IMG/VR virus record: IMGVR_UViG_3300042326_002445
Coordinates: 62,001 to 126,000 of that record
Reading direction: 5' to 3' (one strand)
Length of the DNA: 64,000 nucleotides
Below, piece after piece: positions 1 through 64,000 of the stretch. Every line of letters begins with the position of its first letter. Positions within the stretch are counted from its first letter, which is position 1. The notes beneath the pieces are model-generated. The model was not told the origin of the DNA. It ran no database searches and saw only the letters and a program-made list of their open reading frames with translations. The position numbers were made by a program, and so were the translations under genes.

Positions 1-2
1 CA

Positions 3-1670
3 GCTTATTTTAAACCTCATTTTGCTTTCTTGAAAGAAGATATATTCCCGCCAGCATTAACTGCTAATGGCCAAAAAATTAGAGTAGAAATCAATCTCAC
101 TCAATCGTGTAGCGTGCAAAGAAGTATATTCAATACTAACTTTAAGAATTTTTTGAAGAATTGCATGATAGAAATAGTAACTCCAGAATCTGGTGGTGGA
201 TTAAATTGCGATGGCATTTATTGGGATTCAAGTTTACTTGAGGAGTTTTTAGATTTTAGTAATGACGCAATAGATGTTTTTGCCAAATATTTAGGATACG
301 AAGGTTTTGATGATCCTGATTATATTTCTTGGGCTAGTGTTAATTTTCCATTCCCAAAAACTTCAGGCTGGGAAGTTTCAACAGAAAATGGATATGTTGG
401 AGGTGGCGATAGACCATCCTACAGGGATGCATATCCAGACAATACATTTGAAGGTCTTGGTTATTGGAATCTTGTGAACAATATCAATGATTTAGATGCA
501 AATGAAATTGCAAATTTAAAATCATATGTTAGTATAATTAAAAATAAGTACCACGAAATACTTAGAGAGATATCTGACGCTGTTTCTGTCGCCAGTAATG
601 GGAATGCAGTATTTTTCCCAGGCGAGCTTCCATCTTGGCCAGACCAGCCACATGGTGCTGTTTCCGTAGAAATAGCCAGACATACTCATGCTGTAAAAAC
701 TGAATTTGCAGTAGAGCCAAGAGGCTATAGTGGACTTAGAAAGAAATCAGAGCTCACTGATTCTGTTCTTAATAATGAAAGATTGTATTGCGACATACAA
801 AGGCCGTCAATGTATCTCTCTATGACTTTGAACCAGAAACTTGATTTTGCCTCTGGAAATAAAACTGCTATTCAGTGGAATCCTCAAAGGGTTTGGATAT
901 CTGATTTGCCTTTAGGCACATCTGGAGCAGCAAATACTTTGACAACTTTTAATAGTGATAGATTTTATCTATATCCAACTGGCTATCCGCTATTTTTTGA
1001 AAGAGGATTGGGAAGAGAAGATAGCATTCATGGATATTTAAGAGCAGTATATCAAATTATGATTAAAAATGGTAATATCTTTGATTTTAATACATGGTAC
1101 GGGACTGGATGGACTGGAGATCAAGATGAATTTATACAAGACGCAACTTTGATTAATAATGACGGTTATTATAATAATCCTAATAAGGGAGTATCTCCTG
1201 GAAATACTTATTCATTTTGGCGTAAAGCACTTTATCATGCAAGAAAAATGAAAGAAGAAATTATTAAAGAAGGACTAATATTAAGCATAAGGGAAGCTTA
1301 TTCTTGGGCTGCAATACATGTTTCAACCGCTGGCAGAATAGGGATCAACGCTCCAGTTGCTTGGGGCTCAGGCTATGTGACTGGATCTAATAAGCTTATA
1401 AACTTAACAAATAACACAAATTCTTTAGGACAAAATTGGGGAGAATTCTGGTGGCCCATACTCGGCGCGATGCAATCTTTTGAAAATAAGATGATTCCTT
1501 ACAGCTTAGTTCTTGACGATCAGCTTAAAAATGGGGAATTAAATGGGATTAAGGTAATAGTAGTACCTCATCGTGAATGGCTTTCTCTTGCTCAAGAATT
1601 GCGTCTTGTAGAATTTGTAAGCAGAGGTGGAAAAGTGGTTTATATGGATGAAATATTTAATGTAACTTGA
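3..1670 (+). CDS. 5'-truncated putative glycoside hydrolase with C-terminal GH42-type trimerisation (GATase-like) domain
   Basis: Frame is open from position 3 (GCT TAT TTT AAA CCT...), so the TTG at 30 is probably not the true start. C-terminus IPYSLVLDDQLKNGELNGIKVIVVP...LVEFVSRGGKVV resembles beta-galactosidase trimerisation domains; the body is aromatic-rich. Confidence 0.45.
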   Translation, partial: AYFKPHFAFLKEDIFPPALTANGQKIRVEINLTQSCSVQRSIFNTNFKNFLKNCMIEIVTPESGGGLNCDGIYWDSSLLEEFLDFSNDAIDVFAKYLGYEGFDDPDYISWASVNFPFPKTSGWEVSTENGYVGGGDRPSYRDAYPDNTFEGLGYWNLVNNINDLDANEIANLKSYVSIIKNKYHEILREISDAVSVASNGNAVFFPGELPSWPDQPHGAVSVEIARHTHAVKTEFAVEPRGYSGLRKKSELTDSVLNNERLYCDIQRPSMYLSMTLNQKLDFASGNKTAIQWNPQRVWISDLPLGTSGAANTLTTFNSDRFYLYPTGYPLFFERGLGREDSIHGYLRAVYQIMIKNGNIFDFNTWYGTGWTGDQDEFIQDATLINNDGYYNNPNKGVSPGNTYSFWRKALYHARKMKEEIIKEGLILSIREAYSWAAIHVSTAGRIGINAPVAWGSGYVTGSNKLINLTNNTNSLGQNWGEFWWPILGAMQSFENKMIPYSLVLDDQLKNGELNGIKVIVVPHREWLSLAQELRLVEFVSRGGKVVYMDEIFNVT

Positions 1671-1733
1671 ATCTCTTGTAGTAGTATTTTAAATTAATTT
1701 ACGAAATATCATATAAGGACAGTAATAAATATC

Positions 1734-4700
1734 ATGAACGATCCAAGAAACAAGGGAAGATGGTACTCTTATGAAGATCAGATTTCAGAGTCTGAAAAAT
1801 TTATAAACGCTGTTAAGTCTTCCGCTGGAGAACCAGACTTTAGCGGTACTGTTACCAGTTATGAATATACAGATGGAACCTATAGGAATAAACAGGCCGG
1901 TTGGTTTAGATTGTCTGATCCAGATCAAAATGGTAAATTTTTGATAGGCGTTCATTTACTCAACGATATGTCTTGGATGGACATGAGAAAAAATTCTAGC
2001 ATTCTTAGTGGTATTGACCCAAGATATAACGTACTTAATCCAATCAGTTTGCCCGTTAAGGGTTTAATGGATCAAGATCTTTTTGGTTGGGGAGAAGACT
2101 GGAGAAGTTGGTATAATGAAAATTTTAGCTCTACTGCTCCTCCTCATGCTGGTATTTTGCCATATCCAATTCCTGACCCAAATCCAGATTTAGAAATAAA
2201 ACAATATTTTTATGATCCACATGCTTCTAACATGTGGGGAGAGCCAATGGTTGGTTATGGAAAATATTGGAGCGCAAAGTTAAATTTACGTCTCCCCTCT
2301 GATTTTAAAATCAATAAAGTTTATAAATTTTATGTTAATCAAGAAAACGATCCTAATGATATTGGTATAACGAAGAAGGCTTTTAACTATAGGTCTGCGA
2401 GCGGCTCATCCATAATGTCTATGGCTAATGTGCCTAGTATGCCTAGTATCAATTCTGCAACGAATCCTAATGTTGTTAATATAAAAAATTATGGAGCTAT
2501 TGGGGATGGACTTAATGACGATACGCAGGCATTCGTAAATGCAATTAATGCTGGACCTATAGCTATCTATGTTCCATCTGGAAATTATAAAATTACTTCT
2601 TCATTAAAAATTACTAATAATATAAGTATCTTTGGGGATATAGGATTAACTACGCTGCTTTGCGACATTAAAAATGGCCAGGCTTTATTTAATATTTCCC
2701 CCGATGGATCTCCCGTAACATACACTTATCAGGGACAAGTGTTTTTAAATCAAAAAACATTTGAGTTTTCAAATACTTTTGGTCTTAGTGTGGGTCAGCG
2801 TCTTATTTTTAGAATAGGTTATGAATCTATATCTTCAACTATATTTGAATGCGTTTATGGTGTAACTATAGAATCAATAAACAATAATTTGATTACTTTT
2901 GATGTTGGAGCTCCATTCTCCTCTGATAAACTATTGCATAAAATTGAAGTGTATGCTTCTTCTCCATCTGAAGTGATTGTAGAAGGCTTGAACATTACAA
3001 ATTATGACGACTCATCATCGTATTATAGTTTTAATTTAGTTAACGCTATTGATGTACGCATAAGAAATGTTAATATTTCACATACTTACTTTAGGTCTAT
3101 AAGAGCAAATGCTTGCTCAGGGATTAAAATAGAAAGATGCATATTCAGCAATACAGGCAATGGAGGTGGGGCAGCTGATGAACTTATTTGTTTAAAAACA
3201 AGTTATTGTTACGATATTATTTTTCGTAATATTTATGCAAATAATTGTTTTAGTGGTTTAGTTAATGCTTTTAAGTCAAGAAATTTTGAAGGGTTCAATT
3301 TATGGATGAATGAATGTTCTGATTCTTCATCATTTGCTTACATAAAAGAGGTTGTTAATTTTTCACTTTCAGATATTTATGTAAATAATCAAAATTTAAC
3401 TTTTATTACAGATCTTGGTTTAAATAGCCATTACACCACAAATAATGTATATTTGATTCAACAGCCATTAAAATTTAATGTTGCTAATCATAACGGTATA
3501 TTGAGAATAGAAAATAGAATATTTAATGGAGTAAAATCTGAAGTAGTTAGTGTTCCCATAAACCCTCCAGTTCCACCTGATGATGAAAATGAATCTTTTG
3601 AGGTTGTTGCTTGGGGTGCTGGATCAAATCCTGCAGAATATGATAGAGCAAATGCTTGGAACGATTTGTACACAACATTGCCTAGATTTTATGTAAACAA
3701 AGATCAATCTTATATACGTTATTCAGACAATCCAAAAAAAGTAGAAGTGCAAGAAGGTAATACATTTGTACTAAACGATAGCGGTCATTTGTATTCTACT
3801 GGAAGCACTAAATTTGGAATGAGACCGCTTCCAGCATTTATTTCAGATAATACAGTAATCAATTTTTCTTCTTCTTTATTTCAATTAGGAGTTATACTAG
3901 TAGATTCAGTATCTGGTAATTTAGATGTAGTAGTGCATGGTAAAAAACAATATAATATATGTAGAGATGTAAAGTTTAGTAAAGACGGAGATAGTGTATA
4001 TTATATTAATGGAAATGGTAAAATAGGAAGAGTGAATGTTAATACCCAAGAAGAAGAAGATAATATAATTTTTGGCTCGGACAATGTTTGGGTTGAAGAA
4101 AATCCATTATATATACTTCCATGTAACAGTATACAATTTACCAATGATAACTTGCATGCAATATTTGGATGTTCATATAGTTGGGAGTTTAACGCATATA
4201 ACATAGCTCAAATATACAATATTGCTCAAAAAAATAATGCATACATAAATCCCTCAACAATAGTTTTAAATAGATTAGATCCAGAAAACGCATGGATGCC
4301 AGCATGGACTTGGACTGATTGGCTAGGCAATGAAACTGATATAATAAATGATAGCATTTTGTGTCATTCTGTAAGTGATGACAGTAATCATGTATTTGTA
4401 TTTGGATTGTGGTATATCTACAAAATAAATATTGCATCTCAAGAAATAGTAAGTAAGAAAAAAATATGGGATATTTTTACGCCAGGATTAAATGTAGATG
4501 ATCCTGTTCCTATAGCTTATGCAAGATACTTGCCAAATAGCTCTAAATGGTTGGTCATGCTTTTAGATACTTATAATTTGCCTGATGCAAATGGAAGACT
4601 TGGTGCTATTTTAGACTCTAATTTTAATGTCCTACATTACATAGAGGACTTGTCTGATGACGAAATACCATCTTTGATGTATCCTAATGTGCATAAGCAG

Positions 4701-7700
4701 GTTGATATTAGCAATGATGAAAGTAAAATTGCGATTGCCTCATATTCTTATACTGGAAAATGGACTTTTGTGAGAACAATTAGTGTTGATAGTGGCGATT
4801 CTTTATGGACTTTAAAGTTTGACGATGAAAATTATGATGATTACGTTGCTCGTTATGTGAAATTTTCACAAGATAATAACTATATTGTTGTAGGTTTTGG
4901 AAAAGTTGTTAGAATTATTAATAGTGTTGGTTCAATTTTAGAAATTGATACTCAAGATACCGAATATTTAAAATTTGATTCATTTATTGACGATTTGGCT
5001 ATGGGTGTACAAAACAACGATATTATAGTTTGCACAAGATCAAGTGGCGCATGGTGCATTGCTGGTTGGGAATCTATAATTAGCCTTGTTCCTACAGAAG
5101 AAAGTAACATAGAAAAATTTCCTTTTTGGCTCAGCGCCCTAGGTGGTGTTAGAAAATTTTCGTTTTCTCCAAATGGTAGTAAATGTGTATTTTGGAGTTG
5201 GGACAATAAATATTCAGTTTCAATTACTCCAAGACTTGAAGATTTTAGTTTAGTATCAACAAATTTTATTATTAAAGATAAATCTAATTTGCATATAGAT
5301 GTTTTTGACTATATAGGAGAAAGCATTCCAACTGCAATTGCGATGGGTGAAGACAATGCAACTATAATTTTATCCAACGGATCTTTATTCTCATGGGGCA
5401 CTAACAGGCAAAATGAGACAAATTGTCCAGAAGTATCCAATGCATTAAGCGTGCATTATGTTTCTTCATATTGGTCAAAAGCTTTTTTTGATGACGATGG
5501 ATTTGACGATGGTAGTTTAGTATCTTTGCGTGGCAAGGGATATATAGTTCTCTTAAGAGATGGAAGAATAAAAATTTGGGGTAATTGGGTTTTCTTGGAT
5601 GGCTATTCAGATCTTCTTCTCATAGAAGATGCGGTCAAAATATCTGCTAGTTCTTGGTATGTAACTGTTCTTCACGCAAATGGCACTGCAACTTTGCATG
5701 GAGAAAATGAAATAATTAATTCTGAATATGAATTTCCTAAAAATTCAACAGACATTATAGATATAGCCTCTTCTAGGCTTGGTGGTATGTTATTAAAATC
5801 AACTGGTGATTTAATTTACTGGGGTTATGAAGCTGCAGGTGGAGATTCGTCTACTCCAGATCCATTTACTGAAGGTCTTTATTTAAGTCCTGTCCCACCA
5901 GGTAATATTGGAAAAGTACGCACATTGAATACGTCATATTTTGGAGTATATTCTGTAATTACTGAAAATAAAAGAGTGCGATCTTGGGGCTGGGATAGCT
6001 TTAGATTATGTTCAAGCAGTAATGATGATTTAGATGGAGATGGAATTCCAGAAGTTTTTTGTAGTGGCGTTGTAAGAGAAGGTTATAATTATCATAATGA
6101 CCCACCATTACGTGGTAGTATTATTGATATTTCTGCTGGTAGATTTCATACTGCATTTATAATGAATGATAAAACTGTTTACCTAACAGATTGGGCTTCT
6201 GATAAAGTTGATAATTATATAGATTTTCTTTTATGGTATCCAGCAGCAAATTCTTTTGCTCAATCTGATATTCCGTCACGTTTTAATAAAAATATTAAAA
6301 GTGTTTCTAGTGGATTTGGTTACACTTATTTTATAAGAGAAGACAACTCTGTCTTTGGGATTGGTGCAGACCCTGGAATGGCAACAGTAAATAACTTGTT
6401 TGCATGGTCCTATCCTTGGGACCCAGATTTGGAAATGCCACTTTTTTTACCATATACATTCCAACTAAATACTCCAACACAGCTAACGCATGCAAAAAAA
6501 ATTGCTTCTGGAGATTTTCATACTGCAGCAATTACTATGGACAATAAAGTAATGTGTTGGGGTTATAACAAGTTTGGGCAATGTGATGTTCCAGAAGATG
6601 CTGTTGACGTTATAGATATTGCTGTTGGCAGATTTCATACGGTAGCAATTAAATCAAATGGCTCTGTCGTGTGTTGGGGTAGAAATAATAAAGGACAGTG
6701 CTCTCCTCCTGCTTTCTCTGAAGGCATAAAAAAAGTATCATCGTGCATGAGTCACAATGTTGCTTTAACAATAGGTGGCAATCTGGTTTATTGGGGTAGT
6801 GGAGGTCATTACGATGCACTTTCTCTTTTTAATGGTAATCCATTTCCATCTGAAGTTCCAAACTCTCGTGGAGATTATGCTGGAAGTGGAAATTATGTAG
6901 ATGTTTCTACCGGAGTGTTTCATACTTTAGCTTTAAAGTCTGACGGCACTGTGGCATTATGGGGTAAGGCAAATTATGAAACTGGTATACCTGGATTTAG
7001 TAATAATTTTGGACAATTTGATTATCCAGAATTAAATGGTAAAAAAGTTGTTAAAATTTCAGCTGGACATTATCATAATGTCATATTGCTAAAAAATGAA
7101 AATATTATCACAGAATCTAGAAATTTTGAATTAGCAGATGGCATCGTCAAAAGCATAGAGTTTAGTGTTGGAAGCTCAATTGGCTTAAATGGGTTGCAAA
7201 TATACAATGAAAATAATTTGTCTTCTGCATTTTTTCCAGAAAGCTTGAACGCTACAGTAAACAAAAAAATTGATGGCTTTGATTATTTTGGATTAAATTA
7301 TCCAATTAATGATTACTCTAATAAATCTTTTTCATGGATAGTAAATTCTCTTGCTAGTGCTCAGGATATAACTTTTAAAATAAGTTATTTTGATTACTCC
7401 GATTCTTATTCTGTAGTAGATGACAATGAGATATCTTTATATTACGATGAAGAATCTTCTATGTGGAATGTAAATGTTGACAAAATAGGAATGCATGCAT
7501 TTGTGGTAATGGAGATTCAAAAAACATCTTTATCTTCGAGCAGTAGCAGTTCTTCTAGCTCTTCTAGTTCTTCTAGTTCTTCTAGTTCTTCTAGTTCTTC
7601 TAGTTCTTCTAGTTCTTCTAGTTCTTCAATATGCACAAGAGTATGGAGTGGCCCTTATGGGTGCCCCGACATAAATGGAGATGGCGTTATTGACTTTAGA

Positions 7701-9497
7701 GATTTAGATGCACTTATTGCGCTGTCCGGTCGGGTAAATTACAATTCCAGACAATCCGTTGCTGCTGATTTAAATGGAGACGGCAATATAAATGTAGCTG
7801 ACCAAATATTATTGCTCAATTTTGGGTATGGTTGCTGCGAATGTCCTAATTTTGTTTGGCCAGTTTCCAGTAGCTCTAGTAGTTTTGCTTCGAGCAGTTC
7901 ATCATCTTTTGAAGATGAGTATATTGATTTTGCATCTTCATCAAGTAGTTCACGTCCTATCGGTTCATCTTCAAGTTCATCTTCAAGTTCATCTTCAGAA
8001 GAACCAAGCTCATCAAGTTCTAACGAATTTAATCAAGCTGCAAATTTTGCAAATGTATCTGGTCAAAGATCTTTGTCTATAGGTGAAGAATTTGGCATAC
8101 AATATTATAATACAGGATTTGGTGGATCTGTAGCAGACAGTCTAAATATTAATTTTAGTCAATTGAGTCCTGTTGTTATAGCAAAAGGAGATTCATATAG
8201 TGGAATTATTACGTTCTTTAACGGCTCAAAGGTTGGCAAATATGATGTTATATCTTTAGAAGTCAAAAATGAGTCGATTAAATATGCAGGTTCTGTTCCT
8301 CATGCAGTTCTGGAGGATTCTTTTGAAGGTGTTAATACCGGGCTAACTGCAGGTTTAGGTCAAGTAGAAAATATCAATGTAATATCTCAAAGAAGCAAGA
8401 TGCTAGATATGTATGTTGATAGCATCAGATATGAAACTAATTATCTTGGTTACTATAAATCATTTACTTCTCAAAAAGAAGCGGTCGAATCAAGCGGTTC
8501 GTTTGTAACTAATTTTGAAGAAATTACTTCTAGAAACATAGATAATCTTTCTTCAGACATTTTGCATAAAAAGATTGTTTCTAGTTCTCAAGCAGTTAAG
8601 GAACTTGGCGTTTTACAGCAAGTTGTAGCAGTTAATAATGAATTCATGCTTATAGTTGGTAGTAAAAACCTTGGCAAATTAAACAACAATTTAGATTTTG
8701 ATTTTATAAACTTTAACTTTGAAGATGGAGAGAATTTGCTGAGTGCTAACGTATTCGATGATGGAATAACTGTTTGTACTTCGAGTAGGCTTGCGGTTTT
8801 CACCTTTGAAATGGAATTAAGATATTCAGTTGGCTATCCAGGAGGGATTGGCTCTCCTATATGCGGATATGGCAATGATTCTGAATTTGTATTAAGTACA
8901 AGTTCTGGAATATTCTATAAATTTTATGATGCACCAAATTTTATTAAAGTTTATATTCCTTCGATTACTGGATCAAATATGCCAGATGGAATATATAAAT
9001 TCACACCTACTAGTAGTTCTAATATTGGTTTAGGAAAAAATATATACTGGACAAGCAACAATCAATCGTTCTCAAAAATATCTACAGAAACTGCTTCGTA
9101 TCATGTAAGATCTGTAGCAAAATTCTTTAATAGATATGTAGTTGCAACCGATAAGGGAGTGTTCATCTCTGCACTTAATATGCTTGGGTCTAGCAGTCTG
9201 CAAGCGACTCTTGCTACAGAATCTGTTATTGCAAATAGTTCTACTTCTTTTGTTGATATAGTTGTAGAGGAAAATCAAGTTGGTTCAAATCTTGTTGGTG
9301 CTACTGTGTACGCATTAAGGTCTGATGGGGCACTTTTCGTCTCTGAAGATCCTGCTAATTATTTTGATATTATACAAACTCCTATTGCTAAACCAATTAT
9401 ACTGGTTACAAGCGGATCTGATGTACTTGTATTCTCTAATAACAATGTGTATTCTAAGAATAAAAACATTGTTAAAACTTTAAACAGGAGTATATGA
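1734..9497 (+). CDS. Giant (2587 aa) multidomain tailspike/adhesin-like protein: pectate-lyase-3/beta-helix, beta-propeller, RCC1 repeats, poly-Ser, dockerin-like EF-hand pair, C-terminal propeller
   Basis: VVNIKNYGAIGDGLNDDTQAFVNAI (~2470); RCC1 repeats such as IASGDFHTAAITMDNKVMCWGYNKFGQCDVP (~6500); CPDINGDGVIDFRDL...ADLNGDGNINVAD (7662-7848); no signal peptide. Confidence 0.7.
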   Translation: MNDPRNKGRWYSYEDQISESEKFINAVKSSAGEPDFSGTVTSYEYTDGTYRNKQAGWFRLSDPDQNGKFLIGVHLLNDMSWMDMRKNSSILSGIDPRYNVLNPISLPVKGLMDQDLFGWGEDWRSWYNENFSSTAPPHAGILPYPIPDPNPDLEIKQYFYDPHASNMWGEPMVGYGKYWSAKLNLRLPSDFKINKVYKFYVNQENDPNDIGITKKAFNYRSASGSSIMSMANVPSMPSINSATNPNVVNIKNYGAIGDGLNDDTQAFVNAINAGPIAIYVPSGNYKITSSLKITNNISIFGDIGLTTLLCDIKNGQALFNISPDGSPVTYTYQGQVFLNQKTFEFSNTFGLSVGQRLIFRIGYESISSTIFECVYGVTIESINNNLITFDVGAPFSSDKLLHKIEVYASSPSEVIVEGLNITNYDDSSSYYSFNLVNAIDVRIRNVNISHTYFRSIRANACSGIKIERCIFSNTGNGGGAADELICLKTSYCYDIIFRNIYANNCFSGLVNAFKSRNFEGFNLWMNECSDSSSFAYIKEVVNFSLSDIYVNNQNLTFITDLGLNSHYTTNNVYLIQQPLKFNVANHNGILRIENRIFNGVKSEVVSVPINPPVPPDDENESFEVVAWGAGSNPAEYDRANAWNDLYTTLPRFYVNKDQSYIRYSDNPKKVEVQEGNTFVLNDSGHLYSTGSTKFGMRPLPAFISDNTVINFSSSLFQLGVILVDSVSGNLDVVVHGKKQYNICRDVKFSKDGDSVYYINGNGKIGRVNVNTQEEEDNIIFGSDNVWVEENPLYILPCNSIQFTNDNLHAIFGCSYSWEFNAYNIAQIYNIAQKNNAYINPSTIVLNRLDPENAWMPAWTWTDWLGNETDIINDSILCHSVSDDSNHVFVFGLWYIYKINIASQEIVSKKKIWDIFTPGLNVDDPVPIAYARYLPNSSKWLVMLLDTYNLPDANGRLGAILDSNFNVLHYIEDLSDDEIPSLMYPNVHKQVDISNDESKIAIASYSYTGKWTFVRTISVDSGDSLWTLKFDDENYDDYVARYVKFSQDNNYIVVGFGKVVRIINSVGSILEIDTQDTEYLKFDSFIDDLAMGVQNNDIIVCTRSSGAWCIAGWESIISLVPTEESNIEKFPFWLSALGGVRKFSFSPNGSKCVFWSWDNKYSVSITPRLEDFSLVSTNFIIKDKSNLHIDVFDYIGESIPTAIAMGEDNATIILSNGSLFSWGTNRQNETNCPEVSNALSVHYVSSYWSKAFFDDDGFDDGSLVSLRGKGYIVLLRDGRIKIWGNWVFLDGYSDLLLIEDAVKISASSWYVTVLHANGTATLHGENEIINSEYEFPKNSTDIIDIASSRLGGMLLKSTGDLIYWGYEAAGGDSSTPDPFTEGLYLSPVPPGNIGKVRTLNTSYFGVYSVITENKRVRSWGWDSFRLCSSSNDDLDGDGIPEVFCSGVVREGYNYHNDPPLRGSIIDISAGRFHTAFIMNDKTVYLTDWASDKVDNYIDFLLWYPAANSFAQSDIPSRFNKNIKSVSSGFGYTYFIREDNSVFGIGADPGMATVNNLFAWSYPWDPDLEMPLFLPYTFQLNTPTQLTHAKKIASGDFHTAAITMDNKVMCWGYNKFGQCDVPEDAVDVIDIAVGRFHTVAIKSNGSVVCWGRNNKGQCSPPAFSEGIKKVSSCMSHNVALTIGGNLVYWGSGGHYDALSLFNGNPFPSEVPNSRGDYAGSGNYVDVSTGVFHTLALKSDGTVALWGKANYETGIPGFSNNFGQFDYPELNGKKVVKISAGHYHNVILLKNENIITESRNFELADGIVKSIEFSVGSSIGLNGLQIYNENNLSSAFFPESLNATVNKKIDGFDYFGLNYPINDYSNKSFSWIVNSLASAQDITFKISYFDYSDSYSVVDDNEISLYYDEESSMWNVNVDKIGMHAFVVMEIQKTSLSSSSSSSSSSSSSSSSSSSSSSSSSSSSSSSSICTRVWSGPYGCPDINGDGVIDFRDLDALIALSGRVNYNSRQSVAADLNGDGNINVADQILLLNFGYGCCECPNFVWPVSSSSSSFASSSSSSFEDEYIDFASSSSSSRPIGSSSSSSSSSSSEEPSSSSSNEFNQAANFANVSGQRSLSIGEEFGIQYYNTGFGGSVADSLNINFSQLSPVVIAKGDSYSGIITFFNGSKVGKYDVISLEVKNESIKYAGSVPHAVLEDSFEGVNTGLTAGLGQVENINVISQRSKMLDMYVDSIRYETNYLGYYKSFTSQKEAVESSGSFVTNFEEITSRNIDNLSSDILHKKIVSSSQAVKELGVLQQVVAVNNEFMLIVGSKNLGKLNNNLDFDFINFNFEDGENLLSANVFDDGITVCTSSRLAVFTFEMELRYSVGYPGGIGSPICGYGNDSEFVLSTSSGIFYKFYDAPNFIKVYIPSITGSNMPDGIYKFTPTSSSNIGLGKNIYWTSNNQSFSKISTETASYHVRSVAKFFNRYVVATDKGVFISALNMLGSSSLQATLATESVIANSSTSFVDIVVEENQVGSNLVGATVYALRSDGALFVSEDPANYFDIIQTPIAKPIILVTSGSDVLVFSNNNVYSKNKNIVKTLNRSI
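7533..7628 (+). repeat. 32-Ser tract encoded largely by a 9-nt tandem repeat (TCTTCTAGT)x7 at 7560-7622
   Basis: Read directly: seven perfect copies preceded by TCTTCTAGC. Confidence 0.95.
7866..8021 (+). repeat. Interrupted poly-Ser low-complexity region
   Basis: SSSSSSFASSSSSSFEDEYIDFASSSSSSRPIGSSSSSSSSSSSEEPSSSSS. Confidence 0.9.
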
Positions 9498-10987
9498 TGG
9501 CATATATGGCTTCTTTATCTAATGAATATATGTTAGAATGTGGCGGATTTCCAGGGCCAATGGGTGACAAGTCTTTTATTTATAGAGAAAATGTATACTT
9601 TTTGGGAAAAATAGAAGTTTCTAATTCTTCTGCCGAGTATCTTGGTTTTCCAGGTTATTTTAAAATTTACGAAGCACCATTTGCTATTGTGTCTGGCTTT
9701 GACGCTAGCACTAATAATTTGCGTCTTGTATCAAATGGCTATAATCCTCCAGTTTTTAGAAATAGAGGTATCTGTAAGGACGATATAGTTGTTGGCGCAA
9801 AAAGTGGAGCTGTCAGATATGCTGCGCGTGATTGGAAAGTTTACACTGCAGATGGATCTTCTATAGAAAAATCAGGAATTAAAGAAATAGGGTACAACCC
9901 TACATATCATGATTTGTTTGATTTTTCTACTCATTCAGATGGCGCAATTTTTAATAGAATTTTTCCATTAAATAGAAATTTTTATAATAATACTATTTTT
10001 AATAATTTAGATCAAAAATTTTCTTGTGTAGCATTATTTGATAGAATTCCACTACCTGTTCCTTACAGTGCAAATAAGCACGGCTTTAGGCAGGCTGTGG
10101 CTGTAACTCCTATGCATGTATGTTTTTCTGAGCACGTTTGGCCATATATGGGATATGATTTATTATTTTATGACACCATTGAAAAAACTATTATCAATAG
10201 AAGAATAGTAAAAAAATTTAATTTTAACCTACCTAGTTATATTTTAAAGAATGAAGATAATGATAATATTCCATTTTTTCAAAATGATCAGGGAATAGGG
10301 TTGCTTGACAGTCCGCTTCCTCCAGGTGTTTTATTAGCTAATGTTCCAGATATAGCTTATAAGAAATATCCTGACGAAGCTACTAAAACAAGAAAAATTC
10401 CACTTGTAGCAATAGACTTGTCTGGACGTGGAATGTGTTGTAATGCGATATCTGGTTTTTTTAAAAATGACTCTTTTATTAATATATTAAATATAAAATC
10501 TAGTCAATTTATAGATGCATTAGCATATCAAAATGCATGTTTAGATACTCTTGGAGTTGGAGATTCTAGTACAATGTTTTTTACTTGTATTGGTAATCGT
10601 TTAATATATATGGGTTCTATAGTAACAGTATCAAATACGCTACATGGACTGAATGGAACATTTATAAATCAAGAAATTGGATATGGCAAAATAGATTTGT
10701 CTTTCTTTCATTATCCTGACAGAAATGGGACTTTATCTTCTAGTGTTGAAAATAGATATTTTCAAAATCAACTATATGGTACTTCCCTTTCTTTTTGGGC
10801 TAAAGTAGGAAATAGAGCTTTAAATTACATATTCACATCTCCTGATATTTGGGGTGAACCAATAGATCCATCATATGTGCCTGCAAGGATAAAAATTACT
10901 AATGATATAAATATTACAGAGTCTAATTCTTATTTAAATCTATCTAACGATAACCTAATAGATAGAAAAATTAAATTTATATCATGA
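9494..10987 (+). CDS. Putative trypsin/chymotrypsin-fold serine protease
   Basis: Triad-like motifs in the correct order: AVTPMHVCFSEH (His 10133), NDQGIGLLDSPLP (Asp 10286), GDSSTMFF...LIYMG (Ser 10565). SD AGGAG at 9486; ATGA overlaps with both neighbours. Confidence 0.55.
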   Translation: MMAYMASLSNEYMLECGGFPGPMGDKSFIYRENVYFLGKIEVSNSSAEYLGFPGYFKIYEAPFAIVSGFDASTNNLRLVSNGYNPPVFRNRGICKDDIVVGAKSGAVRYAARDWKVYTADGSSIEKSGIKEIGYNPTYHDLFDFSTHSDGAIFNRIFPLNRNFYNNTIFNNLDQKFSCVALFDRIPLPVPYSANKHGFRQAVAVTPMHVCFSEHVWPYMGYDLLFYDTIEKTIINRRIVKKFNFNLPSYILKNEDNDNIPFFQNDQGIGLLDSPLPPGVLLANVPDIAYKKYPDEATKTRKIPLVAIDLSGRGMCCNAISGFFKNDSFINILNIKSSQFIDALAYQNACLDTLGVGDSSTMFFTCIGNRLIYMGSIVTVSNTLHGLNGTFINQEIGYGKIDLSFFHYPDRNGTLSSSVENRYFQNQLYGTSLSFWAKVGNRALNYIFTSPDIWGEPIDPSYVPARIKITNDINITESNSYLNLSNDNLIDRKIKFIS

Positions 10988-13900
10988 TTAATTTTAGTAA
11001 ATGTTCACTGAATGGATGCAGCTTTAAGCTTTTATACGATCAGCAGTCTTCAATTTTAGAAGATCAGATATCTTATTTGGCAGTTAATTTTTTTAATTCT
11101 GATTCTTATTGGGTTCCTTACAAAACTAATTATCCATCTTTGTCAGATATTTCTATGAAATTGGGCAAAGTGTCTTTAGATGCTTCTGTAGCCGATACCT
11201 CTGAATATTCTTCTGGAAGCATTTCATTCTCAGTAGATATTAAAGATGAGGGAGATTATGTAGCTGCGTTTAAAGTTTCAAAAGAAAATGGGATTTCTAT
11301 ATGCTCATCTTTAACTATTTCTCATTCTTTGCTTCCTGGGACCAACACTACTTCTTACCTTTTTTACCCTGATAGATATGGGGTCTTTAGTGAAGTGCCT
11401 GTAAATCAAGATAATAAAATTTTTGATTTTCAGCATAATATGTCACAAATTGGACAAGACTCAGTGTGGATTACTATTGAATTTTCTGCTCTTGTAGCTG
11501 GTCGTTATATATTTAATATGAGTGTTGCAAGTAATGAGTCATTTGATTTTATTGATTTAGATACTTCAAATTTTATAGTTGAAGGTTTTACTATTTTTAA
11601 AAAGACACATTTTGATACTAGCGGTTTGTCTTTGAGAAATACCGCAAGTGTCAACTCCTCTACTTTTAGTTCTTATAGGGTAAATTCATTAGCAGAATCT
11701 CATCCATTATCATTTAATTCATTTTTGAATACCATTAAACAGGGTGAAGCAAGAATAATTGGTTTGTTTGGTCTTTATGAAGACAGCAAATTTTATTCTT
11801 TAGAGAAAAGTGTTTCTTTTAAACTTTCTGATTTTTCAGAAAATCCTAGATCTGTTATTTCGATTATACCTGGCGGTATATCAGCAGATGAAACATTATT
11901 AAATAAATTATGTGTTATTTTTAGTGAGCACTATAATAATAGTTTGTGGCATTTTTCTTATTCTGCAGATTCATCTGGAGTATCTGGTAAGACTTTTAAG
12001 TTAATGGGTGAAGATTTAGGAATACAGCAAAAAACTATTTCTTTAGATATTTTTTCATCAGATAATAAATATAGTAGTGAAGATTCAGGTGATAATTTTA
12101 CAAAAAACAAAGTTGTTATACAGCCGCCTGTTGGGGTTCCACTAGAAATAAGTAAAATTACAGATAATTCTATTTCAGAAAATTTAAAAGACAATTTTGC
12201 CTTGTTGTCAGATGATCGTGGTGAATATTATGCTCTGAATTTACCAGATAGACACCAATCATTTGTTTTAGATCATAGCGGAAGTATGTCTTGGTCAGAT
12301 GTAAGCGGTGAAAGATTTGGATTGATTAATGACATAGTTGACAAGTTTGAGCAAATATATCCTGGCAGTGTCAGCTATTCTTTGACAACATTCAAAGGCA
12401 CTCCAGTGATAGTGGAGTGGTTTGGTGCAATTGAAAATAATGTAGAAGACAGCAATGATCCAGATTCTGTGAGAACAGGATTTCTTCAAGGTAAATATAC
12501 AAACTTTAGAGGATGCCACATAGTAAGAAAGAAAGGTGTTGCTCCGTCTAGTCCTACTGATGGAGAAATTTTATTCAATGGTTTTGATAAAGTATTTTAT
12601 GATACTGGTCTAGAAGAATCAGTTGATTATTACTATAGTATTTATCCACTAGACAGTAATAATAGACTAGGCTCTCCTTCTATAATAAAAGCAAAAACAC
12701 GGTCAAACGAAATCGTAAAGGGTATAAAAAGCTTATCAGGCAAAGAGTTAATAGGTACTGGTATTCGTAGAGATGAGAGATCATTTTTTATATACCATAT
12801 GAACGAAGGCTCTGGCAGTAAAGTATATGATTTTTCTGGAAATAACTTACACCTTTTTATTCCTAGTGCTGCTAGAAACTCAATTATTTGGCTTGACGAG
12901 TCAGAGTCTCCTCCTGTAGACGCAGATTCTAATGTAGGAAAGGGATCTGGGCTTAGACTGACTGGAAGAAATAGCCTATGTTCTTGGACTGGAAGTCTTC
13001 AATCGGTTTTTAATGGTCTTAATATTTCATTTTGGTGTTATTTGTTTCAAAATATAGGTACTATAGAAAAAAACTTTATTTCTATACGTTCTGGAGAAAA
13101 ACTGTTTGAAATAAAGTTGGGAAGCGAAAAAATATCTGTCAGACTAAACGGAACTACTGTTGGTGTTTTATCATTTAGTTTTGAAGTTGAGTCATGGAAC
13201 CATGTATCTGTAAATATATCTGAAGATTGGAATACGTGTACTCTTTATGTAAACGGTGTGCCGGTTGATTCTTTTTTGCTTGGTTATTACAAAGAGCTAA
13301 TATCCTTGTTTTATTCTAATTACATTAATGCTATAGAGTTAGGAGATATTAGCGACAATGGCTTTAAGGGAAAAATTTCAGAAGTTTCATGCAGAAAAGA
13401 AAGTGTATCTAGTGCAGAAATAGAATATGAAAGCTCTTTTGTGCCTAAAGATAATGGCGACAGACTTTTACTGCTTTCTTGGTTTACTAATCTTGACAAC
13501 ACTGGACACAGAATTGTTATAAAATATAAACAAGAATCTGGTCCTCTTAGACTTTTAGATGAGGATATTGCAGGCCCAGCTAATTATGGTAGGTATCAAG
13601 GTGATTCTACTTTTGGTAACCCTCCAAATACTCCTCCTGGTAGAATCATTCAGTCCGACTTGAGAGCAAGAATTTGCTACGGGGACGACATCGGTCCAGT
13701 TTCTGCAGATGATGGAATAAGTGTTTTTGATTCTTACGTAGATGGTGATGTCAATGAGTGTGCATTTGCATACCAATTTAATTCATCAATAACAAAGAAA
13801 AATAGATTTTCAGTTGACATACCTGGATTTAGGAATTTCTTTAGAATATTTAGGATTAACGAAAATGGAGAGCAGAGCTATCCAGACGACAGTGGCTTAT

Positions 13901-16900
13901 TAGAATATACTCCAGCATCTTACGAAGACTCTTCTTTGCCAAATAATGGAGTGGGTGCAGTAGAAAATATCTCTGTCATTACTGGCAATAGAAAAATAAG
14001 ATTGAAATGGGATGTTCCGCAAAATAGCAATATAGAGTCTGTAATAATATATTATTCTGACGAGCCTATTGAAGAAGATTTCTTAGATCGCAGTGATAAT
14101 TATCCTCAAAAATATCCAGTGTTTGCTGGTATTAAAGAGCAAAATAGTTTTACTCATTTCTATGGAAGAGTAAGAGACTCTCAAAGAAAAAGTGCAGCAC
14201 CAGGCTCATTCCAAAGCACTTTGACTGCAGCAATAGCGGAATCTGAGGATGATTTAGATAATGGCAAAACAGCTTATTATGCAATAGTATCAAGAGATCA
14301 ATATGGAAGGATGTCAAGTCCTGTTTTTGTCAACGGAACTCCGAATGAGGAAAACAATGACTCCGGGATACCTCCAGAAAATATAATTGCACATCGTGCT
14401 TATGGAGTTGATTACAACACTATATCTTTAAGATGGATTAATCCAGTATCTGCTTCAAGGTTTTTTGATATTAATGGATGGCTAGATGATAATGTTGTTC
14501 TTTATTTTAGGGTGACAGATATTTATGGAAGAAGAATAGATGAGCAAGGTGATTTTCAAATCAAATTTAGATTTAATGATTTTTTAAATGGAATAGTTTT
14601 TACCAGTATATCTGGTGGAGATGACATAAAGCCAGCATCAATTGTTGGTTTATTTGATACAGAAAATGGATCTCCTGTAGTAGAAAATATCAGTTTTTCT
14701 GAACTTGTTTCCTATAATGTGAGCAATTTAAGTAATGGCTGGACAAGAATAACTGTTAACACAAATAATGCTTCTCTTTCTGATAGGAATTGGGCTGATG
14801 CAGTCTATACCGAAGTTTCAATGGTGTTTGTAAGAAATAATAATGTTGGTCAAGATCCTATATTTTCATTTTCTACTCAACCTATTAGGATATATTTAAA
14901 GCATCCTTTAAAATTTGATTTAATAGTTAACGACGCAGTTTTCTATAGTCCACAATCATACTCTATCTCTGGTCCCAACGCATCTGGTCCAGCTATATGC
15001 GATTATGTATATAATGGTGGAAACACTGACATAGGTGGAGAATCTTTGGTTTATGGTGCTTACAATGGCAGATCTTTACCGTATACTTTTGCTGTTAATG
15101 CATCATATAAAAATTCACCATTGCCAGTTGGTTCTACGGCAAATATAGATATATTTGAGGATTCCGAGCCTTCTTTTGCAAATACTATTGATGGTCCTGC
15201 TTTGCTTTTGCGTGGCGGTTTTTCTGGAATTGTTGGCGCCAATCCAGAATTAGGAACTCCTGCTTCTCAGGCAGGATTAAGTAATGAAGGTCTTATTGTA
15301 AGAAATTCCTATCCGTTTAGTACAACCATAAGTCCCATATCAGGACAGATTTTATTTGAAGATACCCCATCTGGTAAAGAGTCATTTGGAATTGGTGAAA
15401 TAAGAGTTCCAGGATCAAGATCATTTGGCAGAGTTTTTGCGACTGTAAGAGTCGGATTGTTCTATAGAACTCTTGGTTTTTATGTGGCATTTATTCCTAC
15501 TTTATATGTAAAAATAAATGCATCTGCTCCTAATCCTGATGGAGAGGACGTTGCAACTCAATACGCTTACGCATATATAGTTGATCCAAATAAATTTAGG
15601 ATTTCTATGAATGAAAATTTTAATGGAAATATATCCATAGAAAATTTTGCAAAACCTGTTCCAGATGGCACTCAAGTTTTGTGGCGTTTAACAAAAATGA
15701 GAAATGCAATAGATAGACCTTTTTATTCAACTTCTCAAAGAAGTGTTTCTGGAAATGCTGTTGACAAAACTATAGATGGTATATCTCAAAATGTTGTTTT
15801 TGGTCCAGCGGCAAATATAAATTCTAGTATCATTGAAGTAGACAGCGGTAATGTGTTGCTTATTCCAGAAGAATATGTTATTACAGCTACAGTTTCATAT
15901 GGAGGAGCTACAGCCTCTGCATCTCAAGCAGCTTGTATATACCCTGTTACTGTAAATGCAGATCAAGTTTTACCAGCTATTAGTCAAACTTCTTTTTACT
16001 TTGCTGGCAAATCATTTGGCAAAAATGTAAGTTATGTTCAATCAGTGTATGCAGACGGAGAAGATTTTGCAGTTTTAGAAATAATCAAAGATCCAAGACT
16101 TCTTCTTGGAAGCGATTCAGACATAAGAATAGAAGACATAAAAGCATTTTGTAAATGTTACAATGCTGATGGCACTAATGGCGGTGTAGAAAATGCTTAC
16201 TTAACAACCTTGCCAACCAATCAGATTATTGAGATTAAGGCAAATAAATTACCGGATTGTCAGGGTTCTGGATTGTCTTCTTATATACGTGGGAAGATAG
16301 AAATACTTCATGGATCAAGTTTAAATTATTATGTTGGTAGTAACGGAAAACTATTGGCATCATCAAATGAAATAGGTCTTGATTCTACTCTAACCGAAGT
16401 TAGAGAGTCTAATCGTGCAGATATAGTAGTCAGGGCAAATACTTTTATCCCATTAAAGTGGAAGTATTACACTAAGCTAGAGGCAGATCCAGGTCCGTTA
16501 ACACCAGTTTTTTGTAATTTTATAAATTCTGGTTTTGCAAGTTCAGTATATCATAATGTTACAATCTCTGCCTCTACCTCTGTAATCATAAACGGAATGG
16601 AAAAATCAATATTTAGTGATGGCGGAATTGCCTCCGGCAACCCACCTAAAATGCTTAAATTTATTGAACCTCTTTATTTGCAATTTGCATACATACTTAA
16701 AAATGGACAGAAAGTTAATGGCGAAGTGATAGAGGTTGATGGAAATAGTGTCTATGAATTTATATTTGCTATCAAATTTGCAGGACTTCCAGTACCAGAT
16801 GGCACAGAAGTAAAGTTTTATAAGTGTGGCAGTAATGAGCTAGTATTAAATTCAAATGTTGGTTATACTTTTACTAAAGAAGAGATAGGTCCATGGAGCT

Positions 16901-19900
16901 ATGGTCCGAATGGAGAGTTGGAAACTTCATCCATAAGCATGGTATCTATGAAAATATCTCCTATATCTCCAGTTAACCCAATCTTCGGATCATTGTTTGC
17001 TGAAATAAATTATGATAAAAATGGACAAGTATTTAGGCAAAGGGTGGCTGGGATAGATTTTGTTTACACTGGGGCTAATAGTTTGGCAGTTACTTCTAGC
17101 AATTTGCCAAACACAGGCTCTGGCGCAGTAAACACTGGAAATGATCCTGGAAATGGACAATTTGGCTCTGGATTGCCTTCTGGAGGTGGGTCTGCGGGTG
17201 GAAATGGCCAGTCTAATAACTTTGGTTCTATTGGGGGCGGAACTTCTGGCAGTCCTCCTGGATCAAATCCCGCTACATCTTTGTTGCCATTTCCTGAAAT
17301 ATTTGCAGAATTAGAAAATGCTACTTCTAGACTTTTGATAAATACTGCTTTTAGTAATGAGTGTTATATATATGATTTATTAGTTTCTGATGCAAGCTAC
17401 AAGTGGCGTAAAATTGCCAATATGAACCTTAGGCGAGCTATGCATGTCTCTGAATTTGTGTCTGGAAATCTTTATTCTATCGGAGGGCTAGTCGGATTTA
17501 CAAGTAGCGACACAAACGCAGATGCTACTGTTTTAGTAACAGACACATGCGAAAGATGGAATCCTTCAGAAAACAGGTGGACCACTGCAAGAAAGTGTCT
17601 GTCCAAGCGATTCGGGTGTCTTTCATGTGCAGACGATAGATTTATTTATTTAATAGGTGGTTTTGAAACAAAATTGAAAGGATCGATTTCTCCAAGTGGT
17701 CAAGCGGTTCAGTCGAGAGTTCCTTATGTAAGCAGAAGATTTGAAAGGTACGATACAATAACTAATACATGGCTTTCTATGGCTCCGATGCCAGTATTTG
17801 ACTTAAATGGCAATCAATTAGATATCGCTGCTGAAAATACATTGACTGACAGGATAGGTAATGATGATGTCAATTTTGAGCAATATGGCTGTGCTCTTGG
17901 AAAAGCATTTATTAAAAACAATAAAATTATTATTATTAATGGTGCAAGAAAAGTTGATGATAAATTAAATGTAGAAAAATATAATGATAAAATAATGGTA
18001 TACGACATAGGCACAAACACTTGGAGTGTAAGTGCAAATATTCCATCTAGCCTTGCATCTGAATTCTGTAGATTATATCCAATTGTGTGGGAAGAGAATG
18101 ACTCTGTTCACATATATGGCGGGTCTTCTTCTATTATTGAAAACGTAAATGCAGAAGTTGGAGATGAAGAATTTATAATAGAAAAAAATAGAAGTTTTGC
18201 TTTGCAAAATTCTTTTGGAATTCCTTTAGAAGATATAGTATATGGAGCCATATCTATAGAAAATATATATAGATCTGATTATCTTTTTGGTAACTTGCCA
18301 AAAGCAAGAGACCAAGTTTCTTTTGCTCATATTTATGGAGAGGGCGTATACCTGTTTGGCGGCAGAGTATTTGCTCAAAATGAAAGTCTTGGAACTAATG
18401 CCACTAGAACTGCAGAAAGAATATCGGAAGTAGACGAAGCTTATATAGTAGAAAATTTAGTAAAATCACCTTTTGGATTTAGCAATACTGGATGTACTAA
18501 TGACGGCAGTCGGTTGATATATATTACAGGCGGAACTACTACAAATCAATCTCCAGGATTTGTAAGATTAGAGATCGAGGCTTATGGAGAACAAACCGAG
18601 CAAATTAATACAGAAAGATTTAGTAGCATAGAGCCAGCAAATGCTACTGTGAGGCTTGATGGTTTTTCTGGAGTAGATTTAAAAATTAGTGCATATGATG
18701 ACGAGGGAGATTATGTAGTAGGAAATTTAGAAGTAGAAATTTCTGGTTTATTAGCTTATGGAACTGGAGATGACGAATTAGAAGGTGGAGCATCAATAGG
18801 TGGGATGCAGAGAGCTCCAACATTAAACAGAAGAAGAAAAAGAAAAGGTACTAGAGTATATCCAATAGTCTTAAATCCATACAGGGTAAATCTTTCTAAT
18901 GGGATTGGATATTCGCGACTTGAGGGAAGAAGCGAAGATGTGCTAAAGAGTCTCACAGAAATACAGGAAATATTAAACGCAGATTTGTCTGCTGACCAAG
19001 CAGTTTTAGGTACTGCTTCCGAATTACAGCTTAGGCAAGGAAGCGTTAGATTTCCTTATAGAATTAGTATAGTTGGTAGAGTGATTGATGATTTCTATTT
19101 TGGAAAGACTTCTTATGTATCTACTGAAGATCAGGAAGTACAACAAGAAGTTTTCTTACCAGAAAATGAGGTCACTGATGTAATCGCTGATGCCGGAGAC
19201 TTTGGTAGCGCAACAGTAATGCCTCCAATGCTGCCAGCTTATGCTAGTTCCTCTTCTCCTTTACCAATAGCAGACTATGGCCCTGTTTTAACATGCAGTG
19301 CAATAGGCGTTATAGGTCCAGTAGGTGACGTAGATTTGTTTGCTTTTATTCCACCAAAATCTGGGGTGTATACTATAACAATAGAGCAAAGAGGTTTTTC
19401 TCAACTTTTGCCAATGGTGTCTGTATTCAACGAGTCTCAATTTCCTTATCCAATTAACGGTACGGCATCTAACGAAATTAGATTTGATAATTTTGGCTAT
19501 TCTAGTGATGGGAGAACCGCAAACATAGAATTACTAAAGGATGTAACTTATTATTTCCAAATTTCTTCATATGCGGGAGCAGATAGTGCAGAAGTCAATA
19601 AAGTTGGTGCTTATAGGATAAGATTTACTATACCAATTGCAATAATACAAAATCAAGGCACAAGCAGCAGTAGCAGTAGTAGCTCTGGAAATAATTCAAG
19701 TAGCAGTTCAAGTAGTAATCAAAATTCTGGAGAAGTTGTATCTTTTAATATATTTGAATATGTTACGGAAAATACTATCGCAAATCTTAGTACTCCGTGG
19801 TCTTCTGTGCTAAGAGATTTCTATAATACTTATTTTAGATTTTTACTAGCAAATGGCGGCTATAATAGTCAGGCTTTACAGGTCGCCATAGATACTGTAA

Positions 19901-22881
19901 ACTCAATATCTTCTTGTCCTTTTAAGTGCCCATCTTGTGTTGAATCTACAGGCGGAAATGATGCATGCTCTGCAGCAAATTTTGAATGCACAGGATCTGA
20001 CAATACAACTTGCGTTACCATAATTGGTTTAGGAAATATATTATTGCCAAGTACTTCTAGTTCTTCGAGTTCAAGTAATTTTAATTCTTCTAGCAGTTCA
20101 TCAAATAATGTTTACGATCCTTATTCTGAATACTCTGATGGAAGTAATTTTGTAGAGCCATACAATCCAGATATCCCTCCTTTTGAGCTACCTCCTGCTG
20201 GCTCAAATGAATTAATAATAGAAGACATTCCATTTGAGACTCTATCAATTCCTGCTAGTTCAATTTTTTCAGGAGAAAATGCTTCATCTCTAAGAGAGGG
20301 AGATAGTCCAATAGTTCAATACTATTCTGATATTGATTGGATTCCAGAAATAAACACTGATTTATTTACTGGGTTAACTGCTTCTTATGATCTTAAAATG
20401 AAAGTCAGAAAAATTAAACAAAGTATTCCATTTGGCTCTTCTCCTATTTTTGATGGCATAAATGATGCGGCAAGATTAATAAAGTCAACTTTTGACTCAG
20501 ATCAAATAATAAAAAATATTCTCATTCTAAGTGACAATGATGAGAATACTAGTGGAATTTCTCCACTGCAAGTTATTGAAAATGTTAATGCTATTGACGG
20601 TTCAAGAAAAGTAAAAATAAATTCATTTAATATCAGTACTTTCTATCCAGTTACTGTTAGTGCTCAAGCTTCAAGGGCAAACATGTCTGGAGTTGGTGAA
20701 GTTGTGAAACAGACAGGTGGTTCTAATTTTGCCCTATTGTCATCTAGTTTACTTGATGAGGCTTCTGAATTTGCATTTACTGGCTCAGCTGGCTCAGCTG
20801 GTGCAGGCAAATTGTCTTTAACTCTTGATTTTGAAGAACAAATAATTATAAATTCTGTAAATCCAAATATAGAAATTGGAAAAGCAGATTTTATATCTTA
20901 TAAAATTGCTTATTCAAATGATGGTGAAAATTATACTTATATTCCAGAAGAATTTGACGCTGGTACCGCATGTCAGGTTAATGTAAAATCTAAATATTTA
21001 AAAATAGACTTTGAAGGCATAATAGATTTTGATAAGATAGATGAATATTTCTCAGCAGACCCATATGATCCATATAGTGAATCTATAAAAATTAGTAAAT
21101 ATGATTTATCAAAAATAAGAGGTATTAATTTAAATATTTCTGCAGCAGATGATAATTACATATATTTGGATAAAATCAGTCTATCATCCGCTCCACAACA
21201 AATTATTATATTTGTTAATTGGGAGGGTCCATCTGATTCTGAGATATCTGCTGGTGTTTCTACTTCTGATAGTGGTGACTGGAAAGATTACTCTCGTGAT
21301 GCTCAAAATGTAGCCATGGGTTCTGGCAAAGTAATTATACCAATAAGGTATAAAGATAAATTTAATGTTATACGTGAAGAGCTAGCTCAAATTAGTCCGT
21401 TTGTTTTTGAATTGCCTCACGGTTCTGTGCATAAAAATGCAGTGATTGCCATCTATAAAGACAATGGAGATTTACTAAATGAGTCAGAATATGCTGTAGA
21501 TAGAGATTTGGGTTTAATTAGAATGCAATATTCTATGTACGGAGAAAAGCTTTACGTTACTGTAGATGAAGAAAAAAGCTTAAAAATTGGAGTAAAAGCA
21601 TCTTTTGGTACAAAACCTGGTAATATATCTATAAGTAGTATAGGTTACATGCTAACAGTAAACGAAAATCTTACTCCAGTTAATGTCAATCAGCCACCAA
21701 TCGCCGTTAATGTGCGAATTAATCCACTGATAGTGTACCCGTACACTAATGTATATGTTTCTTATAGATATCTGGATCAAGATGGTGATGTTGAAGATGT
21801 AGATAAAAGAGTGATAAAATGGTATAAAAATGGCGTAGAGATTCCAGAGTTAATGAATATTTTATCATATAATGACTTGCATGATAGCGAGGATGTAACA
21901 TACTCATTCTATTATACTTCTAATTATGCAGAAATAGAAGCAATGTCTCCTGGGGTAACTGCAGAATTGCTTGCAAGTTTTGCTAATGAAAGAATATTTG
22001 AGCCAGGAGATCAGATTTATTTTACAGTTCAGGTGCATGATGGAGTGCAATTAAGTAACGCTTTCAGAAGTCCTACTGTAACGGTTTCAGATTATCCAGT
22101 TTCTCCATCTTCTATAACAATTAGATCTAGATACGCAAGTGCTGCAGATATTAAACTTACTACGGGAGGAGTTTTGGGGGGTGGAGGAAATGCTGCTGAT
22201 CCTGCTAATTTTGGTCAACTTGCTAATGAATTCACTAATAGAACAAGATTGTTTTTAGACTTTGATCTTTTTTCTCCAGCAGCATTTAATCTTGCGGTGG
22301 TCACGTGGTATGTGGTGGACAATGCTGGTAATATCATTACATTTAAATCAGGTAAAATATCGGATGTCCAATCTGGCATGTATTCAATAGGCCCATCTGA
22401 TATAAATATTTTTAATTTTGAAGCTGTTAAAATTGGACATCAGATTTATGCAGATTTGTTTATCCCAAGAAATGCAGCTCCTGGTATTTTAAATGACATA
22501 ACTATCAGAAGTAATACAGTAACAATCACCAATCTTGTTCCAAGAGCATCAAGCGTTGTATTGGAAAAAATAGTAGATGCTGGTACTGTTATATCTTATT
22601 GGAGATTTACTTACATGTTTGAAGATGAAGATGTTTATCAAAATGAGCCAGGACAATCGGATAACAGCACCATAAGGCTTTATAAGAAAACTCCAGCAGA
22701 AGATGTATTTACCTTAGAGACAAGAATTACAGATCCACTTAACTTCTTTATACCAAGTGATTATTACGATGAGGGTACGCAGATCTATTTAGAAGTAATA
22801 CCATTTGACAATGTTGCATATGGCGCTTCTGTAAAAAGTGAAATAGCGACTTGGACCAGGCCAAGTGGTCCTCCGCTGTAG
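10984..22881 (+). CDS. Giant (3965 aa) multidomain virion/adhesion protein: split vWA, FN3/Ig-like, LamG, Kelch propeller, PPC domain, Gly/Ser linkers
   Basis: FVLDHSGSM (12262-12288); YHMNEGSGSKVYDFSGNNLH LamG (~12790); Kelch repeats WRKIANMNLRRAMH...LYSIGG (~17400-18545); GVIGPVGDVDLFAF PPC (~19306); vWA second half GSSPIFDGI...ILILSDNDEN...TGG (~20430-20730). Confidence 0.65.
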   Translation: MINFSKCSLNGCSFKLLYDQQSSILEDQISYLAVNFFNSDSYWVPYKTNYPSLSDISMKLGKVSLDASVADTSEYSSGSISFSVDIKDEGDYVAAFKVSKENGISICSSLTISHSLLPGTNTTSYLFYPDRYGVFSEVPVNQDNKIFDFQHNMSQIGQDSVWITIEFSALVAGRYIFNMSVASNESFDFIDLDTSNFIVEGFTIFKKTHFDTSGLSLRNTASVNSSTFSSYRVNSLAESHPLSFNSFLNTIKQGEARIIGLFGLYEDSKFYSLEKSVSFKLSDFSENPRSVISIIPGGISADETLLNKLCVIFSEHYNNSLWHFSYSADSSGVSGKTFKLMGEDLGIQQKTISLDIFSSDNKYSSEDSGDNFTKNKVVIQPPVGVPLEISKITDNSISENLKDNFALLSDDRGEYYALNLPDRHQSFVLDHSGSMSWSDVSGERFGLINDIVDKFEQIYPGSVSYSLTTFKGTPVIVEWFGAIENNVEDSNDPDSVRTGFLQGKYTNFRGCHIVRKKGVAPSSPTDGEILFNGFDKVFYDTGLEESVDYYYSIYPLDSNNRLGSPSIIKAKTRSNEIVKGIKSLSGKELIGTGIRRDERSFFIYHMNEGSGSKVYDFSGNNLHLFIPSAARNSIIWLDESESPPVDADSNVGKGSGLRLTGRNSLCSWTGSLQSVFNGLNISFWCYLFQNIGTIEKNFISIRSGEKLFEIKLGSEKISVRLNGTTVGVLSFSFEVESWNHVSVNISEDWNTCTLYVNGVPVDSFLLGYYKELISLFYSNYINAIELGDISDNGFKGKISEVSCRKESVSSAEIEYESSFVPKDNGDRLLLLSWFTNLDNTGHRIVIKYKQESGPLRLLDEDIAGPANYGRYQGDSTFGNPPNTPPGRIIQSDLRARICYGDDIGPVSADDGISVFDSYVDGDVNECAFAYQFNSSITKKNRFSVDIPGFRNFFRIFRINENGEQSYPDDSGLLEYTPASYEDSSLPNNGVGAVENISVITGNRKIRLKWDVPQNSNIESVIIYYSDEPIEEDFLDRSDNYPQKYPVFAGIKEQNSFTHFYGRVRDSQRKSAAPGSFQSTLTAAIAESEDDLDNGKTAYYAIVSRDQYGRMSSPVFVNGTPNEENNDSGIPPENIIAHRAYGVDYNTISLRWINPVSASRFFDINGWLDDNVVLYFRVTDIYGRRIDEQGDFQIKFRFNDFLNGIVFTSISGGDDIKPASIVGLFDTENGSPVVENISFSELVSYNVSNLSNGWTRITVNTNNASLSDRNWADAVYTEVSMVFVRNNNVGQDPIFSFSTQPIRIYLKHPLKFDLIVNDAVFYSPQSYSISGPNASGPAICDYVYNGGNTDIGGESLVYGAYNGRSLPYTFAVNASYKNSPLPVGSTANIDIFEDSEPSFANTIDGPALLLRGGFSGIVGANPELGTPASQAGLSNEGLIVRNSYPFSTTISPISGQILFEDTPSGKESFGIGEIRVPGSRSFGRVFATVRVGLFYRTLGFYVAFIPTLYVKINASAPNPDGEDVATQYAYAYIVDPNKFRISMNENFNGNISIENFAKPVPDGTQVLWRLTKMRNAIDRPFYSTSQRSVSGNAVDKTIDGISQNVVFGPAANINSSIIEVDSGNVLLIPEEYVITATVSYGGATASASQAACIYPVTVNADQVLPAISQTSFYFAGKSFGKNVSYVQSVYADGEDFAVLEIIKDPRLLLGSDSDIRIEDIKAFCKCYNADGTNGGVENAYLTTLPTNQIIEIKANKLPDCQGSGLSSYIRGKIEILHGSSLNYYVGSNGKLLASSNEIGLDSTLTEVRESNRADIVVRANTFIPLKWKYYTKLEADPGPLTPVFCNFINSGFASSVYHNVTISASTSVIINGMEKSIFSDGGIASGNPPKMLKFIEPLYLQFAYILKNGQKVNGEVIEVDGNSVYEFIFAIKFAGLPVPDGTEVKFYKCGSNELVLNSNVGYTFTKEEIGPWSYGPNGELETSSISMVSMKISPISPVNPIFGSLFAEINYDKNGQVFRQRVAGIDFVYTGANSLAVTSSNLPNTGSGAVNTGNDPGNGQFGSGLPSGGGSAGGNGQSNNFGSIGGGTSGSPPGSNPATSLLPFPEIFAELENATSRLLINTAFSNECYIYDLLVSDASYKWRKIANMNLRRAMHVSEFVSGNLYSIGGLVGFTSSDTNADATVLVTDTCERWNPSENRWTTARKCLSKRFGCLSCADDRFIYLIGGFETKLKGSISPSGQAVQSRVPYVSRRFERYDTITNTWLSMAPMPVFDLNGNQLDIAAENTLTDRIGNDDVNFEQYGCALGKAFIKNNKIIIINGARKVDDKLNVEKYNDKIMVYDIGTNTWSVSANIPSSLASEFCRLYPIVWEENDSVHIYGGSSSIIENVNAEVGDEEFIIEKNRSFALQNSFGIPLEDIVYGAISIENIYRSDYLFGNLPKARDQVSFAHIYGEGVYLFGGRVFAQNESLGTNATRTAERISEVDEAYIVENLVKSPFGFSNTGCTNDGSRLIYITGGTTTNQSPGFVRLEIEAYGEQTEQINTERFSSIEPANATVRLDGFSGVDLKISAYDDEGDYVVGNLEVEISGLLAYGTGDDELEGGASIGGMQRAPTLNRRRKRKGTRVYPIVLNPYRVNLSNGIGYSRLEGRSEDVLKSLTEIQEILNADLSADQAVLGTASELQLRQGSVRFPYRISIVGRVIDDFYFGKTSYVSTEDQEVQQEVFLPENEVTDVIADAGDFGSATVMPPMLPAYASSSSPLPIADYGPVLTCSAIGVIGPVGDVDLFAFIPPKSGVYTITIEQRGFSQLLPMVSVFNESQFPYPINGTASNEIRFDNFGYSSDGRTANIELLKDVTYYFQISSYAGADSAEVNKVGAYRIRFTIPIAIIQNQGTSSSSSSSSGNNSSSSSSSNQNSGEVVSFNIFEYVTENTIANLSTPWSSVLRDFYNTYFRFLLANGGYNSQALQVAIDTVNSISSCPFKCPSCVESTGGNDACSAANFECTGSDNTTCVTIIGLGNILLPSTSSSSSSSNFNSSSSSSNNVYDPYSEYSDGSNFVEPYNPDIPPFELPPAGSNELIIEDIPFETLSIPASSIFSGENASSLREGDSPIVQYYSDIDWIPEINTDLFTGLTASYDLKMKVRKIKQSIPFGSSPIFDGINDAARLIKSTFDSDQIIKNILILSDNDENTSGISPLQVIENVNAIDGSRKVKINSFNISTFYPVTVSAQASRANMSGVGEVVKQTGGSNFALLSSSLLDEASEFAFTGSAGSAGAGKLSLTLDFEEQIIINSVNPNIEIGKADFISYKIAYSNDGENYTYIPEEFDAGTACQVNVKSKYLKIDFEGIIDFDKIDEYFSADPYDPYSESIKISKYDLSKIRGINLNISAADDNYIYLDKISLSSAPQQIIIFVNWEGPSDSEISAGVSTSDSGDWKDYSRDAQNVAMGSGKVIIPIRYKDKFNVIREELAQISPFVFELPHGSVHKNAVIAIYKDNGDLLNESEYAVDRDLGLIRMQYSMYGEKLYVTVDEEKSLKIGVKASFGTKPGNISISSIGYMLTVNENLTPVNVNQPPIAVNVRINPLIVYPYTNVYVSYRYLDQDGDVEDVDKRVIKWYKNGVEIPELMNILSYNDLHDSEDVTYSFYYTSNYAEIEAMSPGVTAELLASFANERIFEPGDQIYFTVQVHDGVQLSNAFRSPTVTVSDYPVSPSSITIRSRYASAADIKLTTGGVLGGGGNAADPANFGQLANEFTNRTRLFLDFDLFSPAAFNLAVVTWYVVDNAGNIITFKSGKISDVQSGMYSIGPSDINIFNFEAVKIGHQIYADLFIPRNAAPGILNDITIRSNTVTITNLVPRASSVVLEKIVDAGTVISYWRFTYMFEDEDVYQNEPGQSDNSTIRLYKKTPAEDVFTLETRITDPLNFFIPSDYYDEGTQIYLEVIPFDNVAYGASVKSEIATWTRPSGPPL
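17086..17280 (+). repeat. Gly/Asn/Ser-rich flexible linker
   Basis: GSGAVNTGNDPGNGQFGSGLPSGGGSAGGNGQSNNFGSIGGGTSGSPPGS. Confidence 0.8.
19663..19716 (+). repeat. Poly-Ser tract
   Basis: SSSSSSSSGNNSSSSSSS. Confidence 0.9.
20050..20103 (+). repeat. Poly-Ser tract
   Basis: STSSSSSSSNFNSSSSSS. Confidence 0.9.
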
Positions 22882-22903
22882 CTTTAAATTACGATAAATT
22901 AGC

Positions 22904-23629
22904 ATGAATCTCTTGATTGGCATATTGCAATACAACAAGTCGGCTGTTACCGCCAAGTGTATAACCTGTATAGAAAATTATACACATGATATAAATTATT
23001 CAATATATCTTTTAGATAATAATTCCAGCGATGGGTCATTTCAAGAAATTGTTAATTTTTGTAAAGATAAAAAAAATATTACAATTGAAAAAAGCGAAAC
23101 CAATACTGGAGTGATAGGCGGAAGAAATATGATATTTAATTTTTTTAAACAACAAAATCAATTTAGTCATATTATGTTTATAGACAATGATCAGTTTGTG
23201 AAAGAAAAATGGGCAGAAGGATATGTAGATTTATTTAATCTTCATAAGAAGTCTTTGTGTGGCATTGAGGCTTGGATTTTATCTAGTAATTTTACACCAT
23301 TAAGAAAATGTTCTTTAAAAGATAGTGGGTTTTCTTACGTAGGATGTGGAGGAATGATGATTTCGCGAGAAGCTTTTGACGAAATAGGAAGTTTTGACGA
23401 TAGTTTTAATCCCGCATACTTTGAAGATCCAGATTATTGTTTAAGAGCGTATGACAAAAAAATTCCTGTATTATGGAATAAAAATTCAAAGATAGATCAC
23501 ATGCCTCATCAAACTCTTGGTCAAAGATCATTGAATGCCTCTATGTCATTTCGAAAATCTCTTAATAATTTTAGAAACAAATGGAGAGGTAGATTTGGTG
23601 GTGGTATACTTTTTAGGAATGAAGCATGA
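22904..23629 (+). CDS. Glycosyltransferase family 2
   Basis: LLDNNSSDGS, NTGVIGGRN, FIDNDQ (DxD), GGMMISREAFDEIGSFDDSFNPAYFEDPDYCLRA. Confidence 0.9.
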   Translation: MNLLIGILQYNKSAVTAKCITCIENYTHDINYSIYLLDNNSSDGSFQEIVNFCKDKKNITIEKSETNTGVIGGRNMIFNFFKQQNQFSHIMFIDNDQFVKEKWAEGYVDLFNLHKKSLCGIEAWILSSNFTPLRKCSLKDSGFSYVGCGGMMISREAFDEIGSFDDSFNPAYFEDPDYCLRAYDKKIPVLWNKNSKIDHMPHQTLGQRSLNASMSFRKSLNNFRNKWRGRFGGGILFRNEA

Positions 23630-24702
23630 AAAAAGCATGTATTTTATCTAACCATATTTATCCATTTCACGTTGGTGGATCTGAAATGGTTATTAAAAAT
23701 GTAACAGAACATTTATTAGACAAAAACATATGTGTTGACGTATTCGGTTGGGATGTTTCAAAAGATACTGTACACAACGGAGTAAATATTTATAAAATGA
23801 ATATTGAAAAGATTAAATATATTCTTTTTCATTATGATGTTATAATTATATATAGTGATGCTTTTATAAATCTTATGCAAGTTTTGAAGTTAAATGTAGA
23901 ATTCAAAAAACGTATAATTATTTTTCCTGTTGGATTTACGGGAATGAGGTCGAGTTCTGCGCTAAAAGAAACAATGTTAAAAAATTTAACGCATATTAAT
24001 TTTGTATGTCATGATGAAAATTACGTTGATGCAATTTTCCTTAGGGAAAATAACATCCCATATTCGATTATCCCAAATGGCGTAAGTGAAAAAGAGTTTA
24101 AATTTACACCTAAAAATATATCTAATGGAGATATAAAAAATATCATTTGTGTGGCAAATACTTTTCCTAAAAAAGGACATGTTGAGCTTTTACAAGTTTG
24201 CGATATTTTATTAGAAAAATTAAAATTTAACTTACACATTTTTTGTCATACCCCGTCATGGGATGTTGGTAAGCGATTGCAAAATCAGCTTTGTCAATTT
24301 AGTAAAACAAAAAAGTATCCAGTATATTTTCATATAGATAAAGATCGTTCTGAGCTTATAAAAGGGCTAGAGTCTAGCGATTTGTTTTTATTCTGTTCTC
24401 TTAAGGAAGTTGCTCCTTTGTGCATTATAGAGAGTGCTGCTTCAGGTCTTCCTTGGGTGTCATTTAATGTTGGCAACGTTAGTAGTATTTCCGGTGGCAT
24501 TGTTAATAAGGATTGCTCTTATGACCATGCAGGTTACGTTATTCCAGAACAAAATTTGTTACATAATCATGTAAAAGTTATTTTAGAATTATTAAATGAT
24601 GATAAAAAGTACTCACAGTTATCTGAAGAAGGTGTAGATTTTGCTAAAAAAATAACTTGGAGCAATATAGCTAAACAGTATGCAAAAATTATACAAGATT
24701 AA
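23626..24702 (+). CDS. Glycosyltransferase family 4 (GT-B)
   Basis: GGSE N-terminal motif, IIPNGV, KKGH, SDLFLFCSLKEVAPLCIIESAASGLPWVSFNVG. Confidence 0.9.
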   Translation: MKKACILSNHIYPFHVGGSEMVIKNVTEHLLDKNICVDVFGWDVSKDTVHNGVNIYKMNIEKIKYILFHYDVIIIYSDAFINLMQVLKLNVEFKKRIIIFPVGFTGMRSSSALKETMLKNLTHINFVCHDENYVDAIFLRENNIPYSIIPNGVSEKEFKFTPKNISNGDIKNIICVANTFPKKGHVELLQVCDILLEKLKFNLHIFCHTPSWDVGKRLQNQLCQFSKTKKYPVYFHIDKDRSELIKGLESSDLFLFCSLKEVAPLCIIESAASGLPWVSFNVGNVSSISGGIVNKDCSYDHAGYVIPEQNLLHNHVKVILELLNDDKKYSQLSEEGVDFAKKITWSNIAKQYAKIIQD

Positions 24703-25471
24703 ATCAAGAATCACTCGCAGTAATCACGATGTATGTGTTATATGCTGTGCTCGTAATGGATCTGTATATGCAAAAGAGTCACTTGAATCTGTTATCTTAC
24801 AAAAGTCTTGTGCTTTTAAATTGATGCTACTGGATGATGCATCTGAAGATTCTACTTTAGATGTGTGTTCTCAAATTTTGTCTAGTAGTGAAGTGGATTA
24901 TGAAATATATCATGTCAAAAATAATCTAGGAGTTCCCTCTGCCAGAAATATTCTTATATCTCATTGTGATTGTCAATTTATTGCCATACACGACATAGAT
25001 GATATCATGATGCCATTTAGATTATTTTTTCAAATTAATTTTTTAAAACAATTTTCAGATGTTCATGCTGTTGGCGGTCATGCGTATAAAATAGATAGTC
25101 AAGGCAACTTTATAGACACAATGTCTTATCCCCCAAGAGATAATGCCGATATACTCAATATGTTGCCAGGAAGGGTTAATCCGATGATTGATCCCACCGT
25201 AATGATGAGATTACATTCTTTTCAAAAAATGAATGGTTATTCTGAAAATGAAAATTTAAGACTGGCGCAAGATTTTGATTTATGGATTAGAATGTGTAAA
25301 AGTGGTATGAGACTAGCAAATATTCAAGGTCCTCTCACAATTTATAGAGTCTCAGATTCTGGATTGACTGTTAGTAAAAAAAATGACATGATAAAAGCTC
25401 ATGTATACGTTCAATCTATTCACAAATCTTTTTTAGAACAAATTAGGAGCATAAATGGCAAAAGCAAATAA
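24680..25471 (+). CDS. Glycosyltransferase family 2
   Basis: LLDDASEDST, NLGVPSARN, IAIHDIDD, AQDFDLWIR. Confidence 0.9.
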   Translation: MQKLYKIKSRITRSNHDVCVICCARNGSVYAKESLESVILQKSCAFKLMLLDDASEDSTLDVCSQILSSSEVDYEIYHVKNNLGVPSARNILISHCDCQFIAIHDIDDIMMPFRLFFQINFLKQFSDVHAVGGHAYKIDSQGNFIDTMSYPPRDNADILNMLPGRVNPMIDPTVMMRLHSFQKMNGYSENENLRLAQDFDLWIRMCKSGMRLANIQGPLTIYRVSDSGLTVSKKNDMIKAHVYVQSIHKSFLEQIRSINGKSK

Positions 25472-26675
25472 TAAGCCTATGGCTGACGGCAGTATCGAGA
25501 ATAATGCATGGGGAGTCGAAGATTTAGAGTATCTTTACTTGGCTAAAATGCAAGGTGTTCCTTATGCTGTCATAGCAGAGGAGTTAAAGAGGTCTGTAGA
25601 AGCGTGCAAAAGCAAGTGGCTTAAACATGACTGGGTTTCTTCTGGTATAGCAGACATAGTTTTAGAAAGAAATGCGAAAGCTAAGAAGGCTGCTTTTGAA
25701 CAGAAGCAAATGAAGTCAGTAGAAGACAGGCTTAGCATGTACAGAATGAGATATGACATTGTTGCTGATCGCATGGAAAAAGCCGTTAAAAAATTGCCAG
25801 AAATTAAACGTTGCAATTGGAACCCACCAAGACGAAAGAATCACAGGGGTGAAGAGCATGTCGGTTTAATACTTAGTGATTTACACATAGGTCACTCTCA
25901 TAGTATGGAGGAAACTGGTGGATTGTCGCAATACAATTTAGACATTTTTATTAAAAGGTTGCATTGTTTGCAAAAAAGTGTTTCTGATATATATGAATTG
26001 CATAGCTACCTTTACGAGTTGCCTACTTTGCATATATTTTGTTTAGGTGATATTGTGGATGGGAGTAATGCTGCAGGAGCATGGTCTCCAGTATATATTG
26101 ACACTCCAGTATATGACCAATTAATGCTTGGTTTTGAGCACTTGTCTCAAAGCATTCAATATCTTTTGACTATATTCAAGAACATTAAATTTTATGGAGT
26201 GCGTGGCAATCATGGTCGCATAGCTCCTAATGGAGTAGAAAAAGATTACGCCAACTGGGATAATGTTATTTACCATATGCTAAGAGTAAAATTTTCAGAA
26301 AATCCCCGTATAGAGTTTAATATTCCAAAGACCTGGTGGATTATGGAAAACATTAAAGACCATAATTTTTTACTAGTCCATGGTGACGACGTAAGAGGTA
26401 GTGGTAATGCCATTAAAAACTTAGAAAGATTTTCTGCAAGCATGTCGGGTATGCTGAAAGCAAGGCCAGACTATACAATATGTGGACACTTTCATGAATC
26501 TACAGAATTAACATCTAATTTTGGCAAAATGATTATTAATGGGTCATTTGTGGGAGCCGATGTTTATGCCATAAAAAACTTACATAAGTATAGCAGGCCC
26601 GAGCAGAAGATTTTTGGTATTAATAATAGTCATGGAGTGACATGGCGGTACGACCTTGACTTGGGGAACATGTAA
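25455..26675 (+). CDS. Calcineurin-like metallophosphoesterase with N-terminal Myb/HTH-like domain
   Basis: SDLHIG, LGDIVDG, GNHGR, VHGD, GHFH motifs; N-terminal WGVEDLEYL...IAEELKRSVEACKSKW; SD AGGAG at 25445. Confidence 0.8.
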   Translation: MAKANNKPMADGSIENNAWGVEDLEYLYLAKMQGVPYAVIAEELKRSVEACKSKWLKHDWVSSGIADIVLERNAKAKKAAFEQKQMKSVEDRLSMYRMRYDIVADRMEKAVKKLPEIKRCNWNPPRRKNHRGEEHVGLILSDLHIGHSHSMEETGGLSQYNLDIFIKRLHCLQKSVSDIYELHSYLYELPTLHIFCLGDIVDGSNAAGAWSPVYIDTPVYDQLMLGFEHLSQSIQYLLTIFKNIKFYGVRGNHGRIAPNGVEKDYANWDNVIYHMLRVKFSENPRIEFNIPKTWWIMENIKDHNFLLVHGDDVRGSGNAIKNLERFSASMSGMLKARPDYTICGHFHESTELTSNFGKMIINGSFVGADVYAIKNLHKYSRPEQKIFGINNSHGVTWRYDLDLGNM

Positions 26676-27136
26676 TGCTAAATATACCTGATTGGGCTCA
26701 TAATTTTATGAAAAAGCGAGAATGCCCTCATTGTTCTGGTTCCATGAGGGATGCTGCTATAGTGCAAGTGGGCATAAAACTACAGGATAAAAAGCCATGT
26801 TTATTTTACGAAAGTAGATGCAAATTTTGTAATAAAGTTTCTCATACCACAATATACACTGATGCAAATCTTTCTGCATACCAATTAGCAGCCGAAATAT
26901 TGAATAGTTTTGACGAAGAGCCGATTGTTGTAGAACACTCTAAGGTTGGAGCTTCAAAGAAAAAGAAAAGTAAAATGGTAAGTTTCGAAAAAGATTTTTT
27001 AAAGTTAAAAAATTTTATGAAACATAATGATAATTATTTGGAGTTTTTAAAATACTTGGGATTGACAGATGCTGAAATTGAAATGTACGCAAAATGGGAC
27101 AATTTAGAAAATGAAGACACAGATATCTCTAAATAA
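26675..27136 (+). CDS. Hypothetical zinc-ribbon protein
   Basis: CPHC...CKFC; TAATG coupling to the upstream gene. Confidence 0.6.
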   Translation: MLNIPDWAHNFMKKRECPHCSGSMRDAAIVQVGIKLQDKKPCLFYESRCKFCNKVSHTTIYTDANLSAYQLAAEILNSFDEEPIVVEHSKVGASKKKKSKMVSFEKDFLKLKNFMKHNDNYLEFLKYLGLTDAEIEMYAKWDNLENEDTDISK

Positions 27137-28118
27137 TTTTGTATTGCCTTATTTCATAATTAAGTCAGCATGTAGGGACTATGGTGTTTATCCATTTGAT
27201 ATATCTATAAATATGACTGACAGTCAGGTGGGCGATAGTAATCCATTGGAATTTTGTATTTACAAAAAATTTTCCCGCAAACAAATTAATCTTACCATAG
27301 TAAATAAATATTTTAGTAATTTTAAAACGCTACACGGCATAGAAATAGATCAGTCTGTAATGGAAAACGGATTAAGCTCTTGCTCTGTTTTAAGTGATCT
27401 ATATTTTAACAATAGCGAATATCATATTCCTAATGCAAATACTGATGGTCAAAACTTTCCATTTTACGTTATAGCAACAAAGAACGTTATATACCCATAC
27501 TTTAATATTGATAAAATAGATTTAAATGTGCAGTGTCATTCTTACGGATGTTACGATTTTTCTGTCAATGAAAAAGGTTATAGTATAGGTATAAGAAATT
27601 TAAAATCTGAGTTTAGAGATGCTTTTATATTAATTTTAGCTGATTATATGCAAAAATCTCAAAAGAAAAACTCTTCTGGATTTATCAAAGACTCATTAAA
27701 TAGTCCAGAAATTATGAGGATGCTTTATCCATTTGCTGTTTCTTATTTTAATGATGATATGGTTAAGGCAGATGCTTTTATAGGCTTATTGCAAATGTAT
27801 TCTGATACTATCGCTGGCAAACACTGGCTTAACTCTACGACATCTTCAATTAAAACAGCAAGAATGAATCTTAATGATGGAAATTTCTGGATATATGGTT
27901 TGATAGAAAAAATGCTAGCTCCAGCTAGAGGCCCAGATTTTAATATTACAAAAAAATGGGCTCCAATCACAAATGCTATTTGGGAAAATATTGAAAGTGC
28001 TCGTAAAGAATCGGGACTTTCTGGAGCAAGCTTGGAGTTTATGTTAAGAGTAAAGGACCACGGATCTTCAGATGATACTATGGTTATACAAAAGCTAATT
28101 GAGGAGATGCGTTCATGA
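27111..28118 (+). CDS. Hypothetical protein
   Basis: 335 aa ORF in operon context; no motif recognised. Confidence 0.6.
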   Translation: MKTQISLNNFVLPYFIIKSACRDYGVYPFDISINMTDSQVGDSNPLEFCIYKKFSRKQINLTIVNKYFSNFKTLHGIEIDQSVMENGLSSCSVLSDLYFNNSEYHIPNANTDGQNFPFYVIATKNVIYPYFNIDKIDLNVQCHSYGCYDFSVNEKGYSIGIRNLKSEFRDAFILILADYMQKSQKKNSSGFIKDSLNSPEIMRMLYPFAVSYFNDDMVKADAFIGLLQMYSDTIAGKHWLNSTTSSIKTARMNLNDGNFWIYGLIEKMLAPARGPDFNITKKWAPITNAIWENIESARKESGLSGASLEFMLRVKDHGSSDDTMVIQKLIEEMRS

Positions 28119-28303
28119 AAAAAGAAGAAATAGAATTAGAATTAGAAAATTTAAAAAAAATATTGCAAAAGATTGACACAATAATAAGTTTCAACCTTTC
28201 TGGTAAATTTATTTTATCACATGAAAAAATAATTGGTGTTAGGCAAATGGTGCTTAACAGCACACTTAGATTAAAAGATAATTTGGAAAAATCAAATGGG
28301 TAA
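28115..28303 (+). CDS. Small hypothetical protein
   Basis: ATGA overlap; coiled-coil-like composition. Confidence 0.55.
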   Translation: MKKEEIELELENLKKILQKIDTIISFNLSGKFILSHEKIIGVRQMVLNSTLRLKDNLEKSNG

Positions 28304-28520
28304 GGGAAGAACGTCTGGTCCAGTAGATGGTTTTGGCGATTCTGGATTGCCACATTTTAATAAAAATGTTTCTTATCCATCCCTTGAGTTGAGTGGAATG
28401 GATGTTAAGATAAATAAAAATAACCGGATGAAAAAAAGAAGAATATATCAACTTGGCTTAATTATGCCGTGCCAAGAAAATGACGATGAATGCAAAGATG
28501 ATGAAGCTGAAAGTAGATAA
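28296..28520 (+). CDS. Small hypothetical protein
   Basis: Fills the gap between coupled genes; no motif recognised. Confidence 0.4.
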   Translation: MGKGRTSGPVDGFGDSGLPHFNKNVSYPSLELSGMDVKINKNNRMKKRRIYQLGLIMPCQENDDECKDDEAESR

Positions 28521-29997
28521 TGTCGTAACTTACATCAATCCGCCTTTGTCTGGGCAAATTTACGCCGAGTTTAAAAAGAAACTTGGATACAAGCCACAAG
28601 ATGCTGTTTGGATGTCAAACGCAAATCCTCATTGGGACGGCTGGATAACAACCGTTTGTTATGGCTCTGGAAAATGCAGATGTCCAAATAAAAAGTCAGA
28701 AATGCATTTTCCTACAGGCTTATTGTCTCATGCAAGAGAATTCTTTGATTCTAAAGGCATAAGCTATGAAATTGTTGATTGTAGAGAGAAAATCGATGAT
28801 CTTTGCCCATTAGATTTAAGTGACGTATACAGCTTAAGAGACTATCAAGAAGAGGCGGTGTCTAATGCTGTTAAGAAGCAACGTGGCATCATAAAGGCTG
28901 CTACTGGAGCTGGCAAGACCGTTATCGCAGGTTCTATTATCGCTAAGGTAGGGGCCTTTCCTGTATGCTTCTTTGTAACAACCAAGGATTTGCTACATCA
29001 GGCTAAGGAAGAGTTGGAAAAACTTATTATGTCTAATGGTAAGCCTGTAGAGGTTGGCGTGGTTGGAGCTGGCAGGTGCGACATTAAAGATATAAATGTG
29101 GTTACAGTACAAACAGCTATAAGAGCTTTTGGCATAAAATATCAACAATTTGATGAAGAAGACGATGAAGATAGTTCTGAGTTTATTGATAAAGATGATT
29201 CAAAAAGGCAAGCAATTAAAGATCTTATCAACAAGTCTAAAATGATTATCTGTGATGAAGTGCAGCACTGGGCCGCATCTACATGTCAAATAATAAGCGA
29301 TCATTGCAAATCTGCTCGTTATAGATATGGAGTGTCAGCTACTCCATGGCGCGACATGGATGATGATTTGCTTATTGATGCTTGTTTTGGTAAAATTATT
29401 TCTGAAATTAGTGCCAGTAAGTTAATAGAAAAAAACGTTCTTGTTCCGCCTAAGATATATTTTGTTCACATTAAAAATAGGCTTGGCGGTACATATGCAG
29501 AAGTATACAAAAGAGGCATCGTAGAGAATACATATCGGAACACAATTATTAAAAATCTTGCAGAGCAAATGGTCGCTGATGGTCGCCAAACTTTAATATT
29601 AGTTAGACATGTCGCTCATGGCGAAATTCTTCAAGATATGATACCTAATTCTATATTTTTACATGGGTCAATTGCCAGTAAGAGTAGGCAAAACGCAATT
29701 AGCATGATGAAGAAGGGAAAGCATAGGTGTATTATTGCCTCTTCAATATTTGATGAGGGCGTAGACGTAAGACCGCTTAGTGCATTAATTCTTGCTGGTT
29801 CTGGAAAAAGTCAAACCAGAGCTTTACAAAGAATAGGAAGGGTAATCAGATCTTATGAGGGTAAAAAAGATGCCATTATCATTGATTTTTTTGATGATAT
29901 AAAATACATGAGAAAGCACAGTCAGGCTAGAAGAAAAATGTACAAAACTGAGCCAAAATTTGAAATCTCAGACATAGAGATGGATAGTAATGGGTAG
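28480..29997 (+). CDS. Superfamily 2 helicase (UvsW/XPB/ResIII-like); true start possibly 28501
   Basis: LRDYQEEAV, ATGAGKT, CDEVQH, SATP, FDEGVDV, QRIGRVIR. Confidence 0.9.
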   Translation: MTMNAKMMKLKVDNVVTYINPPLSGQIYAEFKKKLGYKPQDAVWMSNANPHWDGWITTVCYGSGKCRCPNKKSEMHFPTGLLSHAREFFDSKGISYEIVDCREKIDDLCPLDLSDVYSLRDYQEEAVSNAVKKQRGIIKAATGAGKTVIAGSIIAKVGAFPVCFFVTTKDLLHQAKEELEKLIMSNGKPVEVGVVGAGRCDIKDINVVTVQTAIRAFGIKYQQFDEEDDEDSSEFIDKDDSKRQAIKDLINKSKMIICDEVQHWAASTCQIISDHCKSARYRYGVSATPWRDMDDDLLIDACFGKIISEISASKLIEKNVLVPPKIYFVHIKNRLGGTYAEVYKRGIVENTYRNTIIKNLAEQMVADGRQTLILVRHVAHGEILQDMIPNSIFLHGSIASKSRQNAISMMKKGKHRCIIASSIFDEGVDVRPLSALILAGSGKSQTRALQRIGRVIRSYEGKKDAIIIDFFDDIKYMRKHSQARRKMYKTEPKFEISDIEMDSNG

Positions 29998-30838
29998 GAT
30001 GAATAAGCTAGCCATTAAAGACGCCGTTAAGAAGGCAAAAGAAGAAGTCGATGGGGTATCTATTGAAATTAAAAAACAAATTTCTTTTCAAGAAAATTCC
30101 GACCTCTTTCCTTCAGAAACTTTCAAAATAGCAAATTCAGATTGGCTTGACGAGCGTATTGCTGGTGAATTTAGATCAAAAAACATCATTGAATGGAACA
30201 AGAAAGACTTTTTAGATTTTGTTAAGCATCTTTATTTTCAAAAATTTGTTTCTTCCGTGCACATACCTCCAGCTCATGGATATATGTATTTGAATGTTAT
30301 TGAAGAAATCTGCGTCAACAACTTTCCAGAATGCCAAGTCAAGATGCTAAAGGCTCGATATATATCTTGGTATTTTGAAAATCAAGTGTTAAAAGATACT
30401 GTTAGATCTAGAAGTTGGAATATTAAAAAAATGGTGCATCCAAAAGTTGTTGCATCTTTTATCATGCATTTTTCTTCTTCATCTTCTGAAAATCTTGAGG
30501 TAAAAAATAAAGATAGTAGACTTCCAGTAAATGAGTCTTTACTTGACTTATATTTTAGGGGAGACGCTGCAGAATTTGTCAAATGCTATGGAGTTGTAAT
30601 TCCATTTGCATTCTTATTTTATTCTAAAAAGTTTTCGTGGGAAGATGCTTTGGAATATGTTGCTGCAGCAGTTGCAGATTTAGTAACTACAAGAAATATT
30701 AAGGATAGCGTATTGAGGAAAACAACTGAGCAATACGGTCCTTATAGTGAGCGTTTTGACAAAATAGCGCCTGAGCGTTTGTTTGTTGCGTTGACAGACA
30801 AAACTGGCGTAAACTTTATAGGAGTAAAGATAAGATAA
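29990..30838 (+). CDS. Hypothetical protein
   Basis: 282 aa ORF coupled to both neighbours. Confidence 0.6.
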   Translation: MGRMNKLAIKDAVKKAKEEVDGVSIEIKKQISFQENSDLFPSETFKIANSDWLDERIAGEFRSKNIIEWNKKDFLDFVKHLYFQKFVSSVHIPPAHGYMYLNVIEEICVNNFPECQVKMLKARYISWYFENQVLKDTVRSRSWNIKKMVHPKVVASFIMHFSSSSSENLEVKNKDSRLPVNESLLDLYFRGDAAEFVKCYGVVIPFAFLFYSKKFSWEDALEYVAAAVADLVTTRNIKDSVLRKTTEQYGPYSERFDKIAPERLFVALTDKTGVNFIGVKIR

Positions 30839-31332
30839 TGAGTTCCTTAGCTCAAAAATACCCGGTTAATTTCAACATTCGTGCTTCTTTTGTGCACCTG
30901 ATTGATGAGTCAGGAAGGTCTTGTGGTTCTGTACATATTGATGATGCCCTTAGGAGGGCGCGAGATGCAGGGCTGGACCTTGTTCAGGTTTCTGTTGACT
31001 CAAACCGTCCAACTTGCAAGATTATGGATTTTGGAAAGTTCAAATATGAACTTTCAAAGCAGAAACAGTCCTCCACGCACAAAACGAAAGAGCTTTTTAT
31101 AACTGCCCATATTGGCAAGCATGACCTTGAAACTAAGGTAAATAAGCTAAAAGAGTTTGTTTCCAAAAAATATTCTGTTCTTTTTGGAGTGAAGTTTAAG
31201 ACAAAAAAAGAAAAGTTTAATGTTGAGCCACTCAAGCAGATGATAGTAAATTGCTTGAGCGAAGCTGGTATTGTCACTGAAAATATTGAGTTTCAGTATT
31301 CTCCCGATAAAATTACTGTGTTTATAAAATGA
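30838..31332 (+). CDS. infC: Translation initiation factor IF-3
   Basis: NFNIRASFVHLIDESG...DALRRARDAGLDLVQV...PTCKIMDFGKFKYE (IF3-N); KELFITAHIGKHDLETKVNKLKEF (IF3-C). Confidence 0.9.
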   Translation: MSSLAQKYPVNFNIRASFVHLIDESGRSCGSVHIDDALRRARDAGLDLVQVSVDSNRPTCKIMDFGKFKYELSKQKQSSTHKTKELFITAHIGKHDLETKVNKLKEFVSKKYSVLFGVKFKTKKEKFNVEPLKQMIVNCLSEAGIVTENIEFQYSPDKITVFIK

Positions 31333-32108
31333 CCGAAATAGAAAGTGTATATAACAAAAAGCTTTCAGAATTGAGAGCAAAATGTGGAGTGTACAGGCCT
31401 GCTGAGAATAGGTGTCCTGCGGCTCGCTGTATTTGTTCATCAATGGCTGAGTGCATGGCTTATCATAGCAGTGCTCTACCCCATGGTTACGTAGACGTAG
31501 AAATATCTTCTTTCAACGGTCATGTAAACGGTAATAGAACTGTAGATAATCATGTAGTGGCTACAGCTATAGCTAAAGTCATGAATTATTGTTTTGGTGA
31601 TTCTTTAGTTAAGCCAGATGCTTCTAGGTATGACTTGTACAAAGCTTCTGTTATGGATCAAAGATTTTCTTCAGGCACTAATCTTATTATACACGGAGAA
31701 AGTAAATCTGCCAATAAGAATAAGTTAGGCAAAACTATGCTTGCTTCTATAGTCATGAAAGAAGCAATTTGGAGAAGAATGTTTAAAGACAATAAGGCAT
31801 ACACTTACATGTTTAAAAGTTGTGCTGAGATTGTTGATGATATTATATCAAAAAGGTCTGCTGATGCTCAGGTTAATTCTTTTAATGCAGACTGGCTTTG
31901 CATAGACGATTTATTTTTGTCTAGTAGGCAATCGCAGGGGCATATATTAGATCAAATAATGTCGGTTAGGTTGAGAGAAAATTTACCATCTATATTGGTT
32001 ATACAGTTTGACCCTTTTAAAATAAACAATCCAGAAGAGTCACTTGGCAACCATGTGATGAAGATGCTATCCGATAAATCAAATACGTTTGTAGTTTCTT
32101 TGGGTTGA
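31329..32108 (+). CDS. DnaC/DnaI (IstB-like) helicase loader
   Basis: Cys-rich N-terminus; HGESKSANKNKLGKT (expanded Walker A); WLCIDDL (Walker B); directly upstream of DnaB. Confidence 0.65.
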   Translation: MTEIESVYNKKLSELRAKCGVYRPAENRCPAARCICSSMAECMAYHSSALPHGYVDVEISSFNGHVNGNRTVDNHVVATAIAKVMNYCFGDSLVKPDASRYDLYKASVMDQRFSSGTNLIIHGESKSANKNKLGKTMLASIVMKEAIWRRMFKDNKAYTYMFKSCAEIVDDIISKRSADAQVNSFNADWLCIDDLFLSSRQSQGHILDQIMSVRLRENLPSILVIQFDPFKINNPEESLGNHVMKMLSDKSNTFVVSLG

Positions 32109-32109
32109 T

Positions 32110-33564
32110 ATGCAAGCAGATACAGAAAATCCACATGTAAAGTTGTTATTTCTTTTGATACAATCAAAAGAAAATGTTGAAGAAGTTCTTGCTACTGTTC
32201 AAGAGCCAAGTAATCTATTTGTTGAGCCATCTCACCAAGCTCTTCTTAAGGCATGCATTTGGGCAAGAGACAAGAATAAAAATTTGACTTCCGAGCAATT
32301 GGAGCATTTCTGTAGATTTAATCTTAACTATACTCCTCAAAAGACTGCAGTATTAGTAGCAGAATATTCTGCTATTGAAATGATAGAGGGCACTAAGAAG
32401 GAAGATTTGAATGTTTTGGTGAGTGAATGTCAAAATCTTTATTATTATAGATTTTTAAAATTTGAATTAGACAAGATTAAGACAGACAGGTCTCCAGATT
32501 TCTTTAAGAAATTAAATACGTTACATGACAGTATTGGAAAATGCTTATCTACTGGAGCTAGTAATTCTTTTAGTTTTCATGATACAGTTGAAAACTTTTC
32601 CTCATTCGTAGAAGATCTGCATGTTAAGGCCAATCACCCTGAAAAAAGAATTGTATGTGGCATCAAGGAAATTGATGACTGCATGACTGTAGGATTTAGG
32701 CCTGGCACGCTGACCCTTACTGTTGCTGACGTTGGTGGAGGTAAGTCCACCATGATGCTTAACATAGCTTACAATTTATGGAAAAGAAATTGTAACGTGC
32801 TATTCCTTCCGCTAGAAATGCCATGGGAAGAAATATTTAAAAAGTTTTTATCAAGAGAAACTTTAATTGAATTTGAAAAGTTTGCTAGACCAGAATTGAT
32901 GACGGAAAAAGACTGGGAAATTTTACGAAAAAGATCTGATGAACTTGCTTCAATGAGGCAAAAGCTTGTGTGGGCTGATGTAAAAAGTAGACCAACAGTT
33001 CAGGAAATAAAAAGAGCTATTGAAAGCAAAATGCATTACTTTAAGCCAGATGTGGTTGTTATTGATTATATTGCGAATATAAAACCTGATGGCAAGGTAG
33101 ATAATTGGCTTGCAATTGGAGACATCTTAAAAGAACTAAGAGCATTTGGAAAACAGTATGGATTTGCGATATTGAGTGCTGCCCAAATGACAAGAGATGG
33201 TATTAAGAAGCTTAAAACGGATAAAGATCAGTCTAAGAGTCCTGGCAGCGAAGACCTGCGTGGTAGTCATGAATATTCTGCAGATGCAGACAACATATTT
33301 GCGCAGTCTCCGTCTCCTGATGAGCCAAATAGAAAGATGCTTTTATGGTGTATCAAAGCTCGTTATGGAAAAAAGACTTTTGATGGTAAAAATTATGCTA
33401 TTTTAGATTTCTATCCAGAATACAGCAAGATAGACAGCTCTACTGCTTATTCTTTTGATGTTAACGATGAAGAGTTTAAAAAGCAGCTTGATGCTATGTC
33501 TGGATTCGCTAAGCCACAGCAATCTGAGCAGGCTACAGAAGATGACTATGGGTGGATGACTTAA
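32110..33564 (+). CDS. dnaB: Replicative DNA helicase DnaB family
   Basis: GFRPGTLTLTVADVGGGKST, LPLEM, VVIDY, SAAQMTR, SHEYSADAD, KARYG. Confidence 0.9.
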   Translation: MQADTENPHVKLLFLLIQSKENVEEVLATVQEPSNLFVEPSHQALLKACIWARDKNKNLTSEQLEHFCRFNLNYTPQKTAVLVAEYSAIEMIEGTKKEDLNVLVSECQNLYYYRFLKFELDKIKTDRSPDFFKKLNTLHDSIGKCLSTGASNSFSFHDTVENFSSFVEDLHVKANHPEKRIVCGIKEIDDCMTVGFRPGTLTLTVADVGGGKSTMMLNIAYNLWKRNCNVLFLPLEMPWEEIFKKFLSRETLIEFEKFARPELMTEKDWEILRKRSDELASMRQKLVWADVKSRPTVQEIKRAIESKMHYFKPDVVVIDYIANIKPDGKVDNWLAIGDILKELRAFGKQYGFAILSAAQMTRDGIKKLKTDKDQSKSPGSEDLRGSHEYSADADNIFAQSPSPDEPNRKMLLWCIKARYGKKTFDGKNYAILDFYPEYSKIDSSTAYSFDVNDEEFKKQLDAMSGFAKPQQSEQATEDDYGWMT

Positions 33565-34091
33565 TGAAAGAGTATATTGACAAGCTAAAGCGCAAAGTCA
33601 GGATCGCAGATGTCTTAAGAGAAAGAGGTATCAATCCATCTAGATCTCATGGCGGTAAATTAGTTTATAAGTGTCCGTTGCATAAGGGGGATAATTCTCC
33701 AAGTTTTTATGTGTATGAAAAAGATACTGGAGATGATTATTTTTGCTATGGCTGTAAAGCTGGCGGTAATGTAGTTCATTTAGTAAAATCTCTTAATAAT
33801 TGTAGTGGTTCTGAGGCTGTTAAGTCTTTAGGTGAGATAGCTGGCATAGAAGTTGATCCGTATTTTTATCAATATGATCTTGATGTTTATATTGAAAGTC
33901 CATCATACGCCAGTGTTGATATAGATGAGTTGTTATGCAAGTCTACCTTGTCTTTTAGGAAACTAAGACAAATGAATGCAATAAAGCACATTGACAGCAT
34001 TGATGTCAAGTGGAAAAAAATTGACATTGCTTATTGGGCTAACGATGTACAATCAATGAAAGAAAATCATTCATGGATCAATGGAAAATAA
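33564..34091 (+). CDS. Stand-alone primase zinc-binding domain (CHC2) protein; start ATG 33564 (TAATG overlap with dnaB)
   Basis: IADVL...CPLHKGDNSPSF...YFCYGCKAGGNVVHLV...EAVKSL. Confidence 0.85.
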   Translation: MKEYIDKLKRKVRIADVLRERGINPSRSHGGKLVYKCPLHKGDNSPSFYVYEKDTGDDYFCYGCKAGGNVVHLVKSLNNCSGSEAVKSLGEIAGIEVDPYFYQYDLDVYIESPSYASVDIDELLCKSTLSFRKLRQMNAIKHIDSIDVKWKKIDIAYWANDVQSMKENHSWINGK

Positions 34092-34501
34092 AAAATAAAG
34101 AAGAAGATTATTCAGTATCCTTTGATAGTTCTTTAATAGAAAAGTGTCTTGGTCAATATTCTAGAGTTGTTAAAAAGATGAATGAGGTAGATCCTTTTGC
34201 TCTTAAATGGACATTGCAATCTAGTCTTACCGTGAATCATCCAGTCGGTTCTTTTACTTGTGTATGTAATTTTTATTATGATGGAAAAGTGGTAATATAT
34301 GACGCAGGTGGTCAAATCATGAAAGCTCATAATATAAATGATATTAGATTTATTAAAAAATCAATTTCATGGTTAGGCTGGAAGTTGTTGACCGCAACTC
34401 CATCCGAAATAGATAGTAGCGTAGATTTTTGGAAGCGTTGCTGGGAAACTGGCCTAATAGACAGTGACTATTTAGATCAAAAGTACAAAAGGAAAAATTA
34501 A
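34073..34501 (+). CDS. Hypothetical protein
   Basis: ORF in operon context; Trp-rich. Confidence 0.55.
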   Translation: MDQWKIKNKEEDYSVSFDSSLIEKCLGQYSRVVKKMNEVDPFALKWTLQSSLTVNHPVGSFTCVCNFYYDGKVVIYDAGGQIMKAHNINDIRFIKKSISWLGWKLLTATPSEIDSSVDFWKRCWETGLIDSDYLDQKYKRKN

Positions 34502-34502
34502 G

Positions 34503-35009
34503 ATGGCTATTATAACTCAAAAAGAAAGTTTTTTACTTAAATTTAAACAAGAAAATTCTCAGGTAGGTTCAAATCCTCTTGAAATTTCTGTCACCAAATC
34601 CAGCAATGATTATGTAATAGAAATTCGTTCTGATAAGAAAAATTTAATTAAGACTGATTTAGATTCTTTAAGGGAAATAATTAACTACATAGATTCAAAA
34701 ATAAACTTTACAAAACCAGTTGTAAAAAATAGCAGTTCTTTTGAAGACTTAATAGGAAACAAAGAAGCAGAAAGATATTTAAAAATTAGTGGTAACAGTA
34801 ATATTACTTTTAACAATAATCAAGGTGCTAACGGTCCATCGCAAATTGAAAGTGTGACTCAATCATCGTCAGATGATGTTGGAGATTATTCAGATCTTTT
34901 AAAAGATATAGAAAAAAACAGTACAAACTCGATGCCAGGTGGGTTATATAATTCTCAGGCAGACGTGATTTTATCAAATGCCATAGATATGAGCTCTTTA
35001 ACAGATTAA
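34503..35009 (+). CDS. Hypothetical protein
   Basis: ORF in operon context. Confidence 0.55.
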   Translation: MAIITQKESFLLKFKQENSQVGSNPLEISVTKSSNDYVIEIRSDKKNLIKTDLDSLREIINYIDSKINFTKPVVKNSSSFEDLIGNKEAERYLKISGNSNITFNNNQGANGPSQIESVTQSSSDDVGDYSDLLKDIEKNSTNSMPGGLYNSQADVILSNAIDMSSLTD

Positions 35010-35013
35010 GTAT

Positions 35014-35262
35014 ATGGAATATAAATGCAGATTTGAAAGACTTGACAAAATAAAAACAGAAGACTTAAAGAAAATTAGTCTTTGCACTGATTGTCATAGC
35101 TTTGATTGTAGCAACCCAATACAAAATGTTACTATTAGTGTTTTTGGCATTAATAAAACAGTGCGAGCTTATGTAACTCCAAACAATATATATGGAGTTC
35201 AGGATTGTGAAGGTTTTAGCTGTCGTTCTCTTACGGAGGAAGAAGATGAGTCTGAAGATTAA
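35014..35262 (+). CDS. Small Cys-rich hypothetical protein
   Basis: CTDCHSFDC...DCEGFSC. Confidence 0.55.
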   Translation: MEYKCRFERLDKIKTEDLKKISLCTDCHSFDCSNPIQNVTISVFGINKTVRAYVTPNNIYGVQDCEGFSCRSLTEEEDESED

Positions 35263-36544
35263 TAATAGTAATTTTGTTCATTTACACAATCATTCTGAAT
35301 TTAGTGCATTCGATGGTTTGAATAAAATGTCAGAGTTTCCCAGACTTGCTAGAAAAATGGGATTTAAGTCTCTTGGAATAACTGATCACGGTAATGTCGG
35401 CGGTTTAATTAAGTTTTTTCAAGAATGCACTAAGTCAGTTGACAAGAATGGTGTAAAAATAGAATATGATCCGATCAAGCCTATTTTAGGTTGTGAATTT
35501 TATCTTGCAAAAGATAGATTTGCAAAGAGTAAAAAAGATCAACCTGATGGAAGAAAAGGAAACAGGCACATTGTTTTGATAGCAAAAAATTGGCAAGGCT
35601 TTCAGAATTTATGCACGCTTTCAGAAAAAAGCTGGACAGAGGGTTTTTATAATGACCCAAGAATTGATTTTGATTTATTAACTAAGCACCATGAAGGACT
35701 TATATGCAGCACTGCATGTTTAAGTTCTGTGGTAAATAATAATTTGCTGCATGGCAGATATGATCAGGCTAAAAAAGTTGCAACTATATTAAAAAATATA
35801 TTTGGAGAAGATTTTTATTTTGAGGTGATGTATCACGGATTAGATGCTGAAAGGTACATTATCCCAGATATTTTTAAACTTTCAGATTCACTAGGATGCA
35901 AAGTATTAGCAACCAATGATGTTCACTATTCTCACAAAGAAGATGGTGCAAGTCATGAAGTACTCATGTGCATGAGTACTTCAAGATGCATACATGATCC
36001 AAAAAGATTAAAGTTTCCTTATCATGAGTTTTATCTAAAAAGCGCTGAGGAAATGGCTCAGATTTTTAAAAATCGTTTAGATTCCTTATACAATACTCTT
36101 GAGGTCGCTGATAAGATAGATCATAAGGATATATCAAAAAACTTCGGAGGTATGAGACTGCCAAAGTTCCCATTACCAAATGATTTTTCTGATCCTCATG
36201 ACTATTTGGAATATTTAGCTTGGGACGGACTAAAGCAGTTGCACTTAGATCATTCTCAAAAGCATATCGACAGATTAAGACTTGAGCTTGAAGATGTAAA
36301 GATTGCTAAAATGAACAACAATTATGACTTTGCAACTTATTTTTTAATTGTTCGTGACTATATACAATATGCAAATAATAAGGGCATACTTACAGGATGT
36401 GGCAGAGGTTCTGGATTTGGTAGCCTTTTACTAAAGACTCTAGGCATTACATATGGAGTTGACCCAATAGAACATGATTTGTTGTGGGAGCGCTTCTTAG
36501 GCTTTGACACAAAGCGTTTTGTAAAGGAGCAAGACTTTGTCTAA
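35246..36544 (+). CDS. dnaE: DNA polymerase III alpha, N-terminal piece (PHP domain plus start of palm); start ATG 35246
   Basis: FVHLHNHSEFSAFDG, ITDHG, GCEFY, RHIVL, STACL, ATNDVHY, GRGSGFGS, WERFL; SD GGAGGA at 35235. Confidence 0.92.
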   Translation: MSLKINNSNFVHLHNHSEFSAFDGLNKMSEFPRLARKMGFKSLGITDHGNVGGLIKFFQECTKSVDKNGVKIEYDPIKPILGCEFYLAKDRFAKSKKDQPDGRKGNRHIVLIAKNWQGFQNLCTLSEKSWTEGFYNDPRIDFDLLTKHHEGLICSTACLSSVVNNNLLHGRYDQAKKVATILKNIFGEDFYFEVMYHGLDAERYIIPDIFKLSDSLGCKVLATNDVHYSHKEDGASHEVLMCMSTSRCIHDPKRLKFPYHEFYLKSAEEMAQIFKNRLDSLYNTLEVADKIDHKDISKNFGGMRLPKFPLPNDFSDPHDYLEYLAWDGLKQLHLDHSQKHIDRLRLELEDVKIAKMNNNYDFATYFLIVRDYIQYANNKGILTGCGRGSGFGSLLLKTLGITYGVDPIEHDLLWERFLGFDTKRFVKEQDFV

Positions 36545-38489
36545 TCTAGAAGAAATAAAAAATAAACTTTCTAATTCTTCTAGGTATGCTCAATTGAATA
36601 GTATTGGCAAACAAAGATGTATAGATGAAATAGAATCAATGAACTTTTCTCCTGGGCTATCTGGAGATACTGTGTTAGAAGAGTTCTTTGCCCTTGTTAA
36701 AAAACTGGAAGGCAAAAATGGTTCTAAAAATTCCATAAATAGTTTTGTTGCCTATTGCTTTGAAATGACATCAAAGCTTCCTGACATAAAAGATGAATTC
36801 TTGCCGTCTCGACGCATTTTTGCTAGAGCTGGATTTCCTGATATTGACGCAGATTTTGACTATGAAAGACGACATGAGGTATATGAATATCTGATTGAAA
36901 AGTACGGGAGAGATAGAGTCGGGAATATTGGGACTTATGGCACATTAAAAATGAAAAGCTATATTACCAGAGTTGTTAAGGCTCTTGATCTAACAAATAG
37001 TTTTCATTTAGGTAAGGAAAGTTATGTCAAAAACAACAACATGTTAGTTCGTGAGATCATAGATTCTTTGCCTGAGCAAAAAGGTGCATTTTTAAAGGTT
37101 AGAGATGACGAAGGTGAAGATCATGTTATAAAAAATCTTTCTGACGCCATGGCTCACTGCGATTCTTTTTCTCAATATATGAAAAAGTATTCCCAGATAT
37201 CTGAACATTCAAAAAGGATAGAAGGTTTGGCTTCAAGTTACGGGGTTCACGCTGCAGGAATTGTGATATCTGGAGAGCCCTTGGCTCAAGTCGCTCCATT
37301 AAGAGCCACAAGTAAGTCTGATGAAAATTCTGGAGCGGAATATGCCACGCAATTTGCTTATGAAGATCTTGAATATCTAGGGCTTATTAAATTTGACATA
37401 TTGGCTCTTAGTACGTTGAGTGTAATATCTGAAACTGTAAAAACTATAAAAGAACGTCTTAACATTGATATTGATGTTCAAAAATTACCGCTCGATGATG
37501 AAAAATCATTTGAGCTTTACAGGAGCGGTAATTTGACAGGTGTCTTTCAATGTGAAGAAAAAGGTATGCAAAAGACCATGATGCAAATGGGGGTGGACAG
37601 ATTTGAAGACATTTGCGCAGGCATAGCTCTATTTAGACCTGGACCAATGGCTAGTATTCCAAAATATTGTGCTAGAAAAAATGGGACAGAGCAAATAGAC
37701 TATTATCATGAGTCTATTGTCAAATATGTTGAAAAAATTTTAAAACCCACATATGGCATTCTTGTATATCAAGAACAGGTTATGCAGATTTGTAACAGCC
37801 TTGCTGGGATGACCGTAAGCGATGGATATCAAGTTATTAAAGCTGTAGGCAAGAAAAAAGAAGATCAATTAAATAAATACAAATCTATCTTTGTTGATGG
37901 ATGTTGCATTAATGGAGTTGATAAATCCCTGGCTTCTAGATATTGGAATGAATTTATTATGCCATTTGCAGCGTATGGATTCAATAAATCACATTCTTAT
38001 TGCTATGGTCTTTTAAGTTATCAAACTGCATATTTAAAAGCTAATTTTCCATCAGAGTTTATGCTGAGCTATCTAAACGTTGAATGTTTACAAAAGAAAT
38101 GGGATCGTGTAGATTTGCTTATTGATGAAACTAAGAGAATGGGTATTTCAATAGGGTTAAAAAATCTTAATGTTTGCAAGCTTAAATTTGTGATGAACGA
38201 AGATCGCGTTGGAAATAGGGTAAAATATTACATTACACCATCTTTATTGTGCAAAGGTTTAAAAATGAGCGCAGCTGAAGAGATACAAGAAAAGCAGCCA
38301 TTTAAAAGTTATGAAGATTTTGTTCAAAAAGTTGACACTAGCGTTGTGGATACCGAAGCTATTACTGCATTGCAAGACGCTGGATTCTTCCCAAAAACAA
38401 AAGACCCAGTAGAGAAATTTGTAAAACTTAGAGATCATATACGAGCAACACGAAAAAAAGGCATGAGCGGTGTCGATATATTTCAATAA
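36537..38489 (+). CDS. dnaE: DNA polymerase III alpha, C-terminal piece (catalytic palm, thumb, fingers; no OB/CTD)
   Basis: FPDIDADF (36837), GVHAAG, TQF, GLIKFDILAL (Asp 37395), GVFQCE, ALFRPGP, GILVYQEQVM, YGFNKSHS; TTG start with SD AAGGAG 7 nt upstream. Confidence 0.92.
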   Translation: MSNLEEIKNKLSNSSRYAQLNSIGKQRCIDEIESMNFSPGLSGDTVLEEFFALVKKLEGKNGSKNSINSFVAYCFEMTSKLPDIKDEFLPSRRIFARAGFPDIDADFDYERRHEVYEYLIEKYGRDRVGNIGTYGTLKMKSYITRVVKALDLTNSFHLGKESYVKNNNMLVREIIDSLPEQKGAFLKVRDDEGEDHVIKNLSDAMAHCDSFSQYMKKYSQISEHSKRIEGLASSYGVHAAGIVISGEPLAQVAPLRATSKSDENSGAEYATQFAYEDLEYLGLIKFDILALSTLSVISETVKTIKERLNIDIDVQKLPLDDEKSFELYRSGNLTGVFQCEEKGMQKTMMQMGVDRFEDICAGIALFRPGPMASIPKYCARKNGTEQIDYYHESIVKYVEKILKPTYGILVYQEQVMQICNSLAGMTVSDGYQVIKAVGKKKEDQLNKYKSIFVDGCCINGVDKSLASRYWNEFIMPFAAYGFNKSHSYCYGLLSYQTAYLKANFPSEFMLSYLNVECLQKKWDRVDLLIDETKRMGISIGLKNLNVCKLKFVMNEDRVGNRVKYYITPSLLCKGLKMSAAEEIQEKQPFKSYEDFVQKVDTSVVDTEAITALQDAGFFPKTKDPVEKFVKLRDHIRATRKKGMSGVDIFQ

Positions 38490-38492
38490 GCT

Positions 38493-38789
38493 ATGAATAT
38501 AGAAATACGAAAATCAATATCTAGAAAAATAAATACTGGACAATATGAAAATATTGTAATTACTTGTGAGTTACAAGGTAACTCTGTTGTTGAAAATGAT
38601 GCAGACTTATATAAATTACAAAAAGAGATAACAGATAAGCTAATTAAAGATTATGTTATTACAGAGAATGCAGTTCTTGAAGAGCTTGAGTTACAAGAAA
38701 AAAAAGCTTTTATGGAGTCGCCAAGCACTGCTGATAATAAAGTAAAATTGTCTTTAACTCCAGAGCAGGAAAGTGAGTTGTTTGGATGA
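38493..38789 (+). CDS. Hypothetical phage protein
   Basis: RKINTGQYENIVI resembles a motif recurrent in small phage proteins (recalled, not searched). Confidence 0.55.
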   Translation: MNIEIRKSISRKINTGQYENIVITCELQGNSVVENDADLYKLQKEITDKLIKDYVITENAVLEELELQEKKAFMESPSTADNKVKLSLTPEQESELFG

Positions 38790-39913
38790 TTGACAAAAAC
38801 GATCTCGATGATATATTTGGAATACCTCAAGATGGAAGTCATCTTGATGATGATAGTGGTAGCACAGATGATGTAGCCTTTGGTGGAGTTGTTTCTCAAA
38901 ACAGTAATAAAACTTTTTTTGATCAAGTAAATGTTTTGATTAATGATACAAATTCTATAGCTAAATCTGAAGATGAAATTATAAAGGATTCTAAAATTAA
39001 AAAAGATAAAAAAGAATCAGGAGGCGATGGCGATGAGCTTCAAATTAAAAAAAATAATCAATCAGCACAAACGCATAGTGAAGATACTACTTCCCTCAAC
39101 AGCAAAGCCGATCATAAAGTTCTTGCCGAATCCGATGAACTTCTGGGAGATAAACTTCATACCAGAGAAGGACTTCATAGACCTGAGATGGATAACGCCG
39201 TCAAGAGCAATGCAGTTGAAGCGCAAGTAATAATAAAACTAAGCGAGTGGAATGTTAATTCAAAAGACTTGTCATTTGCATCATTTTATGAAATGAAAAA
39301 AGATGCTTTGTCAAGCTGGCTATTGCCTGGTGGTGAAATTAATTTTATACATACACACGATGAACTGGTGAATGCAAAAGTTGATTTAAGTACAATAGAA
39401 TTTGGTGATTTACACGCCATGTTTGATGCATTAAAAGGTGTTCAGCACTGGAAGGACAGAGTAGTTGAAATCAGTTTAAGAGTTAATGCTCAATATTATT
39501 CGTGGAAAAGAGCTATAGATCTTTTCCGTGGCACTCTTGCAAGAATGCATTATGAAAAGCCAGCGGAAAAACAGGATGGCGTAGTTATGGAACACATGGG
39601 AGATATGATAAGATATTTCTCTCAACTTGAATCTTTGCATGCAAATGTAGATGCAATTGTTAGAAATTTGGATAATGCTTTCGATTGTATATCAAGACAA
39701 ATAACTGTTTCATTGCCACAAATTACAAAAGATACTGATAGTTTAGAAAAAAGAGCTTCTAAAAGTATTCACAATGCCAGTGCAACACATGATGGTTTTG
39801 CCGATATAATGCAATCAGCAGATCGTTTGCCGTTGAGCAAAAGTTCTGCTTTTAAAAACAATAACGCCTCTTCTTCAAAGAAGATAGGCACAGTCGAATG
39901 GAATGAGATCTAA
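38786..39913 (+). CDS. Hypothetical protein, acidic disordered N-terminus plus helical C-terminus (possible recombination mediator)
   Basis: Lies immediately before SSB and RecA; helical segment ending DCISRQIT. Confidence 0.4.
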   Translation: MIDKNDLDDIFGIPQDGSHLDDDSGSTDDVAFGGVVSQNSNKTFFDQVNVLINDTNSIAKSEDEIIKDSKIKKDKKESGGDGDELQIKKNNQSAQTHSEDTTSLNSKADHKVLAESDELLGDKLHTREGLHRPEMDNAVKSNAVEAQVIIKLSEWNVNSKDLSFASFYEMKKDALSSWLLPGGEINFIHTHDELVNAKVDLSTIEFGDLHAMFDALKGVQHWKDRVVEISLRVNAQYYSWKRAIDLFRGTLARMHYEKPAEKQDGVVMEHMGDMIRYFSQLESLHANVDAIVRNLDNAFDCISRQITVSLPQITKDTDSLEKRASKSIHNASATHDGFADIMQSADRLPLSKSSAFKNNNASSSKKIGTVEWNEI

Positions 39914-39933
39914 TTTTTAGAAAGAGGTAACAA

Positions 39934-40581
39934 ATGGGACTAGTTGATTGGACATCGTTTGGTAAGGGAGAAAAGTCAGGTAATGGAGCAAAGTACCTGA
40001 AGCTTGAGGCTGGCAAGTCTTATCGCATACGGCCTGTATTCAAGCCACACATTTTCTATAAGTATTTTGTTGAAAGACCTCAGGGAGGTTTTGGCCAGGC
40101 TATTACCGATACTCCAGATTCTTGTGTAATCAGAAAGAAGTATGGAGAGCAGGCAAAGCAGCGTTTTGCAGTTAATGTGATTGACAGAGCAGACGGCATT
40201 ATTAAGGTCCTTGAGGGCCCTATTAGTATCCTGAAGCAGTTTTCCACATGGGCTAGTGAGACTGGCACAGATCCTGGCAGCAAGGATGGTGGTGAATTTG
40301 CGATTAGAGTTGAATGCCCAGGGAATGATAAGAAGAAGACTAGGTATGTGGTCAGCTTTATTAACTATGCGCCATTTACAGATGAGGAAAAAGCTCTTAT
40401 CAAGTCTGGAGCTATGAATGATCTTGAGAACTTGTATAAGGCCACTCCTCAAGAGCAGATTGAGGCTAAGGTTTATGGATCTGAAGAAGATTCTGGCTCA
40501 TCATCTCAAAAGGGCAAAAAGGCTCCAGAGAAGCAGGGTGCTTCTTCGAAGTCGCAACTTTCTGACGATCTTGACTTTTAA
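39934..40581 (+). CDS. Single-stranded DNA-binding protein, gp32-like
   Basis: YLKLEAGKSYRIRPV, FAVNVIDRADGIIKVLE, DPGSKDGGEFAIRVE, TRYVV, acidic tail SDDLDF; SD GAGGT. Confidence 0.75.
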   Translation: MGLVDWTSFGKGEKSGNGAKYLKLEAGKSYRIRPVFKPHIFYKYFVERPQGGFGQAITDTPDSCVIRKKYGEQAKQRFAVNVIDRADGIIKVLEGPISILKQFSTWASETGTDPGSKDGGEFAIRVECPGNDKKKTRYVVSFINYAPFTDEEKALIKSGAMNDLENLYKATPQEQIEAKVYGSEEDSGSSSQKGKKAPEKQGASSKSQLSDDLDF

Positions 40582-40601
40582 TTTATTAAGAAGGAAAAAT
40601 A

Positions 40602-41786
40602 ATGAAGAAATCATCGGTTGGTATTGATAATTTGAAAGGCTTTCAGCTTGGAGCAAATGTTGAGGTAAAAGACCTTATCCCAACTGGTCATGCAGAGTTG
40701 GACCACACTATTGCTGCAGGTCTGATGGAGGATGGAGAAAAGTTCACTACAGGTGGTCTTCCTCTTGGTAAGTTATGCCTTTTTTATGGAAATGAAGGAA
40801 GCGGAAAGAGTAGCTTAGCTTATCGCGTTGTTGGATCTGCTCAACGTATGGGGTATAACTGCGCGTGGGTTGATACAGAACATTCTTTTAGCGATCAGCT
40901 TGCTGAAGTAAATGGTGTTGATAAGAAAAAGCTTTTTTATAGTAACCTCATTAACCTTGAAGATCCAGATAAAATTTCTACAGCAGAAAATGTAATGGAT
41001 ATGGTTATTAGCGCATGTGCTAGCAAGAAGATTAACGTCATTGTGCTAGACTCCGTAGCTAATTTGATTCCAGAGCGTGTTATGGATAATGACGCAGATA
41101 AAGATACCGTGGCAGAATTAGCTAGAGTTCTTAGTAAGACACTTGGAAAAATGCTGAGTTTTGCTGCTTCTAACAATGTATTGGTCATTTTTATCAATCA
41201 GTTAAGAGAAAAAATTGGAGTAATGTTTGGCAGTCCAGATACTATGCCAGGAGGAAGAGCTCTCAAACATGCCTCTAGCTTAATACTGAAGGTTACTAAG
41301 CTTGAGTCAAAAGCTCATAACATCATGATGCAAAATGAAGATGGCACAGAGCGTTTGATAGGAAGATATTCTAGCGTCATGATTGAAAAAAATAGATTTG
41401 CAAAACCAAATCAGGGATCTATCCCAGTTGCAATTTATTATGAACCATATTTTCCAGATGTTTCTGACGTTGCATTTGATGCAGGCAGAAATACAAAAGT
41501 GATCAAAGTTAGAAATGGTACTTTTGCATGGAGAGATATCAAGGCGGACGGAAGAAAGGCTTTTATAGATCTCATTAAAGATGCAGATGTTCTTGAAAAG
41601 TTAGTAGAAGAAATTAGAGAGCAGGCCGAAGAGCAGTCTATTGTTTTGCCAATAGAATTGGTAAAGTTTGATAAGGAAAAGTATATTGAGACTATCAAAA
41701 ATACTAAGCCTGCAGGCCAAAGCTCAGATTCTCAGACAGTTAGTGCTAAGAAAAAGAAAGAAGTCCCTGAAGAGGCAGAAGCCTGA
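40602..41786 (+). CDS. recA: RecA recombinase
   Basis: GGLPLGK...YGNEGSGKS, VDTEH, VIVLDSVANL, FINQLREKIGVMFGSPDTMPGGRALKH, KNRF. Confidence 0.95.
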   Translation: MKKSSVGIDNLKGFQLGANVEVKDLIPTGHAELDHTIAAGLMEDGEKFTTGGLPLGKLCLFYGNEGSGKSSLAYRVVGSAQRMGYNCAWVDTEHSFSDQLAEVNGVDKKKLFYSNLINLEDPDKISTAENVMDMVISACASKKINVIVLDSVANLIPERVMDNDADKDTVAELARVLSKTLGKMLSFAASNNVLVIFINQLREKIGVMFGSPDTMPGGRALKHASSLILKVTKLESKAHNIMMQNEDGTERLIGRYSSVMIEKNRFAKPNQGSIPVAIYYEPYFPDVSDVAFDAGRNTKVIKVRNGTFAWRDIKADGRKAFIDLIKDADVLEKLVEEIREQAEEQSIVLPIELVKFDKEKYIETIKNTKPAGQSSDSQTVSAKKKKEVPEEAEA

Positions 41787-42544
41787 TGGAATCAGATCAG
41801 TTCTCAATGCTTGAGAGAGAGCAAATCATAGCTCTTTCTCAAGCATCTTTATATGAGAATAGCAATGACGCTGCTGAGGCAAGAAGTTATTTATTTGAAA
41901 CTAGAAAAATATGTGAAGAAACAGTAAGAGATTTTTATTTAGGATATGTTCCAGTAAGGGTAAACGACAGAAAAATAAGTGGTCGTATTATTTTTCCCAT
42001 TTGGGATTGTCACGGAGAAACCGTTGCTCTTTCAACAAGAGATTTTAGATCTTCTATTAAAAACAGAGGGCATTGGCATGAATCTTTTAATAAAAAACAT
42101 CATTTGTATGGCTGGAAAATGGCAGAGTCTTTTATTAAAGATACTGGTCAGGTTATAGTGGTAGAGGGTCAGTTTGATGTTCTTGCTATGCATTCTCATG
42201 GATTCAAAAATACGGTAGGAATTCTTGGCAGTCATTTGTCAGTATTTCATATTATGTTATTGATAAGATATGCAGATGAGATTGTATTTGCATTTGATAA
42301 CGATGAGGCTGGCAAAAAAGCTTATCAAGAAAGTTACAAAATAATAGCATCAAATGGATTATTGTACGATAAAACATTGAGTTTCTTTAAGGTTGATCTG
42401 GGCGTTCACAAGGATCCAGACGAATTATTAAAGAGTTCAGGAAGAGACGACATGGAAATGCACATAGAAGCATCAAGAAAGGTGAAGAAAAAATATGACG
42501 CAGCACAATGGTCAGCAAATGTATCTGATCTCTCAATTGATTGA
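41786..42544 (+). CDS. dnaG: DnaG-type primase catalytic (TOPRIM) core lacking the zinc-binding domain
   Basis: ARSYL, LGYVP, GRIIFPI, HLYG, VVEGQFDV, FDNDEAG, KDPDE; no CHC2 motif at the N-terminus. Confidence 0.9.
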   Translation: MESDQFSMLEREQIIALSQASLYENSNDAAEARSYLFETRKICEETVRDFYLGYVPVRVNDRKISGRIIFPIWDCHGETVALSTRDFRSSIKNRGHWHESFNKKHHLYGWKMAESFIKDTGQVIVVEGQFDVLAMHSHGFKNTVGILGSHLSVFHIMLLIRYADEIVFAFDNDEAGKKAYQESYKIIASNGLLYDKTLSFFKVDLGVHKDPDELLKSSGRDDMEMHIEASRKVKKKYDAAQWSANVSDLSID

Positions 42545-43430
42545 TCAATTTTTGCTCTACAAGCAAAGTAAGCCTAGTAACAGATCTTATAAGGTATTCC
42601 ACCCAAGCGCATTTGGCAAGTGCCTTCGTAAAATGCAATACCAAAAATATGTTGCAGAGGGAATGATGGAGGCTCCAGTACAGTCTGTTGAGCCGAGAAT
42701 GATAAGAATATGGGATACTGGTCACACTATGCATTCTAGATGGAGTACGTACATGGAGGAACTTGGCGTACTTAGAGGTGTTTGGAAATGCGCCAATCCT
42801 CTTTGCAAGCATATCCATGGAGAGGATGAAAAGATAGGTATTTTTAAGCCAGCAAAATGCGAAAAATGCGATTCTACTAAATTTCATTATGAAGAAATAA
42901 CCATTGATTACCCAGAGTTAAATTTTCATGGACATTGCGATCAGGTCTTAGACTTTGCTAATATGGACGAAGAGTTTAAAAATAGTAGTCAATTTCAATC
43001 CCTTGCTAGTATGATGCAGTTTATGCCATCTTCTCCAATTGTTGTTGACATGAAAACTATTGGGAAGAATCAGTGGTCTAAATTGGAAAAAGGTGCGCAT
43101 TTTTATTATATAGTTCAGCTTACTGTCTATCTACATGTTCTTAATTTAGATATGGGAATTATTATATATGAAAGAAAAGATGATTCCGAAATTAAGATGT
43201 TTAAAGTTACAAGGAATGATGAGTGGTGGAGCGTGATAAACAAGCAGGCTAAGTTAATGCTCAGTATGTTTGAGAAAAAAACTTTGCCACCGCCAAGGCC
43301 CGTAGGAAAAGCAGATTTTGATTGTAAATTTTGTGAATTTAGAGATACATGTCATGACTCTAATATATGGAATTCTCCTAATTTGGATGAATTGAGGAGA
43401 AAATTTTATAGTTTTGATTACTTTGAATAA
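42495..43430 (+). CDS. Cas4-like PD-(D/E)xK exonuclease with Fe-S Cys motif and an inserted zinc-finger-like segment
   Basis: HPSAFGKC, GHTMH, GHCD, VDMKT, QLTVY, CKFCEFRDTC; insert CANPLC...CEKC. Confidence 0.8.
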   Translation: MTQHNGQQMYLISQLIDQFLLYKQSKPSNRSYKVFHPSAFGKCLRKMQYQKYVAEGMMEAPVQSVEPRMIRIWDTGHTMHSRWSTYMEELGVLRGVWKCANPLCKHIHGEDEKIGIFKPAKCEKCDSTKFHYEEITIDYPELNFHGHCDQVLDFANMDEEFKNSSQFQSLASMMQFMPSSPIVVDMKTIGKNQWSKLEKGAHFYYIVQLTVYLHVLNLDMGIIIYERKDDSEIKMFKVTRNDEWWSVINKQAKLMLSMFEKKTLPPPRPVGKADFDCKFCEFRDTCHDSNIWNSPNLDELRRKFYSFDYFE

Positions 43431-43442
43431 TAGGAGATTTGT

Positions 43443-43769
43443 ATGAGTGCACAAAACATTGATAATGTTTTAAAGATTCGTGGAGATAAGGAATTTCAGC
43501 AGAATAATGCCAGTGGAAAAGCATATATCAGAAAGCTTGCTTCTGCGATATTAACAGTTCTTGATAAGTATGATGAAGTTAAGCTTAAAGCTGTTGGGGC
43601 TCCATCGGTTAATAATGCAGTGAAGGCTTTTATTGTTGCAAGAAATATGTCAAAAAACAAGAGTTTAGACCTTGTTTGTACTGCATCTTTTGACGTTGCT
43701 GAATTTGATGGTGGTCAAAAGACTGCGATCATGTTCACCATATTCGCAGATGAGGTTGTTGATGAATAA
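43443..43769 (+). CDS. spoVS: SpoVS family (Alba-like fold) protein
   Basis: LASAIL...VKLKAVGAPSVNNAVKAFIVAR...LDLVCTASF..AEFDGGQKTAIMF aligns with the SpoVS pattern IQAIGAGALNQAVKAVAIAR...LICIPAF...IDGEERTAI; SD AGGAG. Confidence 0.8.
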   Translation: MSAQNIDNVLKIRGDKEFQQNNASGKAYIRKLASAILTVLDKYDEVKLKAVGAPSVNNAVKAFIVARNMSKNKSLDLVCTASFDVAEFDGGQKTAIMFTIFADEVVDE

Positions 43770-44280
43770 TAAAATATCTGAATGCGTTCAAAAGGTTAAA
43801 GATTTAGATAATCTTATAGAGAATTTGTCAAATGAAAAGAAATCTATAGACTCTAAAATGGCAGAATGCAAAAAAGAAAGAGATGCCATTAGGGAATCAA
43901 TATCTCACATGATGAATGAAAATTCTTCTATCTTTGCTACTCTGCATGATGGAACAGAAATTTCTATTAGAAATGGAGTGAAAACTTTTGAATGGCCATC
44001 AGATACTGATATGATAGATTATCTTAAATCAATAGGTAAATTTGAAAAAATATGTACAGTTGAAACTGTCATAAATAAAAGAAAGTTAAAGTCTATATTA
44101 GATGATCTTTGTGACTGTGATGGACTTCCTGATTTTGTAAAAATTAATCAAGAAAAAGTTTTGCAAATTAGGTCTCCTAGTAAGCAGTCAGAAGAAAACG
44201 GCTCTGCAAAACAAGCTTCAAGCAAGTCTCAAAAGATGAGCATAGATGACTTTGATGACAACTCATTAGATGGAATATAA
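43762..44280 (+). CDS. Coiled-coil protein, possibly Mu Gam/Gp157-like; start ATG 43762
   Basis: N-terminal coiled coil, then GTEISIR...DYLKSIG...VETVINKRKLK; SD GAGGT. Confidence 0.4.
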   Translation: MNNKISECVQKVKDLDNLIENLSNEKKSIDSKMAECKKERDAIRESISHMMNENSSIFATLHDGTEISIRNGVKTFEWPSDTDMIDYLKSIGKFEKICTVETVINKRKLKSILDDLCDCDGLPDFVKINQEKVLQIRSPSKQSEENGSAKQASSKSQKMSIDDFDDNSLDGI

Positions 44281-44509
44281 AATGTCAAATGAAGTAGTAT
44301 GTTTAAATTTGTCTTACGACGATAGCAACGACATGTTGCTATGGACTATAAAGTTTCTTCATAATGAAGAAGTTATGAATATAGCATCTCCTGCTGCGTC
44401 TTTTGCAGATGCAGTAGGAATTAAGGGGAAAATTAATAAAGAAGATTGGGAAGAATTTTGCATTAAGATGAAAAACAAAAAATGCAATTTTGTTTTACCT
44501 AAGGAGTAG
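44270..44509 (+). CDS. Hypothetical protein
   Basis: ORF in operon context. Confidence 0.5.
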   Translation: MEYKMSNEVVCLNLSYDDSNDMLLWTIKFLHNEEVMNIASPAASFADAVGIKGKINKEDWEEFCIKMKNKKCNFVLPKE

Positions 44510-44512
44510 CAA

Positions 44513-44848
44513 ATGAGCGACAATGCAAGCAAATTAAAAATTAGAATTTTTGGTGCAAACGAATGTATGTATTGTAAAAAACTTTGTGAAGAAATGTCAA
44601 TGATTGGTGTTCCTTATGATTTTGTAGATGCTAATTCTTCTGAAACTCAACAGCTTTGCGATCAATATAATGTCGATAAATTACCACACACACAGTGTTA
44701 CGATAATATAAATGGAAATATCGTATTTGAGCACGCAGGGACTATAGGTGCTCAAGATTTTATGAATAAATTGGCTGAAAAAATAAGTGGCAAAAAAGGT
44801 GCGACTTTTACAGGGAAGCCAAGATGCAATAATTGTAAGAAAAAATAA
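44513..44848 (+). CDS. Thioredoxin/glutaredoxin-fold protein
   Basis: IRIFGANECMYCKKL, YNVDKLP (cis-Pro), C-terminal CNNC. Confidence 0.75.
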   Translation: MSDNASKLKIRIFGANECMYCKKLCEEMSMIGVPYDFVDANSSETQQLCDQYNVDKLPHTQCYDNINGNIVFEHAGTIGAQDFMNKLAEKISGKKGATFTGKPRCNNCKKK

Positions 44849-44849
44849 A

Positions 44850-46781
44850 ATGAGTAAATTAAATGAAGAACAGATAATGGCTGTGGACCATTTCTTTGGT
44901 CCATGCCTGGTTAGTGCATGTCCAGGTGCAGGAAAAACAAGAGTTATTACTCACAGGGCTATATCATTGGTCAGCAAGGGTGTAAGCCCTAGTAAAATCT
45001 TACTTGTTACTTTTACAAACAAAGCTGCTAGAGAAATGCAAGAAAGAATATCTAATCTTGCAAAAGATACCGGTACTAATATGGATGGAATATCTATTGG
45101 AACATTCCATAAAACTTGTTTGCAGATATTGAGAAATTCTAAAAATGTAAAAAGGTCATATAAGCACTGCAATATTATGGACCCAGACGATGTAGAGTCT
45201 TTGTTAAAATCAGTGGCTGAAGATCATCATGTTTCTCTTGAAAAAGAAGAGTTGGAAAAGTTTAAGTATTTGTATGATTCTTTAAGAGAAAAAGCTTTGA
45301 CGCAAGATCAAATTGTGTCCGAACTTAATAAAATTAATACTTGCTATTACGATCTGTATAATTTATATGAACAGGCAATAATAAATGTGAATGCAATAGA
45401 TTTTAGTGGTATTATGTATAATTTTTGGACTGAGTTAAATAATAATAATGACTTTAAAAATGAAGTGCAATCTTTGTATAATTTTATGATGGTTGATGAA
45501 GTTCAAGACACTAATATTATTCAGTTTGAAATAGCTAAAATTATTACGTCAACACACCAAAATATTTTTATGGTTGGAGATACAGATCAGAGTATATATC
45601 AATGGCGTGGAGCCAATCCTGGTCAAGTATCAAAATTTATAAAAGAAACTGGATGTAAAGTTTATAGACTTAGTAAAAACTATAGATGTACAGGTAATAT
45701 TGCTAATACAGCTTCTAATTTGATTTGCAATAATCCAAATAGATTGAATGCTCAAATTTTGGCTCATAGAGAAATGGGCAGTCCTATTGGATTAAGTGTA
45801 CACATGACACGAGATGAAGAGGCTGACAAAATAGCTAGATCTATTACTAGAATGAAGTTGATGAATACAAAGCTTAAAGATGTTGCCATTCTTGTAAGGG
45901 CTAGTCACTTAACAAGAGGTATTGAGCAGGCTTTAATGCGCCACAATGTAGCTTACACTATGACTGGTGGATTTAGGTTCTATGATAGAGAAGAAATTAA
46001 AGACGTTGTAGCCATGCTTAAGTTTATTAATAATCCCAAAGATGTTTTAAGTCTTTGTCGATTTATGAATAAGCCTAAGCGTGGACTCGGCGGAAAGTGT
46101 GTACAATTTATCAGCTCTTTGTCTCTAAGAAATGGAATATCTGATAATATAATAGATCATATCAACAATACTTCAGAGTTAAAAGAAGCGCAAAAAAGTT
46201 CATTAACGAGACTTTTACAAAGCTTATTTAGTAATGAAGTTAAAAATATGTCACTCCCAGATCTGATTAATCATGTAGTTTCTGCTACTAAATATTCAGA
46301 TTATATAAATACATTTAAAGGAGATGTTCCATTAGATAAACACGACAATATTCAAGAGTTGGTCAAGAGCGTTTCTACTAACGTGCAGTCTTTAGAAGAT
46401 TTTTTAACTTCTGTATCTTTAATGTCTACTCCAAAAGAGGCGTCAGAAGAAGATGAAATGCATTCCGTAAAAATTATGACTATGCACGCTGCAAAGGGAT
46501 TAGAGTTTAAAAATGTGTTTATTCCATGTTTTGAGGAAAATATAATACCTCATCGTAGATCTATAGCAGAAAGTCATACAGGGATTGAAGAGGAGAGAAG
46601 GCTTGCTTATGTAGCTGTTACTAGAGCTATGGACAACCTTTATATTAGCACTTCATTATCTGATGGTGGTTTTTCTAAAGAAATAAAGATGCCAAGTAGA
46701 TTCTTATTTGAGAGCGGCCTCTGCGACCAGCAATCTTACTATGATCTCGTACAAGAAGCTAGAAACAATTTCATGGTCTAA
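44850..46781 (+). CDS. UvrD/PcrA/Rep SF1 helicase; start ATG 44850
   Basis: LNEEQ, ACPGAGKT, TFTNKAAREM, VDEVQDTN, VGDTDQSIYQWRGA, NYRC, TMHAAKGLEF, EERRLAYVAVTRA. Confidence 0.95.
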   Translation: MSKLNEEQIMAVDHFFGPCLVSACPGAGKTRVITHRAISLVSKGVSPSKILLVTFTNKAAREMQERISNLAKDTGTNMDGISIGTFHKTCLQILRNSKNVKRSYKHCNIMDPDDVESLLKSVAEDHHVSLEKEELEKFKYLYDSLREKALTQDQIVSELNKINTCYYDLYNLYEQAIINVNAIDFSGIMYNFWTELNNNNDFKNEVQSLYNFMMVDEVQDTNIIQFEIAKIITSTHQNIFMVGDTDQSIYQWRGANPGQVSKFIKETGCKVYRLSKNYRCTGNIANTASNLICNNPNRLNAQILAHREMGSPIGLSVHMTRDEEADKIARSITRMKLMNTKLKDVAILVRASHLTRGIEQALMRHNVAYTMTGGFRFYDREEIKDVVAMLKFINNPKDVLSLCRFMNKPKRGLGGKCVQFISSLSLRNGISDNIIDHINNTSELKEAQKSSLTRLLQSLFSNEVKNMSLPDLINHVVSATKYSDYINTFKGDVPLDKHDNIQELVKSVSTNVQSLEDFLTSVSLMSTPKEASEEDEMHSVKIMTMHAAKGLEFKNVFIPCFEENIIPHRRSIAESHTGIEEERRLAYVAVTRAMDNLYISTSLSDGGFSKEIKMPSRFLFESGLCDQQSYYDLVQEARNNFMV

Positions 46782-47505
46782 CAAGCCTATAGTCATTCTC
46801 GGCGCTGGCCCGTCGTTGCGTAATTATGATTTCAGTATATGTAGCTGTCACATGCTAACAGTGAATAGCGCAATTTTAAAGACCAATTGGAGTGCCCCCT
46901 GTAATGACAATACTCTTCGTGGATGGATTAGCAATGATAGCTTATGTAGGAAATGGTCATATTTTGATAAAGTAAAAAAAGACCATTGTTACAAAATTGT
47001 AAGAGACTCTTGGTTAAAGTACGAGAGCGAATTAAAGGATTTTCTATTTTTTAAACCAAGAAAAACAAGAGAAGATGTAATAGAAGAAAATGACGATGGA
47101 TTATTATATAACTCTTCTGTGCCTTCCGCTATAGATTTGGCTATAAAGCTTGGCTTTAAAGAGATATACTTGTTTGGCATAGATCACATTGCGATAGGAG
47201 ATAGAACTCATTTTTGGCAATTTTTGCCAAAAGAATTGCAGCCAAAAGAAAAAATATTAGGGAAAGATAGAACAATATATGCAGCCCCTGTTCGAATTAT
47301 GCAACCTATTCCTATGCAAAAAAATGTTTGGAAAATGAACGTTGATGTTTTCAATTCTATTATTAATTATGCAAAAATTAAAAATGTGTCTATAAAAAAT
47401 GTAAATCACAATAAAACCTGTCTGCCTTTTAACGAAACAATTTTAGAAAATACAATATTAAAAAAATATGGCATTAAATTTGTGTCAATTTCAGAACATT
47501 CATAA
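46708..47505 (+). CDS. Maf/DUF115 (MptE-like) family putative nonulosonate transferase, paralog 1; start TTG 46708 or ATG 46741
   Basis: IVILGAGPSL, LTVNSA, ISND, NSSVPSAIDLAIKLGFKEIYLFGID. Confidence 0.7.
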   Translation: MRAASATSNLTMISYKKLETISWSNKPIVILGAGPSLRNYDFSICSCHMLTVNSAILKTNWSAPCNDNTLRGWISNDSLCRKWSYFDKVKKDHCYKIVRDSWLKYESELKDFLFFKPRKTREDVIEENDDGLLYNSSVPSAIDLAIKLGFKEIYLFGIDHIAIGDRTHFWQFLPKELQPKEKILGKDRTIYAAPVRIMQPIPMQKNVWKMNVDVFNSIINYAKIKNVSIKNVNHNKTCLPFNETILENTILKKYGIKFVSISEHS

Positions 47506-48214
47506 AGATAAACTTGGATTCATTATAGGTTCAGGTCCGTCTTTAAAAGATGTCAATCCTGAATTGCTGTCTGACTATGTTACAATGACAGTAAATTCTT
47601 CAATTTTATTTAATAAATCATGCGATTACTTTGTAAGTGACGACTGGTCAGTTTCTAACTGGTCTTATTTTATTAGAGATTTAGCTCAATCAAGCTGCAT
47701 TAAGTTTTTATATAATAAAAAATTTCAAGGTCGTGCATATCATCTTAGACAGCATGAAGTGTGCATGTTTGACCATACTTGGTATTTTGATCCAAAAACT
47801 AATAAATATAATATGAAAGGTTTAATTATGAACAAAGATTGTCAGCAGCCAATTATTGGCGCTAGGACAAGTTTGGCAAGCGGAATTCATATTATGAGGA
47901 TCATGGGGTGCAATCCTATAGTCATGATAGGATGTGACTGCAAAATGGTCGGAGATAAAAGATATTTTTGGGAATATCCAGGCTTTACTAAGCCTGTAAG
48001 ATTAGATAGAAAAGCAATTATACCATCTAGTGCAAAAATAGCTATTGGATCAAAAGAATGTCAAGACATATTGGATTATTGGAAGTTATTTAAAAAGATG
48101 AACGAAAAGTGTGACACTAGCATTATAAATGCTACTAAAGATTCTGCTTTAAATATTTTTGAACAACATCAGCTCGATAAATTGTTAGAAAAATATGGTG
48201 ACAGGAAAAAATAA
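47468..48214 (+). CDS. Maf/DUF115 (MptE-like) family putative nonulosonate transferase, paralog 2
   Basis: GFIIGSGPSL, MTVNSS, FVSDD, RTSLASGIHIMRIMGCNPIVMIGCD. Confidence 0.7.
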   Translation: MALNLCQFQNIHKDKLGFIIGSGPSLKDVNPELLSDYVTMTVNSSILFNKSCDYFVSDDWSVSNWSYFIRDLAQSSCIKFLYNKKFQGRAYHLRQHEVCMFDHTWYFDPKTNKYNMKGLIMNKDCQQPIIGARTSLASGIHIMRIMGCNPIVMIGCDCKMVGDKRYFWEYPGFTKPVRLDRKAIIPSSAKIAIGSKECQDILDYWKLFKKMNEKCDTSIINATKDSALNIFEQHQLDKLLEKYGDRKK

Positions 48215-48946
48215 ATGAACAATATTTGCTTTATACCTGCAAGAGGTGGATCAAAAGGAATTAAAAACAAAAATCTAGCTGTACTTGATGGCCTACCTTT
48301 GTTGTACTGGTCTGTACTTGGCGCTCTAGACGCTGGAATTTTTAGTAATATATATGTTTCTTCTGATGATACGTCTATCTTGGAGCATGTAAAGATAATT
48401 TCTAGCAATCCGTCTGCCTGTAGAGTTCATGGTATTTTAAGGTCTGCAAAAAATAGTGGAGATAAATCTACTACTGAATCTGCAATATTAGAATTTTTAC
48501 AATTTGAATCAAATATAAAAAATGAAGATTTTTTGTATATACTTCAGCCTACATCTCCATTTAGGCATGGTGATTTGATAGCTGAATTTAGTGCAGATTT
48601 TACATCATCTAATAGAGATGCTGGTTTTACCGCATCTTCGATTACCCCATTTTTGTGGAAAAATGAAAAGCCCATGTATAACATCAATGAAAGAAAAATG
48701 AGACAAGATTTGCACAAAGATGAATTTTACTATCATGAAGATGGGAATTTGTATGCATGCTCTGTTGGTCATATAAGAAATAAAAATGTAAGATTGTGCG
48801 ATAATTCTTACGTTCATATTAATGACGATATTAAATCTTTACAGATTGATACGTACTTGGAATTGGATTTCATGAATTTTATAGCACAAAAAGATAAGGA
48901 GATTATTGAATGGAAAAAAGATCTTGTCAGCTTGTTGCAGAATTAG
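48215..48946 (+). CDS. neuA: Acylneuraminate cytidylyltransferase (CMP-nonulosonate synthetase)
   Basis: FIPARGGSKGIKNKN, VSSDD, LQPTSPFR, EDGNLY, QIDT. Confidence 0.9.
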   Translation: MNNICFIPARGGSKGIKNKNLAVLDGLPLLYWSVLGALDAGIFSNIYVSSDDTSILEHVKIISSNPSACRVHGILRSAKNSGDKSTTESAILEFLQFESNIKNEDFLYILQPTSPFRHGDLIAEFSADFTSSNRDAGFTASSITPFLWKNEKPMYNINERKMRQDLHKDEFYYHEDGNLYACSVGHIRNKNVRLCDNSYVHINDDIKSLQIDTYLELDFMNFIAQKDKEIIEWKKDLVSLLQN

Positions 48947-49755
48947 GGGCAGTTCACGCTGGGTCTTTGCCTAGAGCGATTATGCTTATAGAATTGGCAG
49001 CTTATAATGGAGCTGATATTGTAAAGTTTCAAAAGCGAAATCCTTACAAATCAGTACCTCCAGATATTGCTAATCAACCACATCCTAATCCTTATTTTTC
49101 TTATGGCTCTACTTACTTAGATCATAGGCTTGCTCTTGAACTAGACATTAAAGATCATGAAATTTTAAAACAAAAATGTAAGGAGCTTGGAGTTGGGTAT
49201 GGATGCAGCGTCTGGGATTTGGATAGCGCTGAAGAAATAATCAGAATACATCCTGATCTATTAAAAATACCAAGCGCTTGTAATATGCATTTTGATCTTA
49301 TTGATTATTGTCTTGCTAATTTTGAAGGGGTTGTGCATATAAGTTTAGGGATGCTGAGCCAAGATGATAGAAAGTTTTTATTTAAAAAATATGAAAAAGC
49401 TAACGTTTTATTTTATCATACCACCACTGAATACCCGTGTCCATTTGAAAGGTTGTATGTTAAGGAAGTATCAAACATATATAATATATTTGGCAGGGCT
49501 GGCTTTAGTAATCATGGATACGGTATTGCTGCAGACATTGCAGCATTAGCTATGGGTGCTAGCTTTATAGAAAGACATTTTATAGATGATAGGACTTTTA
49601 GGCACACCGATGCTGCGGCAAGTCTTGAGCCTCATGGACTAAAAACTTTAAAAAGAGATATTGTTAACGTTAGTAAAAGCTTAAAATTTATGAATGTAGA
49701 ATGCTCAGATGAAGAAAAAAGTCAGTCTGTTAAATTAAGGAATTCAAGTAAATGA
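48910..49755 (+). CDS. neuB: N-acetylneuraminate/KDN-9-P synthase family (short form, no SAF domain)
   Basis: VAELGAVHAG, GADIVKFQKR, SVWD, LKIPS, ISLGM, HTTTEYP, GFSNH, IERHF, ASLEP. Confidence 0.9.
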   Translation: MEKRSCQLVAELGAVHAGSLPRAIMLIELAAYNGADIVKFQKRNPYKSVPPDIANQPHPNPYFSYGSTYLDHRLALELDIKDHEILKQKCKELGVGYGCSVWDLDSAEEIIRIHPDLLKIPSACNMHFDLIDYCLANFEGVVHISLGMLSQDDRKFLFKKYEKANVLFYHTTTEYPCPFERLYVKEVSNIYNIFGRAGFSNHGYGIAADIAALAMGASFIERHFIDDRTFRHTDAAASLEPHGLKTLKRDIVNVSKSLKFMNVECSDEEKSQSVKLRNSSK

Positions 49756-50228
49756 TTATTTTTTCAGACATAGACGGAGTTTTGACTGATGGTTTTTATT
49801 ATCATAGTGAAGATGGGATGATAGGAAAGGGATTTTGTACTAGAGATTTTCATGCAATTAATAATTTTAGTCAGAATGGGTTTAATTTTATCTTTCTAAC
49901 TGCATCAACAGACATAGCAACTATAAAAAAATTTAAATATAATAAATTGAAAATAGTACCTAATTGTAAAGATAAAAAAGAAGCAGTGATATCTTCATGC
50001 ATTCAACTTGGATATGTTGCGTCCGATTGCATTTTTGTAGGAGATGGACCTCAAGACATGTGTGCTATGGAGGTATGTGGTCAATCATTTTGTCCCAACG
50101 ATGCTTGTCACGCTGTTTTAAGTATGCCTTTTGTTATAAGATTGAATTCCAACGGTGGCAAAGGAGTAATAGATGAAATGCTATTTAAAGCATTTAGAAA
50201 AGATTATGAAAGCATAATGATCAAATGA
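49752..50228 (+). CDS. KdsC-family HAD phosphatase (KDO-8-P/KDN-9-P phosphatase-like)
   Basis: SDIDGVLTDG, FCTRD, LTAS, KDK, VGDGPQD, GGKGVIDE. Confidence 0.9.
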   Translation: MIIFSDIDGVLTDGFYYHSEDGMIGKGFCTRDFHAINNFSQNGFNFIFLTASTDIATIKKFKYNKLKIVPNCKDKKEAVISSCIQLGYVASDCIFVGDGPQDMCAMEVCGQSFCPNDACHAVLSMPFVIRLNSNGGKGVIDEMLFKAFRKDYESIMIK

Positions 50229-51826
50229 AGCTTGTTCATGTTATAGAAAAAACATTTAACTCGGGTGCAGCTTCATCTCTTAAACAAATATATGAAGCTT
50301 TAAGTGATTCATCTGTTATAAATGAACAAGATGTCATCTGCGTTAATCATAGATTATCTAACAAAAACATTGGCAGTCATTTTCCTGTACCTGTCAAACA
50401 GGCTACTTTTGAGTCTGTAATTAATGATGCAAAAAGCGAAAAGTTTAAAGATTGTGTTTTTGTATTCCATAAACTAATGTGCTCTCCCACCAAGATGTTT
50501 GCTAATTTATTATGGAAAACAAAATGCCCATATTTTGTAATTAATCACACTTATTCTGATTCAAACGGTTTTAATAAACTTTTTAATTTTACTGAATGCG
50601 TTTGCGTCAGTGATCATATGTCTAAAAAGATGAAGTCAATAAATAAAAATACAAATTTTTACACTATTAAAAATATTGTAGATTTTTCATATGTTTCAAA
50701 ATTTGCATGTACACAAGAAAAAAATGAATCTTTTTTTAAAACTGGCAGAATAAATTCATTAAACGCTATAAAATACAATCCAGAATTTGTTAAGTGGATA
50801 AGTAGTATTAAATTGTCAAAACAGCATATTCATGAGTATATTGGTACTGGACAGCATTATAATGAAGCGTACACTCTAGCGGAATCTTGCAAGACTAAGG
50901 AAAGTCATTGCGTAATGGTTGGTTCTGTAAATGATGAAAAAATAAAATTTAGTAAATTAAAATCTTGGGATTTATTTGTATATCACATAAACAGGCCTGA
51001 GGGAACGTCAATGGCTGTACTTGAGAGCTTAGCCGCTGGCGTACCCGTAATCTGCTCAAACATACCTGGGAATAGTGAGCTTGTGATAAATGGAGTTAAT
51101 GGATACACTTTTGAATCATTTTCGGAAGCAGAATTAATACTGAAGAACGTTTTTTCTGATGTTGAAAAATTAAAACGCTTAAAAGAGTCTACTGCAAATT
51201 GGGCTTCAGAAAATCTGAATAAAAATTATTTCAAAAAACAATATGAAGAAGTTATAAATGATATCGTAGAAAATTTTAAAAATAAGTCTTCAGGTAATAA
51301 TAAAAGTTATCAAAAGGTAAGTGTTAGCAAAAACTCTAGAGATACTTTAATACGGCAGAACATAAAAAAAGTAGTTGAAGAAAGAACTTCTTCAAAAACA
51401 TACCATAAAGCTAAAAGTCTTTACCCAAAAGGTACAAACCGCACAAAACACGTGATCGGTAGTAAAGTAATAAATAAAAAAACTGAACTAAAAGAAGTAT
51501 TAGGCATAAGTACTGTCGATCAAAGAACATTTTTTCCTATTATAAATGTGCGCGACATAAACAGCTATGTTAGTTTTTATTCAGACATGATAGGAATATC
51601 ATGTGAAAATTGCGATCACAATAACCCGAGGATGATATACAAAAAAGACTATGAAAATTGTCAGTACTTTATTATTAATACTTTAGATGATTCATTAGAA
51701 AAATTAAATGATTTAGAGCAAAAGCTATTTTTAAAGTCCGATATATTATATATTAGTAATAATAATATTAATAATTTTAAAAACTTAATCAATAAAAAAA
51801 ACATATGGGCAGAAAACGAAAAATAA
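50225..51826 (+). CDS. Glycosyltransferase family 4 with basic C-terminal extension
   Basis: SGAASS, TIKNIVD, GRIN, WDLFVY...EGTSMAVLESLAAGVPVICSNIPGNSELVINGVNGY. Confidence 0.85.
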   Translation: MKLVHVIEKTFNSGAASSLKQIYEALSDSSVINEQDVICVNHRLSNKNIGSHFPVPVKQATFESVINDAKSEKFKDCVFVFHKLMCSPTKMFANLLWKTKCPYFVINHTYSDSNGFNKLFNFTECVCVSDHMSKKMKSINKNTNFYTIKNIVDFSYVSKFACTQEKNESFFKTGRINSLNAIKYNPEFVKWISSIKLSKQHIHEYIGTGQHYNEAYTLAESCKTKESHCVMVGSVNDEKIKFSKLKSWDLFVYHINRPEGTSMAVLESLAAGVPVICSNIPGNSELVINGVNGYTFESFSEAELILKNVFSDVEKLKRLKESTANWASENLNKNYFKKQYEEVINDIVENFKNKSSGNNKSYQKVSVSKNSRDTLIRQNIKKVVEERTSSKTYHKAKSLYPKGTNRTKHVIGSKVINKKTELKEVLGISTVDQRTFFPIINVRDINSYVSFYSDMIGISCENCDHNNPRMIYKKDYENCQYFIINTLDDSLEKLNDLEQKLFLKSDILYISNNNINNFKNLINKKNIWAENEK

Positions 51827-52110
51827 AAAGAGTATATTTAAAAAAGTCAAATATTGACATTACAGAAGTCTTGCAGCATGTTAGCTACGCTCAATTAGTA
51901 AAAAAGAATACTATATTTTATGTTTCAGAGCACGATAGTCATACTGTAGATAACTTATTGCGAGATGCAAATGTGATTTACAACAGAAATTACCTTGTAA
52001 GAAGTAAGAGATTTAAATATCAAATAATTGTTAAACAGTCGAATGAAAAGGAATCAGTCGATATAGTCAGTGAGTTCATTAATAACTTTAAATTGAAGGA
52101 GAAAAAATGA
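51805..52110 (+). CDS. Hypothetical protein
   Basis: ORF in operon context. Confidence 0.5.
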   Translation: MGRKRKIKRVYLKKSNIDITEVLQHVSYAQLVKKNTIFYVSEHDSHTVDNLLRDANVIYNRNYLVRSKRFKYQIIVKQSNEKESVDIVSEFINNFKLKEKK

Positions 52111-52433
52111 TCAGAAAATTGCATGCGTATGTTAATGATGATGGAATAAAGATTGAGCATATTGAGAAGGCTAGTGATGGCGACTCTTTAGAGTTTTCTT
52201 ATTTTGGTGTAGCTCAAATGGTCACTAACTTTGGTCAGTCTGAGGTTAGATTTGTCATACCAGCAGCATCTTTAGAAGAAGCTTTTGAAAAGTATGAAGA
52301 AGAACTTAAGAAGTTCTCTGAAGAGATGAAGAAGCAGATTGCTGAAAGACAGGCTGCGGCACAAAAGAAGCAGTCCGAGTCTATTTCTGCTCCAGTTCAA
52401 GGAGAAGTTCTTAGCACTCAGCCTGCTGACTGA
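52107..52433 (+). CDS. Hypothetical protein
   Basis: SD AAGGAG; C-terminal coiled coil; high-expression-like codons. Confidence 0.65.
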   Translation: MIRKLHAYVNDDGIKIEHIEKASDGDSLEFSYFGVAQMVTNFGQSEVRFVIPAASLEEAFEKYEEELKKFSEEMKKQIAERQAAAQKKQSESISAPVQGEVLSTQPAD

Positions 52434-52468
52434 TATTTTAAGTTAACTAGTTGTGCTGGACATTTTAA

Positions 52469-53116
52469 ATGAAAATAGGATTTTGTACAGACTTATGTGA
52501 CGGTCTTTTTGATTTAAAAGAAAATTTAGACTGTTTAATTTGCTGTGGCAACTTTTTGCCTATTTATGACAAAGAGCTTTTAACTTGGAATATTACAAAT
52601 CAGGTAGATTGGATAGAAGACAATCTTAACAAGTGGATGGATAAATATCCATCCACTTGTTTTATTTTTAGTGGTGGTCCAAATGATCATCTGGCAAAGT
52701 TTTATGGTTCACACTCTAATTACTATATGAGAGCAAACTATATTCAAGATGAATTGATAACTTTTAAGGGTCTTAAAATTTACTCAATGCCTTGGGTCCC
52801 TATTCATTTTTCAAATTTAGATCCCAATGCTTTTAAATCAAAAGACATAAATCTTTATACTACTGCCATAGAAAGCATTCCGGCAGAAACTGACATACTA
52901 GTTACATGGAACCACTGCTATATGCACAAGAACTGCACCAACATATCAGATCAAGGCGACATATATCTAAATAAAAAAATCAATACTCTAAAAAACTTGA
53001 AGATTCATGCATTTGGGCAGATGGTTGAGGATACTGTAATACAGAACGCAACAAGTCACTTAGTCGTGTGTGCTAATAGATCCCATGTTGGGAACTACAC
53101 GACGGTGCAGATTTGA
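52469..53116 (+). CDS. Degenerate metallophosphoesterase-fold protein
   Basis: Motif spacing of the MPP family but altered residues: CTDLC, CGNF, GPNDH, VTWNH, HAFGQMVE. Confidence 0.6.
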   Translation: MKIGFCTDLCDGLFDLKENLDCLICCGNFLPIYDKELLTWNITNQVDWIEDNLNKWMDKYPSTCFIFSGGPNDHLAKFYGSHSNYYMRANYIQDELITFKGLKIYSMPWVPIHFSNLDPNAFKSKDINLYTTAIESIPAETDILVTWNHCYMHKNCTNISDQGDIYLNKKINTLKNLKIHAFGQMVEDTVIQNATSHLVVCANRSHVGNYTTVQI

Positions 53117-53127
53117 TGGAGTAGGAT

Positions 53128-53463
53128 ATGAATCCTGAGGATATTAGTAAGTTTATTCACGGTTGTGAAATTGGAGATCTTAAGGGAGCTGACTTTGATG
53201 GACACATTGGTATATTAATGATGTACCATTTTCTGTCAAAGTCTGCTTTAGATGTCAGCAAATTTGCTAGAGATAATAAGTTTAATTACGAAACTTGCAT
53301 GGCTATAGCTGATAGATTTGCAGTCAATGGTTTTATGCAGTCTAGCAACTGGGTATGTAAGTCAAGAAACAGTATGCTCTCAGTCCTTAAGCACAAGAGT
53401 AAAATTTCTGTGAAAGACTGGTGCTATGTTGCTGGCGTTGCTTCTGGCTACACTGGAAAGTAA
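53128..53463 (+). CDS. Hypothetical protein
   Basis: ORF with SD-like GGAG/AGGA upstream. Confidence 0.55.
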   Translation: MNPEDISKFIHGCEIGDLKGADFDGHIGILMMYHFLSKSALDVSKFARDNKFNYETCMAIADRFAVNGFMQSSNWVCKSRNSMLSVLKHKSKISVKDWCYVAGVASGYTGK

Positions 53464-53466
53464 ACT

Positions 53467-53973
53467 GTGAAACCAGCAAGAAAAATTGCCCACAAAGTGG
53501 CCGATATCATATTAAAATCGGCCACCAATAGTTTAGAACCTGATCGCATGAGGGACATGTATCTGCAAACCTCTACGATTAGTTCAGATCCAACTGATGA
53601 GGTTGATCAGCACAATAGCGCTATAGTTGTTGCTGCTTGGGTAGACTCCATCATTGAGCATATGGCAACAAGAAAAGATAGGATTATATCTGACTATGTG
53701 TTAGATTTAATTCAAAGCATTGAAAAACATTTAGAATCTAGCTACACAGAAGAAGAGCTTGACTTTATAGCAAAAGTAATTGAAGATCATGCTTTTAAGA
53801 AGATGCTGCTTGACGGCAAAATCTTTGAGTCTGTGGTAGAGGCTAAGGAAGTTTTCAACAATAAAGTTTTAAAAGAAATGCAGTCAGAAGAATGCGTAAA
53901 TATTATGCAAAAAAAGCTGCGTGGCATGATGATGCGAAAGCATTTTGACGATAACACATTAGGCTCCGATTGA
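53467..53973 (+). CDS. Hypothetical protein (GTG start)
   Basis: ORF in operon context; helical composition. Confidence 0.55.
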   Translation: MKPARKIAHKVADIILKSATNSLEPDRMRDMYLQTSTISSDPTDEVDQHNSAIVVAAWVDSIIEHMATRKDRIISDYVLDLIQSIEKHLESSYTEEELDFIAKVIEDHAFKKMLLDGKIFESVVEAKEVFNNKVLKEMQSEECVNIMQKKLRGMMMRKHFDDNTLGSD

Positions 53974-54005
53974 GGAGACAAAGCTATTTTAAAGGAGAAA
54001 AAGCT

Positions 54006-54260
54006 ATGATGATTTACAAGAGAGTTGTTTCAACGAAGCGCCACACCATTGGTTACATGATCACAGGAGTTGGTCAGGTTTCTCGCCGTGAGGCTGTCCG
54101 TCTTGCCAAGGCTGGCAAGATCAAGGGAGTTCGTGTTGCTCGTAGTCCGCAGGGTGAGTACATCACCAGCAGCACTTCGCGCAACCTCTACAGCCTCCCA
54201 ACTGTCGTCGCCTCTCGCAATGAGGCCCGTCGTCCAGTCGCAGCTGGTCGTCGTCGTTGA
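54006..54260 (+). CDS. Small basic DUF3892-like protein; start ATG 54006
   Basis: SD AAAGGAG at 53991; EAVRLAKAGKIKGVRV...YITS...NLYSLP resembles DUF3892; Arg-rich; ~60% GC. Confidence 0.6.
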   Translation: MMIYKRVVSTKRHTIGYMITGVGQVSRREAVRLAKAGKIKGVRVARSPQGEYITSSTSRNLYSLPTVVASRNEARRPVAAGRRR

Positions 54261-54282
54261 TAGTTTTTGAGCGCTTTTGCCG

Positions 54283-54326
54283 ACATAGTGGGAGAGGTTT
54301 TTGCCTCTCCCACTATGTTTTTATTT
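54283..54326 (+). terminator. Rho-independent terminator, perfect 15-bp stem
   Basis: ACATAGTGGGAGAGG (54283-97), loop TTTTTG, CCTCTCCCACTATGT (54304-18), then a T-rich tail. Confidence 0.85.
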
Positions 54327-55223
54327 AAAGAAAATTTTATTCATAAAGATATATACAAATATATAAATTGTAATTTTGAAAAAACAAAATTGATTAGTTT
54401 TTTTTATGGAAGTTTAGAAAACAATTTTGTTAATAATATAAATACGTATAAAAATGTTGATGATGAATATCTATTATATAAAAAATTATATTCTTTAACC
54501 AATCAGAATTTTTCAGAGCAAGAAAGAAATAGTTTATATTTTTTCTCTAAACTTAGAAGTATAATTTCTTCACACAAAATGAATGGACTTTCATTATTTT
54601 CTCATCTATTTTTAAATTTGTTTAATTATAAAAGTCAATTTGAAATTGCGGAACAAATTTGGAACATGGAGATGATGCGTTCTATAGAAGTCACAAATTA
54701 TAATATATATTATTTGTTTTGTGAACTTTCTCAGTCCGGTGGCGATGATTGCATTGAAGAGGTAAGTAATAGTAGGTTGTGTAGTTTTCACGATACCGGC
54801 TGCAGTATTTCTTGTATTGAAAAAGATTTTATCAAATTTTACATGCATATTATAAGTTCAAAAATTAATGAAAATCCTTATTTGCATAAATGTGTCATAG
54901 AATCTCAAAAAACTTTTAGGTGCAATAAAAATTTAAATATAGATATATTGAGAAAAAACTTCTCCATCTTAGATGATCATATAATATTAATAATGTTATA
55001 CCATTTGGAGCAAGACGCAATAATGTCATCTGTAAATGGTACAATTGCAATGCATAAAGATTTCATAAAAAATCATAGAATTTTTAAAAGTAAAACCGCC
55101 ATTTTCAATAAGCATGTCAATAATTTAATCGATTCAATTTCTTACGGAAAACATGAATTAAAAAAATGCGACGATAGAGATGTATTAAAAATATATAGGA
55201 GTATATGCAATGGGAAAATGTGA
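54315..55223 (+). CDS. Hypothetical protein, very AT-rich; start probably ATG 54315
   Basis: In-frame ATG inside the hairpin 3' arm; the upstream TTG 54267 would read through the terminator. Confidence 0.5.
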   Translation: MFLFKENFIHKDIYKYINCNFEKTKLISFFYGSLENNFVNNINTYKNVDDEYLLYKKLYSLTNQNFSEQERNSLYFFSKLRSIISSHKMNGLSLFSHLFLNLFNYKSQFEIAEQIWNMEMMRSIEVTNYNIYYLFCELSQSGGDDCIEEVSNSRLCSFHDTGCSISCIEKDFIKFYMHIISSKINENPYLHKCVIESQKTFRCNKNLNIDILRKNFSILDDHIILIMLYHLEQDAIMSSVNGTIAMHKDFIKNHRIFKSKTAIFNKHVNNLIDSISYGKHELKKCDDRDVLKIYRSICNGKM

Positions 55224-55638
55224 GTGGATTGAGATGGCTGATGCCAAAAAAATTGCTATTTCATTAATTAATAAGTATGACGATAAATTTGGAAAAATTC
55301 CTTACGAAAGACTTAAGTTTATTGGTATCCTTAATGCTAAACCTCCAAAAGAACATAATAAAATATGGCACTTTGTATTTATAGCAGATCCTGTTAACGA
55401 GCTTTTGGAAACAGACTTAGCTGTAATTATTAATTTTGATTGCTGGTCCGACATGGATGAAAAAGCTCAGGCAATAGTCGTGGCCTCTATGCTATCTTGC
55501 ATGGAATGTAAAGAAAGAATTGTTGCAAGAGGTTACGATTTACACGACTCTAAATCTATGGTGTTAAATTTTGGAGTAGACTACGAAACCAATCCAGATA
55601 TACCCGATATAATTAATACACATCACCATTGGAGGTAA
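55210..55638 (+). CDS. Phage metallopeptidase-like protein lacking HExxH
   Basis: DLAVIINFDCWSDMDEKAQAIVVASMLSCM matches the D.II.I...W..L....+AL+.HEL.H pattern with the metal ligands replaced. Confidence 0.5.
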   Translation: MGKCEWIEMADAKKIAISLINKYDDKFGKIPYERLKFIGILNAKPPKEHNKIWHFVFIADPVNELLETDLAVIINFDCWSDMDEKAQAIVVASMLSCMECKERIVARGYDLHDSKSMVLNFGVDYETNPDIPDIINTHHHWR

Positions 55639-55641
55639 AAC

Positions 55642-56040
55642 ATGATAGAAGTATGGATGAGAGATGAATATGGTCAGGCAAACATTCAAGGTAGATATAA
55701 GACATCTGCAGAGGCTACCAAGAAAGCTATAGAGGTCTTAGACTCTATCAACACAGATAATGCTCTTACTTCCGCAGAAAGAGATAAGAATTGGGAATGC
55801 TTTATGCCACAGGCATCTGATTCTGAGGGTTTTTTGTATGGCGGTAAGGTTAGGGGGAGTGTGCATTTTTTCTTTAATCCAGAAGATAACTCAAAGACTG
55901 AAAGTAAGTCTGCAAAAATATTGCTCGGCAATAGAAATGGTAAGCCATGGTTCGCTAAGAACCACAAAAGTGTAGATATATCCGTGGTGGATGATCCAAG
56001 CTTGAACAATAAGGCTTTTATTTTCTTTAAAAAGGTTTAA
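55642..56040 (+). CDS. Hypothetical protein
   Basis: SD GGAGGT upstream. Confidence 0.65.
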   Translation: MIEVWMRDEYGQANIQGRYKTSAEATKKAIEVLDSINTDNALTSAERDKNWECFMPQASDSEGFLYGGKVRGSVHFFFNPEDNSKTESKSAKILLGNRNGKPWFAKNHKSVDISVVDDPSLNNKAFIFFKKV

Positions 56041-56046
56041 ATAAAA

Positions 56047-56853
56047 ATGAAGGCGGTTATTGCGATTGCTGGATGCAAAAATTCCGGCAAGAGTAGCCTT
56101 TGTCGCTACTTAACATATTTAATTGCTCGTGTAGACGGTCTCATACTTAATGATAAATTGGCTGGCTCTTTCGACAATAGACTATTGGCTCAAGTTCCAA
56201 AGGATGCGAGTCAAAAAGTGTACATAACTGACAACGGCAGAAATTATGTTGAAGCTAAATTGAAAAGAGATCCAAACGTAGAGACTATTAGTTTTGCTGG
56301 TCCAATTAAGGATTTTTGCATCAATGTGCTAGATATCGATTACAATAGCATATACGGCTCAGATGAGCAAAAGAACTTAACAACTAAATATGTTTGGGAA
56401 AATATGCCTGAACATATAAAAAATTCATATGGATCTTTTAAGTCTGGCCAAATGACAGCTCGTGAAATTATGCAGATACTTGGCACAGATATATTCAGAA
56501 ACTATTTTTCTCAATCTGTATGGGTTGACTGCCTCATTAGTAGAATTAAAAAATCTGATGCAGATGTAATTTTTGTTGATGATTTACGGTTTAACAATGA
56601 AGCAATTTCCTTAATGAAAGAAGATGCAATGATTATCCACTTAGCAAGAATGTGGGGTCAAGGCGGATCTCATAAAAGCGAAAATGGATTAGATTTAAGT
56701 TTATTTACTGGCTATCCTCATTTTTATAGCATTCCAGATGTTGATATCATGTCGAAAAATGACATAGCATTCAAAGCAACAAGAAAGTATTTCGAAAATG
56801 TCCTACGTAAACAAGACGAACTTAGCGAACAAGTACAGACCCAAACTGCTTGA
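56047..56853 (+). CDS. Deoxynucleoside monophosphate kinase (phage dNMP kinase family)
   Basis: IAGCKNSGKS, SFAGPIK, TAREIMQILGTDIFR, WVD, DDLRFNNE. Confidence 0.85.
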   Translation: MKAVIAIAGCKNSGKSSLCRYLTYLIARVDGLILNDKLAGSFDNRLLAQVPKDASQKVYITDNGRNYVEAKLKRDPNVETISFAGPIKDFCINVLDIDYNSIYGSDEQKNLTTKYVWENMPEHIKNSYGSFKSGQMTAREIMQILGTDIFRNYFSQSVWVDCLISRIKKSDADVIFVDDLRFNNEAISLMKEDAMIIHLARMWGQGGSHKSENGLDLSLFTGYPHFYSIPDVDIMSKNDIAFKATRKYFENVLRKQDELSEQVQTQTA

Positions 56854-57928
56854 AGATGTTGTTGGGCAAGATCACGTAAAAGCATATTTTAAAAATGCTA
56901 TTGCTAAAAACATGCTTCATCATGCTTATCTTTTTACTGGATCTTCTGGTACTGGAAAGACCACGGTTGCAAGAATAATAGCAGCAGCAGTAAACAATGA
57001 GTCAGGTCAGTCTTTGTCACCAGACATGTCCCCTGGTAGTTTATCTCTTAAGATTGTAGATGGCATGTGCAATGACATAAGAGAGATTGATGCTGCTTCT
57101 AATAGAAGCATTGACGATATCAGAAATTTGAGACAGGAAATCAAATATGCACCTTTTGAATGTCGTAAAAGGTTTGTAATTATAGATGAAGCTCATGGAC
57201 TTACGGGGCAAGCGATAGAAGCTGCTCTTAAGATGATAGAAGAGCCGCCCAGTCATACTGTATTTATATTCTGCACTACAGAGGTAGAAAAGCTTAAGGA
57301 AACTATTATTAATAGATGTATTGACTTTGTCTTTAAGCCTGTGTCTAATCAGATGATATGTGCACATCTTGGCAAGATTTGTTCTTTAGAAAATCAAAAG
57401 GCAGACACGGATGCTTTGTCTATCATAGCTGATCATAGTGATGGCTGTGTTAGAAAGTCATTGCAATTACTTGAGAAAATCATAACTTGTGCTGATGGGG
57501 TTATATCTAAAGAGGAAGTTAAAAAATATTTAATGATTGTTGATGAAGATCAATTTGTTGATATATTTAATTGCATCTTGAAGAAAGACGCTGCTGGTTG
57601 CGTAGAGAAGTCATTAAAGCTTGCAAATGATGGGATTACATATGAAAATAATTTAAAAAATATGGCTAGAATTATTAGATACATACTTTTGGCAAAAACA
57701 TGTCCAAATGCTAATGAACTTATTGACATAAATCCTAAAACAAAATTTTATATAAAGCAAATTTTGTCGAAAATAAGTATTGAAAGCCTTATTGAAATTG
57801 TTGGTTTTATAAAAGAAGCAAAAGAAGAAATGACGCAAGGAATTATACCAGCACTAGCATTTGAAACTTTCGTAGTTAAATCTATTATATCATATCATAA
57901 AAATCATGTCAAAAAAGAAAGCAAATAA
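56798..57928 (+). CDS. dnaX: DNA polymerase III clamp loader subunit gamma/tau (gamma-sized)
   Basis: ANKYRPKLLEDVVGQDHV, HAYLFTGSSGTGKT, EIDAASN, IDEAH, KMIEEPP, INRC, DGCVRKSL. Confidence 0.93.
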   Translation: MSYVNKTNLANKYRPKLLEDVVGQDHVKAYFKNAIAKNMLHHAYLFTGSSGTGKTTVARIIAAAVNNESGQSLSPDMSPGSLSLKIVDGMCNDIREIDAASNRSIDDIRNLRQEIKYAPFECRKRFVIIDEAHGLTGQAIEAALKMIEEPPSHTVFIFCTTEVEKLKETIINRCIDFVFKPVSNQMICAHLGKICSLENQKADTDALSIIADHSDGCVRKSLQLLEKIITCADGVISKEEVKKYLMIVDEDQFVDIFNCILKKDAAGCVEKSLKLANDGITYENNLKNMARIIRYILLAKTCPNANELIDINPKTKFYIKQILSKISIESLIEIVGFIKEAKEEMTQGIIPALAFETFVVKSIISYHKNHVKKESK

Positions 57929-58670
57929 AAAAGTACCAAAAAAGTCTTCTGTCAAAAAGACTGGTTCAAAAAAAGAACAAGTTGCACAAAAGCCCAGTGT
58001 CGCAAGACCTGGCTCAATAGCAGAAATGGTTATAAAGCTTCAGAAAGAAAGAACTAAGGCAGGCCAAGATATCATATTCAACGATATAATAGAAAAAATT
58101 GATCCACTTATAAAAAGAATAGTTGGCAAATTTAATATTCCCGGATATGAAAGTTCTGATTTATATCAAGAAGCTTTGTACGCAGTAAGGTTCAAAGCAA
58201 TATCAGACTTCGACGTTAGTAGAATCATTGGTGATGATTTTGTTGGGTTTGAAAAATTTGCTGCACTTTGTGTCAAAAGACATCTATCTACTTTGCTAAA
58301 GTGCAGTTTTCAGAATAAGAAGGCAGCTTTAAATACATCTGTAAGTTTTAATGCTTTGGCTTCAGAAGATGAAGAAAGTTTTGACATGAGCGCTTTAATG
58401 AATTCAGAAGAAACTTCTCAGTCTATAGCAAGTGAAAATCAGGAAATATTTCGTTCAATTATATCTAATTTAATGGAGCACCTGTCAGACTTTGAAAAAA
58501 AGGTTCTTGCTCTATATGCACAAAGGTTTAGCTATGAAGAGATTGCCGATAAACTCAATAGAAATGGAGACGGCAAAAAAGTCAACATAAAAGGCGTAGA
58601 TAACGCTTTGAGCAGAATAAAAATAAAAGCTAAACAAGTTGTTGATGAATTAGGCATTGAGCCGTTTTAA
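57906..58670 (+). CDS. Sigma-70 family factor, SigH-like, with Lys-rich N-terminal extension
   Basis: DLYQEAL, FEKFAALCVKRHLSTLLK...QNKKAALNTSVSF, LSDFEKKVL, SYEEIADKL, KGVDNALSRIKIK. Confidence 0.85.
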   Translation: MSKKKANKKVPKKSSVKKTGSKKEQVAQKPSVARPGSIAEMVIKLQKERTKAGQDIIFNDIIEKIDPLIKRIVGKFNIPGYESSDLYQEALYAVRFKAISDFDVSRIIGDDFVGFEKFAALCVKRHLSTLLKCSFQNKKAALNTSVSFNALASEDEESFDMSALMNSEETSQSIASENQEIFRSIISNLMEHLSDFEKKVLALYAQRFSYEEIADKLNRNGDGKKVNIKGVDNALSRIKIKAKQVVDELGIEPF

Positions 58671-58672
58671 AT

Positions 58673-59815
58673 ATGAATATATTTGATGTAGCAAAAGCGC
58701 TCTCTGGAATATCTCAAAAGTTAATACCAAAAGATGTAGCAAGCCATGGACTTCTATCTTTGATTATCAAGGAAAGTCGTACATTCTTAGCTGTTTATAG
58801 TGATAAATTTTCATGCATAGTTCCAGTAAGTATAAAGCATAACTCACCAGCAGACTTAGAATGCATGGTAGATGGTAAATTGCTTTCAAAATTTATTAAT
58901 AAAAGCAAAGATGAAACTATAGATGTAGAGTTTATATTTAATGTGGAAGGTACTCCTTCTTCTTTAAAGATATCTAGTGGTAATAACACCAATGTTTCTA
59001 TGCCACTTTCTCAGCCTACTGGCTCCTTAAAGAACAAAAAACTTTGTAAAGAATGCGTAGAGGTTTCAACTGCATCTTTTATATCCGTTATTAAAAGTAC
59101 ATCTTTTGCTGGCTCTGACATTGATGCTGAGAGGCCTTATTATTATGCGTTGTTAGGTTTTATTGACAAAAACATATCATGTATTTGTGGTAATGGTTCT
59201 TTTTTTGCATACACCAAATGTGAAGCTCTTAAAGAAGCATCACAAGAAAAGCAGTGTATATTGCCTATAGGTGTTGTTAATGCAATTATGCCAGTTTTAG
59301 ATTTGTGTGACGATGATTATGTTAAGTTTAGTTTTGATGATCATAGTGTTGTCATACAGTCTTCATGCATGAAGTTTTATATAGCCGTGGACAAAAAGTC
59401 TATAAATTGGCCAGATGCATCATCTATATTAAACCGTAATACTGGCACTGACTATACCGTAGTGACTTCTGATCTAAAAGAAATATGCTCAAACATAGAT
59501 TTAGCTTGCGAATCTTATGACGGGAAAAATAACACATTAAAATGCAAGCTTACTACTTTTAAAAATAGTATAAATTTTTTAGTCGATGGTTCATGCAAGG
59601 TAGAGTCTCACATAAATTCTTTATCAGAAGACGATGAAAGCAGGGACGTAACCATAGATGCTGTTTGCATACCAATGTCTATGAAGTCAAAAATGCTTGG
59701 CGAAAAAGTAACGATAAATATAGATGCTTCAAATTTTAAAGGCAAAAGTTCTCCAGTTCTTTTAACTTCTTTAGTTGAGAATTGCGTATATAAAACTTTT
59801 TTTGCAGTCACATGA
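58673..59815 (+). CDS. dnaN: DNA polymerase III beta sliding clamp (divergent)
   Basis: 380 aa; VDGKLLSKFINK, TSFAGS..DAERPYY, GNG, CILP, WPD...IL three-domain pattern; near dnaX. Confidence 0.75.
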   Translation: MNIFDVAKALSGISQKLIPKDVASHGLLSLIIKESRTFLAVYSDKFSCIVPVSIKHNSPADLECMVDGKLLSKFINKSKDETIDVEFIFNVEGTPSSLKISSGNNTNVSMPLSQPTGSLKNKKLCKECVEVSTASFISVIKSTSFAGSDIDAERPYYYALLGFIDKNISCICGNGSFFAYTKCEALKEASQEKQCILPIGVVNAIMPVLDLCDDDYVKFSFDDHSVVIQSSCMKFYIAVDKKSINWPDASSILNRNTGTDYTVVTSDLKEICSNIDLACESYDGKNNTLKCKLTTFKNSINFLVDGSCKVESHINSLSEDDESRDVTIDAVCIPMSMKSKMLGEKVTINIDASNFKGKSSPVLLTSLVENCVYKTFFAVT

Positions 59816-60729
59816 TAGTCTTAGCAGATGTTCCATTTTTTGATGCATTTACTCACGCTAAGTCTCTGAGTAAAAATTCAAACTTGTCATATTGGTCTCC
59901 TGGAGAGCCAATGCCCATCATTAGTTCTGATATCTTTTCTATTGAAGACCAGAGTGACGTATGTCTAGTATGTAATATAAAAAATTTAGAAGATTTTGAA
60001 AATTGTGTTTTCTTAAATAAGTCATACAAGTTTTTGTTTTTGTGGAATTCTGATTTTGATAAAGCAAAACAATATTTAACAAAAAATGCAGTGGAATTTA
60101 AAAGTGTCTCTATACCTAAGTATATAGATTTAAAACATAGTATTTTGGAATCTACAGATATAGAAAAAGAAATTGCTTCAAATTTGGTTAAGCAAATAGA
60201 GTCTACTCCACTTTCTGAAAGACTCTCTAGAGATTTTGTGAGTAATATCTTGCACAAAATAAATGTTGTCTATTGTCAAAATAATAATAGTTGTCATGCT
60301 GCAGATTTGTCTTTGGGCGTACCGGCAAGCTCTCTTGATATGACTAATGCTTTTTGCAAATCAGAAAGTGATTTTATTAACTTTTGTTATTATTATTTTA
60401 GTAATTCAAAACAAGTTAATACTCAAATGTCAATGTGGGTTCATACCGTGTCTAAATTTTTAATATCAAATGGAGACACTTCTCATTTAATTAACAAAAC
60501 AAATTTGGGATTTTCATCTAAATTAACAGAGATGATATATCAAAAATTAAAAGGTTTTATAAAACTTGAAGATTGCATGTTCTGTTCTTTATGTTGGTCC
60601 TACATTGCAAGAATGAAAACATTTGAAAATAGTTTATTAAGTATAGTTTATGTGAGAGCAGCAATTACTGGAAAAGTAAACAAAAAACAATCGATAAATT
60701 TAATAAGGAATTTACATGAGCAAGAATAA
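59812..60729 (+). CDS. Hypothetical protein, possibly a divergent clamp-loader delta (HolA)-like subunit
   Basis: 305 aa; ATGA-coupled to the beta clamp; SSDIFS..VCLV resembles the HolA SLF motif only weakly. Confidence 0.3.
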   Translation: MIVLADVPFFDAFTHAKSLSKNSNLSYWSPGEPMPIISSDIFSIEDQSDVCLVCNIKNLEDFENCVFLNKSYKFLFLWNSDFDKAKQYLTKNAVEFKSVSIPKYIDLKHSILESTDIEKEIASNLVKQIESTPLSERLSRDFVSNILHKINVVYCQNNNSCHAADLSLGVPASSLDMTNAFCKSESDFINFCYYYFSNSKQVNTQMSMWVHTVSKFLISNGDTSHLINKTNLGFSSKLTEMIYQKLKGFIKLEDCMFCSLCWSYIARMKTFENSLLSIVYVRAAITGKVNKKQSINLIRNLHEQE

Positions 60730-61069
60730 CGACAAAAATAATAGCCAGCCACTTGATGATCTTGGAATAAAAAATGATCAAATAATTAATTGTGCAGAAA
60801 AAATAGTAGATGAGCTATGGATTAGATTACATAATCCAAGCTCAAAAGACATTAATGCAACTGACATGCACGCATATAGTGCTACATTATGCAATGTTTG
60901 GTCTTTAGTAAAAAATATGATGGAATTTTTAGAAGAAAATTACGATGACGAAATGGCGAACATGACAGGTAGCGACATATCGCCAATGGATGACGACGAT
61001 GATGATGACGACGATGATGATTTTGATGATGACGATGATTTAGAGGCCGATGTAGACGGAAAGAAATAA
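60716..61069 (+). CDS. Hypothetical protein with poly-Asp tail
   Basis: D11-F-D5 tract at 60989-61039. Confidence 0.6.
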   Translation: MSKNNDKNNSQPLDDLGIKNDQIINCAEKIVDELWIRLHNPSSKDINATDMHAYSATLCNVWSLVKNMMEFLEENYDDEMANMTGSDISPMDDDDDDDDDDDFDDDDDLEADVDGKK

Positions 61070-61071
61070 TT

Positions 61072-61287
61072 ATGTTATACAAAAATATAAAACATGCTTC
61101 ATCTGCAGACATAGAGGTTATTAACGAAATTAAAGATGTTAAGTTCGGAGATAATCATAATTACTTTCTAATTGCAAAAAAAGATAAATTATTTATAGTT
61201 CAAAGTAAAGACGGATTCAATTTGATAGTTGATTCAAACATAGTAGACATTTTGAAAGAAAAAGATTTACTAGGAGGTATCAAATGA
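61072..61287 (+). CDS. Small hypothetical protein
   Basis: ORF in operon context. Confidence 0.55.
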   Translation: MLYKNIKHASSADIEVINEIKDVKFGDNHNYFLIAKKDKLFIVQSKDGFNLIVDSNIVDILKEKDLLGGIK

Positions 61288-62246
61288 GAATTTTGATTAC
61301 TGGAGCCGCTGGCTTTATAGGATCTGCAATTTTTAGAGAATGCGTTATCAATAAGGAAAAGTGGAACATAGACAGTGTCTTAGGCGTAGATATAGATTCT
61401 TTTGCTTGCGACAAGTTGAGAATGAACCTTGGCACTGATTGGGCGAACGGAACATCTCATCATTTAATTAACGTAGATTTTTGTAGTAGTCAGATATTGG
61501 ATCAAGTCTCAGATGGAATGTTTGATAGAATAATACATTTGGCAGCTCTTCCAAGAGTTGCTTACTCTGTAGAAAATCCACGTAGAACTGATGAATACAA
61601 TATAAATAAATCTGTGGCACTATTGGAGTCTTGCCTTAAGTCTAATACTTCTATGGTTTTTGCTTCATCGTCTTCGGTTTACGGAGGAGCAAAAAATTTA
61701 CCAACATTTGAAGATGAGCCATTAAAGCAAATTAGTCCATATGCTTTGCAAAAAGCAACTTTTGAAAAATATCTAAATATATATAAAGACATAAAAAATT
61801 ATAACAGTATCATTTTGAGATTTTTTAATGTTTATGGTCCAGGCCAAGATGGGTCTTCTGCTTATTCAACAGTTTTGGCCGCATGGATGCATAAAATAAA
61901 AAATGGTTTACCTATTTCAATGGAGGGTGATGGTGAGCAGAGAAGAGATTTTTGCTATATTGGAGACGTAGTAAATGCTTGCTTGCTTTCTGCGCAAAAA
62001 GCTGATAGTATGCATGAAGCTTTTAATATTGGTTGTGGCAAAAACTATTCTTGTAATGAATTATTAAATTATTTAACAGATAGATTTGCAGATGGAATGA
62101 TTTCTGTGTCTAATAAGCCTCCAAGACCAGGAGATGTAAGAGAGACTTTAGCTAGTATAGAAAAAGCTAAACGTATTTTAGGCTATGAGCCACAAGCTGA
62201 CTTCTGGAAAGGCGTAGACAACACAATAGATTGGTGGTTTTCATAA
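61284..62246 (+). CDS. NAD-dependent NDP-sugar epimerase/dehydratase (extended SDR)
   Basis: TGAAGFIG, HLAA, ASSSSVYG, SPYALQK (YxxxK), RFFNVYGP, RDF, FNIG; SD AGGAGGT. Confidence 0.93.
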   Translation: MRILITGAAGFIGSAIFRECVINKEKWNIDSVLGVDIDSFACDKLRMNLGTDWANGTSHHLINVDFCSSQILDQVSDGMFDRIIHLAALPRVAYSVENPRRTDEYNINKSVALLESCLKSNTSMVFASSSSVYGGAKNLPTFEDEPLKQISPYALQKATFEKYLNIYKDIKNYNSIILRFFNVYGPGQDGSSAYSTVLAAWMHKIKNGLPISMEGDGEQRRDFCYIGDVVNACLLSAQKADSMHEAFNIGCGKNYSCNELLNYLTDRFADGMISVSNKPPRPGDVRETLASIEKAKRILGYEPQADFWKGVDNTIDWWFS

Positions 62247-62809
62247 TGATATTTGTTGGCATAGATCCAGGCATTAGCGGTGGAATAGCGGCAATTAACG
62301 ATAATGGTAAGTGTTTTTTTATAAAAACTACCCCATGCATAAGTATTAAAAAAAATAATAAAAAAAAATCTGACTATGATGTTGCAACTATGTCTGCATA
62401 CCTCAAACAATTTGTTGGAAAAGAAGCTCATGTATGCCAGGAGCTTACCCATGCAATGCCTGGAAATGGAGGGGTTTCTATGTATCATTTTGGTAGGGGT
62501 CATGGCATATGGGAGGGTATAGTCGGCGCTCTTGGCCTTTCACATATATTTTGCACTCCTCAAAAGTGGAAAGATATGTATCCAGAGCTGTATCAAGAAA
62601 AATTGACAAAAGAACAAAGAGCCTTGATGTCTGCGTCTCAAATATCTTCATGGAAACGTAAACAAAAAGCAGAAGCTAAGAAAAAGGGAATAGAGCTAGC
62701 CAAAAAATTATTTCCTGAAATAGCTTCAGAGATAACCCAAGTAAAACATGATGGCATGGCAGAAGCCTTGCTGATGGCTAATTGGCTAAGGAGAAATTAT
62801 GGCAAATGA
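62246..62809 (+). CDS. RuvC-like Holliday junction resolvase; start ATG 62246
   Basis: FVGIDPGISGGIA, CQE, FGRGHGIWEG, PQKWK, DGMAEALLMA. Confidence 0.85.
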   Translation: MIFVGIDPGISGGIAAINDNGKCFFIKTTPCISIKKNNKKKSDYDVATMSAYLKQFVGKEAHVCQELTHAMPGNGGVSMYHFGRGHGIWEGIVGALGLSHIFCTPQKWKDMYPELYQEKLTKEQRALMSASQISSWKRKQKAEAKKKGIELAKKLFPEIASEITQVKHDGMAEALLMANWLRRNYGK

Positions 62810-63263
62810 ATTTTTAGAACCCAAAGCATTTTCAATTGATGAAAGTGGGTTGGAAAATATGCTTATGAATATAGGTAGAGGTGGTCCAGCTCAGCAAGTT
62901 AAGGCTGTTTCTCAAGATCGAGATACAAGTAACAAGCAAAGCTTTAAAGACTTAGAGAAATTAAACAATATAATATCAGAGTTACCAGAAGAAAAGAAAA
63001 TAAAATGTATTAGTTTATTAGAAAAATATGCAATTAAGTTTAATATGACTATAGTATGCAATTATACTTCTAATATATCTGAAGAAAAGTGCCAAATAGG
63101 TTCCAAAGAAAACGAGATATTATATAATAATTTTTCGATTCAAGGTCAATGGAGCGGTTTGGAAGTAATAATAATGGGAGATGAAGGTAGGCCCATTGTC
63201 GCCAAAAGTAGAGGCCAAGAGTGGGATAATATTTCAAAACATTTTAAGATAGTTGAATTATGA
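62799..63263 (+). CDS. Hypothetical protein
   Basis: SD AAGGAG upstream. Confidence 0.6.
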   Translation: MANEFLEPKAFSIDESGLENMLMNIGRGGPAQQVKAVSQDRDTSNKQSFKDLEKLNNIISELPEEKKIKCISLLEKYAIKFNMTIVCNYTSNISEEKCQIGSKENEILYNNFSIQGQWSGLEVIIMGDEGRPIVAKSRGQEWDNISKHFKIVEL

Positions 63264-63559
63264 TTTATTATTTAGATGATTTTATGACAAAACTGGTAAG
63301 GGCTCATAATTGTGTCAATACTGACCAAAAAAAAGCTATTGATATAATTAAATCTGTTATTCAAGAATTTAAGCCAGAAGACGAAAAAGTATTATATTTA
63401 CTAAAATCATCTTGTGAAGTCGGCCTAGATAGTCCAAAAAAATTCCAATCTTACATTAAAGAGTGTATGGATTTGGTGCATAAAAATCATGAAATTATGA
63501 TAGAATCTTATAAATCTAATAAAAAATCAAATGGAAGACAGAGCTCTAAGAACAATTAA
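63260..63559 (+). CDS. Hypothetical protein
   Basis: ATGA overlap. Confidence 0.55.
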   Translation: MIYYLDDFMTKLVRAHNCVNTDQKKAIDIIKSVIQEFKPEDEKVLYLLKSSCEVGLDSPKKFQSYIKECMDLVHKNHEIMIESYKSNKKSNGRQSSKNN

Positions 63560-64000
63560 TTCTATTAGTAAGCAAAAAGCTGATGCAGTTATTATAAAAA
63601 GTAATTGCAAGCTTTGCAATAGCGCATTCAGGCAGGACGCAGAAGAACTGTATGGACATGAGAAAAATCTGACTGCCGTGCATAGGCTCTTGAAGTCAAA
63701 TAATGAAGATATTTCTATTCCTTCAATTAGGTCACATATGATTAATCATTTTATTGATGTCAATAGGCACGAAAAAATGAGAGAATATGTTGAAGATCTT
63801 TCAAAGTGGAAAGAGGTATCTGCATCAAAAGCAGAAAGATTGCAAACTTATTTGTCTATATTAGAAAAAAGAATATTTCAGATTGCTAGTGCTGTTGAGG
63901 ATAGAACAGATCCTGAAAGCATGAAGCAGACTGAAGTCTTGAATAAGCTTATAGATCAGGCAAATACTATACAACTAGCTCTTACTGAAGAATCTGAACG
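63531..64000 (+). CDS. 3'-truncated hypothetical protein (not in the ORF track) with CxxC plus HTH-like segment
   Basis: Translated by hand: MEDRALRTINSISKQKADAVIIKSNCKLCNSAFRQDAEELY...SIRSHMINHF...; open to the window edge. Confidence 0.6.
   Translation, partial: MEDRALRTINSISKQKADAVIIKSNCKLCNSAFRQDAEELYGHEKNLTAVHRLLKSNNEDISIPSIRSHMINHFIDVNRHEKMREYVEDLSKWKEVSASKAERLQTYLSILEKRIFQIASAVEDRTDPESMKQTEVLNKLIDQANTIQLALTEESE

Follow-up and report, generated by a model that had tools for sequence, protein, structure and literature searches.

What is the protein of about 500 residues encoded between two giant genes in this large phage-like element, and what does it do there? Huge phages carry blocks of giant genes, and this protein (P0001) is the one small, tractable, enzyme-like component strictly linked to two such giants and a practical entry point to their assembly and function. 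A preliminary description had proposed a cryptic trypsin-like protease. The window considered here is the whole 64,000-nucleotide stretch of DNA that was analyzed, part of a 223.6 kb IMG/VR record that is about 55% complete. The gene lies in it as follows.

1734..9497, + strand: upstream giant, 2587 aa (Pfam, BLASTP)
9486..9490, + strand: Shine-Dalgarno AGGAG, within the 3' end of the upstream giant gene (sequence reading)
9494..10987, + strand: P0001 gene, encoding a trypsin-like protein (ORF and translation, 11 full-length relatives, flanking pattern on five other contigs)
10984..22881, + strand: downstream giant, 3965 aa (Pfam, comparison with neighbors)

ORF calling and translation give P0001 a length of 497 aa. 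The upstream giant ORF runs to 9497 and the downstream one begins at 10984, each in an ATGA overlap with the P0001 gene, in agreement with the gene and junctions first described. Because relatives begin with MAYMA or MTYMA and the AGGAG lies 6 nt ahead of the ATG at 9497 (3 nt ahead of that at 9494), the true start is probably the second ATG, which would give 496 aa and a 1-nt TGATG overlap. No Shine-Dalgarno is visible in the sequence for the downstream giant, making re-initiation from the P0001 gene plausible. To this extent the proposed translational coupling stands; however, about ten further junctions in the window also show four-base overlaps of start and stop, and coupling is therefore a genome-wide trait rather than one special to P0001. 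Every ORF is open under table 11, and an alternative genetic code is unneeded.

The arrangement of a giant, a protein of ~500 aa, and a giant of ~3,950 aa recurs on all five other contigs examined, and the module order with its overlapping junctions is kept on L002, L003, L013/L014, and the P0004 contig. The upstream giant contains a pectate-lyase-like beta-helix, an RCC1 propeller, and a dockerin (Pfam), with poly-Ser linkers whose positions are conserved in the L002 homologue. Conservation and collinearity between genomes are limited to its C-terminal 470 to 530 aa (~8079-9494); BLASTP gives this module 54% and 42% identity to the L002 and L003 neighbors, the other modules being shuffled or absent. 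The downstream giant, with a VWA-like region, a Kelch propeller, a discoidin-like region (Pfam), and poly-Ser/Gly linkers, is collinear in relatives, matching the L002 and L003 neighbors at 55% and 50% identity across >3,300 aa, and its counterparts on four other contigs measure 3929-3983 aa. Three glycosyltransferase genes directly follow the giants. Large phage-like elements that form a small clade have this three-gene module in common. No protease core was found inside either neighboring giant. Complex prediction with P0001 and the upstream giant's conserved C-terminal module scored 0.00, a value that carries no weight either way.

P0001 has 11 full-length relatives at 33-77% identity; a word search returned 10 relatives, and a family search gave 24 matches among 1.84 billion representatives. 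Distant true homologues (P0017-P0045; profile E 1e-18 to 1e-4) are found in T4-like aquatic phages. P0001 had no match in Pfam, PHROGs, or NCBIfam, with nothing at E<=10 for PF00089 (Trypsin), PF13365 (Trypsin_2), or NCBIfam, and Pfam Trypsin matched only 2 of 40 relatives, weakly (E 0.001). PDB sequence and profile searches with P0001 returned noise only. Similarly, tblastn of P0001, P0039, and P0037 against 50,697 phage records and megablast of 10 kb of the window gave no match, and a pattern scan of IMG/VR based on the family alignment confirmed 0 loci. Protein-language-model look-alikes of P0001, treated as a lead only, are serine-protease clusters, and in the ESM Atlas the nearest clusters consist of hypothetical proteins from phages, some of them carrying the Pfam families Peptidase_S6, Trypsin, or Dockerin. 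With hhalign, the family profile set its GDS motif on the GDSGSP of E. coli YdgD in an alignment that was local only (E 0.0024, probability 12%), and nothing aligned with DegP. By these searches P0001 belongs to a rare, unannotated phage family, which on sequence is a new family within the PA clan.

Structure prediction, the check that the preliminary description had suggested, returned the double beta-barrel. A full-length AlphaFold model (model 1; 10 sequences) was poor (pLDDT 55) and was superseded by model 2 (AlphaFold, residues 110-445, 40 sequences; pLDDT 77, pTM 0.78). The top 50 chains matched to model 2 by VIA are all trypsin-like (S1/S6-type) proteases (Z 10.6-12.3, 167-198 residues aligned), and Foldseek against the PDB gave a best E of 1e-6 and at least 500 matches at E<=1e-3. 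Chymotrypsin-like viral proteases were returned by a BFVD search. Searches with model 1 found S1 proteases only, residues 177-450 aligning to chymotrypsin numbering 20-245. The domain is delimited as follows.

10019..10858, + strand: chymotrypsin-fold (PA clan) protease domain, residues ~176-455 (VIA, Foldseek, model 1 alignment)

An insert of ~60 residues within it (~291-350) is poorly modelled. Recovery of the chymotrypsin fold, with its two six-stranded beta-barrels, from model 2 by both VIA and Foldseek indicates that P0001 is a very divergent chymotrypsin-fold (PA clan) protein. It is cryptic, as had been supposed: the family libraries are blank and the fold search yields the chymotrypsin fold only.

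The preliminary description had also read His (SEH), Asp (NDQGIGLLDSPLP), and Ser (GDSS) motifs in chymotrypsin order, and these are found at the positions given.

10115..10117, + strand: H208, standing where the WVLTAAHC motif has its Trp (40 of 40 members keep it, triad-less ones included)
10133..10135, + strand: H214, His57 equivalent (SEH = S212-E213-H214; motif alignment, model 2)
10286..10288, + strand: D265, Asp102 equivalent (NDQGIGLLDSPLP = N264-D265...; motif alignment, model 2)
10559..10567, + strand: G356-D357-S358, the oxyanion-hole Gly, the Asp194 equivalent, and the nucleophile Ser195 equivalent (alignment)

GDSS corresponds to G356-D357-S358-S359, with the Ser codon at 10565-10567. 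Matched to motifs in relatives, H214 is of the TAAH type (relatives have AITPRHIITAAHY and LISPRHVVMAKHY at this position), D265 of the DIALL type (D-x-x-I-x-L-L-D-S-P-L-P, compare D-I-A-L-L-K-L-S-S-P), and S358 of the GDSGSP type; canonical TAAH, GDSSSP, and GNSGSP motifs are found among the relatives. In model 2, H214 begins a short helix after a strand, as His57 of chymotrypsin does, and D265 stands at the start of strand 266-271. The predicted His-Asp-Ser order thus falls on the canonical structural elements, and we take the placement of H214, D265, and S358 relative to the strands and helix to be that of His57, Asp102, and Ser195. The spacings are 51 (His to Asp) and 93 (Asp to Ser), compared with 45 and 93 in chymotrypsin.

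H214, D265, S358, and the oxyanion Gly are all kept in 11 of the 12 subfamily members. This invariance, together with a fold search that gives chymotrypsin-fold proteases only, makes the motifs more than a chance resemblance. The difference between GDSS and GDSG that had been remarked on is real but no anomaly, being a normal variant within the family consensus GDS[SNG][STN], with GDSSSP, GDSGNP, and GNSGSP in distant relatives. H208 was considered as the catalytic His and rejected, because it takes the place of the Trp, six residues ahead of the His of TAAH, and all triad-less members keep it; its role is presumably structural.

Across the wider family, 20 of 39 scorable sequences, at ~16-25% identity to P0001, have the full triad. 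The His214 and Ser358 positions are together present in 21 of the 39 and together absent in 17, with 1 exception (Fisher p 3.5e-10, kinship ignored), and 37 of the 39 sequences covering its column have the oxyanion-hole Gly (Gly193 equivalent, G356). The triad was lost at least 3-4 times in the family, once within P0001's own subfamily. The 19 members without it retain the fold signature (H208, E131, R312-G313, G356-D357) and fall mostly in one separate clade, from T4-like phages. P0011, of the P0001 subfamily, is without the His and the Asp but still forms the middle of the same giant/protease/giant module, on 2 independent contigs, so catalysis is dispensable to the module. With the losses elsewhere in the family, this suggests that the conserved role of the scaffold may not be catalysis.

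Three further segments lie outside the catalytic barrels.

9494..9823, + strand: N-terminal beta-rich domain, residues 1-110 (model 1 strands, column conservation)
9824..10018, + strand: conserved pre-barrel extension, residues 111-175, a family signature (alignment of 40 sequences, model 2)
10859..10984, + strand: C-terminal tail, residues 456-497 (...IDPS-VP-RIKITNDINI-E...KIKFIS; column conservation)

The N-terminal domain has eight strands (pLDDT ~70-80 in model 1) and 34 invariant columns out of 110. It is present only in the giant-associated subfamily and absent in distant relatives; the hit lists of the full-length model searches were filled by the protease domain and not by residues 1-110. 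The extension carries the signature I-K-E-x-G-Y-x-P-x-x-H-D-L-x-D-F ... P-x-N-x-x-F (pLDDT 81-97 in model 2), and among 40 sequences at ~20% identity E131, P136, N160, and F163 hardly vary. The C-terminal tail is the best-conserved segment of P0001, with 17 of its 42 columns invariant and a mean identity of 0.77 per column, and may be a docking motif.

The reading that we favor, and hold to be moderately likely, is that P0001 is a very divergent chymotrypsin-fold serine protease with predicted catalysis that forms the fixed middle of a three-gene giant module. Its identification as a trypsin-like protease is supported, and it is probably active. We infer this activity, as well as a physical association with the giants and a substrate. 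P0001 would be made together with the giants, from its own Shine-Dalgarno and with the downstream giant re-initiating at the P0001 stop. It would then dock on the giants via its N-domain and C-tail and, once docked, work as a site-specific endopeptidase. The substrate could be the partner giant, processed during assembly, or a host-surface protein, cut after the adhesin-like giants have bound.

Alternatively, P0001 may be a non-catalytic adaptor, a serious competitor to this reading although we consider it the less likely. By analogy with UmbA and UmbB, its cleft would bind an extended segment of one giant while the N-domain and C-tail hold the other, the triad being a relic or secondary. The UmbA domain binds UmbB without catalysis (PMC11062931), and UmbA4 is the top structural match of P0001. 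The persistence of the fold signature in triad-less members, the place of P0011 in the same module, the exceptional conservation of the C-terminal tail, and the restriction of upstream-giant conservation to the module adjoining the P0001 gene are all consistent with such a role. However, 11 of 12 subfamily members, and relatives at ~20% identity too, keep the complete triad together with the oxyanion Gly, which is unexpected without selection for catalysis, and the triad-less sequences come mostly from the separate T4-like clade. As an adaptor P0001 would join the two giants to each other, much as T4 gp35 sits between the long-tail-fibre genes 34 and 37, an analogy in gene order only.

Another proposal was a protease carried on the particle that would break down a protein envelope or S-layer of the host at adsorption, which we judge quite unlikely. 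The adhesin- or enzyme-like modules of the neighboring giants (pectate-lyase-like helix, Kelch, RCC1, discoidin, VWA, dockerin) would suit it, as would the T4-like relatives that carry the domain as a fusion with a gp3/gp19-like, tail-tube-type domain beside gp23. Against it, triad loss in P0011 and the wider family is hard to accommodate, and the record has no recognizable virion gene. Models for S77, S78, sheath, baseplate J, and terminase 6N found no match in the 223.6 kb, PHROGs scans of 20 further ORFs showed no virion hallmark, and capsid, portal-side, tail, and terminase hallmarks were not found in the record; the term "virion protease" is therefore an assumption. The S77 blank itself shows little because that model matched in no control genome.

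The preliminary description had further envisaged a maturation protease that cuts both giants, as polyproteins, at their poly-Ser/Gly linkers. The intact triad, the tight linkage to both giants, and the conserved linker positions in the L002 homologue are compatible with this, but we regard it as very unlikely: poly-Ser stretches commonly serve as flexible linkers that often bear glycans, and the giants are directly followed by three glycosyltransferase genes; no cleavage motif can be defined; P0001 is a separate ORF embedded in neither giant; and the module persists in P0011 without His and Asp. A capsid (prohead) maturation protease is extremely improbable, for although no other protease-like gene was seen in the record and the S77 and S78 models are without a match, the record is only about 55% complete, the P0001 gene lies among adhesin-like giants and away from portal, scaffold, and capsid genes, T4-like relatives carry a separate Peptidase_S77 gene beside gp22 and gp23, and the known prohead proteases of tailed phages have the herpesvirus-assemblin fold and not the chymotrypsin fold.

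A broader and speculative view, which we think unlikely, is that a phage-specific trypsin-like family alternates between a working protease and an inactive adaptor and, in huge phages, acts as the hub at which multi-megadalton organelles of giant proteins are assembled or matured. Here it would make a defined activating cut in the ~3,950 aa giant or a host surface protein, and elsewhere its cleft would clamp a partner. P0001 defines a trypsin-like family that is missed by current HMM libraries and extends to T4-like aquatic phages. As the family has both triad-bearing and triad-less branches, it is useful for annotation and for studying the change from protease to binding module.

How P0001 relates to known systems can be set out as follows. 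It differs from the S77/S78/S80 prohead proteases in its chymotrypsin-like fold and in its neighbors, which are adhesin-like giants and glycosyltransferases. A 3C-like polyprotein protease is embedded in its own polyprotein, whereas P0001 has an ORF and a Shine-Dalgarno to itself. The S1 proteases (factor Xa, elastase, V8 protease, E. coli YdgD) have the same double beta-barrel (Z up to 12.1), and P0001 and its family share with them the His-Asp-Ser order, the TAAH/DIALL/GDSGSP-type motifs, and the Asp-to-Ser spacing of 93. Unlike them, P0001 shows ~10% identity, no match to Pfam Trypsin/Trypsin_2, a pre-barrel segment, the invariant H208, the ~60-residue insert, an N-domain, and a C-tail. No signal peptide is apparent by eye in its N-terminal sequence, and there is no sign of zymogen activation.

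The longest alignments, 195-198 residues, are with Peptidase S6/SPATE structures (Pet 4om9, Z 12.0; Hbp 3ak5, Z 11.4). A GDSGSP-type serine motif occurs in both these and the P0001 family, and in the distant relatives P0018 and P0019 the domain heads a 1,650-1,750 aa protein, as in Peptidase S6. Weak Peptidase_S6 signals also appear among the language-model look-alikes, in the relatives' Pfam search, and in ESM Atlas clusters. However, P0001 is a separate 497 aa protein without an autotransporter barrel or signal peptide, and PF02395 (Peptidase_S6) has no match across this genome. Lacking the HMM match, beta-helical passenger, and autotransporter barrel that together mark Peptidase S6, P0001 has a structural likeness only. 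The homologues in T4-like aquatic phages have the pre-barrel extension and H208 in common with P0001. They are proteins of 500-580 aa or 1,650-1,750 aa in the gp47-gp46 gap, or else fusions to a gp3/gp19-like tail-tube-type domain after or next to gp23; most lack the triad, and none lies between giants.

The closest structure to model 2 is UmbA4 (9oee_A; Z 12.3, rmsd 3.5, 174 aligned), and the Umb1 chain 8w20_C reaches Z 11.7. In the Streptomyces umbrella toxin, UmbA places a trypsin-like fold within a very large multiprotein assembly with carbohydrate-binding modules. Its trypsin-like domain holds the UmbB N-terminus in the major cleft and is without catalytic activity (PMC11062931). No sequence relationship between P0001 and UmbA was detected, and the degenerate catalytic residues of the UmbA type are not seen in P0001 or in 11 of 12 subfamily members, where the triad is intact. 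UmbA is part of a secreted bacterial toxin, whereas P0001 belongs to a phage element and keeps the full triad.

The P0001 gene lies in a 223,646-bp IMG/VR virus record with a CheckV completeness of ~55%. The window covers bases 62,001 to 126,000 of this record. Its G+C content is ~33%, and the + strand carries all of the long ORFs, which tile the window without gaps. The gene is placed between two giant genes:

Ending at 9497, + strand: upstream giant, 2587 aa, with a pectate-lyase-like beta-helix start, an RCC1-type propeller, a type I dockerin, and long poly-Ser runs
9494-10987, + strand: P0001 gene, 497 residues by ORF call and translation
Starting at 10984, + strand: downstream giant, 3965 aa, with weak matches to VWA and discoidin, a Kelch propeller, and linkers rich in Ser/Gly

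ATGA is present at both junctions (9497 and 10984), confirming the overlaps with the two giants reported in the preliminary description. An AGGAG at 9486 to 9490 lies 6 nt from a second ATG (9497), and since every relative begins with MAYMA or MTYMA, translation is likelier to start at 9497 than at 9494. No Shine-Dalgarno sequence is visible for the downstream giant, suggesting that it probably re-initiates at the stop of the P0001 gene. About ten further junctions in the window have four-base overlaps, which are a habit of the whole genome rather than a distinguishing mark of this gene.

Sequence comparison indicates that the P0001 gene is real and conserved. A word-index search identified ten proteins (496 to 514 aa, 44 to 100% identity); two more full-length relatives at ~33% identity, P0014 and P0015, came from an exhaustive profile search over 1.84 billion cluster representatives. 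The latter search returned 24 matches in total, indicating that the family is rare. The same neighbor pattern surrounds the P0001-type gene on all other contigs examined, with stop/start codon overlaps at the junctions of these modules (5' to 3'):

L002: 2068 aa, 514 aa, 3929 aa
P0004 contig: at least 1080 aa, 496 aa, 3968 aa
L003: at least 1310 aa, 483 aa, 3983 aa
L013 and L014: at least 1794 aa, 500 aa, 3937 aa

The downstream giant is collinear across contigs (50 to 55% identity over >3,300 residues). Conservation of the upstream giant is confined to its C-terminal 470 to 530 residues (42 to 54% identity), the remaining modules being shuffled or missing between contigs. Our searches found nothing relevant to this fixed position between two giants, which is new as far as they reach.

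P0001 has no match in Pfam, PHROGs, or NCBIfam, even at E values up to 10, and sequence searches of the PDB were empty. An initial AlphaFold model, built on ten sequences, was of poor quality (pLDDT 55) and nonetheless matched S1 proteases only. Model 2 was based on an alignment of the P0001 core (residues 110 to 445) with the corresponding parts of distant matches (alignment A3, 40 sequences; pLDDT 77, pTM 0.78). Against 48,161 representative PDB chains, its best 50 matches are all trypsin-like proteases (Z 10.6 to 12.3, rmsd 3.3 to 4.7 Å, 167 to 198 aligned residues), bearing out the trypsin fold that the preliminary description expected of structure prediction. Foldseek returned at least 500 matches in the full PDB at E ≤ 1e-3 (best E, 1e-6), BFVD returned viral chymotrypsin-like proteases, and the ESM Atlas returned clusters of unnamed phage proteins (276 to 350 aa, TM 0.52 to 0.67), some bearing Pfam Peptidase_S6, Trypsin, or Dockerin. 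These searches settle the predicted fold as trypsin/chymotrypsin-like, with the catalytic domain at residues ~176 to 455 by fold alignment. P0001 is of a known kind, a PA-clan serine protease. The family itself is undescribed in Pfam, NCBIfam, and PHROGs, and all named relatives, including every distant member with a source name, are labeled "hypothetical protein."

The His, Asp, and Ser motifs first picked out by eye correspond to the predicted triad H214-D265-S358. In HMM alignments with distant relatives, A-V-T-P-M-H208-V-C-F-S-E-H214 pairs with L-I-S-P-R-H-V-V-M-A-K-H and A-I-T-P-R-H-I-I-T-A-A-H. This segment aligns as the classical (W)VLTAAH(C) element, with H214 as the predicted catalytic His (His57 position) and H208 at the position of Trp. 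D265 begins D-x-x-I-x-L-L-D-S-P-L-P (compare D-I-A-L-L-K-L-S-S-P), and G356-D357-S358 corresponds to G-D-S-G-G-P, with GDSSSP, GDSGNP, and GNSGSP in relatives. In model 2, a short helix starts at H214 after a strand, a strand starts at D265, and S358 sits in the loop preceding the strand pair 361-366 and 369-379, which is the arrangement in chymotrypsin. Among the 39 sequences covering all columns, His214 and Ser358 are both kept in 21 and both lost in 17, with a single exception (Fisher p = 3.5e-10, uncorrected for shared ancestry), and Asp is lost mainly where His and Ser are missing as well. Retention of all three residues across lineages at a mere 16 to 25% identity argues for selection for catalysis in the triad-keeping lineages, including that of P0001. 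The initial reading, a trypsin-like protease that is cryptic and coupled to both giants, is correct. We consider P0001 probably an active enzyme; if so, it would most likely cleave a partner in a limited way, linked to assembly, or act at the host surface.

Outside the protease core, the family signature includes a conserved segment preceding the barrels (E131, P136, N160, and F163). H208 is invariant (40/40 sequences), R312-G313 and G356-D357 are also conserved, and these, like the pre-barrel segment, persist in triad-less members. T4-like aquatic phages are the source of the distant members, some of which are encoded between gp47 (Metallophos) and gp46 (SMC_N), either as proteins of ~500 to 580 aa or as a domain at the N terminus of 1,650- to 1,750-aa proteins; in others, there is a fusion to a gp3/gp19-like tube-type domain immediately 3' of gp23. 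On T4-like contigs L006, L007, L004, and L008, a conserved ~105-aa gene always comes next after the trypsin-like-domain gene, between gp47 and gp46; it also occurs in T4-like aquatic phages where the trypsin-like gene is missing.

In a maximum-likelihood tree inferred from all 40 core domains, with triad columns taken out, the 12 giant-associated proteins form one well-supported clade (SH-aLRT 98). The tree requires at least 3 to 4 triad-state changes, including one loss within this clade. P0011, identical on two independent contigs, lacks His and Asp and is still flanked by giants of at least 1794 aa and 3937 aa. Because P0011 keeps its place in the module, the scaffold has a role that outlasts loss of catalysis. 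A purely structural adaptor is the main rival to the active enzyme and, for P0001 itself, rather unlikely. Outside the window, a 1245-aa ORF (genome G000:C1 35293-39030; L012:3293-7030) matches the trypsin-like core weakly and in degenerate form at its residues 126 to 372 (profile E 1e-7 against 410 ORFs, high compositional bias). Its catalytic His and Ser are absent, and it may be a pseudo-protease paralogue at the head of a long protein.

Both giants are adhesin-like or fiber-like in composition. The type I dockerin (window 7668-7814, upstream giant residues 1979 to 2027, E 3e-5) also occurs in the relative P0019 (E 2.7e-7) and the L003 upstream giant, and 73% of the members of one ESM Atlas cluster, made up of trypsin-like phage proteins, have a dockerin. 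Directly 3' of the downstream giant come three genes for glycosyltransferases (GT2, GT1, GT2; glycosyltransferase loci include window 22904-25471 and 50225-51826). Elsewhere, the record holds further glycosyltransferases along with a nucleotide-sugar epimerase and a dehydrogenase (loci include genome 171863-174259 and 189173-190204, L016). Together with the long poly-Ser linkers, these genes suggest that the giant proteins are glycosylated by the element itself. Both jobs put forward in the preliminary description, cutting of the giants as polyproteins and action on a host envelope or S-layer, are hypotheses. For wholesale polyprotein cleavage at poly-Ser linkers the analysis gave no positive sign, and the separate ORF of the protease, the glycosyltransferase cluster following the linkers, and the P0011 lineage, which retains the module with an incomplete triad, speak to some extent against it.

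Genome G000:C1 371-84881 is an ~85-kb run of ORFs in one orientation, most of them overlapping, with window 1-22881 as its end and giants of 3286, 1776, 2808, 1849, 1245, 1228, 5596, 2587, and 3965 aa; in another block (127234-152899), the giants measure 1936, 3947, and 2671 aa. Of 10 mid-sized ORFs lying among these giants, 9 have no PHROGs match. None of the genes across the 223.6-kb, ~55% complete record was recognizable as capsid, portal-side, sheath, baseplate, or terminase; terminase, sheath, baseplate J, and S77/S78 protease models had no match in the whole record, and no virion protein emerged when 20 further ORFs were scanned against PHROGs. Either the virion module is absent from the record or it is too divergent for detection, and a virion location of the giant/protease/giant module is plausible. 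The replication and repair set in the window is of the bacterial type:

28480-29997, 32110-33564, 35192-38489, 40602-41786, 44787-46781, and 56798-57928: replication/repair genes, comprising DnaE-type Pol III alpha (divided between a PHP ORF and a core ORF with an 8-nt overlap), DnaB-like helicase, RecA, UvrD, DnaX-like clamp loader, and ResIII/DEAD helicase

P0001 is mainly valuable as an entry point for experiments on the giant-gene modules of huge phages. Its conservation peaks in the C-terminal tail beyond the protease fold (17 of 42 columns invariant), and its N-terminal beta domain is restricted to the giant-associated clade; we infer that both are docking elements. The best single structural match of model 2 is UmbA of the Streptomyces umbrella toxin particles (Z 12.3). 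UmbA's trypsin-like domain is inactive, and its major cleft clamps the N terminus of UmbB (PMC11062931), which is a clear precedent for a non-catalytic role of a trypsin-like scaffold.

What the first reader, a model, noticed from the sequence alone, without database searches (positions are those of the whole stretch)
12256..20735. vWA domain apparently split by a ~2,700-residue insertion
Seen: the first half (FVLDHSGSMSWSD...RFGLINDIVDKF...SYSLTTF, MIDAS DxSxS at 12271) and the missing second half (FGSSPIFDGINDAARLI...ILILSDNDEN...KINSFNI...EVVKQTGGSNF, 20431-20730) are ~8 kb apart, and neither half is complete alone. Known: vWA adhesins tolerate arm insertions after the early strands, but these are normally far shorter. 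Inference: FN3/LamG/Kelch/PPC modules loop out of one reconstituted MIDAS domain, giving a clasp-like or processing-dependent architecture.
Basis: partly seen in the sequence, partly recalled or inferred. Interest (0 to 1): 0.65.

Follow-up and report, generated by a model that had tools for sequence, protein, structure and literature searches.

The report
Split vWA domain in giant phage protein
A 3,965-residue protein of an uncultivated giant phage carries one metal-binding vWA domain written in two complementary pieces about 2,600 residues apart, and in related phages the two pieces sit on two separate proteins, so the domain probably works as a clasp that joins distant parts or separate chains.

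Summary
One ORF (10984-22881, 3,965 aa) of a 224-kb virus record carries the N-terminal third of a vWA domain (aa 405-500, DxSxS at 430-434). The rest of the domain lies at aa 3119-3270, with the MIDAS Ser loop at 3151-3153 and Asp 3184. About 2,620 residues lie between them (FN3, long beta-rich region, Kelch propeller, Cys-rich module, Ser/Gly linkers).

A profile of the second piece retrieves ordinary contiguous Pfam vWA proteins. The joined pieces align end to end with them (184 columns, 98.4%). An AlphaFold model of the second piece has only three strands and matches the C-terminal ~110 residues of vWA structures, starting at the MIDAS Thr loop.

All 68 full-length relatives keep both pieces, with inserts of about 1,500-2,900 aa. 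All five MIDAS residues are invariant or nearly so. The record holds exactly one copy of each piece.

In about 30 further clusters the gene appears cut into two genes beside the Kelch domain, which puts the pieces on different polypeptides. Two loci confirm this at DNA level.

Physical reassembly is inferred only; the one co-fold allowed gave no verdict. I rate it a new variant of a known domain, moderately to highly interesting.

The parts
10984..22881 (+). Giant ORF, 3,965 aa (P0001), carrying both vWA pieces
   Evidence: Single open frame with no ORF of 100 aa or more on the other strand. Eight collinear full-length homologs of 47-76% identity come from independent samples.
12196..12483 (+). 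vWA N-piece, aa 405-500: beta-hairpin, betaA (423-431), alpha1, betaB (463-471), loop, short helix (493-501)
   Evidence: Pfam VWA_2 profile positions 3-51/107. AF2 model pLDDT is about 80. hhalign places it on columns 14-71 of a contiguous vWA profile. It is among the best-conserved 50-aa blocks of the protein (0.62-0.66 identity).
12271..12285 (+). MIDAS motif D430-H-S432-G-S434
   Evidence: D, G and the second S are invariant and the first S is at least 90% conserved in 63 first pieces with mean column identity 31%.
12484..20337 (+). Intervening array, aa 501-3118 (about 2,620 aa): FN3, long conserved beta-rich region, Gly/Ser linker, Kelch propeller, further modules, Ser-rich linkers, Cys-rich module
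   Evidence: The length of this array in 68 relatives is about 1,500-2,900 aa.
12511..12696 (+). FN3 domain (aa 510-571) directly after the N-piece
   Evidence: AF2 strands 129-190 of the model. Almost all top Foldseek PDB hits are fibronectin type III domains, prob 0.99-1.00.
17092..17298 (+). Gly/Ser/Asn-rich linker (aa 2037-2105) before the Kelch propeller. It corresponds to one gene-fission point in relatives.
   Evidence: Composition scan. L007 and the P0054/P0057/P0059 type start their second gene at the Kelch domain.
17344..17868 (+). Kelch beta-propeller (Pfam-supported part, aa 2121-2295; the propeller probably runs on to about aa 2550)
   Evidence: Kelch_6 E 1.5e-9, Kelch_1 E 3.5e-8 and the ATRN/LZTR1 propeller E 2.3e-12. 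PDB Kelch hits reach E 4e-10.
19633..19755 (+). Ser-rich linker (aa 2884-2924)
   Evidence: Composition scan.
20020..20148 (+). Ser-rich linker (aa 3013-3055) after a six-Cys module (aa 2978-3010)
   Evidence: AF2 gives pLDDT below 50 for aa 3040-3116.
20338..20793 (+). vWA C-piece, aa 3119-3270: helix, MIDAS Ser loop, then alpha-betaD-alpha-betaE-alpha-alpha-betaF-alpha
   Evidence: AF2 pLDDT is 80-95 and the model has three strands only. VIA-align: 33 PDB chains reach Z 8 or more, and nearly all of the top 50 entries are vWA domains (TFIIH p44 Z 8.9, rmsd 2.2 A over 101 residues; ITIH1/4; integrin alphaM 207-318; alpha2 219-335; vWF A1), always their C-terminal part. hhalign places it on columns 83-180 of the contiguous vWA profile.
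20434..20442 (+). G3151-S-S3153, the loop equivalent to the MIDAS Gly-x-Thr
   Evidence: G and the second S are invariant in 91 second pieces. Model residue 112 aligns with alphaM residue 207, so S3153 falls on T209 (the alphaM numbering is from my own knowledge).
20533..20535 (+). D3184, the MIDAS Asp at the end of betaD (LSDNDEN; TDGEEN in P0009)
   Evidence: Invariant in 91 sequences. Canonical TDG motif in relative P0009.
20800..20997 (+). Discoidin-like (F5/8 type C) module after the C-piece, weak
   Evidence: Pfam PF00754 E 0.0023, 18.5 bits, below the cut-off.
22904..25471 (+). Three glycosyltransferase genes (GT2, GT1/GT4, GT2) directly downstream. This is context, conserved in relatives.
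   Evidence: Pfam and PHROGs hits. The same order follows the homologous gene in L003 and L005.

Best explanation
The gene encodes a giant, modular surface protein of an uncultivated jumbo phage with a T4-like replication module. It is most likely a virion fibre or adhesin. Within it, a single metal-binding vWA domain is written in two pieces.

The N-piece (aa 405-500) supplies the central strand betaA with the DxSxS loop, helix alpha1 and strand betaB. The C-piece (aa 3119-3270) supplies the Ser loop that replaces the MIDAS Thr, strands betaD-betaF with the MIDAS Asp, and the remaining helices.

In the folded protein the two pieces pack into one alpha/beta sandwich with one complete five-residue metal site (D430, S432, S434, S3153, D3184). 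The domain then works as a joint. It ties the N-terminal part to the C-terminal part, while about 2,620 residues of FN3, beta-rich, Kelch and Cys-rich modules lie between the two connections.

In many relatives the gene has been cut on either side of the Kelch propeller. There the same joint would hold two separate polypeptides together non-covalently.

Shown here: the homology, complementarity, incompleteness and conservation of the pieces, and the two-gene forms. Inferred: physical reassembly, the clasp role, and virion or adhesin function.
For: 1. Complementary homology.
- The first piece matches Pfam VWA_2 positions 3-51 only.
- The second-piece profile retrieves Pfam-certified contiguous vWA proteins in their second half.
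- An HMM of eight such proteins hits P0001 at 426-484 (HMM 20-75) and 3143-3204 (HMM 81-143), colinear and without overlap.
- The joined pieces align end to end with that profile: 184 columns, 98.4%.

2. Structure.
- The AF2 model of the C-piece is a confident three-stranded alpha/beta half.
- It superposes on the C-terminal ~110 residues of vWA structures, from the MIDAS Thr loop onward: Z up to 8.9, rmsd about 2 A, with nearly all of the top 50 entries being vWA.
- The N-piece model has beta1-alpha1-beta2 and then goes into an FN3.

3. Selection.
- All five MIDAS positions are invariant or at least 90% conserved over 63 and 91 sequences whose mean column identity is 31% and 25%.
- Both pieces are among the most conserved blocks of the protein.

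4. Pairing.
- All 68 full-length relatives carry both pieces, in this order.
- The 224-kb record holds exactly one of each.

5. Natural fission.
- In L005 the first piece is in a 2,173-aa gene and the second in the next gene (1,048 aa). The junction is TAA-C-ATG and the genes are in different frames.
- In L007 the genes are 1,241 aa and 1,493 aa with a TAATG overlap.
- Gene calls show the same layout for P0054, P0057 and P0059.
- Thirty clusters have this form, at several places in the tree, and the MIDAS residues of their second pieces are still invariant.
Against: - The direct co-folding test of the two pieces gave ipSAE 0.09 and 0.07, with an uncertain fold of the partner. The tool states this is neither support nor evidence against.
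- The first piece alone is only weakly recognised (hhalign 75.7%; PDB profile hits E 0.4-1).
- No structure or model of the reunited domain exists.
- The AF2 model of the N-piece shows a preceding beta-hairpin that might cover part of the open sheet.
- Virion location is not shown. There is no PHROG hit and no relative in cultured phages.
Confidence: 0.65

Rival explanations
1. The pieces do reunite, but between different copies of the protein. The N-piece of one chain pairs with the C-piece of another, a domain swap. The split vWA would then be an oligomerisation or chain-linking device for a multimeric fibre, not an intramolecular loop closure.
For: The two-gene relatives show that pairing in trans must be possible if pairing happens at all. 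Phage fibres are usually oligomers (my own knowledge). About 2,620 residues of folded modules between the pieces make intra- and inter-chain pairing topologically equivalent.
Against: Nothing here discriminates cis from trans.
Confidence: 0.15
2. The two pieces are relics of an ancient vWA that was torn apart. They no longer pair. Each is now stabilised by its own neighbours (the beta-hairpin and FN3 for the first, flanking modules for the second) and has a function of its own.
For: Co-fold score was 0.09 (the tool says this is not evidence). Both pieces fold with fair confidence on their own in AF2. Gene fission between them is tolerated many times.
Against: A three-stranded half sandwich with an open central edge, and a DxSxS loop without its Thr/Asp partners, have no known independent function. 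Invariance of all five MIDAS residues in both pieces over more than 60 divergent sequences, two-gene forms included, is hard to explain unless they form one site. No family member has lost one piece while keeping the other within a complete one-chain protein.
Confidence: 0.15
3. Artefact or chance. Either the ORF is an assembly chimera, or the second stretch only looks like a vWA by coincidence.
For: Single-sequence searches of the second piece find nothing.
Against: Collinear homologs of full length come from independent Logan, ENA and JGI assemblies. Profile, profile-profile and structural matches all fall in the correct register.
Confidence: 0.02

Closest known systems
Canonical vWA / integrin I domain with MIDAS (Pfam PF00092, PF13519; e.g. 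integrin alphaM I domain, PDB 1JLM)
   Same: Same secondary-structure order once the pieces are joined. The DxSxS, Thr(Ser) and Asp metal ligands are at the expected spacing. The C-piece model superposes on alphaM 207-318, alpha2 219-335, TFIIH p44, ITIH1/4 and vWF A1.
   Different: The domain is not contiguous. About 2,620 residues (about 1,500-2,900 in relatives) lie between betaC/alpha2 and the helix before the MIDAS Thr loop. In about 30 clusters the two parts are on different polypeptides. Ser replaces the MIDAS Thr. The Pfam gathering score is not reached.
Pilus-tip adhesins RrgA and GBS104 (vWA D3 domain with two inserted arms; review PMC7893114)
   Same: A bacterial-world vWA with MIDAS that tolerates insertions inside the fold and serves adhesion.
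   Different: Those arms are short hairpin or loop elements that shape a binding cradle. Here the insert is a chain of whole domains roughly ten or more times the size of the host domain, and it can be cut by a gene boundary. No sortase or isopeptide context was seen.
SMC / Rad50 ABC ATPase heads (my own knowledge)
   Same: One nucleotide- or metal-binding alpha/beta domain is made from an N-terminal and a C-terminal piece. These meet after the chain runs out and back over hundreds of residues.
   Different: There the insert is an antiparallel coiled coil with a hinge, not an array of globular modules. The fold and chemistry are unrelated to vWA.
Complement C3 nested and two-chain domains (CUB split by the TED insert; MG6 built from beta- and alpha-chain residues) (my own knowledge)
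   Same: A host domain is interrupted by a whole inserted domain, and a domain is completed by residues from two polypeptides.
   Different: The insert is about 300 aa there. The two chains arise by proteolysis of one precursor, not from two genes. The fold is different.
Integrin beta-subunit betaI domain nested in the hybrid domain (my own knowledge)
   Same: A vWA-type domain takes part in a nested domain architecture.
   Different: There the vWA is the guest inserted into another domain. Here the vWA is the host that is split.

Membership tests
vWA domain superfamily (PF00092 / PF13519) | Significant match to the family profile over the whole domain | tested here: not met
   Pfam matches only profile positions 3-51/107 (VWA_2, 19.5-23.5 bits, cut-off 27) and 4-52/174 (VWA, E 0.04). 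The second piece gets no Pfam hit alone. This is as expected for a domain cut in two, but the curated threshold is not reached.
vWA domain superfamily (PF00092 / PF13519) | Homology of both pieces to complementary parts of bona fide vWA domains | tested here: met
   The second-piece profile finds contiguous proteins that pass the Pfam VWA cut-offs (P0119 34.7 bits, P0145 36.0, P0128 29.3, and others). hhalign gives columns 14-71 and 83-180, and 6-196 for the joined pieces at 98.4%.
vWA domain superfamily (PF00092 / PF13519) | MIDAS ligands DxSxS ... T ... D | tested here: met
   D430, S432, S434, S3153 (Ser in place of Thr) and D3184. All are invariant or at least 90% conserved in 63 and 91 sequences. 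The register was confirmed by structural alignment to integrin I domains.
vWA domain superfamily (PF00092 / PF13519) | Six-stranded alpha/beta (Rossmann-like) sandwich formed by the sequence | tested here: inconclusive
   The C-piece model gives betaD-betaF plus helices matching vWA structures (Z 8.9). The N-piece model gives betaA-alpha1-betaB. The co-fold of the two pieces gave no verdict, and the joined sequence could not be handed to the folding tool.
vWA domain superfamily (PF00092 / PF13519) | Domain encoded as one contiguous stretch | tested here: not met
   About 2,620 aa lie between the pieces here and about 1,500-2,900 aa in 68 relatives. The pieces are on separate genes in L005 and L007.
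Gram-positive pilus-tip vWA adhesins (RrgA / GBS104 type) | Short inserted arms within the vWA; Ig-like isopeptide domains; sortase signal | not tested
   No such domains appeared in the Pfam scan and no dedicated search was made. The phage context and the size of the insert argue against membership.
Phage tail fibre / virion adhesin | Match to a known virion protein family or location in a structural gene module | tested here: not met
   No PHROG family matched and there is no relative in 50,697 cultured-phage records. Neighbours are another giant modular protein (RCC1, pectate-lyase-like, dockerin), glycosyltransferases and replication genes. The adhesin role is inferred from module content only.

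The most novel reading that the evidence does not exclude
The split vWA is a natural protein-complementation clasp. Two half-domains, each unfoldable alone, snap together around a shared metal ion. This would assemble giant phage surface proteins from distant segments or from two separate gene products, making assembly metal-dependent. It would also let evolution cut and rejoin the gene freely inside the loop.
Probability: 0.45. Interest if true: 0.75.

Novelty: new variant of a known kind. Interest (0 to 1): 0.6.

Why it matters
vWA/MIDAS domains are among the best-studied adhesion modules, and they are treated as compact, contiguous units. Here one is interrupted by more than ten times its own length, and in sister lineages it is divided between two genes.

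If the halves reassemble, three things follow.
- This would be among the largest domain insertions I know of.
- It would be a naturally occurring two-piece MIDAS domain, a ready-made metal-dependent heterodimerisation module.
- It would give a new principle for how giant phage surface proteins are put together.

It also matters for annotation. Half-domains fall below Pfam thresholds, so this family of over 100 clusters of 2,000-5,000-aa phage proteins goes unannotated as vWA-bearing. The natural two-gene variants make the idea directly testable by co-expression.

Tried and rejected
- Complex prediction on the two pieces, with 10-row alignments: no verdict (ipSAE 0.09 and 0.07, partner fold uncertain). 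This is not used for or against.
- Single-sequence Pfam and PDB searches of the second piece found nothing.
- PDB profile searches of the 10-row alignments gave only weak hits, though in the right register: TRAP vWA E 0.1 and complement C2 E 0.8 for the second piece; ITIH4 and PilB vWA E about 1 for the first.
- PHROGs on the giant protein: no family.
- Megablast and tblastn against cultured phages: no match.
- The search for related loci in viral contigs and genome contigs: no relatives. Alignment A3 was too diverse to give patterns.
- Foldseek on the N-piece model is dominated by the adjoining FN3, so it says nothing about the half-vWA.
- ESM Atlas look-alikes of the N-terminal 410 aa (CBM6/35-like, 0.80) and the C-terminal 696 aa (viral He_PIG Ig-like, 0.78) are below the level the tool calls reliable. 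They are leads only.
- Literature searches found no description of a split or interrupted vWA.
- Stop-codon recoding and frameshifting were considered as explanations of the two-gene forms and rejected. The junctions are ordinary TAA-C-ATG and TAATG gene boundaries in different frames, and they differ from lineage to lineage.
- Coevolution analysis between the pieces was considered and not run, because 68 pairs are too few.
Full report
**Setting.** The window is bases 62001-126000 of a 223,646-base IMG/VR virus record that CheckV rates 55% complete. Almost all ORFs are on the + strand, GC is about 33% and GC skew is positive throughout. Downstream lie a T4-like replication module: DnaB-like helicase, DNA polymerase, UvsX-like recombinase, Dda-like helicase, clamp loader and clamp. 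So this is a large uncultivated phage.

The finding lies wholly inside one ORF, 10984-22881, of 3,965 aa (P0001). No ORF of 100 aa or more lies on the opposite strand.

**Checking the observation.** The second stretch (20431-20730) is aa 3150-3249.

- Pfam finds VWA_2 only at aa 427-476, matched to profile positions 3-51 of 107. The E-value is 1.6e-3 in the whole protein and 8.7e-5 (23.5 bits, cut-off 27) in the excised piece. PF00092 matches positions 4-52 of 174.
- So only the N-terminal part of the family model is matched, and the sequence then runs into something else.
- As a single sequence, the second stretch hits nothing in Pfam or the PDB.

**Relatives.** A word-indexed search found nine long homologs. 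Eight are collinear over their full length at 47-76% identity and come from Logan, ENA and JGI assemblies. That rules out an assembly chimera. Both stretches are among the best-conserved 50-aa blocks of the protein: 0.62-0.71 identity against about 0.5 on average. The two distant homologs, P0009 (30%) and P0010 (26%), also keep both stretches. P0009 even has the canonical TDGEEN in the second one.

**Is the second stretch the missing part of a vWA?** I built alignments of the first (A1) and second (A2) pieces.

- A PDB profile search with A2 gave weak hits in the correct register: TRAP vWA 87-154, E 0.1; complement C2 vWA, E 0.8.
- The exhaustive HMMER search of 1.84 billion representatives with A2 returned 143 proteins.
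- Most are giants of 2,200-5,030 aa. The list also holds small proteins of 190-310 aa.
- Pfam certifies these small proteins as ordinary contiguous vWA domains above the gathering cut-off (P0119 34.7 bits, P0145 36.0, P0128 29.3, P0138 28.9, P0110 28.8, and others).
- In them A2 matches the second half and A1 the first half, only 9-55 residues apart.
- An HMM built from eight of these small proteins hits P0001 twice, colinearly and without overlap: aa 426-484 on HMM 20-75 and aa 3143-3204 on HMM 81-143.
- Profile-profile comparison (68 paired giants against the eight small vWA proteins) places the first pieces on columns 14-71 (75.7%, E 2.4e-5) and the second pieces on columns 83-180 (97.8%, E 1e-12).
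- The two pieces joined in silico align end to end with columns 6-196 of 228. There are 184 aligned columns and only a 12-column gap at the junction, at 98.4%.

Together the pieces make exactly one vWA, with nothing doubled and nothing missing.

**Structure of the pieces.** AlphaFold2 with 91 rows on aa 3040-3292 leaves 3040-3116 disordered and folds 3119-3270 with pLDDT 80-95. The order is helix, loop (PFGSS), helix, strand, helix, strand, two helices, strand, helix, so there are three strands only.

- Foldseek's best hits are vWA domains: TFIIH p44/p34, ITIH4, BatB, ITIH1.
- VIA-align gives Z up to 8.9 (rmsd 2.2 A over 101 residues), and nearly all of the top 50 entries are vWA domains.
- In every case the aligned part is the C-terminal ~110 residues of the target: integrin alphaM 207-318, alpha2 219-335, p44 141-241, ITIH1 365-476.
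- Model residue 112 (G3151) falls on alphaM 207. By the well-known alphaM numbering (D140, S142, S144, T209, D242; my own knowledge), S3153 takes the place of T209. D3184, 31 residues later, takes that of D242.

AlphaFold2 with 63 rows on aa 382-586 gives a beta-hairpin, betaA (423-431), alpha1, betaB (463-471), a loop, a short helix (493-501) and then an FN3 domain (510-571). Foldseek confirms the FN3. Neither piece is a complete domain, and neither is completed by its immediate neighbours.

**Conservation of the metal site.** Across 63 first pieces (mean column identity 31%), D430, G433 and S434 are invariant, together with W437 and D439, and S432 is at least 90% conserved. Across 91 second pieces (25%), G3151, S3153 and D3184 are invariant. 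A five-residue site whose ligands sit in two pieces and are all frozen over this divergence is the strongest indirect argument that the pieces form one functional site. The 224-kb record contains exactly one first piece and one second piece, both in this ORF.

**Variable inserts and natural fission.** In 68 relatives with both pieces in one chain, the distance between the pieces is about 1,500 to 2,900 aa. The N-terminal extension before the first piece varies from about 20 to about 2,170 aa. No member with a short insert was found.

About 30 clusters of roughly 1,000-aa or 1,500-aa proteins start with Met and carry only the second piece.

- **L005.** A 2,173-aa gene (3478-9999) carries the first piece (aa 41-130, E 1.4e-25) and modules homologous to P0001 376-2382. 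The next gene (10001-13147, P0019, 1,048 aa) carries the second piece (225-349, E 2.6e-38) and the homolog of P0001 3091-3909. The junction reads TAA-C-ATG and the genes are in different frames.
- **L007.** A 1,241-aa gene carries the first piece (198-261, E 1.4e-15). The overlapping next gene (TAATG; P0069, 1,493 aa) starts with the Kelch propeller and carries the second piece (769-892).
- **Other contigs.** Gene calls for P0054, P0057 and P0059 show the same two-gene layout with yet other junctions: 3 nt apart in frame, an 8-nt overlap, and 2 nt apart.

So these are real gene boundaries and not recoded stops or sequencing errors. The cuts map to the two sides of the Kelch propeller; one of them corresponds to the Gly/Ser/Asn-rich linker at aa 2037-2105 of P0001.

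On a tree of 96 second pieces (149 columns, weakly resolved) the two-gene forms cluster but occur at several places. Well-supported branches force at least five changes for the Kelch-start form. Covalent continuity between the two pieces is therefore dispensable, yet the MIDAS residues of the second pieces stay invariant in the two-gene forms as well.

**Direct test of reassembly.** The tool's verdict is 'no answer' and must not be counted either way. Reassembly therefore remains an inference.

**Most likely mechanism.** The two pieces pack into one alpha/beta sandwich: betaA of the N-piece next to betaD of the C-piece, as in every vWA. There is one complete MIDAS.

From the known topology of I domains (my own knowledge), the chain leaves after betaC/alpha2 and returns with the helix that leads up to the Thr loop. 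All four connections (in, out to the FN3, back from the insert, out to the discoidin-like module) then lie away from the metal face, which stays free for a ligand.

The domain then acts as a clasp. In one-chain members it closes about 2,620 residues of modules into a loop, or links neighbouring chains. In two-gene members it holds the two proteins together.

The module content suggests a virion fibre or adhesin. It includes FN3, Kelch, a weak discoidin match, LamG in relatives and weak CBM-like and Ig-like leads. The protein has no obvious signal peptide. Its neighbour is a 2,587-aa protein with RCC1 repeats, a pectate-lyase-like fold and a dockerin, and three glycosyltransferase genes follow in conserved synteny. 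None of this is shown: no PHROG matched and there is no cultured relative.

**Rivals.**
- Pairing between chains (domain swap) is a variant I cannot separate from intra-chain closure.
- A 'relic' reading, in which the pieces no longer pair, is hard to square with the frozen metal ligands and with the strict co-occurrence of the pieces. It is not excluded.
- Chance and artefact are excluded.

**Comparison with what is known.**
- As a fold and a metal site this is a vWA domain. As an architecture it departs from every vWA I know or could find.
- Full-text searches found no split or interrupted vWA.
- The nearest case is the pilus-tip adhesins RrgA/GBS104, which have two short arms inserted into the vWA (PMC7893114).
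- Analogies from my own knowledge: SMC/Rad50 heads (two pieces reunited across a long coiled coil), and complement C3 (CUB split by the TED domain; MG6 built from two chains).
- I file it as a new variant of a known kind.

**Verdict.** The two-gene relatives add an unexpected and testable twist. Interest 0.6.

Noticed in passing
window 35192-38489 (+): The DNA polymerase is in two overlapping ORFs (35192-36544 and 36537-38489). Both hit phrog_405 on consecutive profile parts (33-435 and 425-944 of 1190). This is a split or frameshifted polymerase gene.
   Followed up: no
window 1734-9497 (+): A second giant protein (2,587 aa) lies just upstream. It has RCC1 repeats (E 1.5e-52), a pectate-lyase-like domain and a dockerin type I module. 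Relatives have other giant fn3 / FG-GAP / LamG proteins at this position.
   Followed up: partly
window 22904-25471 (+); L003 3164-6859; L005 13147-15736: Three glycosyltransferase genes (GT2, GT1/GT4, GT2) directly follow the giant gene, in the same order in relatives. They might glycosylate the Ser-rich linkers of the giant proteins, but this is speculation.
   Followed up: partly
window 17092-17298, 19633-19755, 20020-20148: Long Gly/Ser/Asn-rich low-complexity linkers (aa 2037-2105, 2884-2924, 3013-3055), and a six-Cys module (aa 2978-3010) that is also conserved in P0009.
   Followed up: partly
L003 10388-13164: In a relative, the ResIII-type helicase downstream of the cluster is about 1,000 aa long and has a faint intein-splicing Pfam hit. 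The window's homolog (28480-29997) is 505 aa with no intein hit.
   Followed up: no
protein P0074 (2,693 aa): One hit of the second-piece profile shows 12 separate matched stretches to profile positions 2-66. This may be a repeat protein built from the MIDAS-loop part, or a low-complexity artefact.
   Followed up: no
proteins P0036, P0086, P0088, P0097 (4,625-5,031 aa): A sub-clade carries about 2,000 extra residues before the first vWA piece. On the tree it is sister to the main clade of Kelch-start two-gene forms.
   Followed up: partly

What the first reader, a model, noticed from the sequence alone, without database searches (positions are those of the whole stretch)
33564..42544. Primase split into two genes 7.7 kb apart
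Seen: a CHC2 zinc-binding domain ORF coupled to dnaB (33564) and a TOPRIM core ORF without ZBD coupled to recA (41786). Known: DnaG normally carries both in one chain, and the ZBD can act in trans on another molecule's catalytic domain. Inference: an obligate trans two-subunit primase with the ZBD co-produced with the helicase, its extra C-terminal ~85 aa perhaps replacing the helicase-binding domain. Stand-alone CHC2 ORFs occur in other phages, so novelty needs checking.
Basis: partly seen in the sequence, partly recalled or inferred. Interest (0 to 1): 0.6.

Follow-up and report, generated by a model that had tools for sequence, protein, structure and literature searches.

The report
Split two-gene DnaG primase in phage
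A lake-water jumbo phage encodes its DnaG-type primase as two separate proteins: a zinc-finger half made just after the helicase gene and a catalytic half made just after recA. The split is real and conserved across a whole phage lineage, including a cultured cyanophage, but it has already been noted in the literature and never tested at the bench.

Summary
ORF 33564-34091 encodes a canonical CHC2 primase zinc-binding domain (ZBD) followed by an orphan three-helix bundle, and its ATG overlaps the dnaB stop codon. ORF 41786-42544 encodes a complete DnaG catalytic core (RPD) with no ZBD and no helicase-binding domain, and its ATG overlaps the recA stop codon.

The held 223.6-kb record (about 55% complete) contains no second ZBD, no second TOPRIM core and no archaeo-eukaryotic-type primase. 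The same layout, dnaB-ZBD then several kb then recA-RPD, recurs in every relative I could fetch, down to 35% DnaB identity. It also occurs in the complete genome of the cultured Microcystis phage Mvi-JY20, which has exactly one ZBD and one TOPRIM hit, in separate genes. This is therefore an old, selected gene fission and not an artefact.

The most likely mechanism is inferred, not shown. The two halves probably reassemble on the DnaB N-terminal collar, as the ZBD and RPD of T4 gp61 dock separately on gp41.

Novelty is modest. Iyer et al. 2021 already reported stand-alone primase zinc ribbons beside DnaG Toprim proteins in jumbo phages, and PHROGs holds short ZBD-containing families of this size. 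New here are the conserved coupling to dnaB and recA, the orphan C-terminal domain, and a cultured host-phage system in which to test a natural primase with no linker.

The parts
32110..33564 (+). dnaB-type replicative helicase (484 aa), ending in the acidic/aromatic tail DDYGWMT. Its stop codon overlaps the ZBD start codon.
   Evidence: Pfam DnaB_C E 1e-25 and phrog_19 E 1.6e-56. Profile A3 aligns over both the N-terminal and C-terminal domains with bacterial DnaB structures (4nmn residues 7-384, 2r6a residues 41-392) and with T4 gp41. Tail.
33564..34091 (+). ZBD subunit gene (175 aa from ATG 33564; 179 aa from GTG 33552)
   Evidence: PF01807 E 3.7e-16. Fifteen homologs of 175-179 aa at 47-80% identity. 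The start codon overlaps the dnaB stop in 6 of 6 loci examined.
33567..33857 (+). CHC2 zinc-ribbon domain (P0001 residues 6-102). Ligand codons: C41 33672-33674, H44 33681-33683, C65 33744-33746, C68 33753-33755.
   Evidence: AlphaFold model residues 1-106 superpose on the B. stearothermophilus primase ZBD 1d0q (Z 12.5, rmsd 2.5 over 101 aa) and on Aquifex DnaG 2au3 (Z 12.2). The ligands are invariant.
33909..34088 (+). Orphan C-terminal three-helix bundle of the ZBD subunit (P0001 residues 120-179)
   Evidence: Helices at 124-140, 147-162 and 166-176, pLDDT 67-82. Only generic or de novo helical-bundle matches. Invariant residues T132, R136, W154, D158, Y161, W175, G178. No Pfam family. No true relative outside the family among 1.84 billion representatives.
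40602..41786 (+). recA/UvsX-like recombinase (394 aa). The last base of its ORF is the first base of the TOPRIM ATG.
   Evidence: Pfam RecA E 5.7e-47 and phrog_97 E 6.9e-57. recA lies next to the TOPRIM gene in L084-L090, L004, L015 (reversed order) and Mvi-JY20.
41786..42544 (+). RPD (catalytic) subunit gene, 252 aa: the DnaG N-subdomain, TOPRIM and C-terminal helices, with no ZBD and no helicase-binding domain
   Evidence: Toprim_2 E 2.3e-16 and DNAG_N E 2.1e-9. Model pLDDT 91.4. Foldseek to the E. coli DnaG core 1dde/3b39: TM 0.74, rmsd 3.2-3.3 over ~252 columns, E ~1e-16. Invariant E127, D171, D210 and D212, near-invariant D173.
42506..42541 (+). Low-confidence C-terminal tail of the RPD subunit (residues 241-252, QWSANVSDLSID), conserved in the close clade. 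A possible docking peptide.
   Evidence: pLDDT about 50. The tail is conserved in 10 close homologs. A different tail (IFDF) occurs in a second subclade, and more distant lineages have none.
41807..41846 (+). 16-bp RNA hairpin starting 21 nt inside the RPD ORF. A possible brake on RPD translation after recA.
   Evidence: Terminator scan. The MFE folds keep a 16-17 bp stem in L084 and L087, with different bases at the stem ends. The stem is absent in L088-L090.

Best explanation
This is a two-gene DnaG-type primase produced by an old gene fission.

The ZBD subunit carries the zinc ribbon plus a lineage-specific three-helix bundle. It is translated by ribosomes coming off dnaB. The RPD subunit carries the whole catalytic core. 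It is translated by ribosomes coming off recA.

The two subunits most likely do not need a covalent linker, because each docks on the N-terminal collar of the DnaB hexamer. This would resemble T4, where the ZBD and RPD of gp61 bind two neighbouring gp41 N-terminal dimers. Held there, the ZBD would read the template and hold the 5' end of the primer while the RPD polymerises ribonucleotides.

Shown: the split, the completeness of each half, their conservation and co-occurrence, the start/stop overlaps, and the absence of another primase in the sequence held.

Inferred: that they act together, that DnaB is the scaffold, and which surfaces touch.

Probable history: fused relatives carry the primase right after dnaB, so the ZBD half probably stayed there and the RPD half moved next to recA.
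For: Each half is intact:
- The ZBD fold matches solved primase ZBDs at Z 12.5 and 12.2, and the CHC2 ligands are invariant.
- The RPD model (pLDDT 91) matches the E. coli DnaG core at TM 0.74, and the acidic active-site residues are invariant.

Both are under selection and travel together:
- ZBD-only proteins of 175-179 aa are found down to 47% identity. TOPRIM-only proteins of 205-262 aa are found down to ~35%.
- Both were confirmed together on L084-L088 and L090. L089 and L091 each show only the recA-RPD or the dnaB-ZBD pair, because the fetched stretch stops short of the other.
- The dnaB-ZBD pair persists at 35% DnaB identity on a 502-kb contig.
- The ZBD start overlaps the dnaB stop in 6 of 6 loci.
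- Adjacency of TOPRIM and recA survives an order flip in L015 and a change of polymerase type in Mvi-JY20.

No other primase was found:
- The own record has one PF01807, one PF13155 and one DNAG_N hit, and no Prim-Pol (PF09250) or DNA_primase_S (PF01896) hit.
- The complete Mvi-JY20 genome has one ZBD hit and one TOPRIM hit, in separate ORFs of 160 and 218 aa.

The helicase is a two-tier DnaB with a homologous N-terminal domain.

Literature:
- Separate T7 ZBD and RPD make primers at low efficiency (PMC2910064).
- T4 gp61 ZBD and RPD dock independently on gp41 (PMC10187150).

Fused relatives L010 and L025 have the primase just downstream of dnaB.
Against: - There is no biochemical or expression evidence. 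None of the listed sequencing runs that hold the region is on record as RNA.
- The record is only about 55% complete, so a second primase in the missing part is not excluded for this phage.
- The complex prediction returned no verdict and cannot be used.
- The three-helix bundle has no detectable link to any helicase-binding domain.
- The RPD motif III reads HWHES instead of the usual KYxN(S/T). This could mean altered chemistry.
- The RPD gene sits in a recombination cluster (recA, PD-(D/E)XK nuclease, UvrD). Its main partner might therefore not be DnaB.
Confidence: 0.65

Rival explanations
1. The two subunits form a stable heterodimer directly, for example the three-helix bundle of the ZBD subunit binding the RPD or its C-terminal tail. 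Binding to the helicase would be secondary. This is still a two-subunit primase, but assembled differently.
For: The ZBD subunit carries a conserved extra domain of the kind often used for protein-protein contacts. The close clade's RPD ends in a conserved low-confidence tail. Every ZBD-only protein in the six lineages inspected has a 60-110 aa extension after the zinc ribbon.
Against: The extensions and tails are not conserved between lineages, yet the split persists. No fusion protein links the bundle to an RPD. hhalign finds no relation between the bundle and the RPD protein. No valid binding prediction was obtained.
Confidence: 0.2
2. The RPD protein is a self-sufficient, low-specificity primase working with RecA in recombination-dependent replication. 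The ZBD-only protein would then have a different job at the helicase, such as loading, regulation or origin recognition.
For: The RPD gene is tied to recA and is followed by a PD-(D/E)XK nuclease and UvrD. The ZBD gene is tied to dnaB. No helicase loader was recognised in the module.
Against: The ZBD keeps the canonical primase-type CHC2 ribbon, matching PF01807 at E 3.7e-16. The T7 form that lacks the ZBD also lacks template-directed primer synthesis (PMC2910064). Both halves were found on every clade contig where both positions could be examined. The nearest full-length relatives of both halves are the same records, for example MT839051.
Confidence: 0.12
3. A conventional full-length primase lies in the unsampled ~45% of this genome, and the two ORFs are accessory or decaying paralogs.
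For: CheckV completeness is 55%.
Against: The replication module is in the held part (dnaB, DnaE, recA). Both ORFs keep all catalytic and ligand residues across homologs down to 29-47% identity. The complete Mvi-JY20 genome, with the same layout, has no fused DnaG.
Confidence: 0.03

Closest known systems
Stand-alone primase zinc ribbon beside DnaG-like Toprim proteins in jumbo phages (Iyer, Anantharaman, Krishnan, Burroughs, Aravind 2021, Viruses 13:63, PMC7824862)
   Same: A DnaG-type Toprim protein is accompanied by a separately encoded primase-type zinc ribbon in large phages.
   Different: That paper reports it for 'group 2' phages with a family B polymerase. This phage has a split Pol III alpha and no PF00136 hit in the held record. 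The paper gives one sentence and mentions neither the gene coupling nor the C-terminal domain, and offers no mechanism.
Bacterial DnaG (E. coli, Aquifex, Bacillus)
   Same: The ZBD fold, the RPD fold and the acidic active-site residues are the same. It partners a two-tier DnaB helicase.
   Different: DnaG is one chain of ZBD, linker, RPD and helicase-binding domain. Here there are two chains encoded 7.7 kb apart, with no helicase-binding domain, and motif III reads HWHES rather than KYxNS.
T4 gp61-gp41 primosome (PMC10187150)
   Same: The ZBD and RPD each have their own contact with the helicase N-terminal collar, which gives a physical model for a primase that needs no linker. The ZBD model aligns with the gp61 ZBD (8dvf_H, Z 6.5).
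   Different: gp61 is a single chain, and its linker is proposed to help set primer length. Docking of the present proteins is not shown.
T7 gene 4 protein: 63-kDa and 56-kDa forms, and isolated ZBD plus RPD fragments
   Same: A natural ZBD-less form exists. It lacks template-directed synthesis. Separated ZBD and RPD complement each other weakly in vitro (PMC2910064).
   Different: The T7 primase is fused to the helicase. Its ZBD is a Cys4 ribbon. The ZBD-less form arises from an internal start, not from a separate gene.
Microcystis phage Mvi-JY20 (PP438412.1), a cultured phage with a complete genome
   Same: It has the same layout: DnaB, then a ZBD-only ORF with an ATGA overlap, then 9.3 kb, then RecA followed by a TOPRIM-only ORF. 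The whole genome has one ZBD hit and one TOPRIM hit.
   Different: The genome is 108 kb. It has a family A polymerase with an intein instead of a split DnaE. Its proteins are shorter (160 and 218 aa). All of these genes are annotated as hypothetical, and no paper was found.

Membership tests
DnaG-type (TOPRIM) primase | N-terminal CHC2 zinc ribbon with four metal ligands | tested here: met
   PF01807 E 3.7e-16. C41, H44, C65 and C68 are invariant. Fold Z 12.5 to 1d0q. The ribbon sits on a separate polypeptide.
DnaG-type (TOPRIM) primase | RNA polymerase domain: DNAG_N subdomain plus a TOPRIM fold with the conserved Glu, DxD and DPD acidic residues | tested here: met
   Pfam Toprim_2, Toprim_4 and DNAG_N. 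Invariant E127, D171, D210 and D212, near-invariant D173. TM 0.74 to 1dde/3b39.
DnaG-type (TOPRIM) primase | ZBD and RPD on one chain, joined by a flexible linker | tested here: not met
   They are separate ORFs 7.7 kb apart. The same holds in all clade relatives.
DnaG-type (TOPRIM) primase | C-terminal DnaB-binding domain | tested here: not met
   No Pfam match at E<=0.01 on either protein, nor at E<=0.1 on the ZBD extension. The RPD ends about 10 residues after its last helix. The ZBD extension is a generic three-helix bundle.
DnaG-type (TOPRIM) primase | Basic motif III KYxN(S/T) in the N-subdomain (motif recalled from knowledge of E. coli DnaG) | tested here: not met
   Residues 96-100 read HWHES, nearly invariant in this clade. 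The more distant TOPRIM-only proteins P0049 and P0050 keep KY(K/M)NT.
DnaG-type (TOPRIM) primase | Template-directed oligoribonucleotide synthesis | not testable with these tools
   This needs a biochemical assay.
Split primase of jumbo phages (stand-alone ZnR plus DnaG Toprim; Iyer et al. 2021) | A stand-alone primase-type zinc-ribbon ORF and a ZBD-less DnaG Toprim ORF in the same phage genome | tested here: met
   Description in the paper.
Split primase of jumbo phages (stand-alone ZnR plus DnaG Toprim; Iyer et al. 2021) | Membership of their 'group 2' (family B DNA polymerase) | tested here: not met
   The polymerase is a split Pol III alpha. There is no PF00136 hit in the 223.6-kb record, which is incomplete.
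T7 gp4-type primase-helicase fusion | Primase domain covalently fused to a DnaB-family helicase domain | tested here: not met
   DnaB, the ZBD and the RPD are three separate ORFs.
Archaeo-eukaryotic primase / Prim-Pol as an alternative primase | An AEP catalytic domain present in the genome | tested here: not met
   No PF09250 or PF01896 hit in the held record. Other AEP families were not searched.

The most novel reading that the evidence does not exclude
Priming may be gated by where each half is delivered. The ZBD subunit would arrive with DnaB and the RPD subunit with RecA. A working primase would then form only where a helicase has been loaded onto a RecA-made recombination intermediate. 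This would tie lagging-strand priming to recombination-dependent replication, and it would do so without the linker that current T4/T7 models treat as a ruler for primer length.
Probability: 0.1. Interest if true: 0.75.

Novelty: new member of a known kind. Interest (0 to 1): 0.42.

Why it matters
In every primase studied so far, the zinc-binding and catalytic domains share one chain. In T4, and by my recollection in T7, the linker between them is proposed to help set primer length and to allow hand-off between subunits. A natural primase with no linker, conserved across a wide phage lineage, is a ready-made test of those ideas. It can show whether the helicase alone can hold the two halves in register, and what then sets primer length and site choice.

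Microcystis phage Mvi-JY20 is cultured and has the same layout, so the question can be taken to the bench. For annotation, the result shows that 'hypothetical' ORFs of 160-180 aa after dnaB and of 220-250 aa after recA in such phages are the two halves of the primase.

Tried and rejected
- Complex prediction: DnaB, RPD and the ZBD subunit as partner. The verdict was 'no answer'. A control in which DnaB was replaced scored almost as high as the real set, so the job is evidence neither for nor against any binding. It is not used in the argument.
- Megablast of the region against cultured phages: no match.
- Searching IMG/VR with the two proteins or with alignment A1 found no close relatives, only matches at 38% identity or less.
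The absence of a full-length primase could therefore be checked only in the own record and in Mvi-JY20.
- Helicase-binding-domain idea for the ZBD extension. Pfam gave nothing. Structure searches gave only generic helical bundles. The atlas feature search and fold search gave no specific lead. hhalign against the RPD protein gave nothing. The exhaustive profile search found only the family itself, a fragment, and a spurious repeat protein.
- I tested whether the 375-aa ORF after DnaE is a sliding clamp that could bind the RPD tail. There was no sequence or atlas support and no PF00712 hit, so the idea was dropped.
- The tree of RPD sequences was too poorly resolved to decide between one fission and several.
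- Artefact, intron, intein and frameshift explanations are rejected. Ten plus-strand ORFs, including the DnaE halves and recA, lie between the halves. The layout recurs in independent assemblies, and the region is present nearly unchanged in 24 lake-water runs.

Full report
**What is there**

The window is bases 62,001-126,000 of a 223,646-bp IMG/VR virus record that CheckV rates at about 55% complete. From about 29,990 to 46,781, all sizeable ORFs lie on the + strand and abut or overlap. Pfam and PHROG scans give this order:

| Coordinates | Product |
|---|---|
| 30838-31332 | IF-3-like protein |
| 32110-33564 | DnaB-type helicase |
| 33564-34091 | CHC2 zinc-ribbon (ZBD) protein |
| 34073-35262 | three small unknown ORFs |
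| 35192-36544 and 36537-38489 | Pol III alpha, in two ORFs |
| 38493-40581 | three unknown ORFs |
| 40602-41786 | RecA |
| 41786-42544 | TOPRIM/DnaG-core protein |
| 42495-43430 | PD-(D/E)XK nuclease |
| 43443-43769 | SpoVS-like protein |
| 44787-46781 | UvrD helicase |

**The two halves**

*ZBD protein (P0001).*
- It matches Zn_ribbon_DnaG at E 3.7e-16 over residues 6-102.
- In 15 homologs, the four ligands C41, H44, C65 and C68 and the surrounding GDNSPSFYVY and GDD-x-x-CYGCK-x-GGN blocks are invariant.
- An AlphaFold model (pLDDT 80) superposes residues 1-106 on the solved primase ZBDs 1d0q (Z 12.5, rmsd 2.5 over 101 aa) and 2au3 (Z 12.2).
- Residues 120-179 form a three-helix bundle that matches only designed or generic bundles.
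- That extension has seven invariant residues but no Pfam family.
- A profile of the extension alone, searched against 1.84 billion representative proteins, found only a cluster representative of this same family (P0012), a fragment, and a spurious hit to a repeat-rich surface protein.
- It shows no relation to the TOPRIM protein.

*TOPRIM protein (P0002).*
- It matches Toprim_2, Toprim_4 and DNAG_N.
- Its model (pLDDT 91.4) matches the E. coli DnaG catalytic core at TM 0.74 and rmsd 3.2-3.3 over about 252 columns. It matches T7 and T4 primases less well.
- The TOPRIM Glu (E127), D171 and D173 of the DxD motif, and D210 and D212 of the DPD motif are invariant or nearly so.
- It is thus a whole RNA-polymerase domain, with no zinc ribbon and no helicase-binding domain.
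- Two clade-specific oddities stand out. Residues 96-100 read HWHES where more distant TOPRIM-only proteins keep KY(K/M)NT. The protein also ends in a low-confidence but conserved tail, QWSxxVSDLSID.

**Is it more than chance or artefact?**

Six-frame searches of the whole record find one ZBD hit, one Toprim_2 hit and one DNAG_N hit. They find no Prim-Pol or DNA_primase_S hit.

Homologs exist at constant length:
- ZBD proteins of 175-179 aa, down to 47% identity.
- TOPRIM proteins of 250-253 aa, down to 62% identity, then 205-262 aa down to about 35%.
- These proteins occur on shared contigs of 78, 250 and 370 kb.

The fetched contigs show the same gene order at every distance examined:
- L084-L086, with ZBD proteins at about 50% identity.
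- L087, from a 370-kb contig.
- L088, with the TOPRIM protein at 44% identity.
- L090.
- L089, which shows the recA-TOPRIM pair only.
- L091, from a 502-kb contig with DnaB at 35% identity, which shows the dnaB-ZBD pair.

The ZBD start codon overlaps the dnaB stop codon in 6 of 6 loci. The stretch 33500-42600 is present nearly unchanged in 24 lake-water metagenome runs, none of them RNA. Ten plus-strand ORFs, including the DnaE halves and recA, lie between the two halves. Assembly error, frameshift, intron and intein are therefore excluded.

**How wide is the split?**

- Among about 80 diverse IMG/VR loci with a TOPRIM primase, most carry a recognisable zinc ribbon in the same ORF, and nearly all of the rest have a 30-140 aa N-terminal extension that could hold one.
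- The loci that leave no room for a zinc ribbon are this clade, L004 and L015.
- Whole-record searches show that the L004 phage has a stand-alone ZBD ORF 21 kb upstream of its TOPRIM ORF. The L015 phage has dnaB followed by a 176-aa ZBD ORF and, 5.5 kb downstream, a 259-aa TOPRIM ORF followed by recA.
- The cultured Microcystis phage Mvi-JY20 (PP438412.1, complete, 107,975 bp) has DnaB (485 aa), then a ZBD-only ORF (160 aa) with an ATGA overlap. After 9.3 kb that includes a family A polymerase with an intein, it has RecA followed by a TOPRIM-only ORF (218 aa).
- The whole Mvi-JY20 genome gives one ZBD hit and one Toprim_2 hit. All of these genes are annotated as hypothetical. No paper on this phage was found.
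- Fused relatives L010 and L025 place the primase just downstream of dnaB. The likely history is therefore a fission in which the ZBD half stayed put and the RPD half moved next to recA.
- A quick tree places the ZBD-less forms in at least two groups, but it is too poorly resolved to count fissions.

**Mechanism**

The shown facts are these:
- there are two intact, co-conserved halves;
- each is tightly coupled to a RecA-fold ATPase gene;
- the helicase is a two-tier DnaB homologous over both its N- and C-terminal domains to bacterial DnaB and to T4 gp41;
- no other primase is found in what is held.

Two published results make a primase without a linker plausible. A mixture of separate T7 ZBD and RPD fragments synthesises oligoribonucleotides at low efficiency, while the natural ZBD-less 56-kDa form lacks template-directed synthesis (PMC2910064). 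In the T4 primosome, the gp61 ZBD and RPD each bind a different gp41 N-terminal dimer through their own helicase-interacting motifs, and the linker serves mainly as a tether or ruler (PMC10187150).

I therefore favour a helicase-scaffolded two-subunit primase (confidence about 0.65 that the two proteins together are the phage primase, and lower for the docking details). The rivals are:
- a direct ZBD-RPD heterodimer formed through the three-helix bundle and the tail (0.2);
- an RPD that works alone with RecA, while the ZBD protein serves the helicase in another role (0.12);
- a conventional primase hidden in the missing part of the genome (0.03).

The single complex prediction gave no verdict and is not used.

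**Comparison with what is known, and novelty**

Iyer et al. 2021 (PMC7824862) state that DnaG-like primases of their group 2 jumbo phages tend to be accompanied by a stand-alone primase-type zinc ribbon. PHROGs also contains short families of 133-199 profile positions that match the ZBD: phrog_11992, phrog_18097 and phrog_360. The phenomenon is therefore already on record at the level of comparative genomics.

I found no experimental study of a naturally split DnaG in the searched library.

What this case adds:
- it extends the split to Pol III-type phages (there is no family B polymerase hit in the record) and to Pol A-type phages;
- it shows the conserved dnaB-ZBD and recA-RPD coupling;
- it identifies an orphan C-terminal domain on the ZBD subunit and an altered motif III;
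- it identifies a cultured phage in which the split can be tested.

I rate it a new member of a known kind, with interest 0.42.

Noticed in passing
window 35192-36544 and 36537-38489 (+): The Pol III alpha (DnaE-like) polymerase is also split. One ORF holds the PHP domain and the start of the palm. The other holds the rest of the palm, the fingers and the HhH motif. The second ORF starts at a TTG six nt after an AAGGAG and overlaps the first by 8 nt. The split is kept in all clade relatives. In L091 three genes lie between the halves. L004 has an unsplit 1130-aa gene. Iyer et al. 2021 describe a different, minimal split Pol III in other jumbo phages.
   Followed up: partly
window 41807-41846 (+): A 16-bp hairpin (MFE of the surrounding 120 nt is -41.9 kcal/mol) starts 21 nt inside the TOPRIM ORF. 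L087 has a 17-bp stem and L084 a 16-bp stem, with different bases at the stem ends, which suggests selection for the structure. It is absent in the more distant L088-L090. It may limit translation of the catalytic subunit relative to recA.
   Followed up: partly
window 42071-42085 (+), TOPRIM protein residues 96-100: DnaG motif III reads HWHES, nearly invariant in this clade. The more distant TOPRIM-only proteins, and bacterial DnaG as I recall it, have KYxN(S/T). The meaning is unknown.
   Followed up: no
window 30838-31332 (+): A phage-encoded homolog of translation initiation factor IF-3 (IF3_N E 2.4e-24, weak IF3_C) lies two genes upstream of dnaB. It is conserved in L084-L087.
   Followed up: no
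window 42495-43430, 43443-43769, 44787-46781 (+): A PD-(D/E)XK nuclease overlaps the 3' end of the TOPRIM gene by 50 nt. A SpoVS-like protein and a UvrD-family helicase follow. Together with recA they form a recombination cluster around the catalytic primase subunit.
   Followed up: no
window 33541-33561 (DnaB C-terminus) and relatives L088, L090, L091: DnaB ends in an acidic/aromatic tail: DDYGWMT here, and DDWEWLDM, DDFSWFDDA and LEFDEFD in relatives. This resembles the partner-binding C-terminal tails of other replisome proteins, as I recall them.
   Followed up: no
L089 2406-4493; L090 6424-8418; L091 6060-9107; L101 7338-10703: Relatives carry inteins or LAGLIDADG elements inside replication and repair genes: the nuclease, a DEAD-box helicase, an AAA ATPase, and Pol A of Mvi-JY20. 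Such mobile elements are a plausible cause of the gene fissions in this lineage.
   Followed up: no
window 34073-34501 and 35014-35262 (+): Two small ORFs of unknown function (142 and 82 aa) after the ZBD gene are conserved, and are kept between the ZBD gene and DnaE, as far out as L091. They have no significant Pfam or PHROG match. They could be further primosome or loader parts.
   Followed up: no
whole record G000 (223,646 bp): No hit to beta-clamp (PF00712), SSB (PF00436, only E 0.18) or family B polymerase (PF00136) in the held record. The processivity and ssDNA-binding factors of this Pol III-type replisome remain unidentified, or lie in the missing part.
   Followed up: partly
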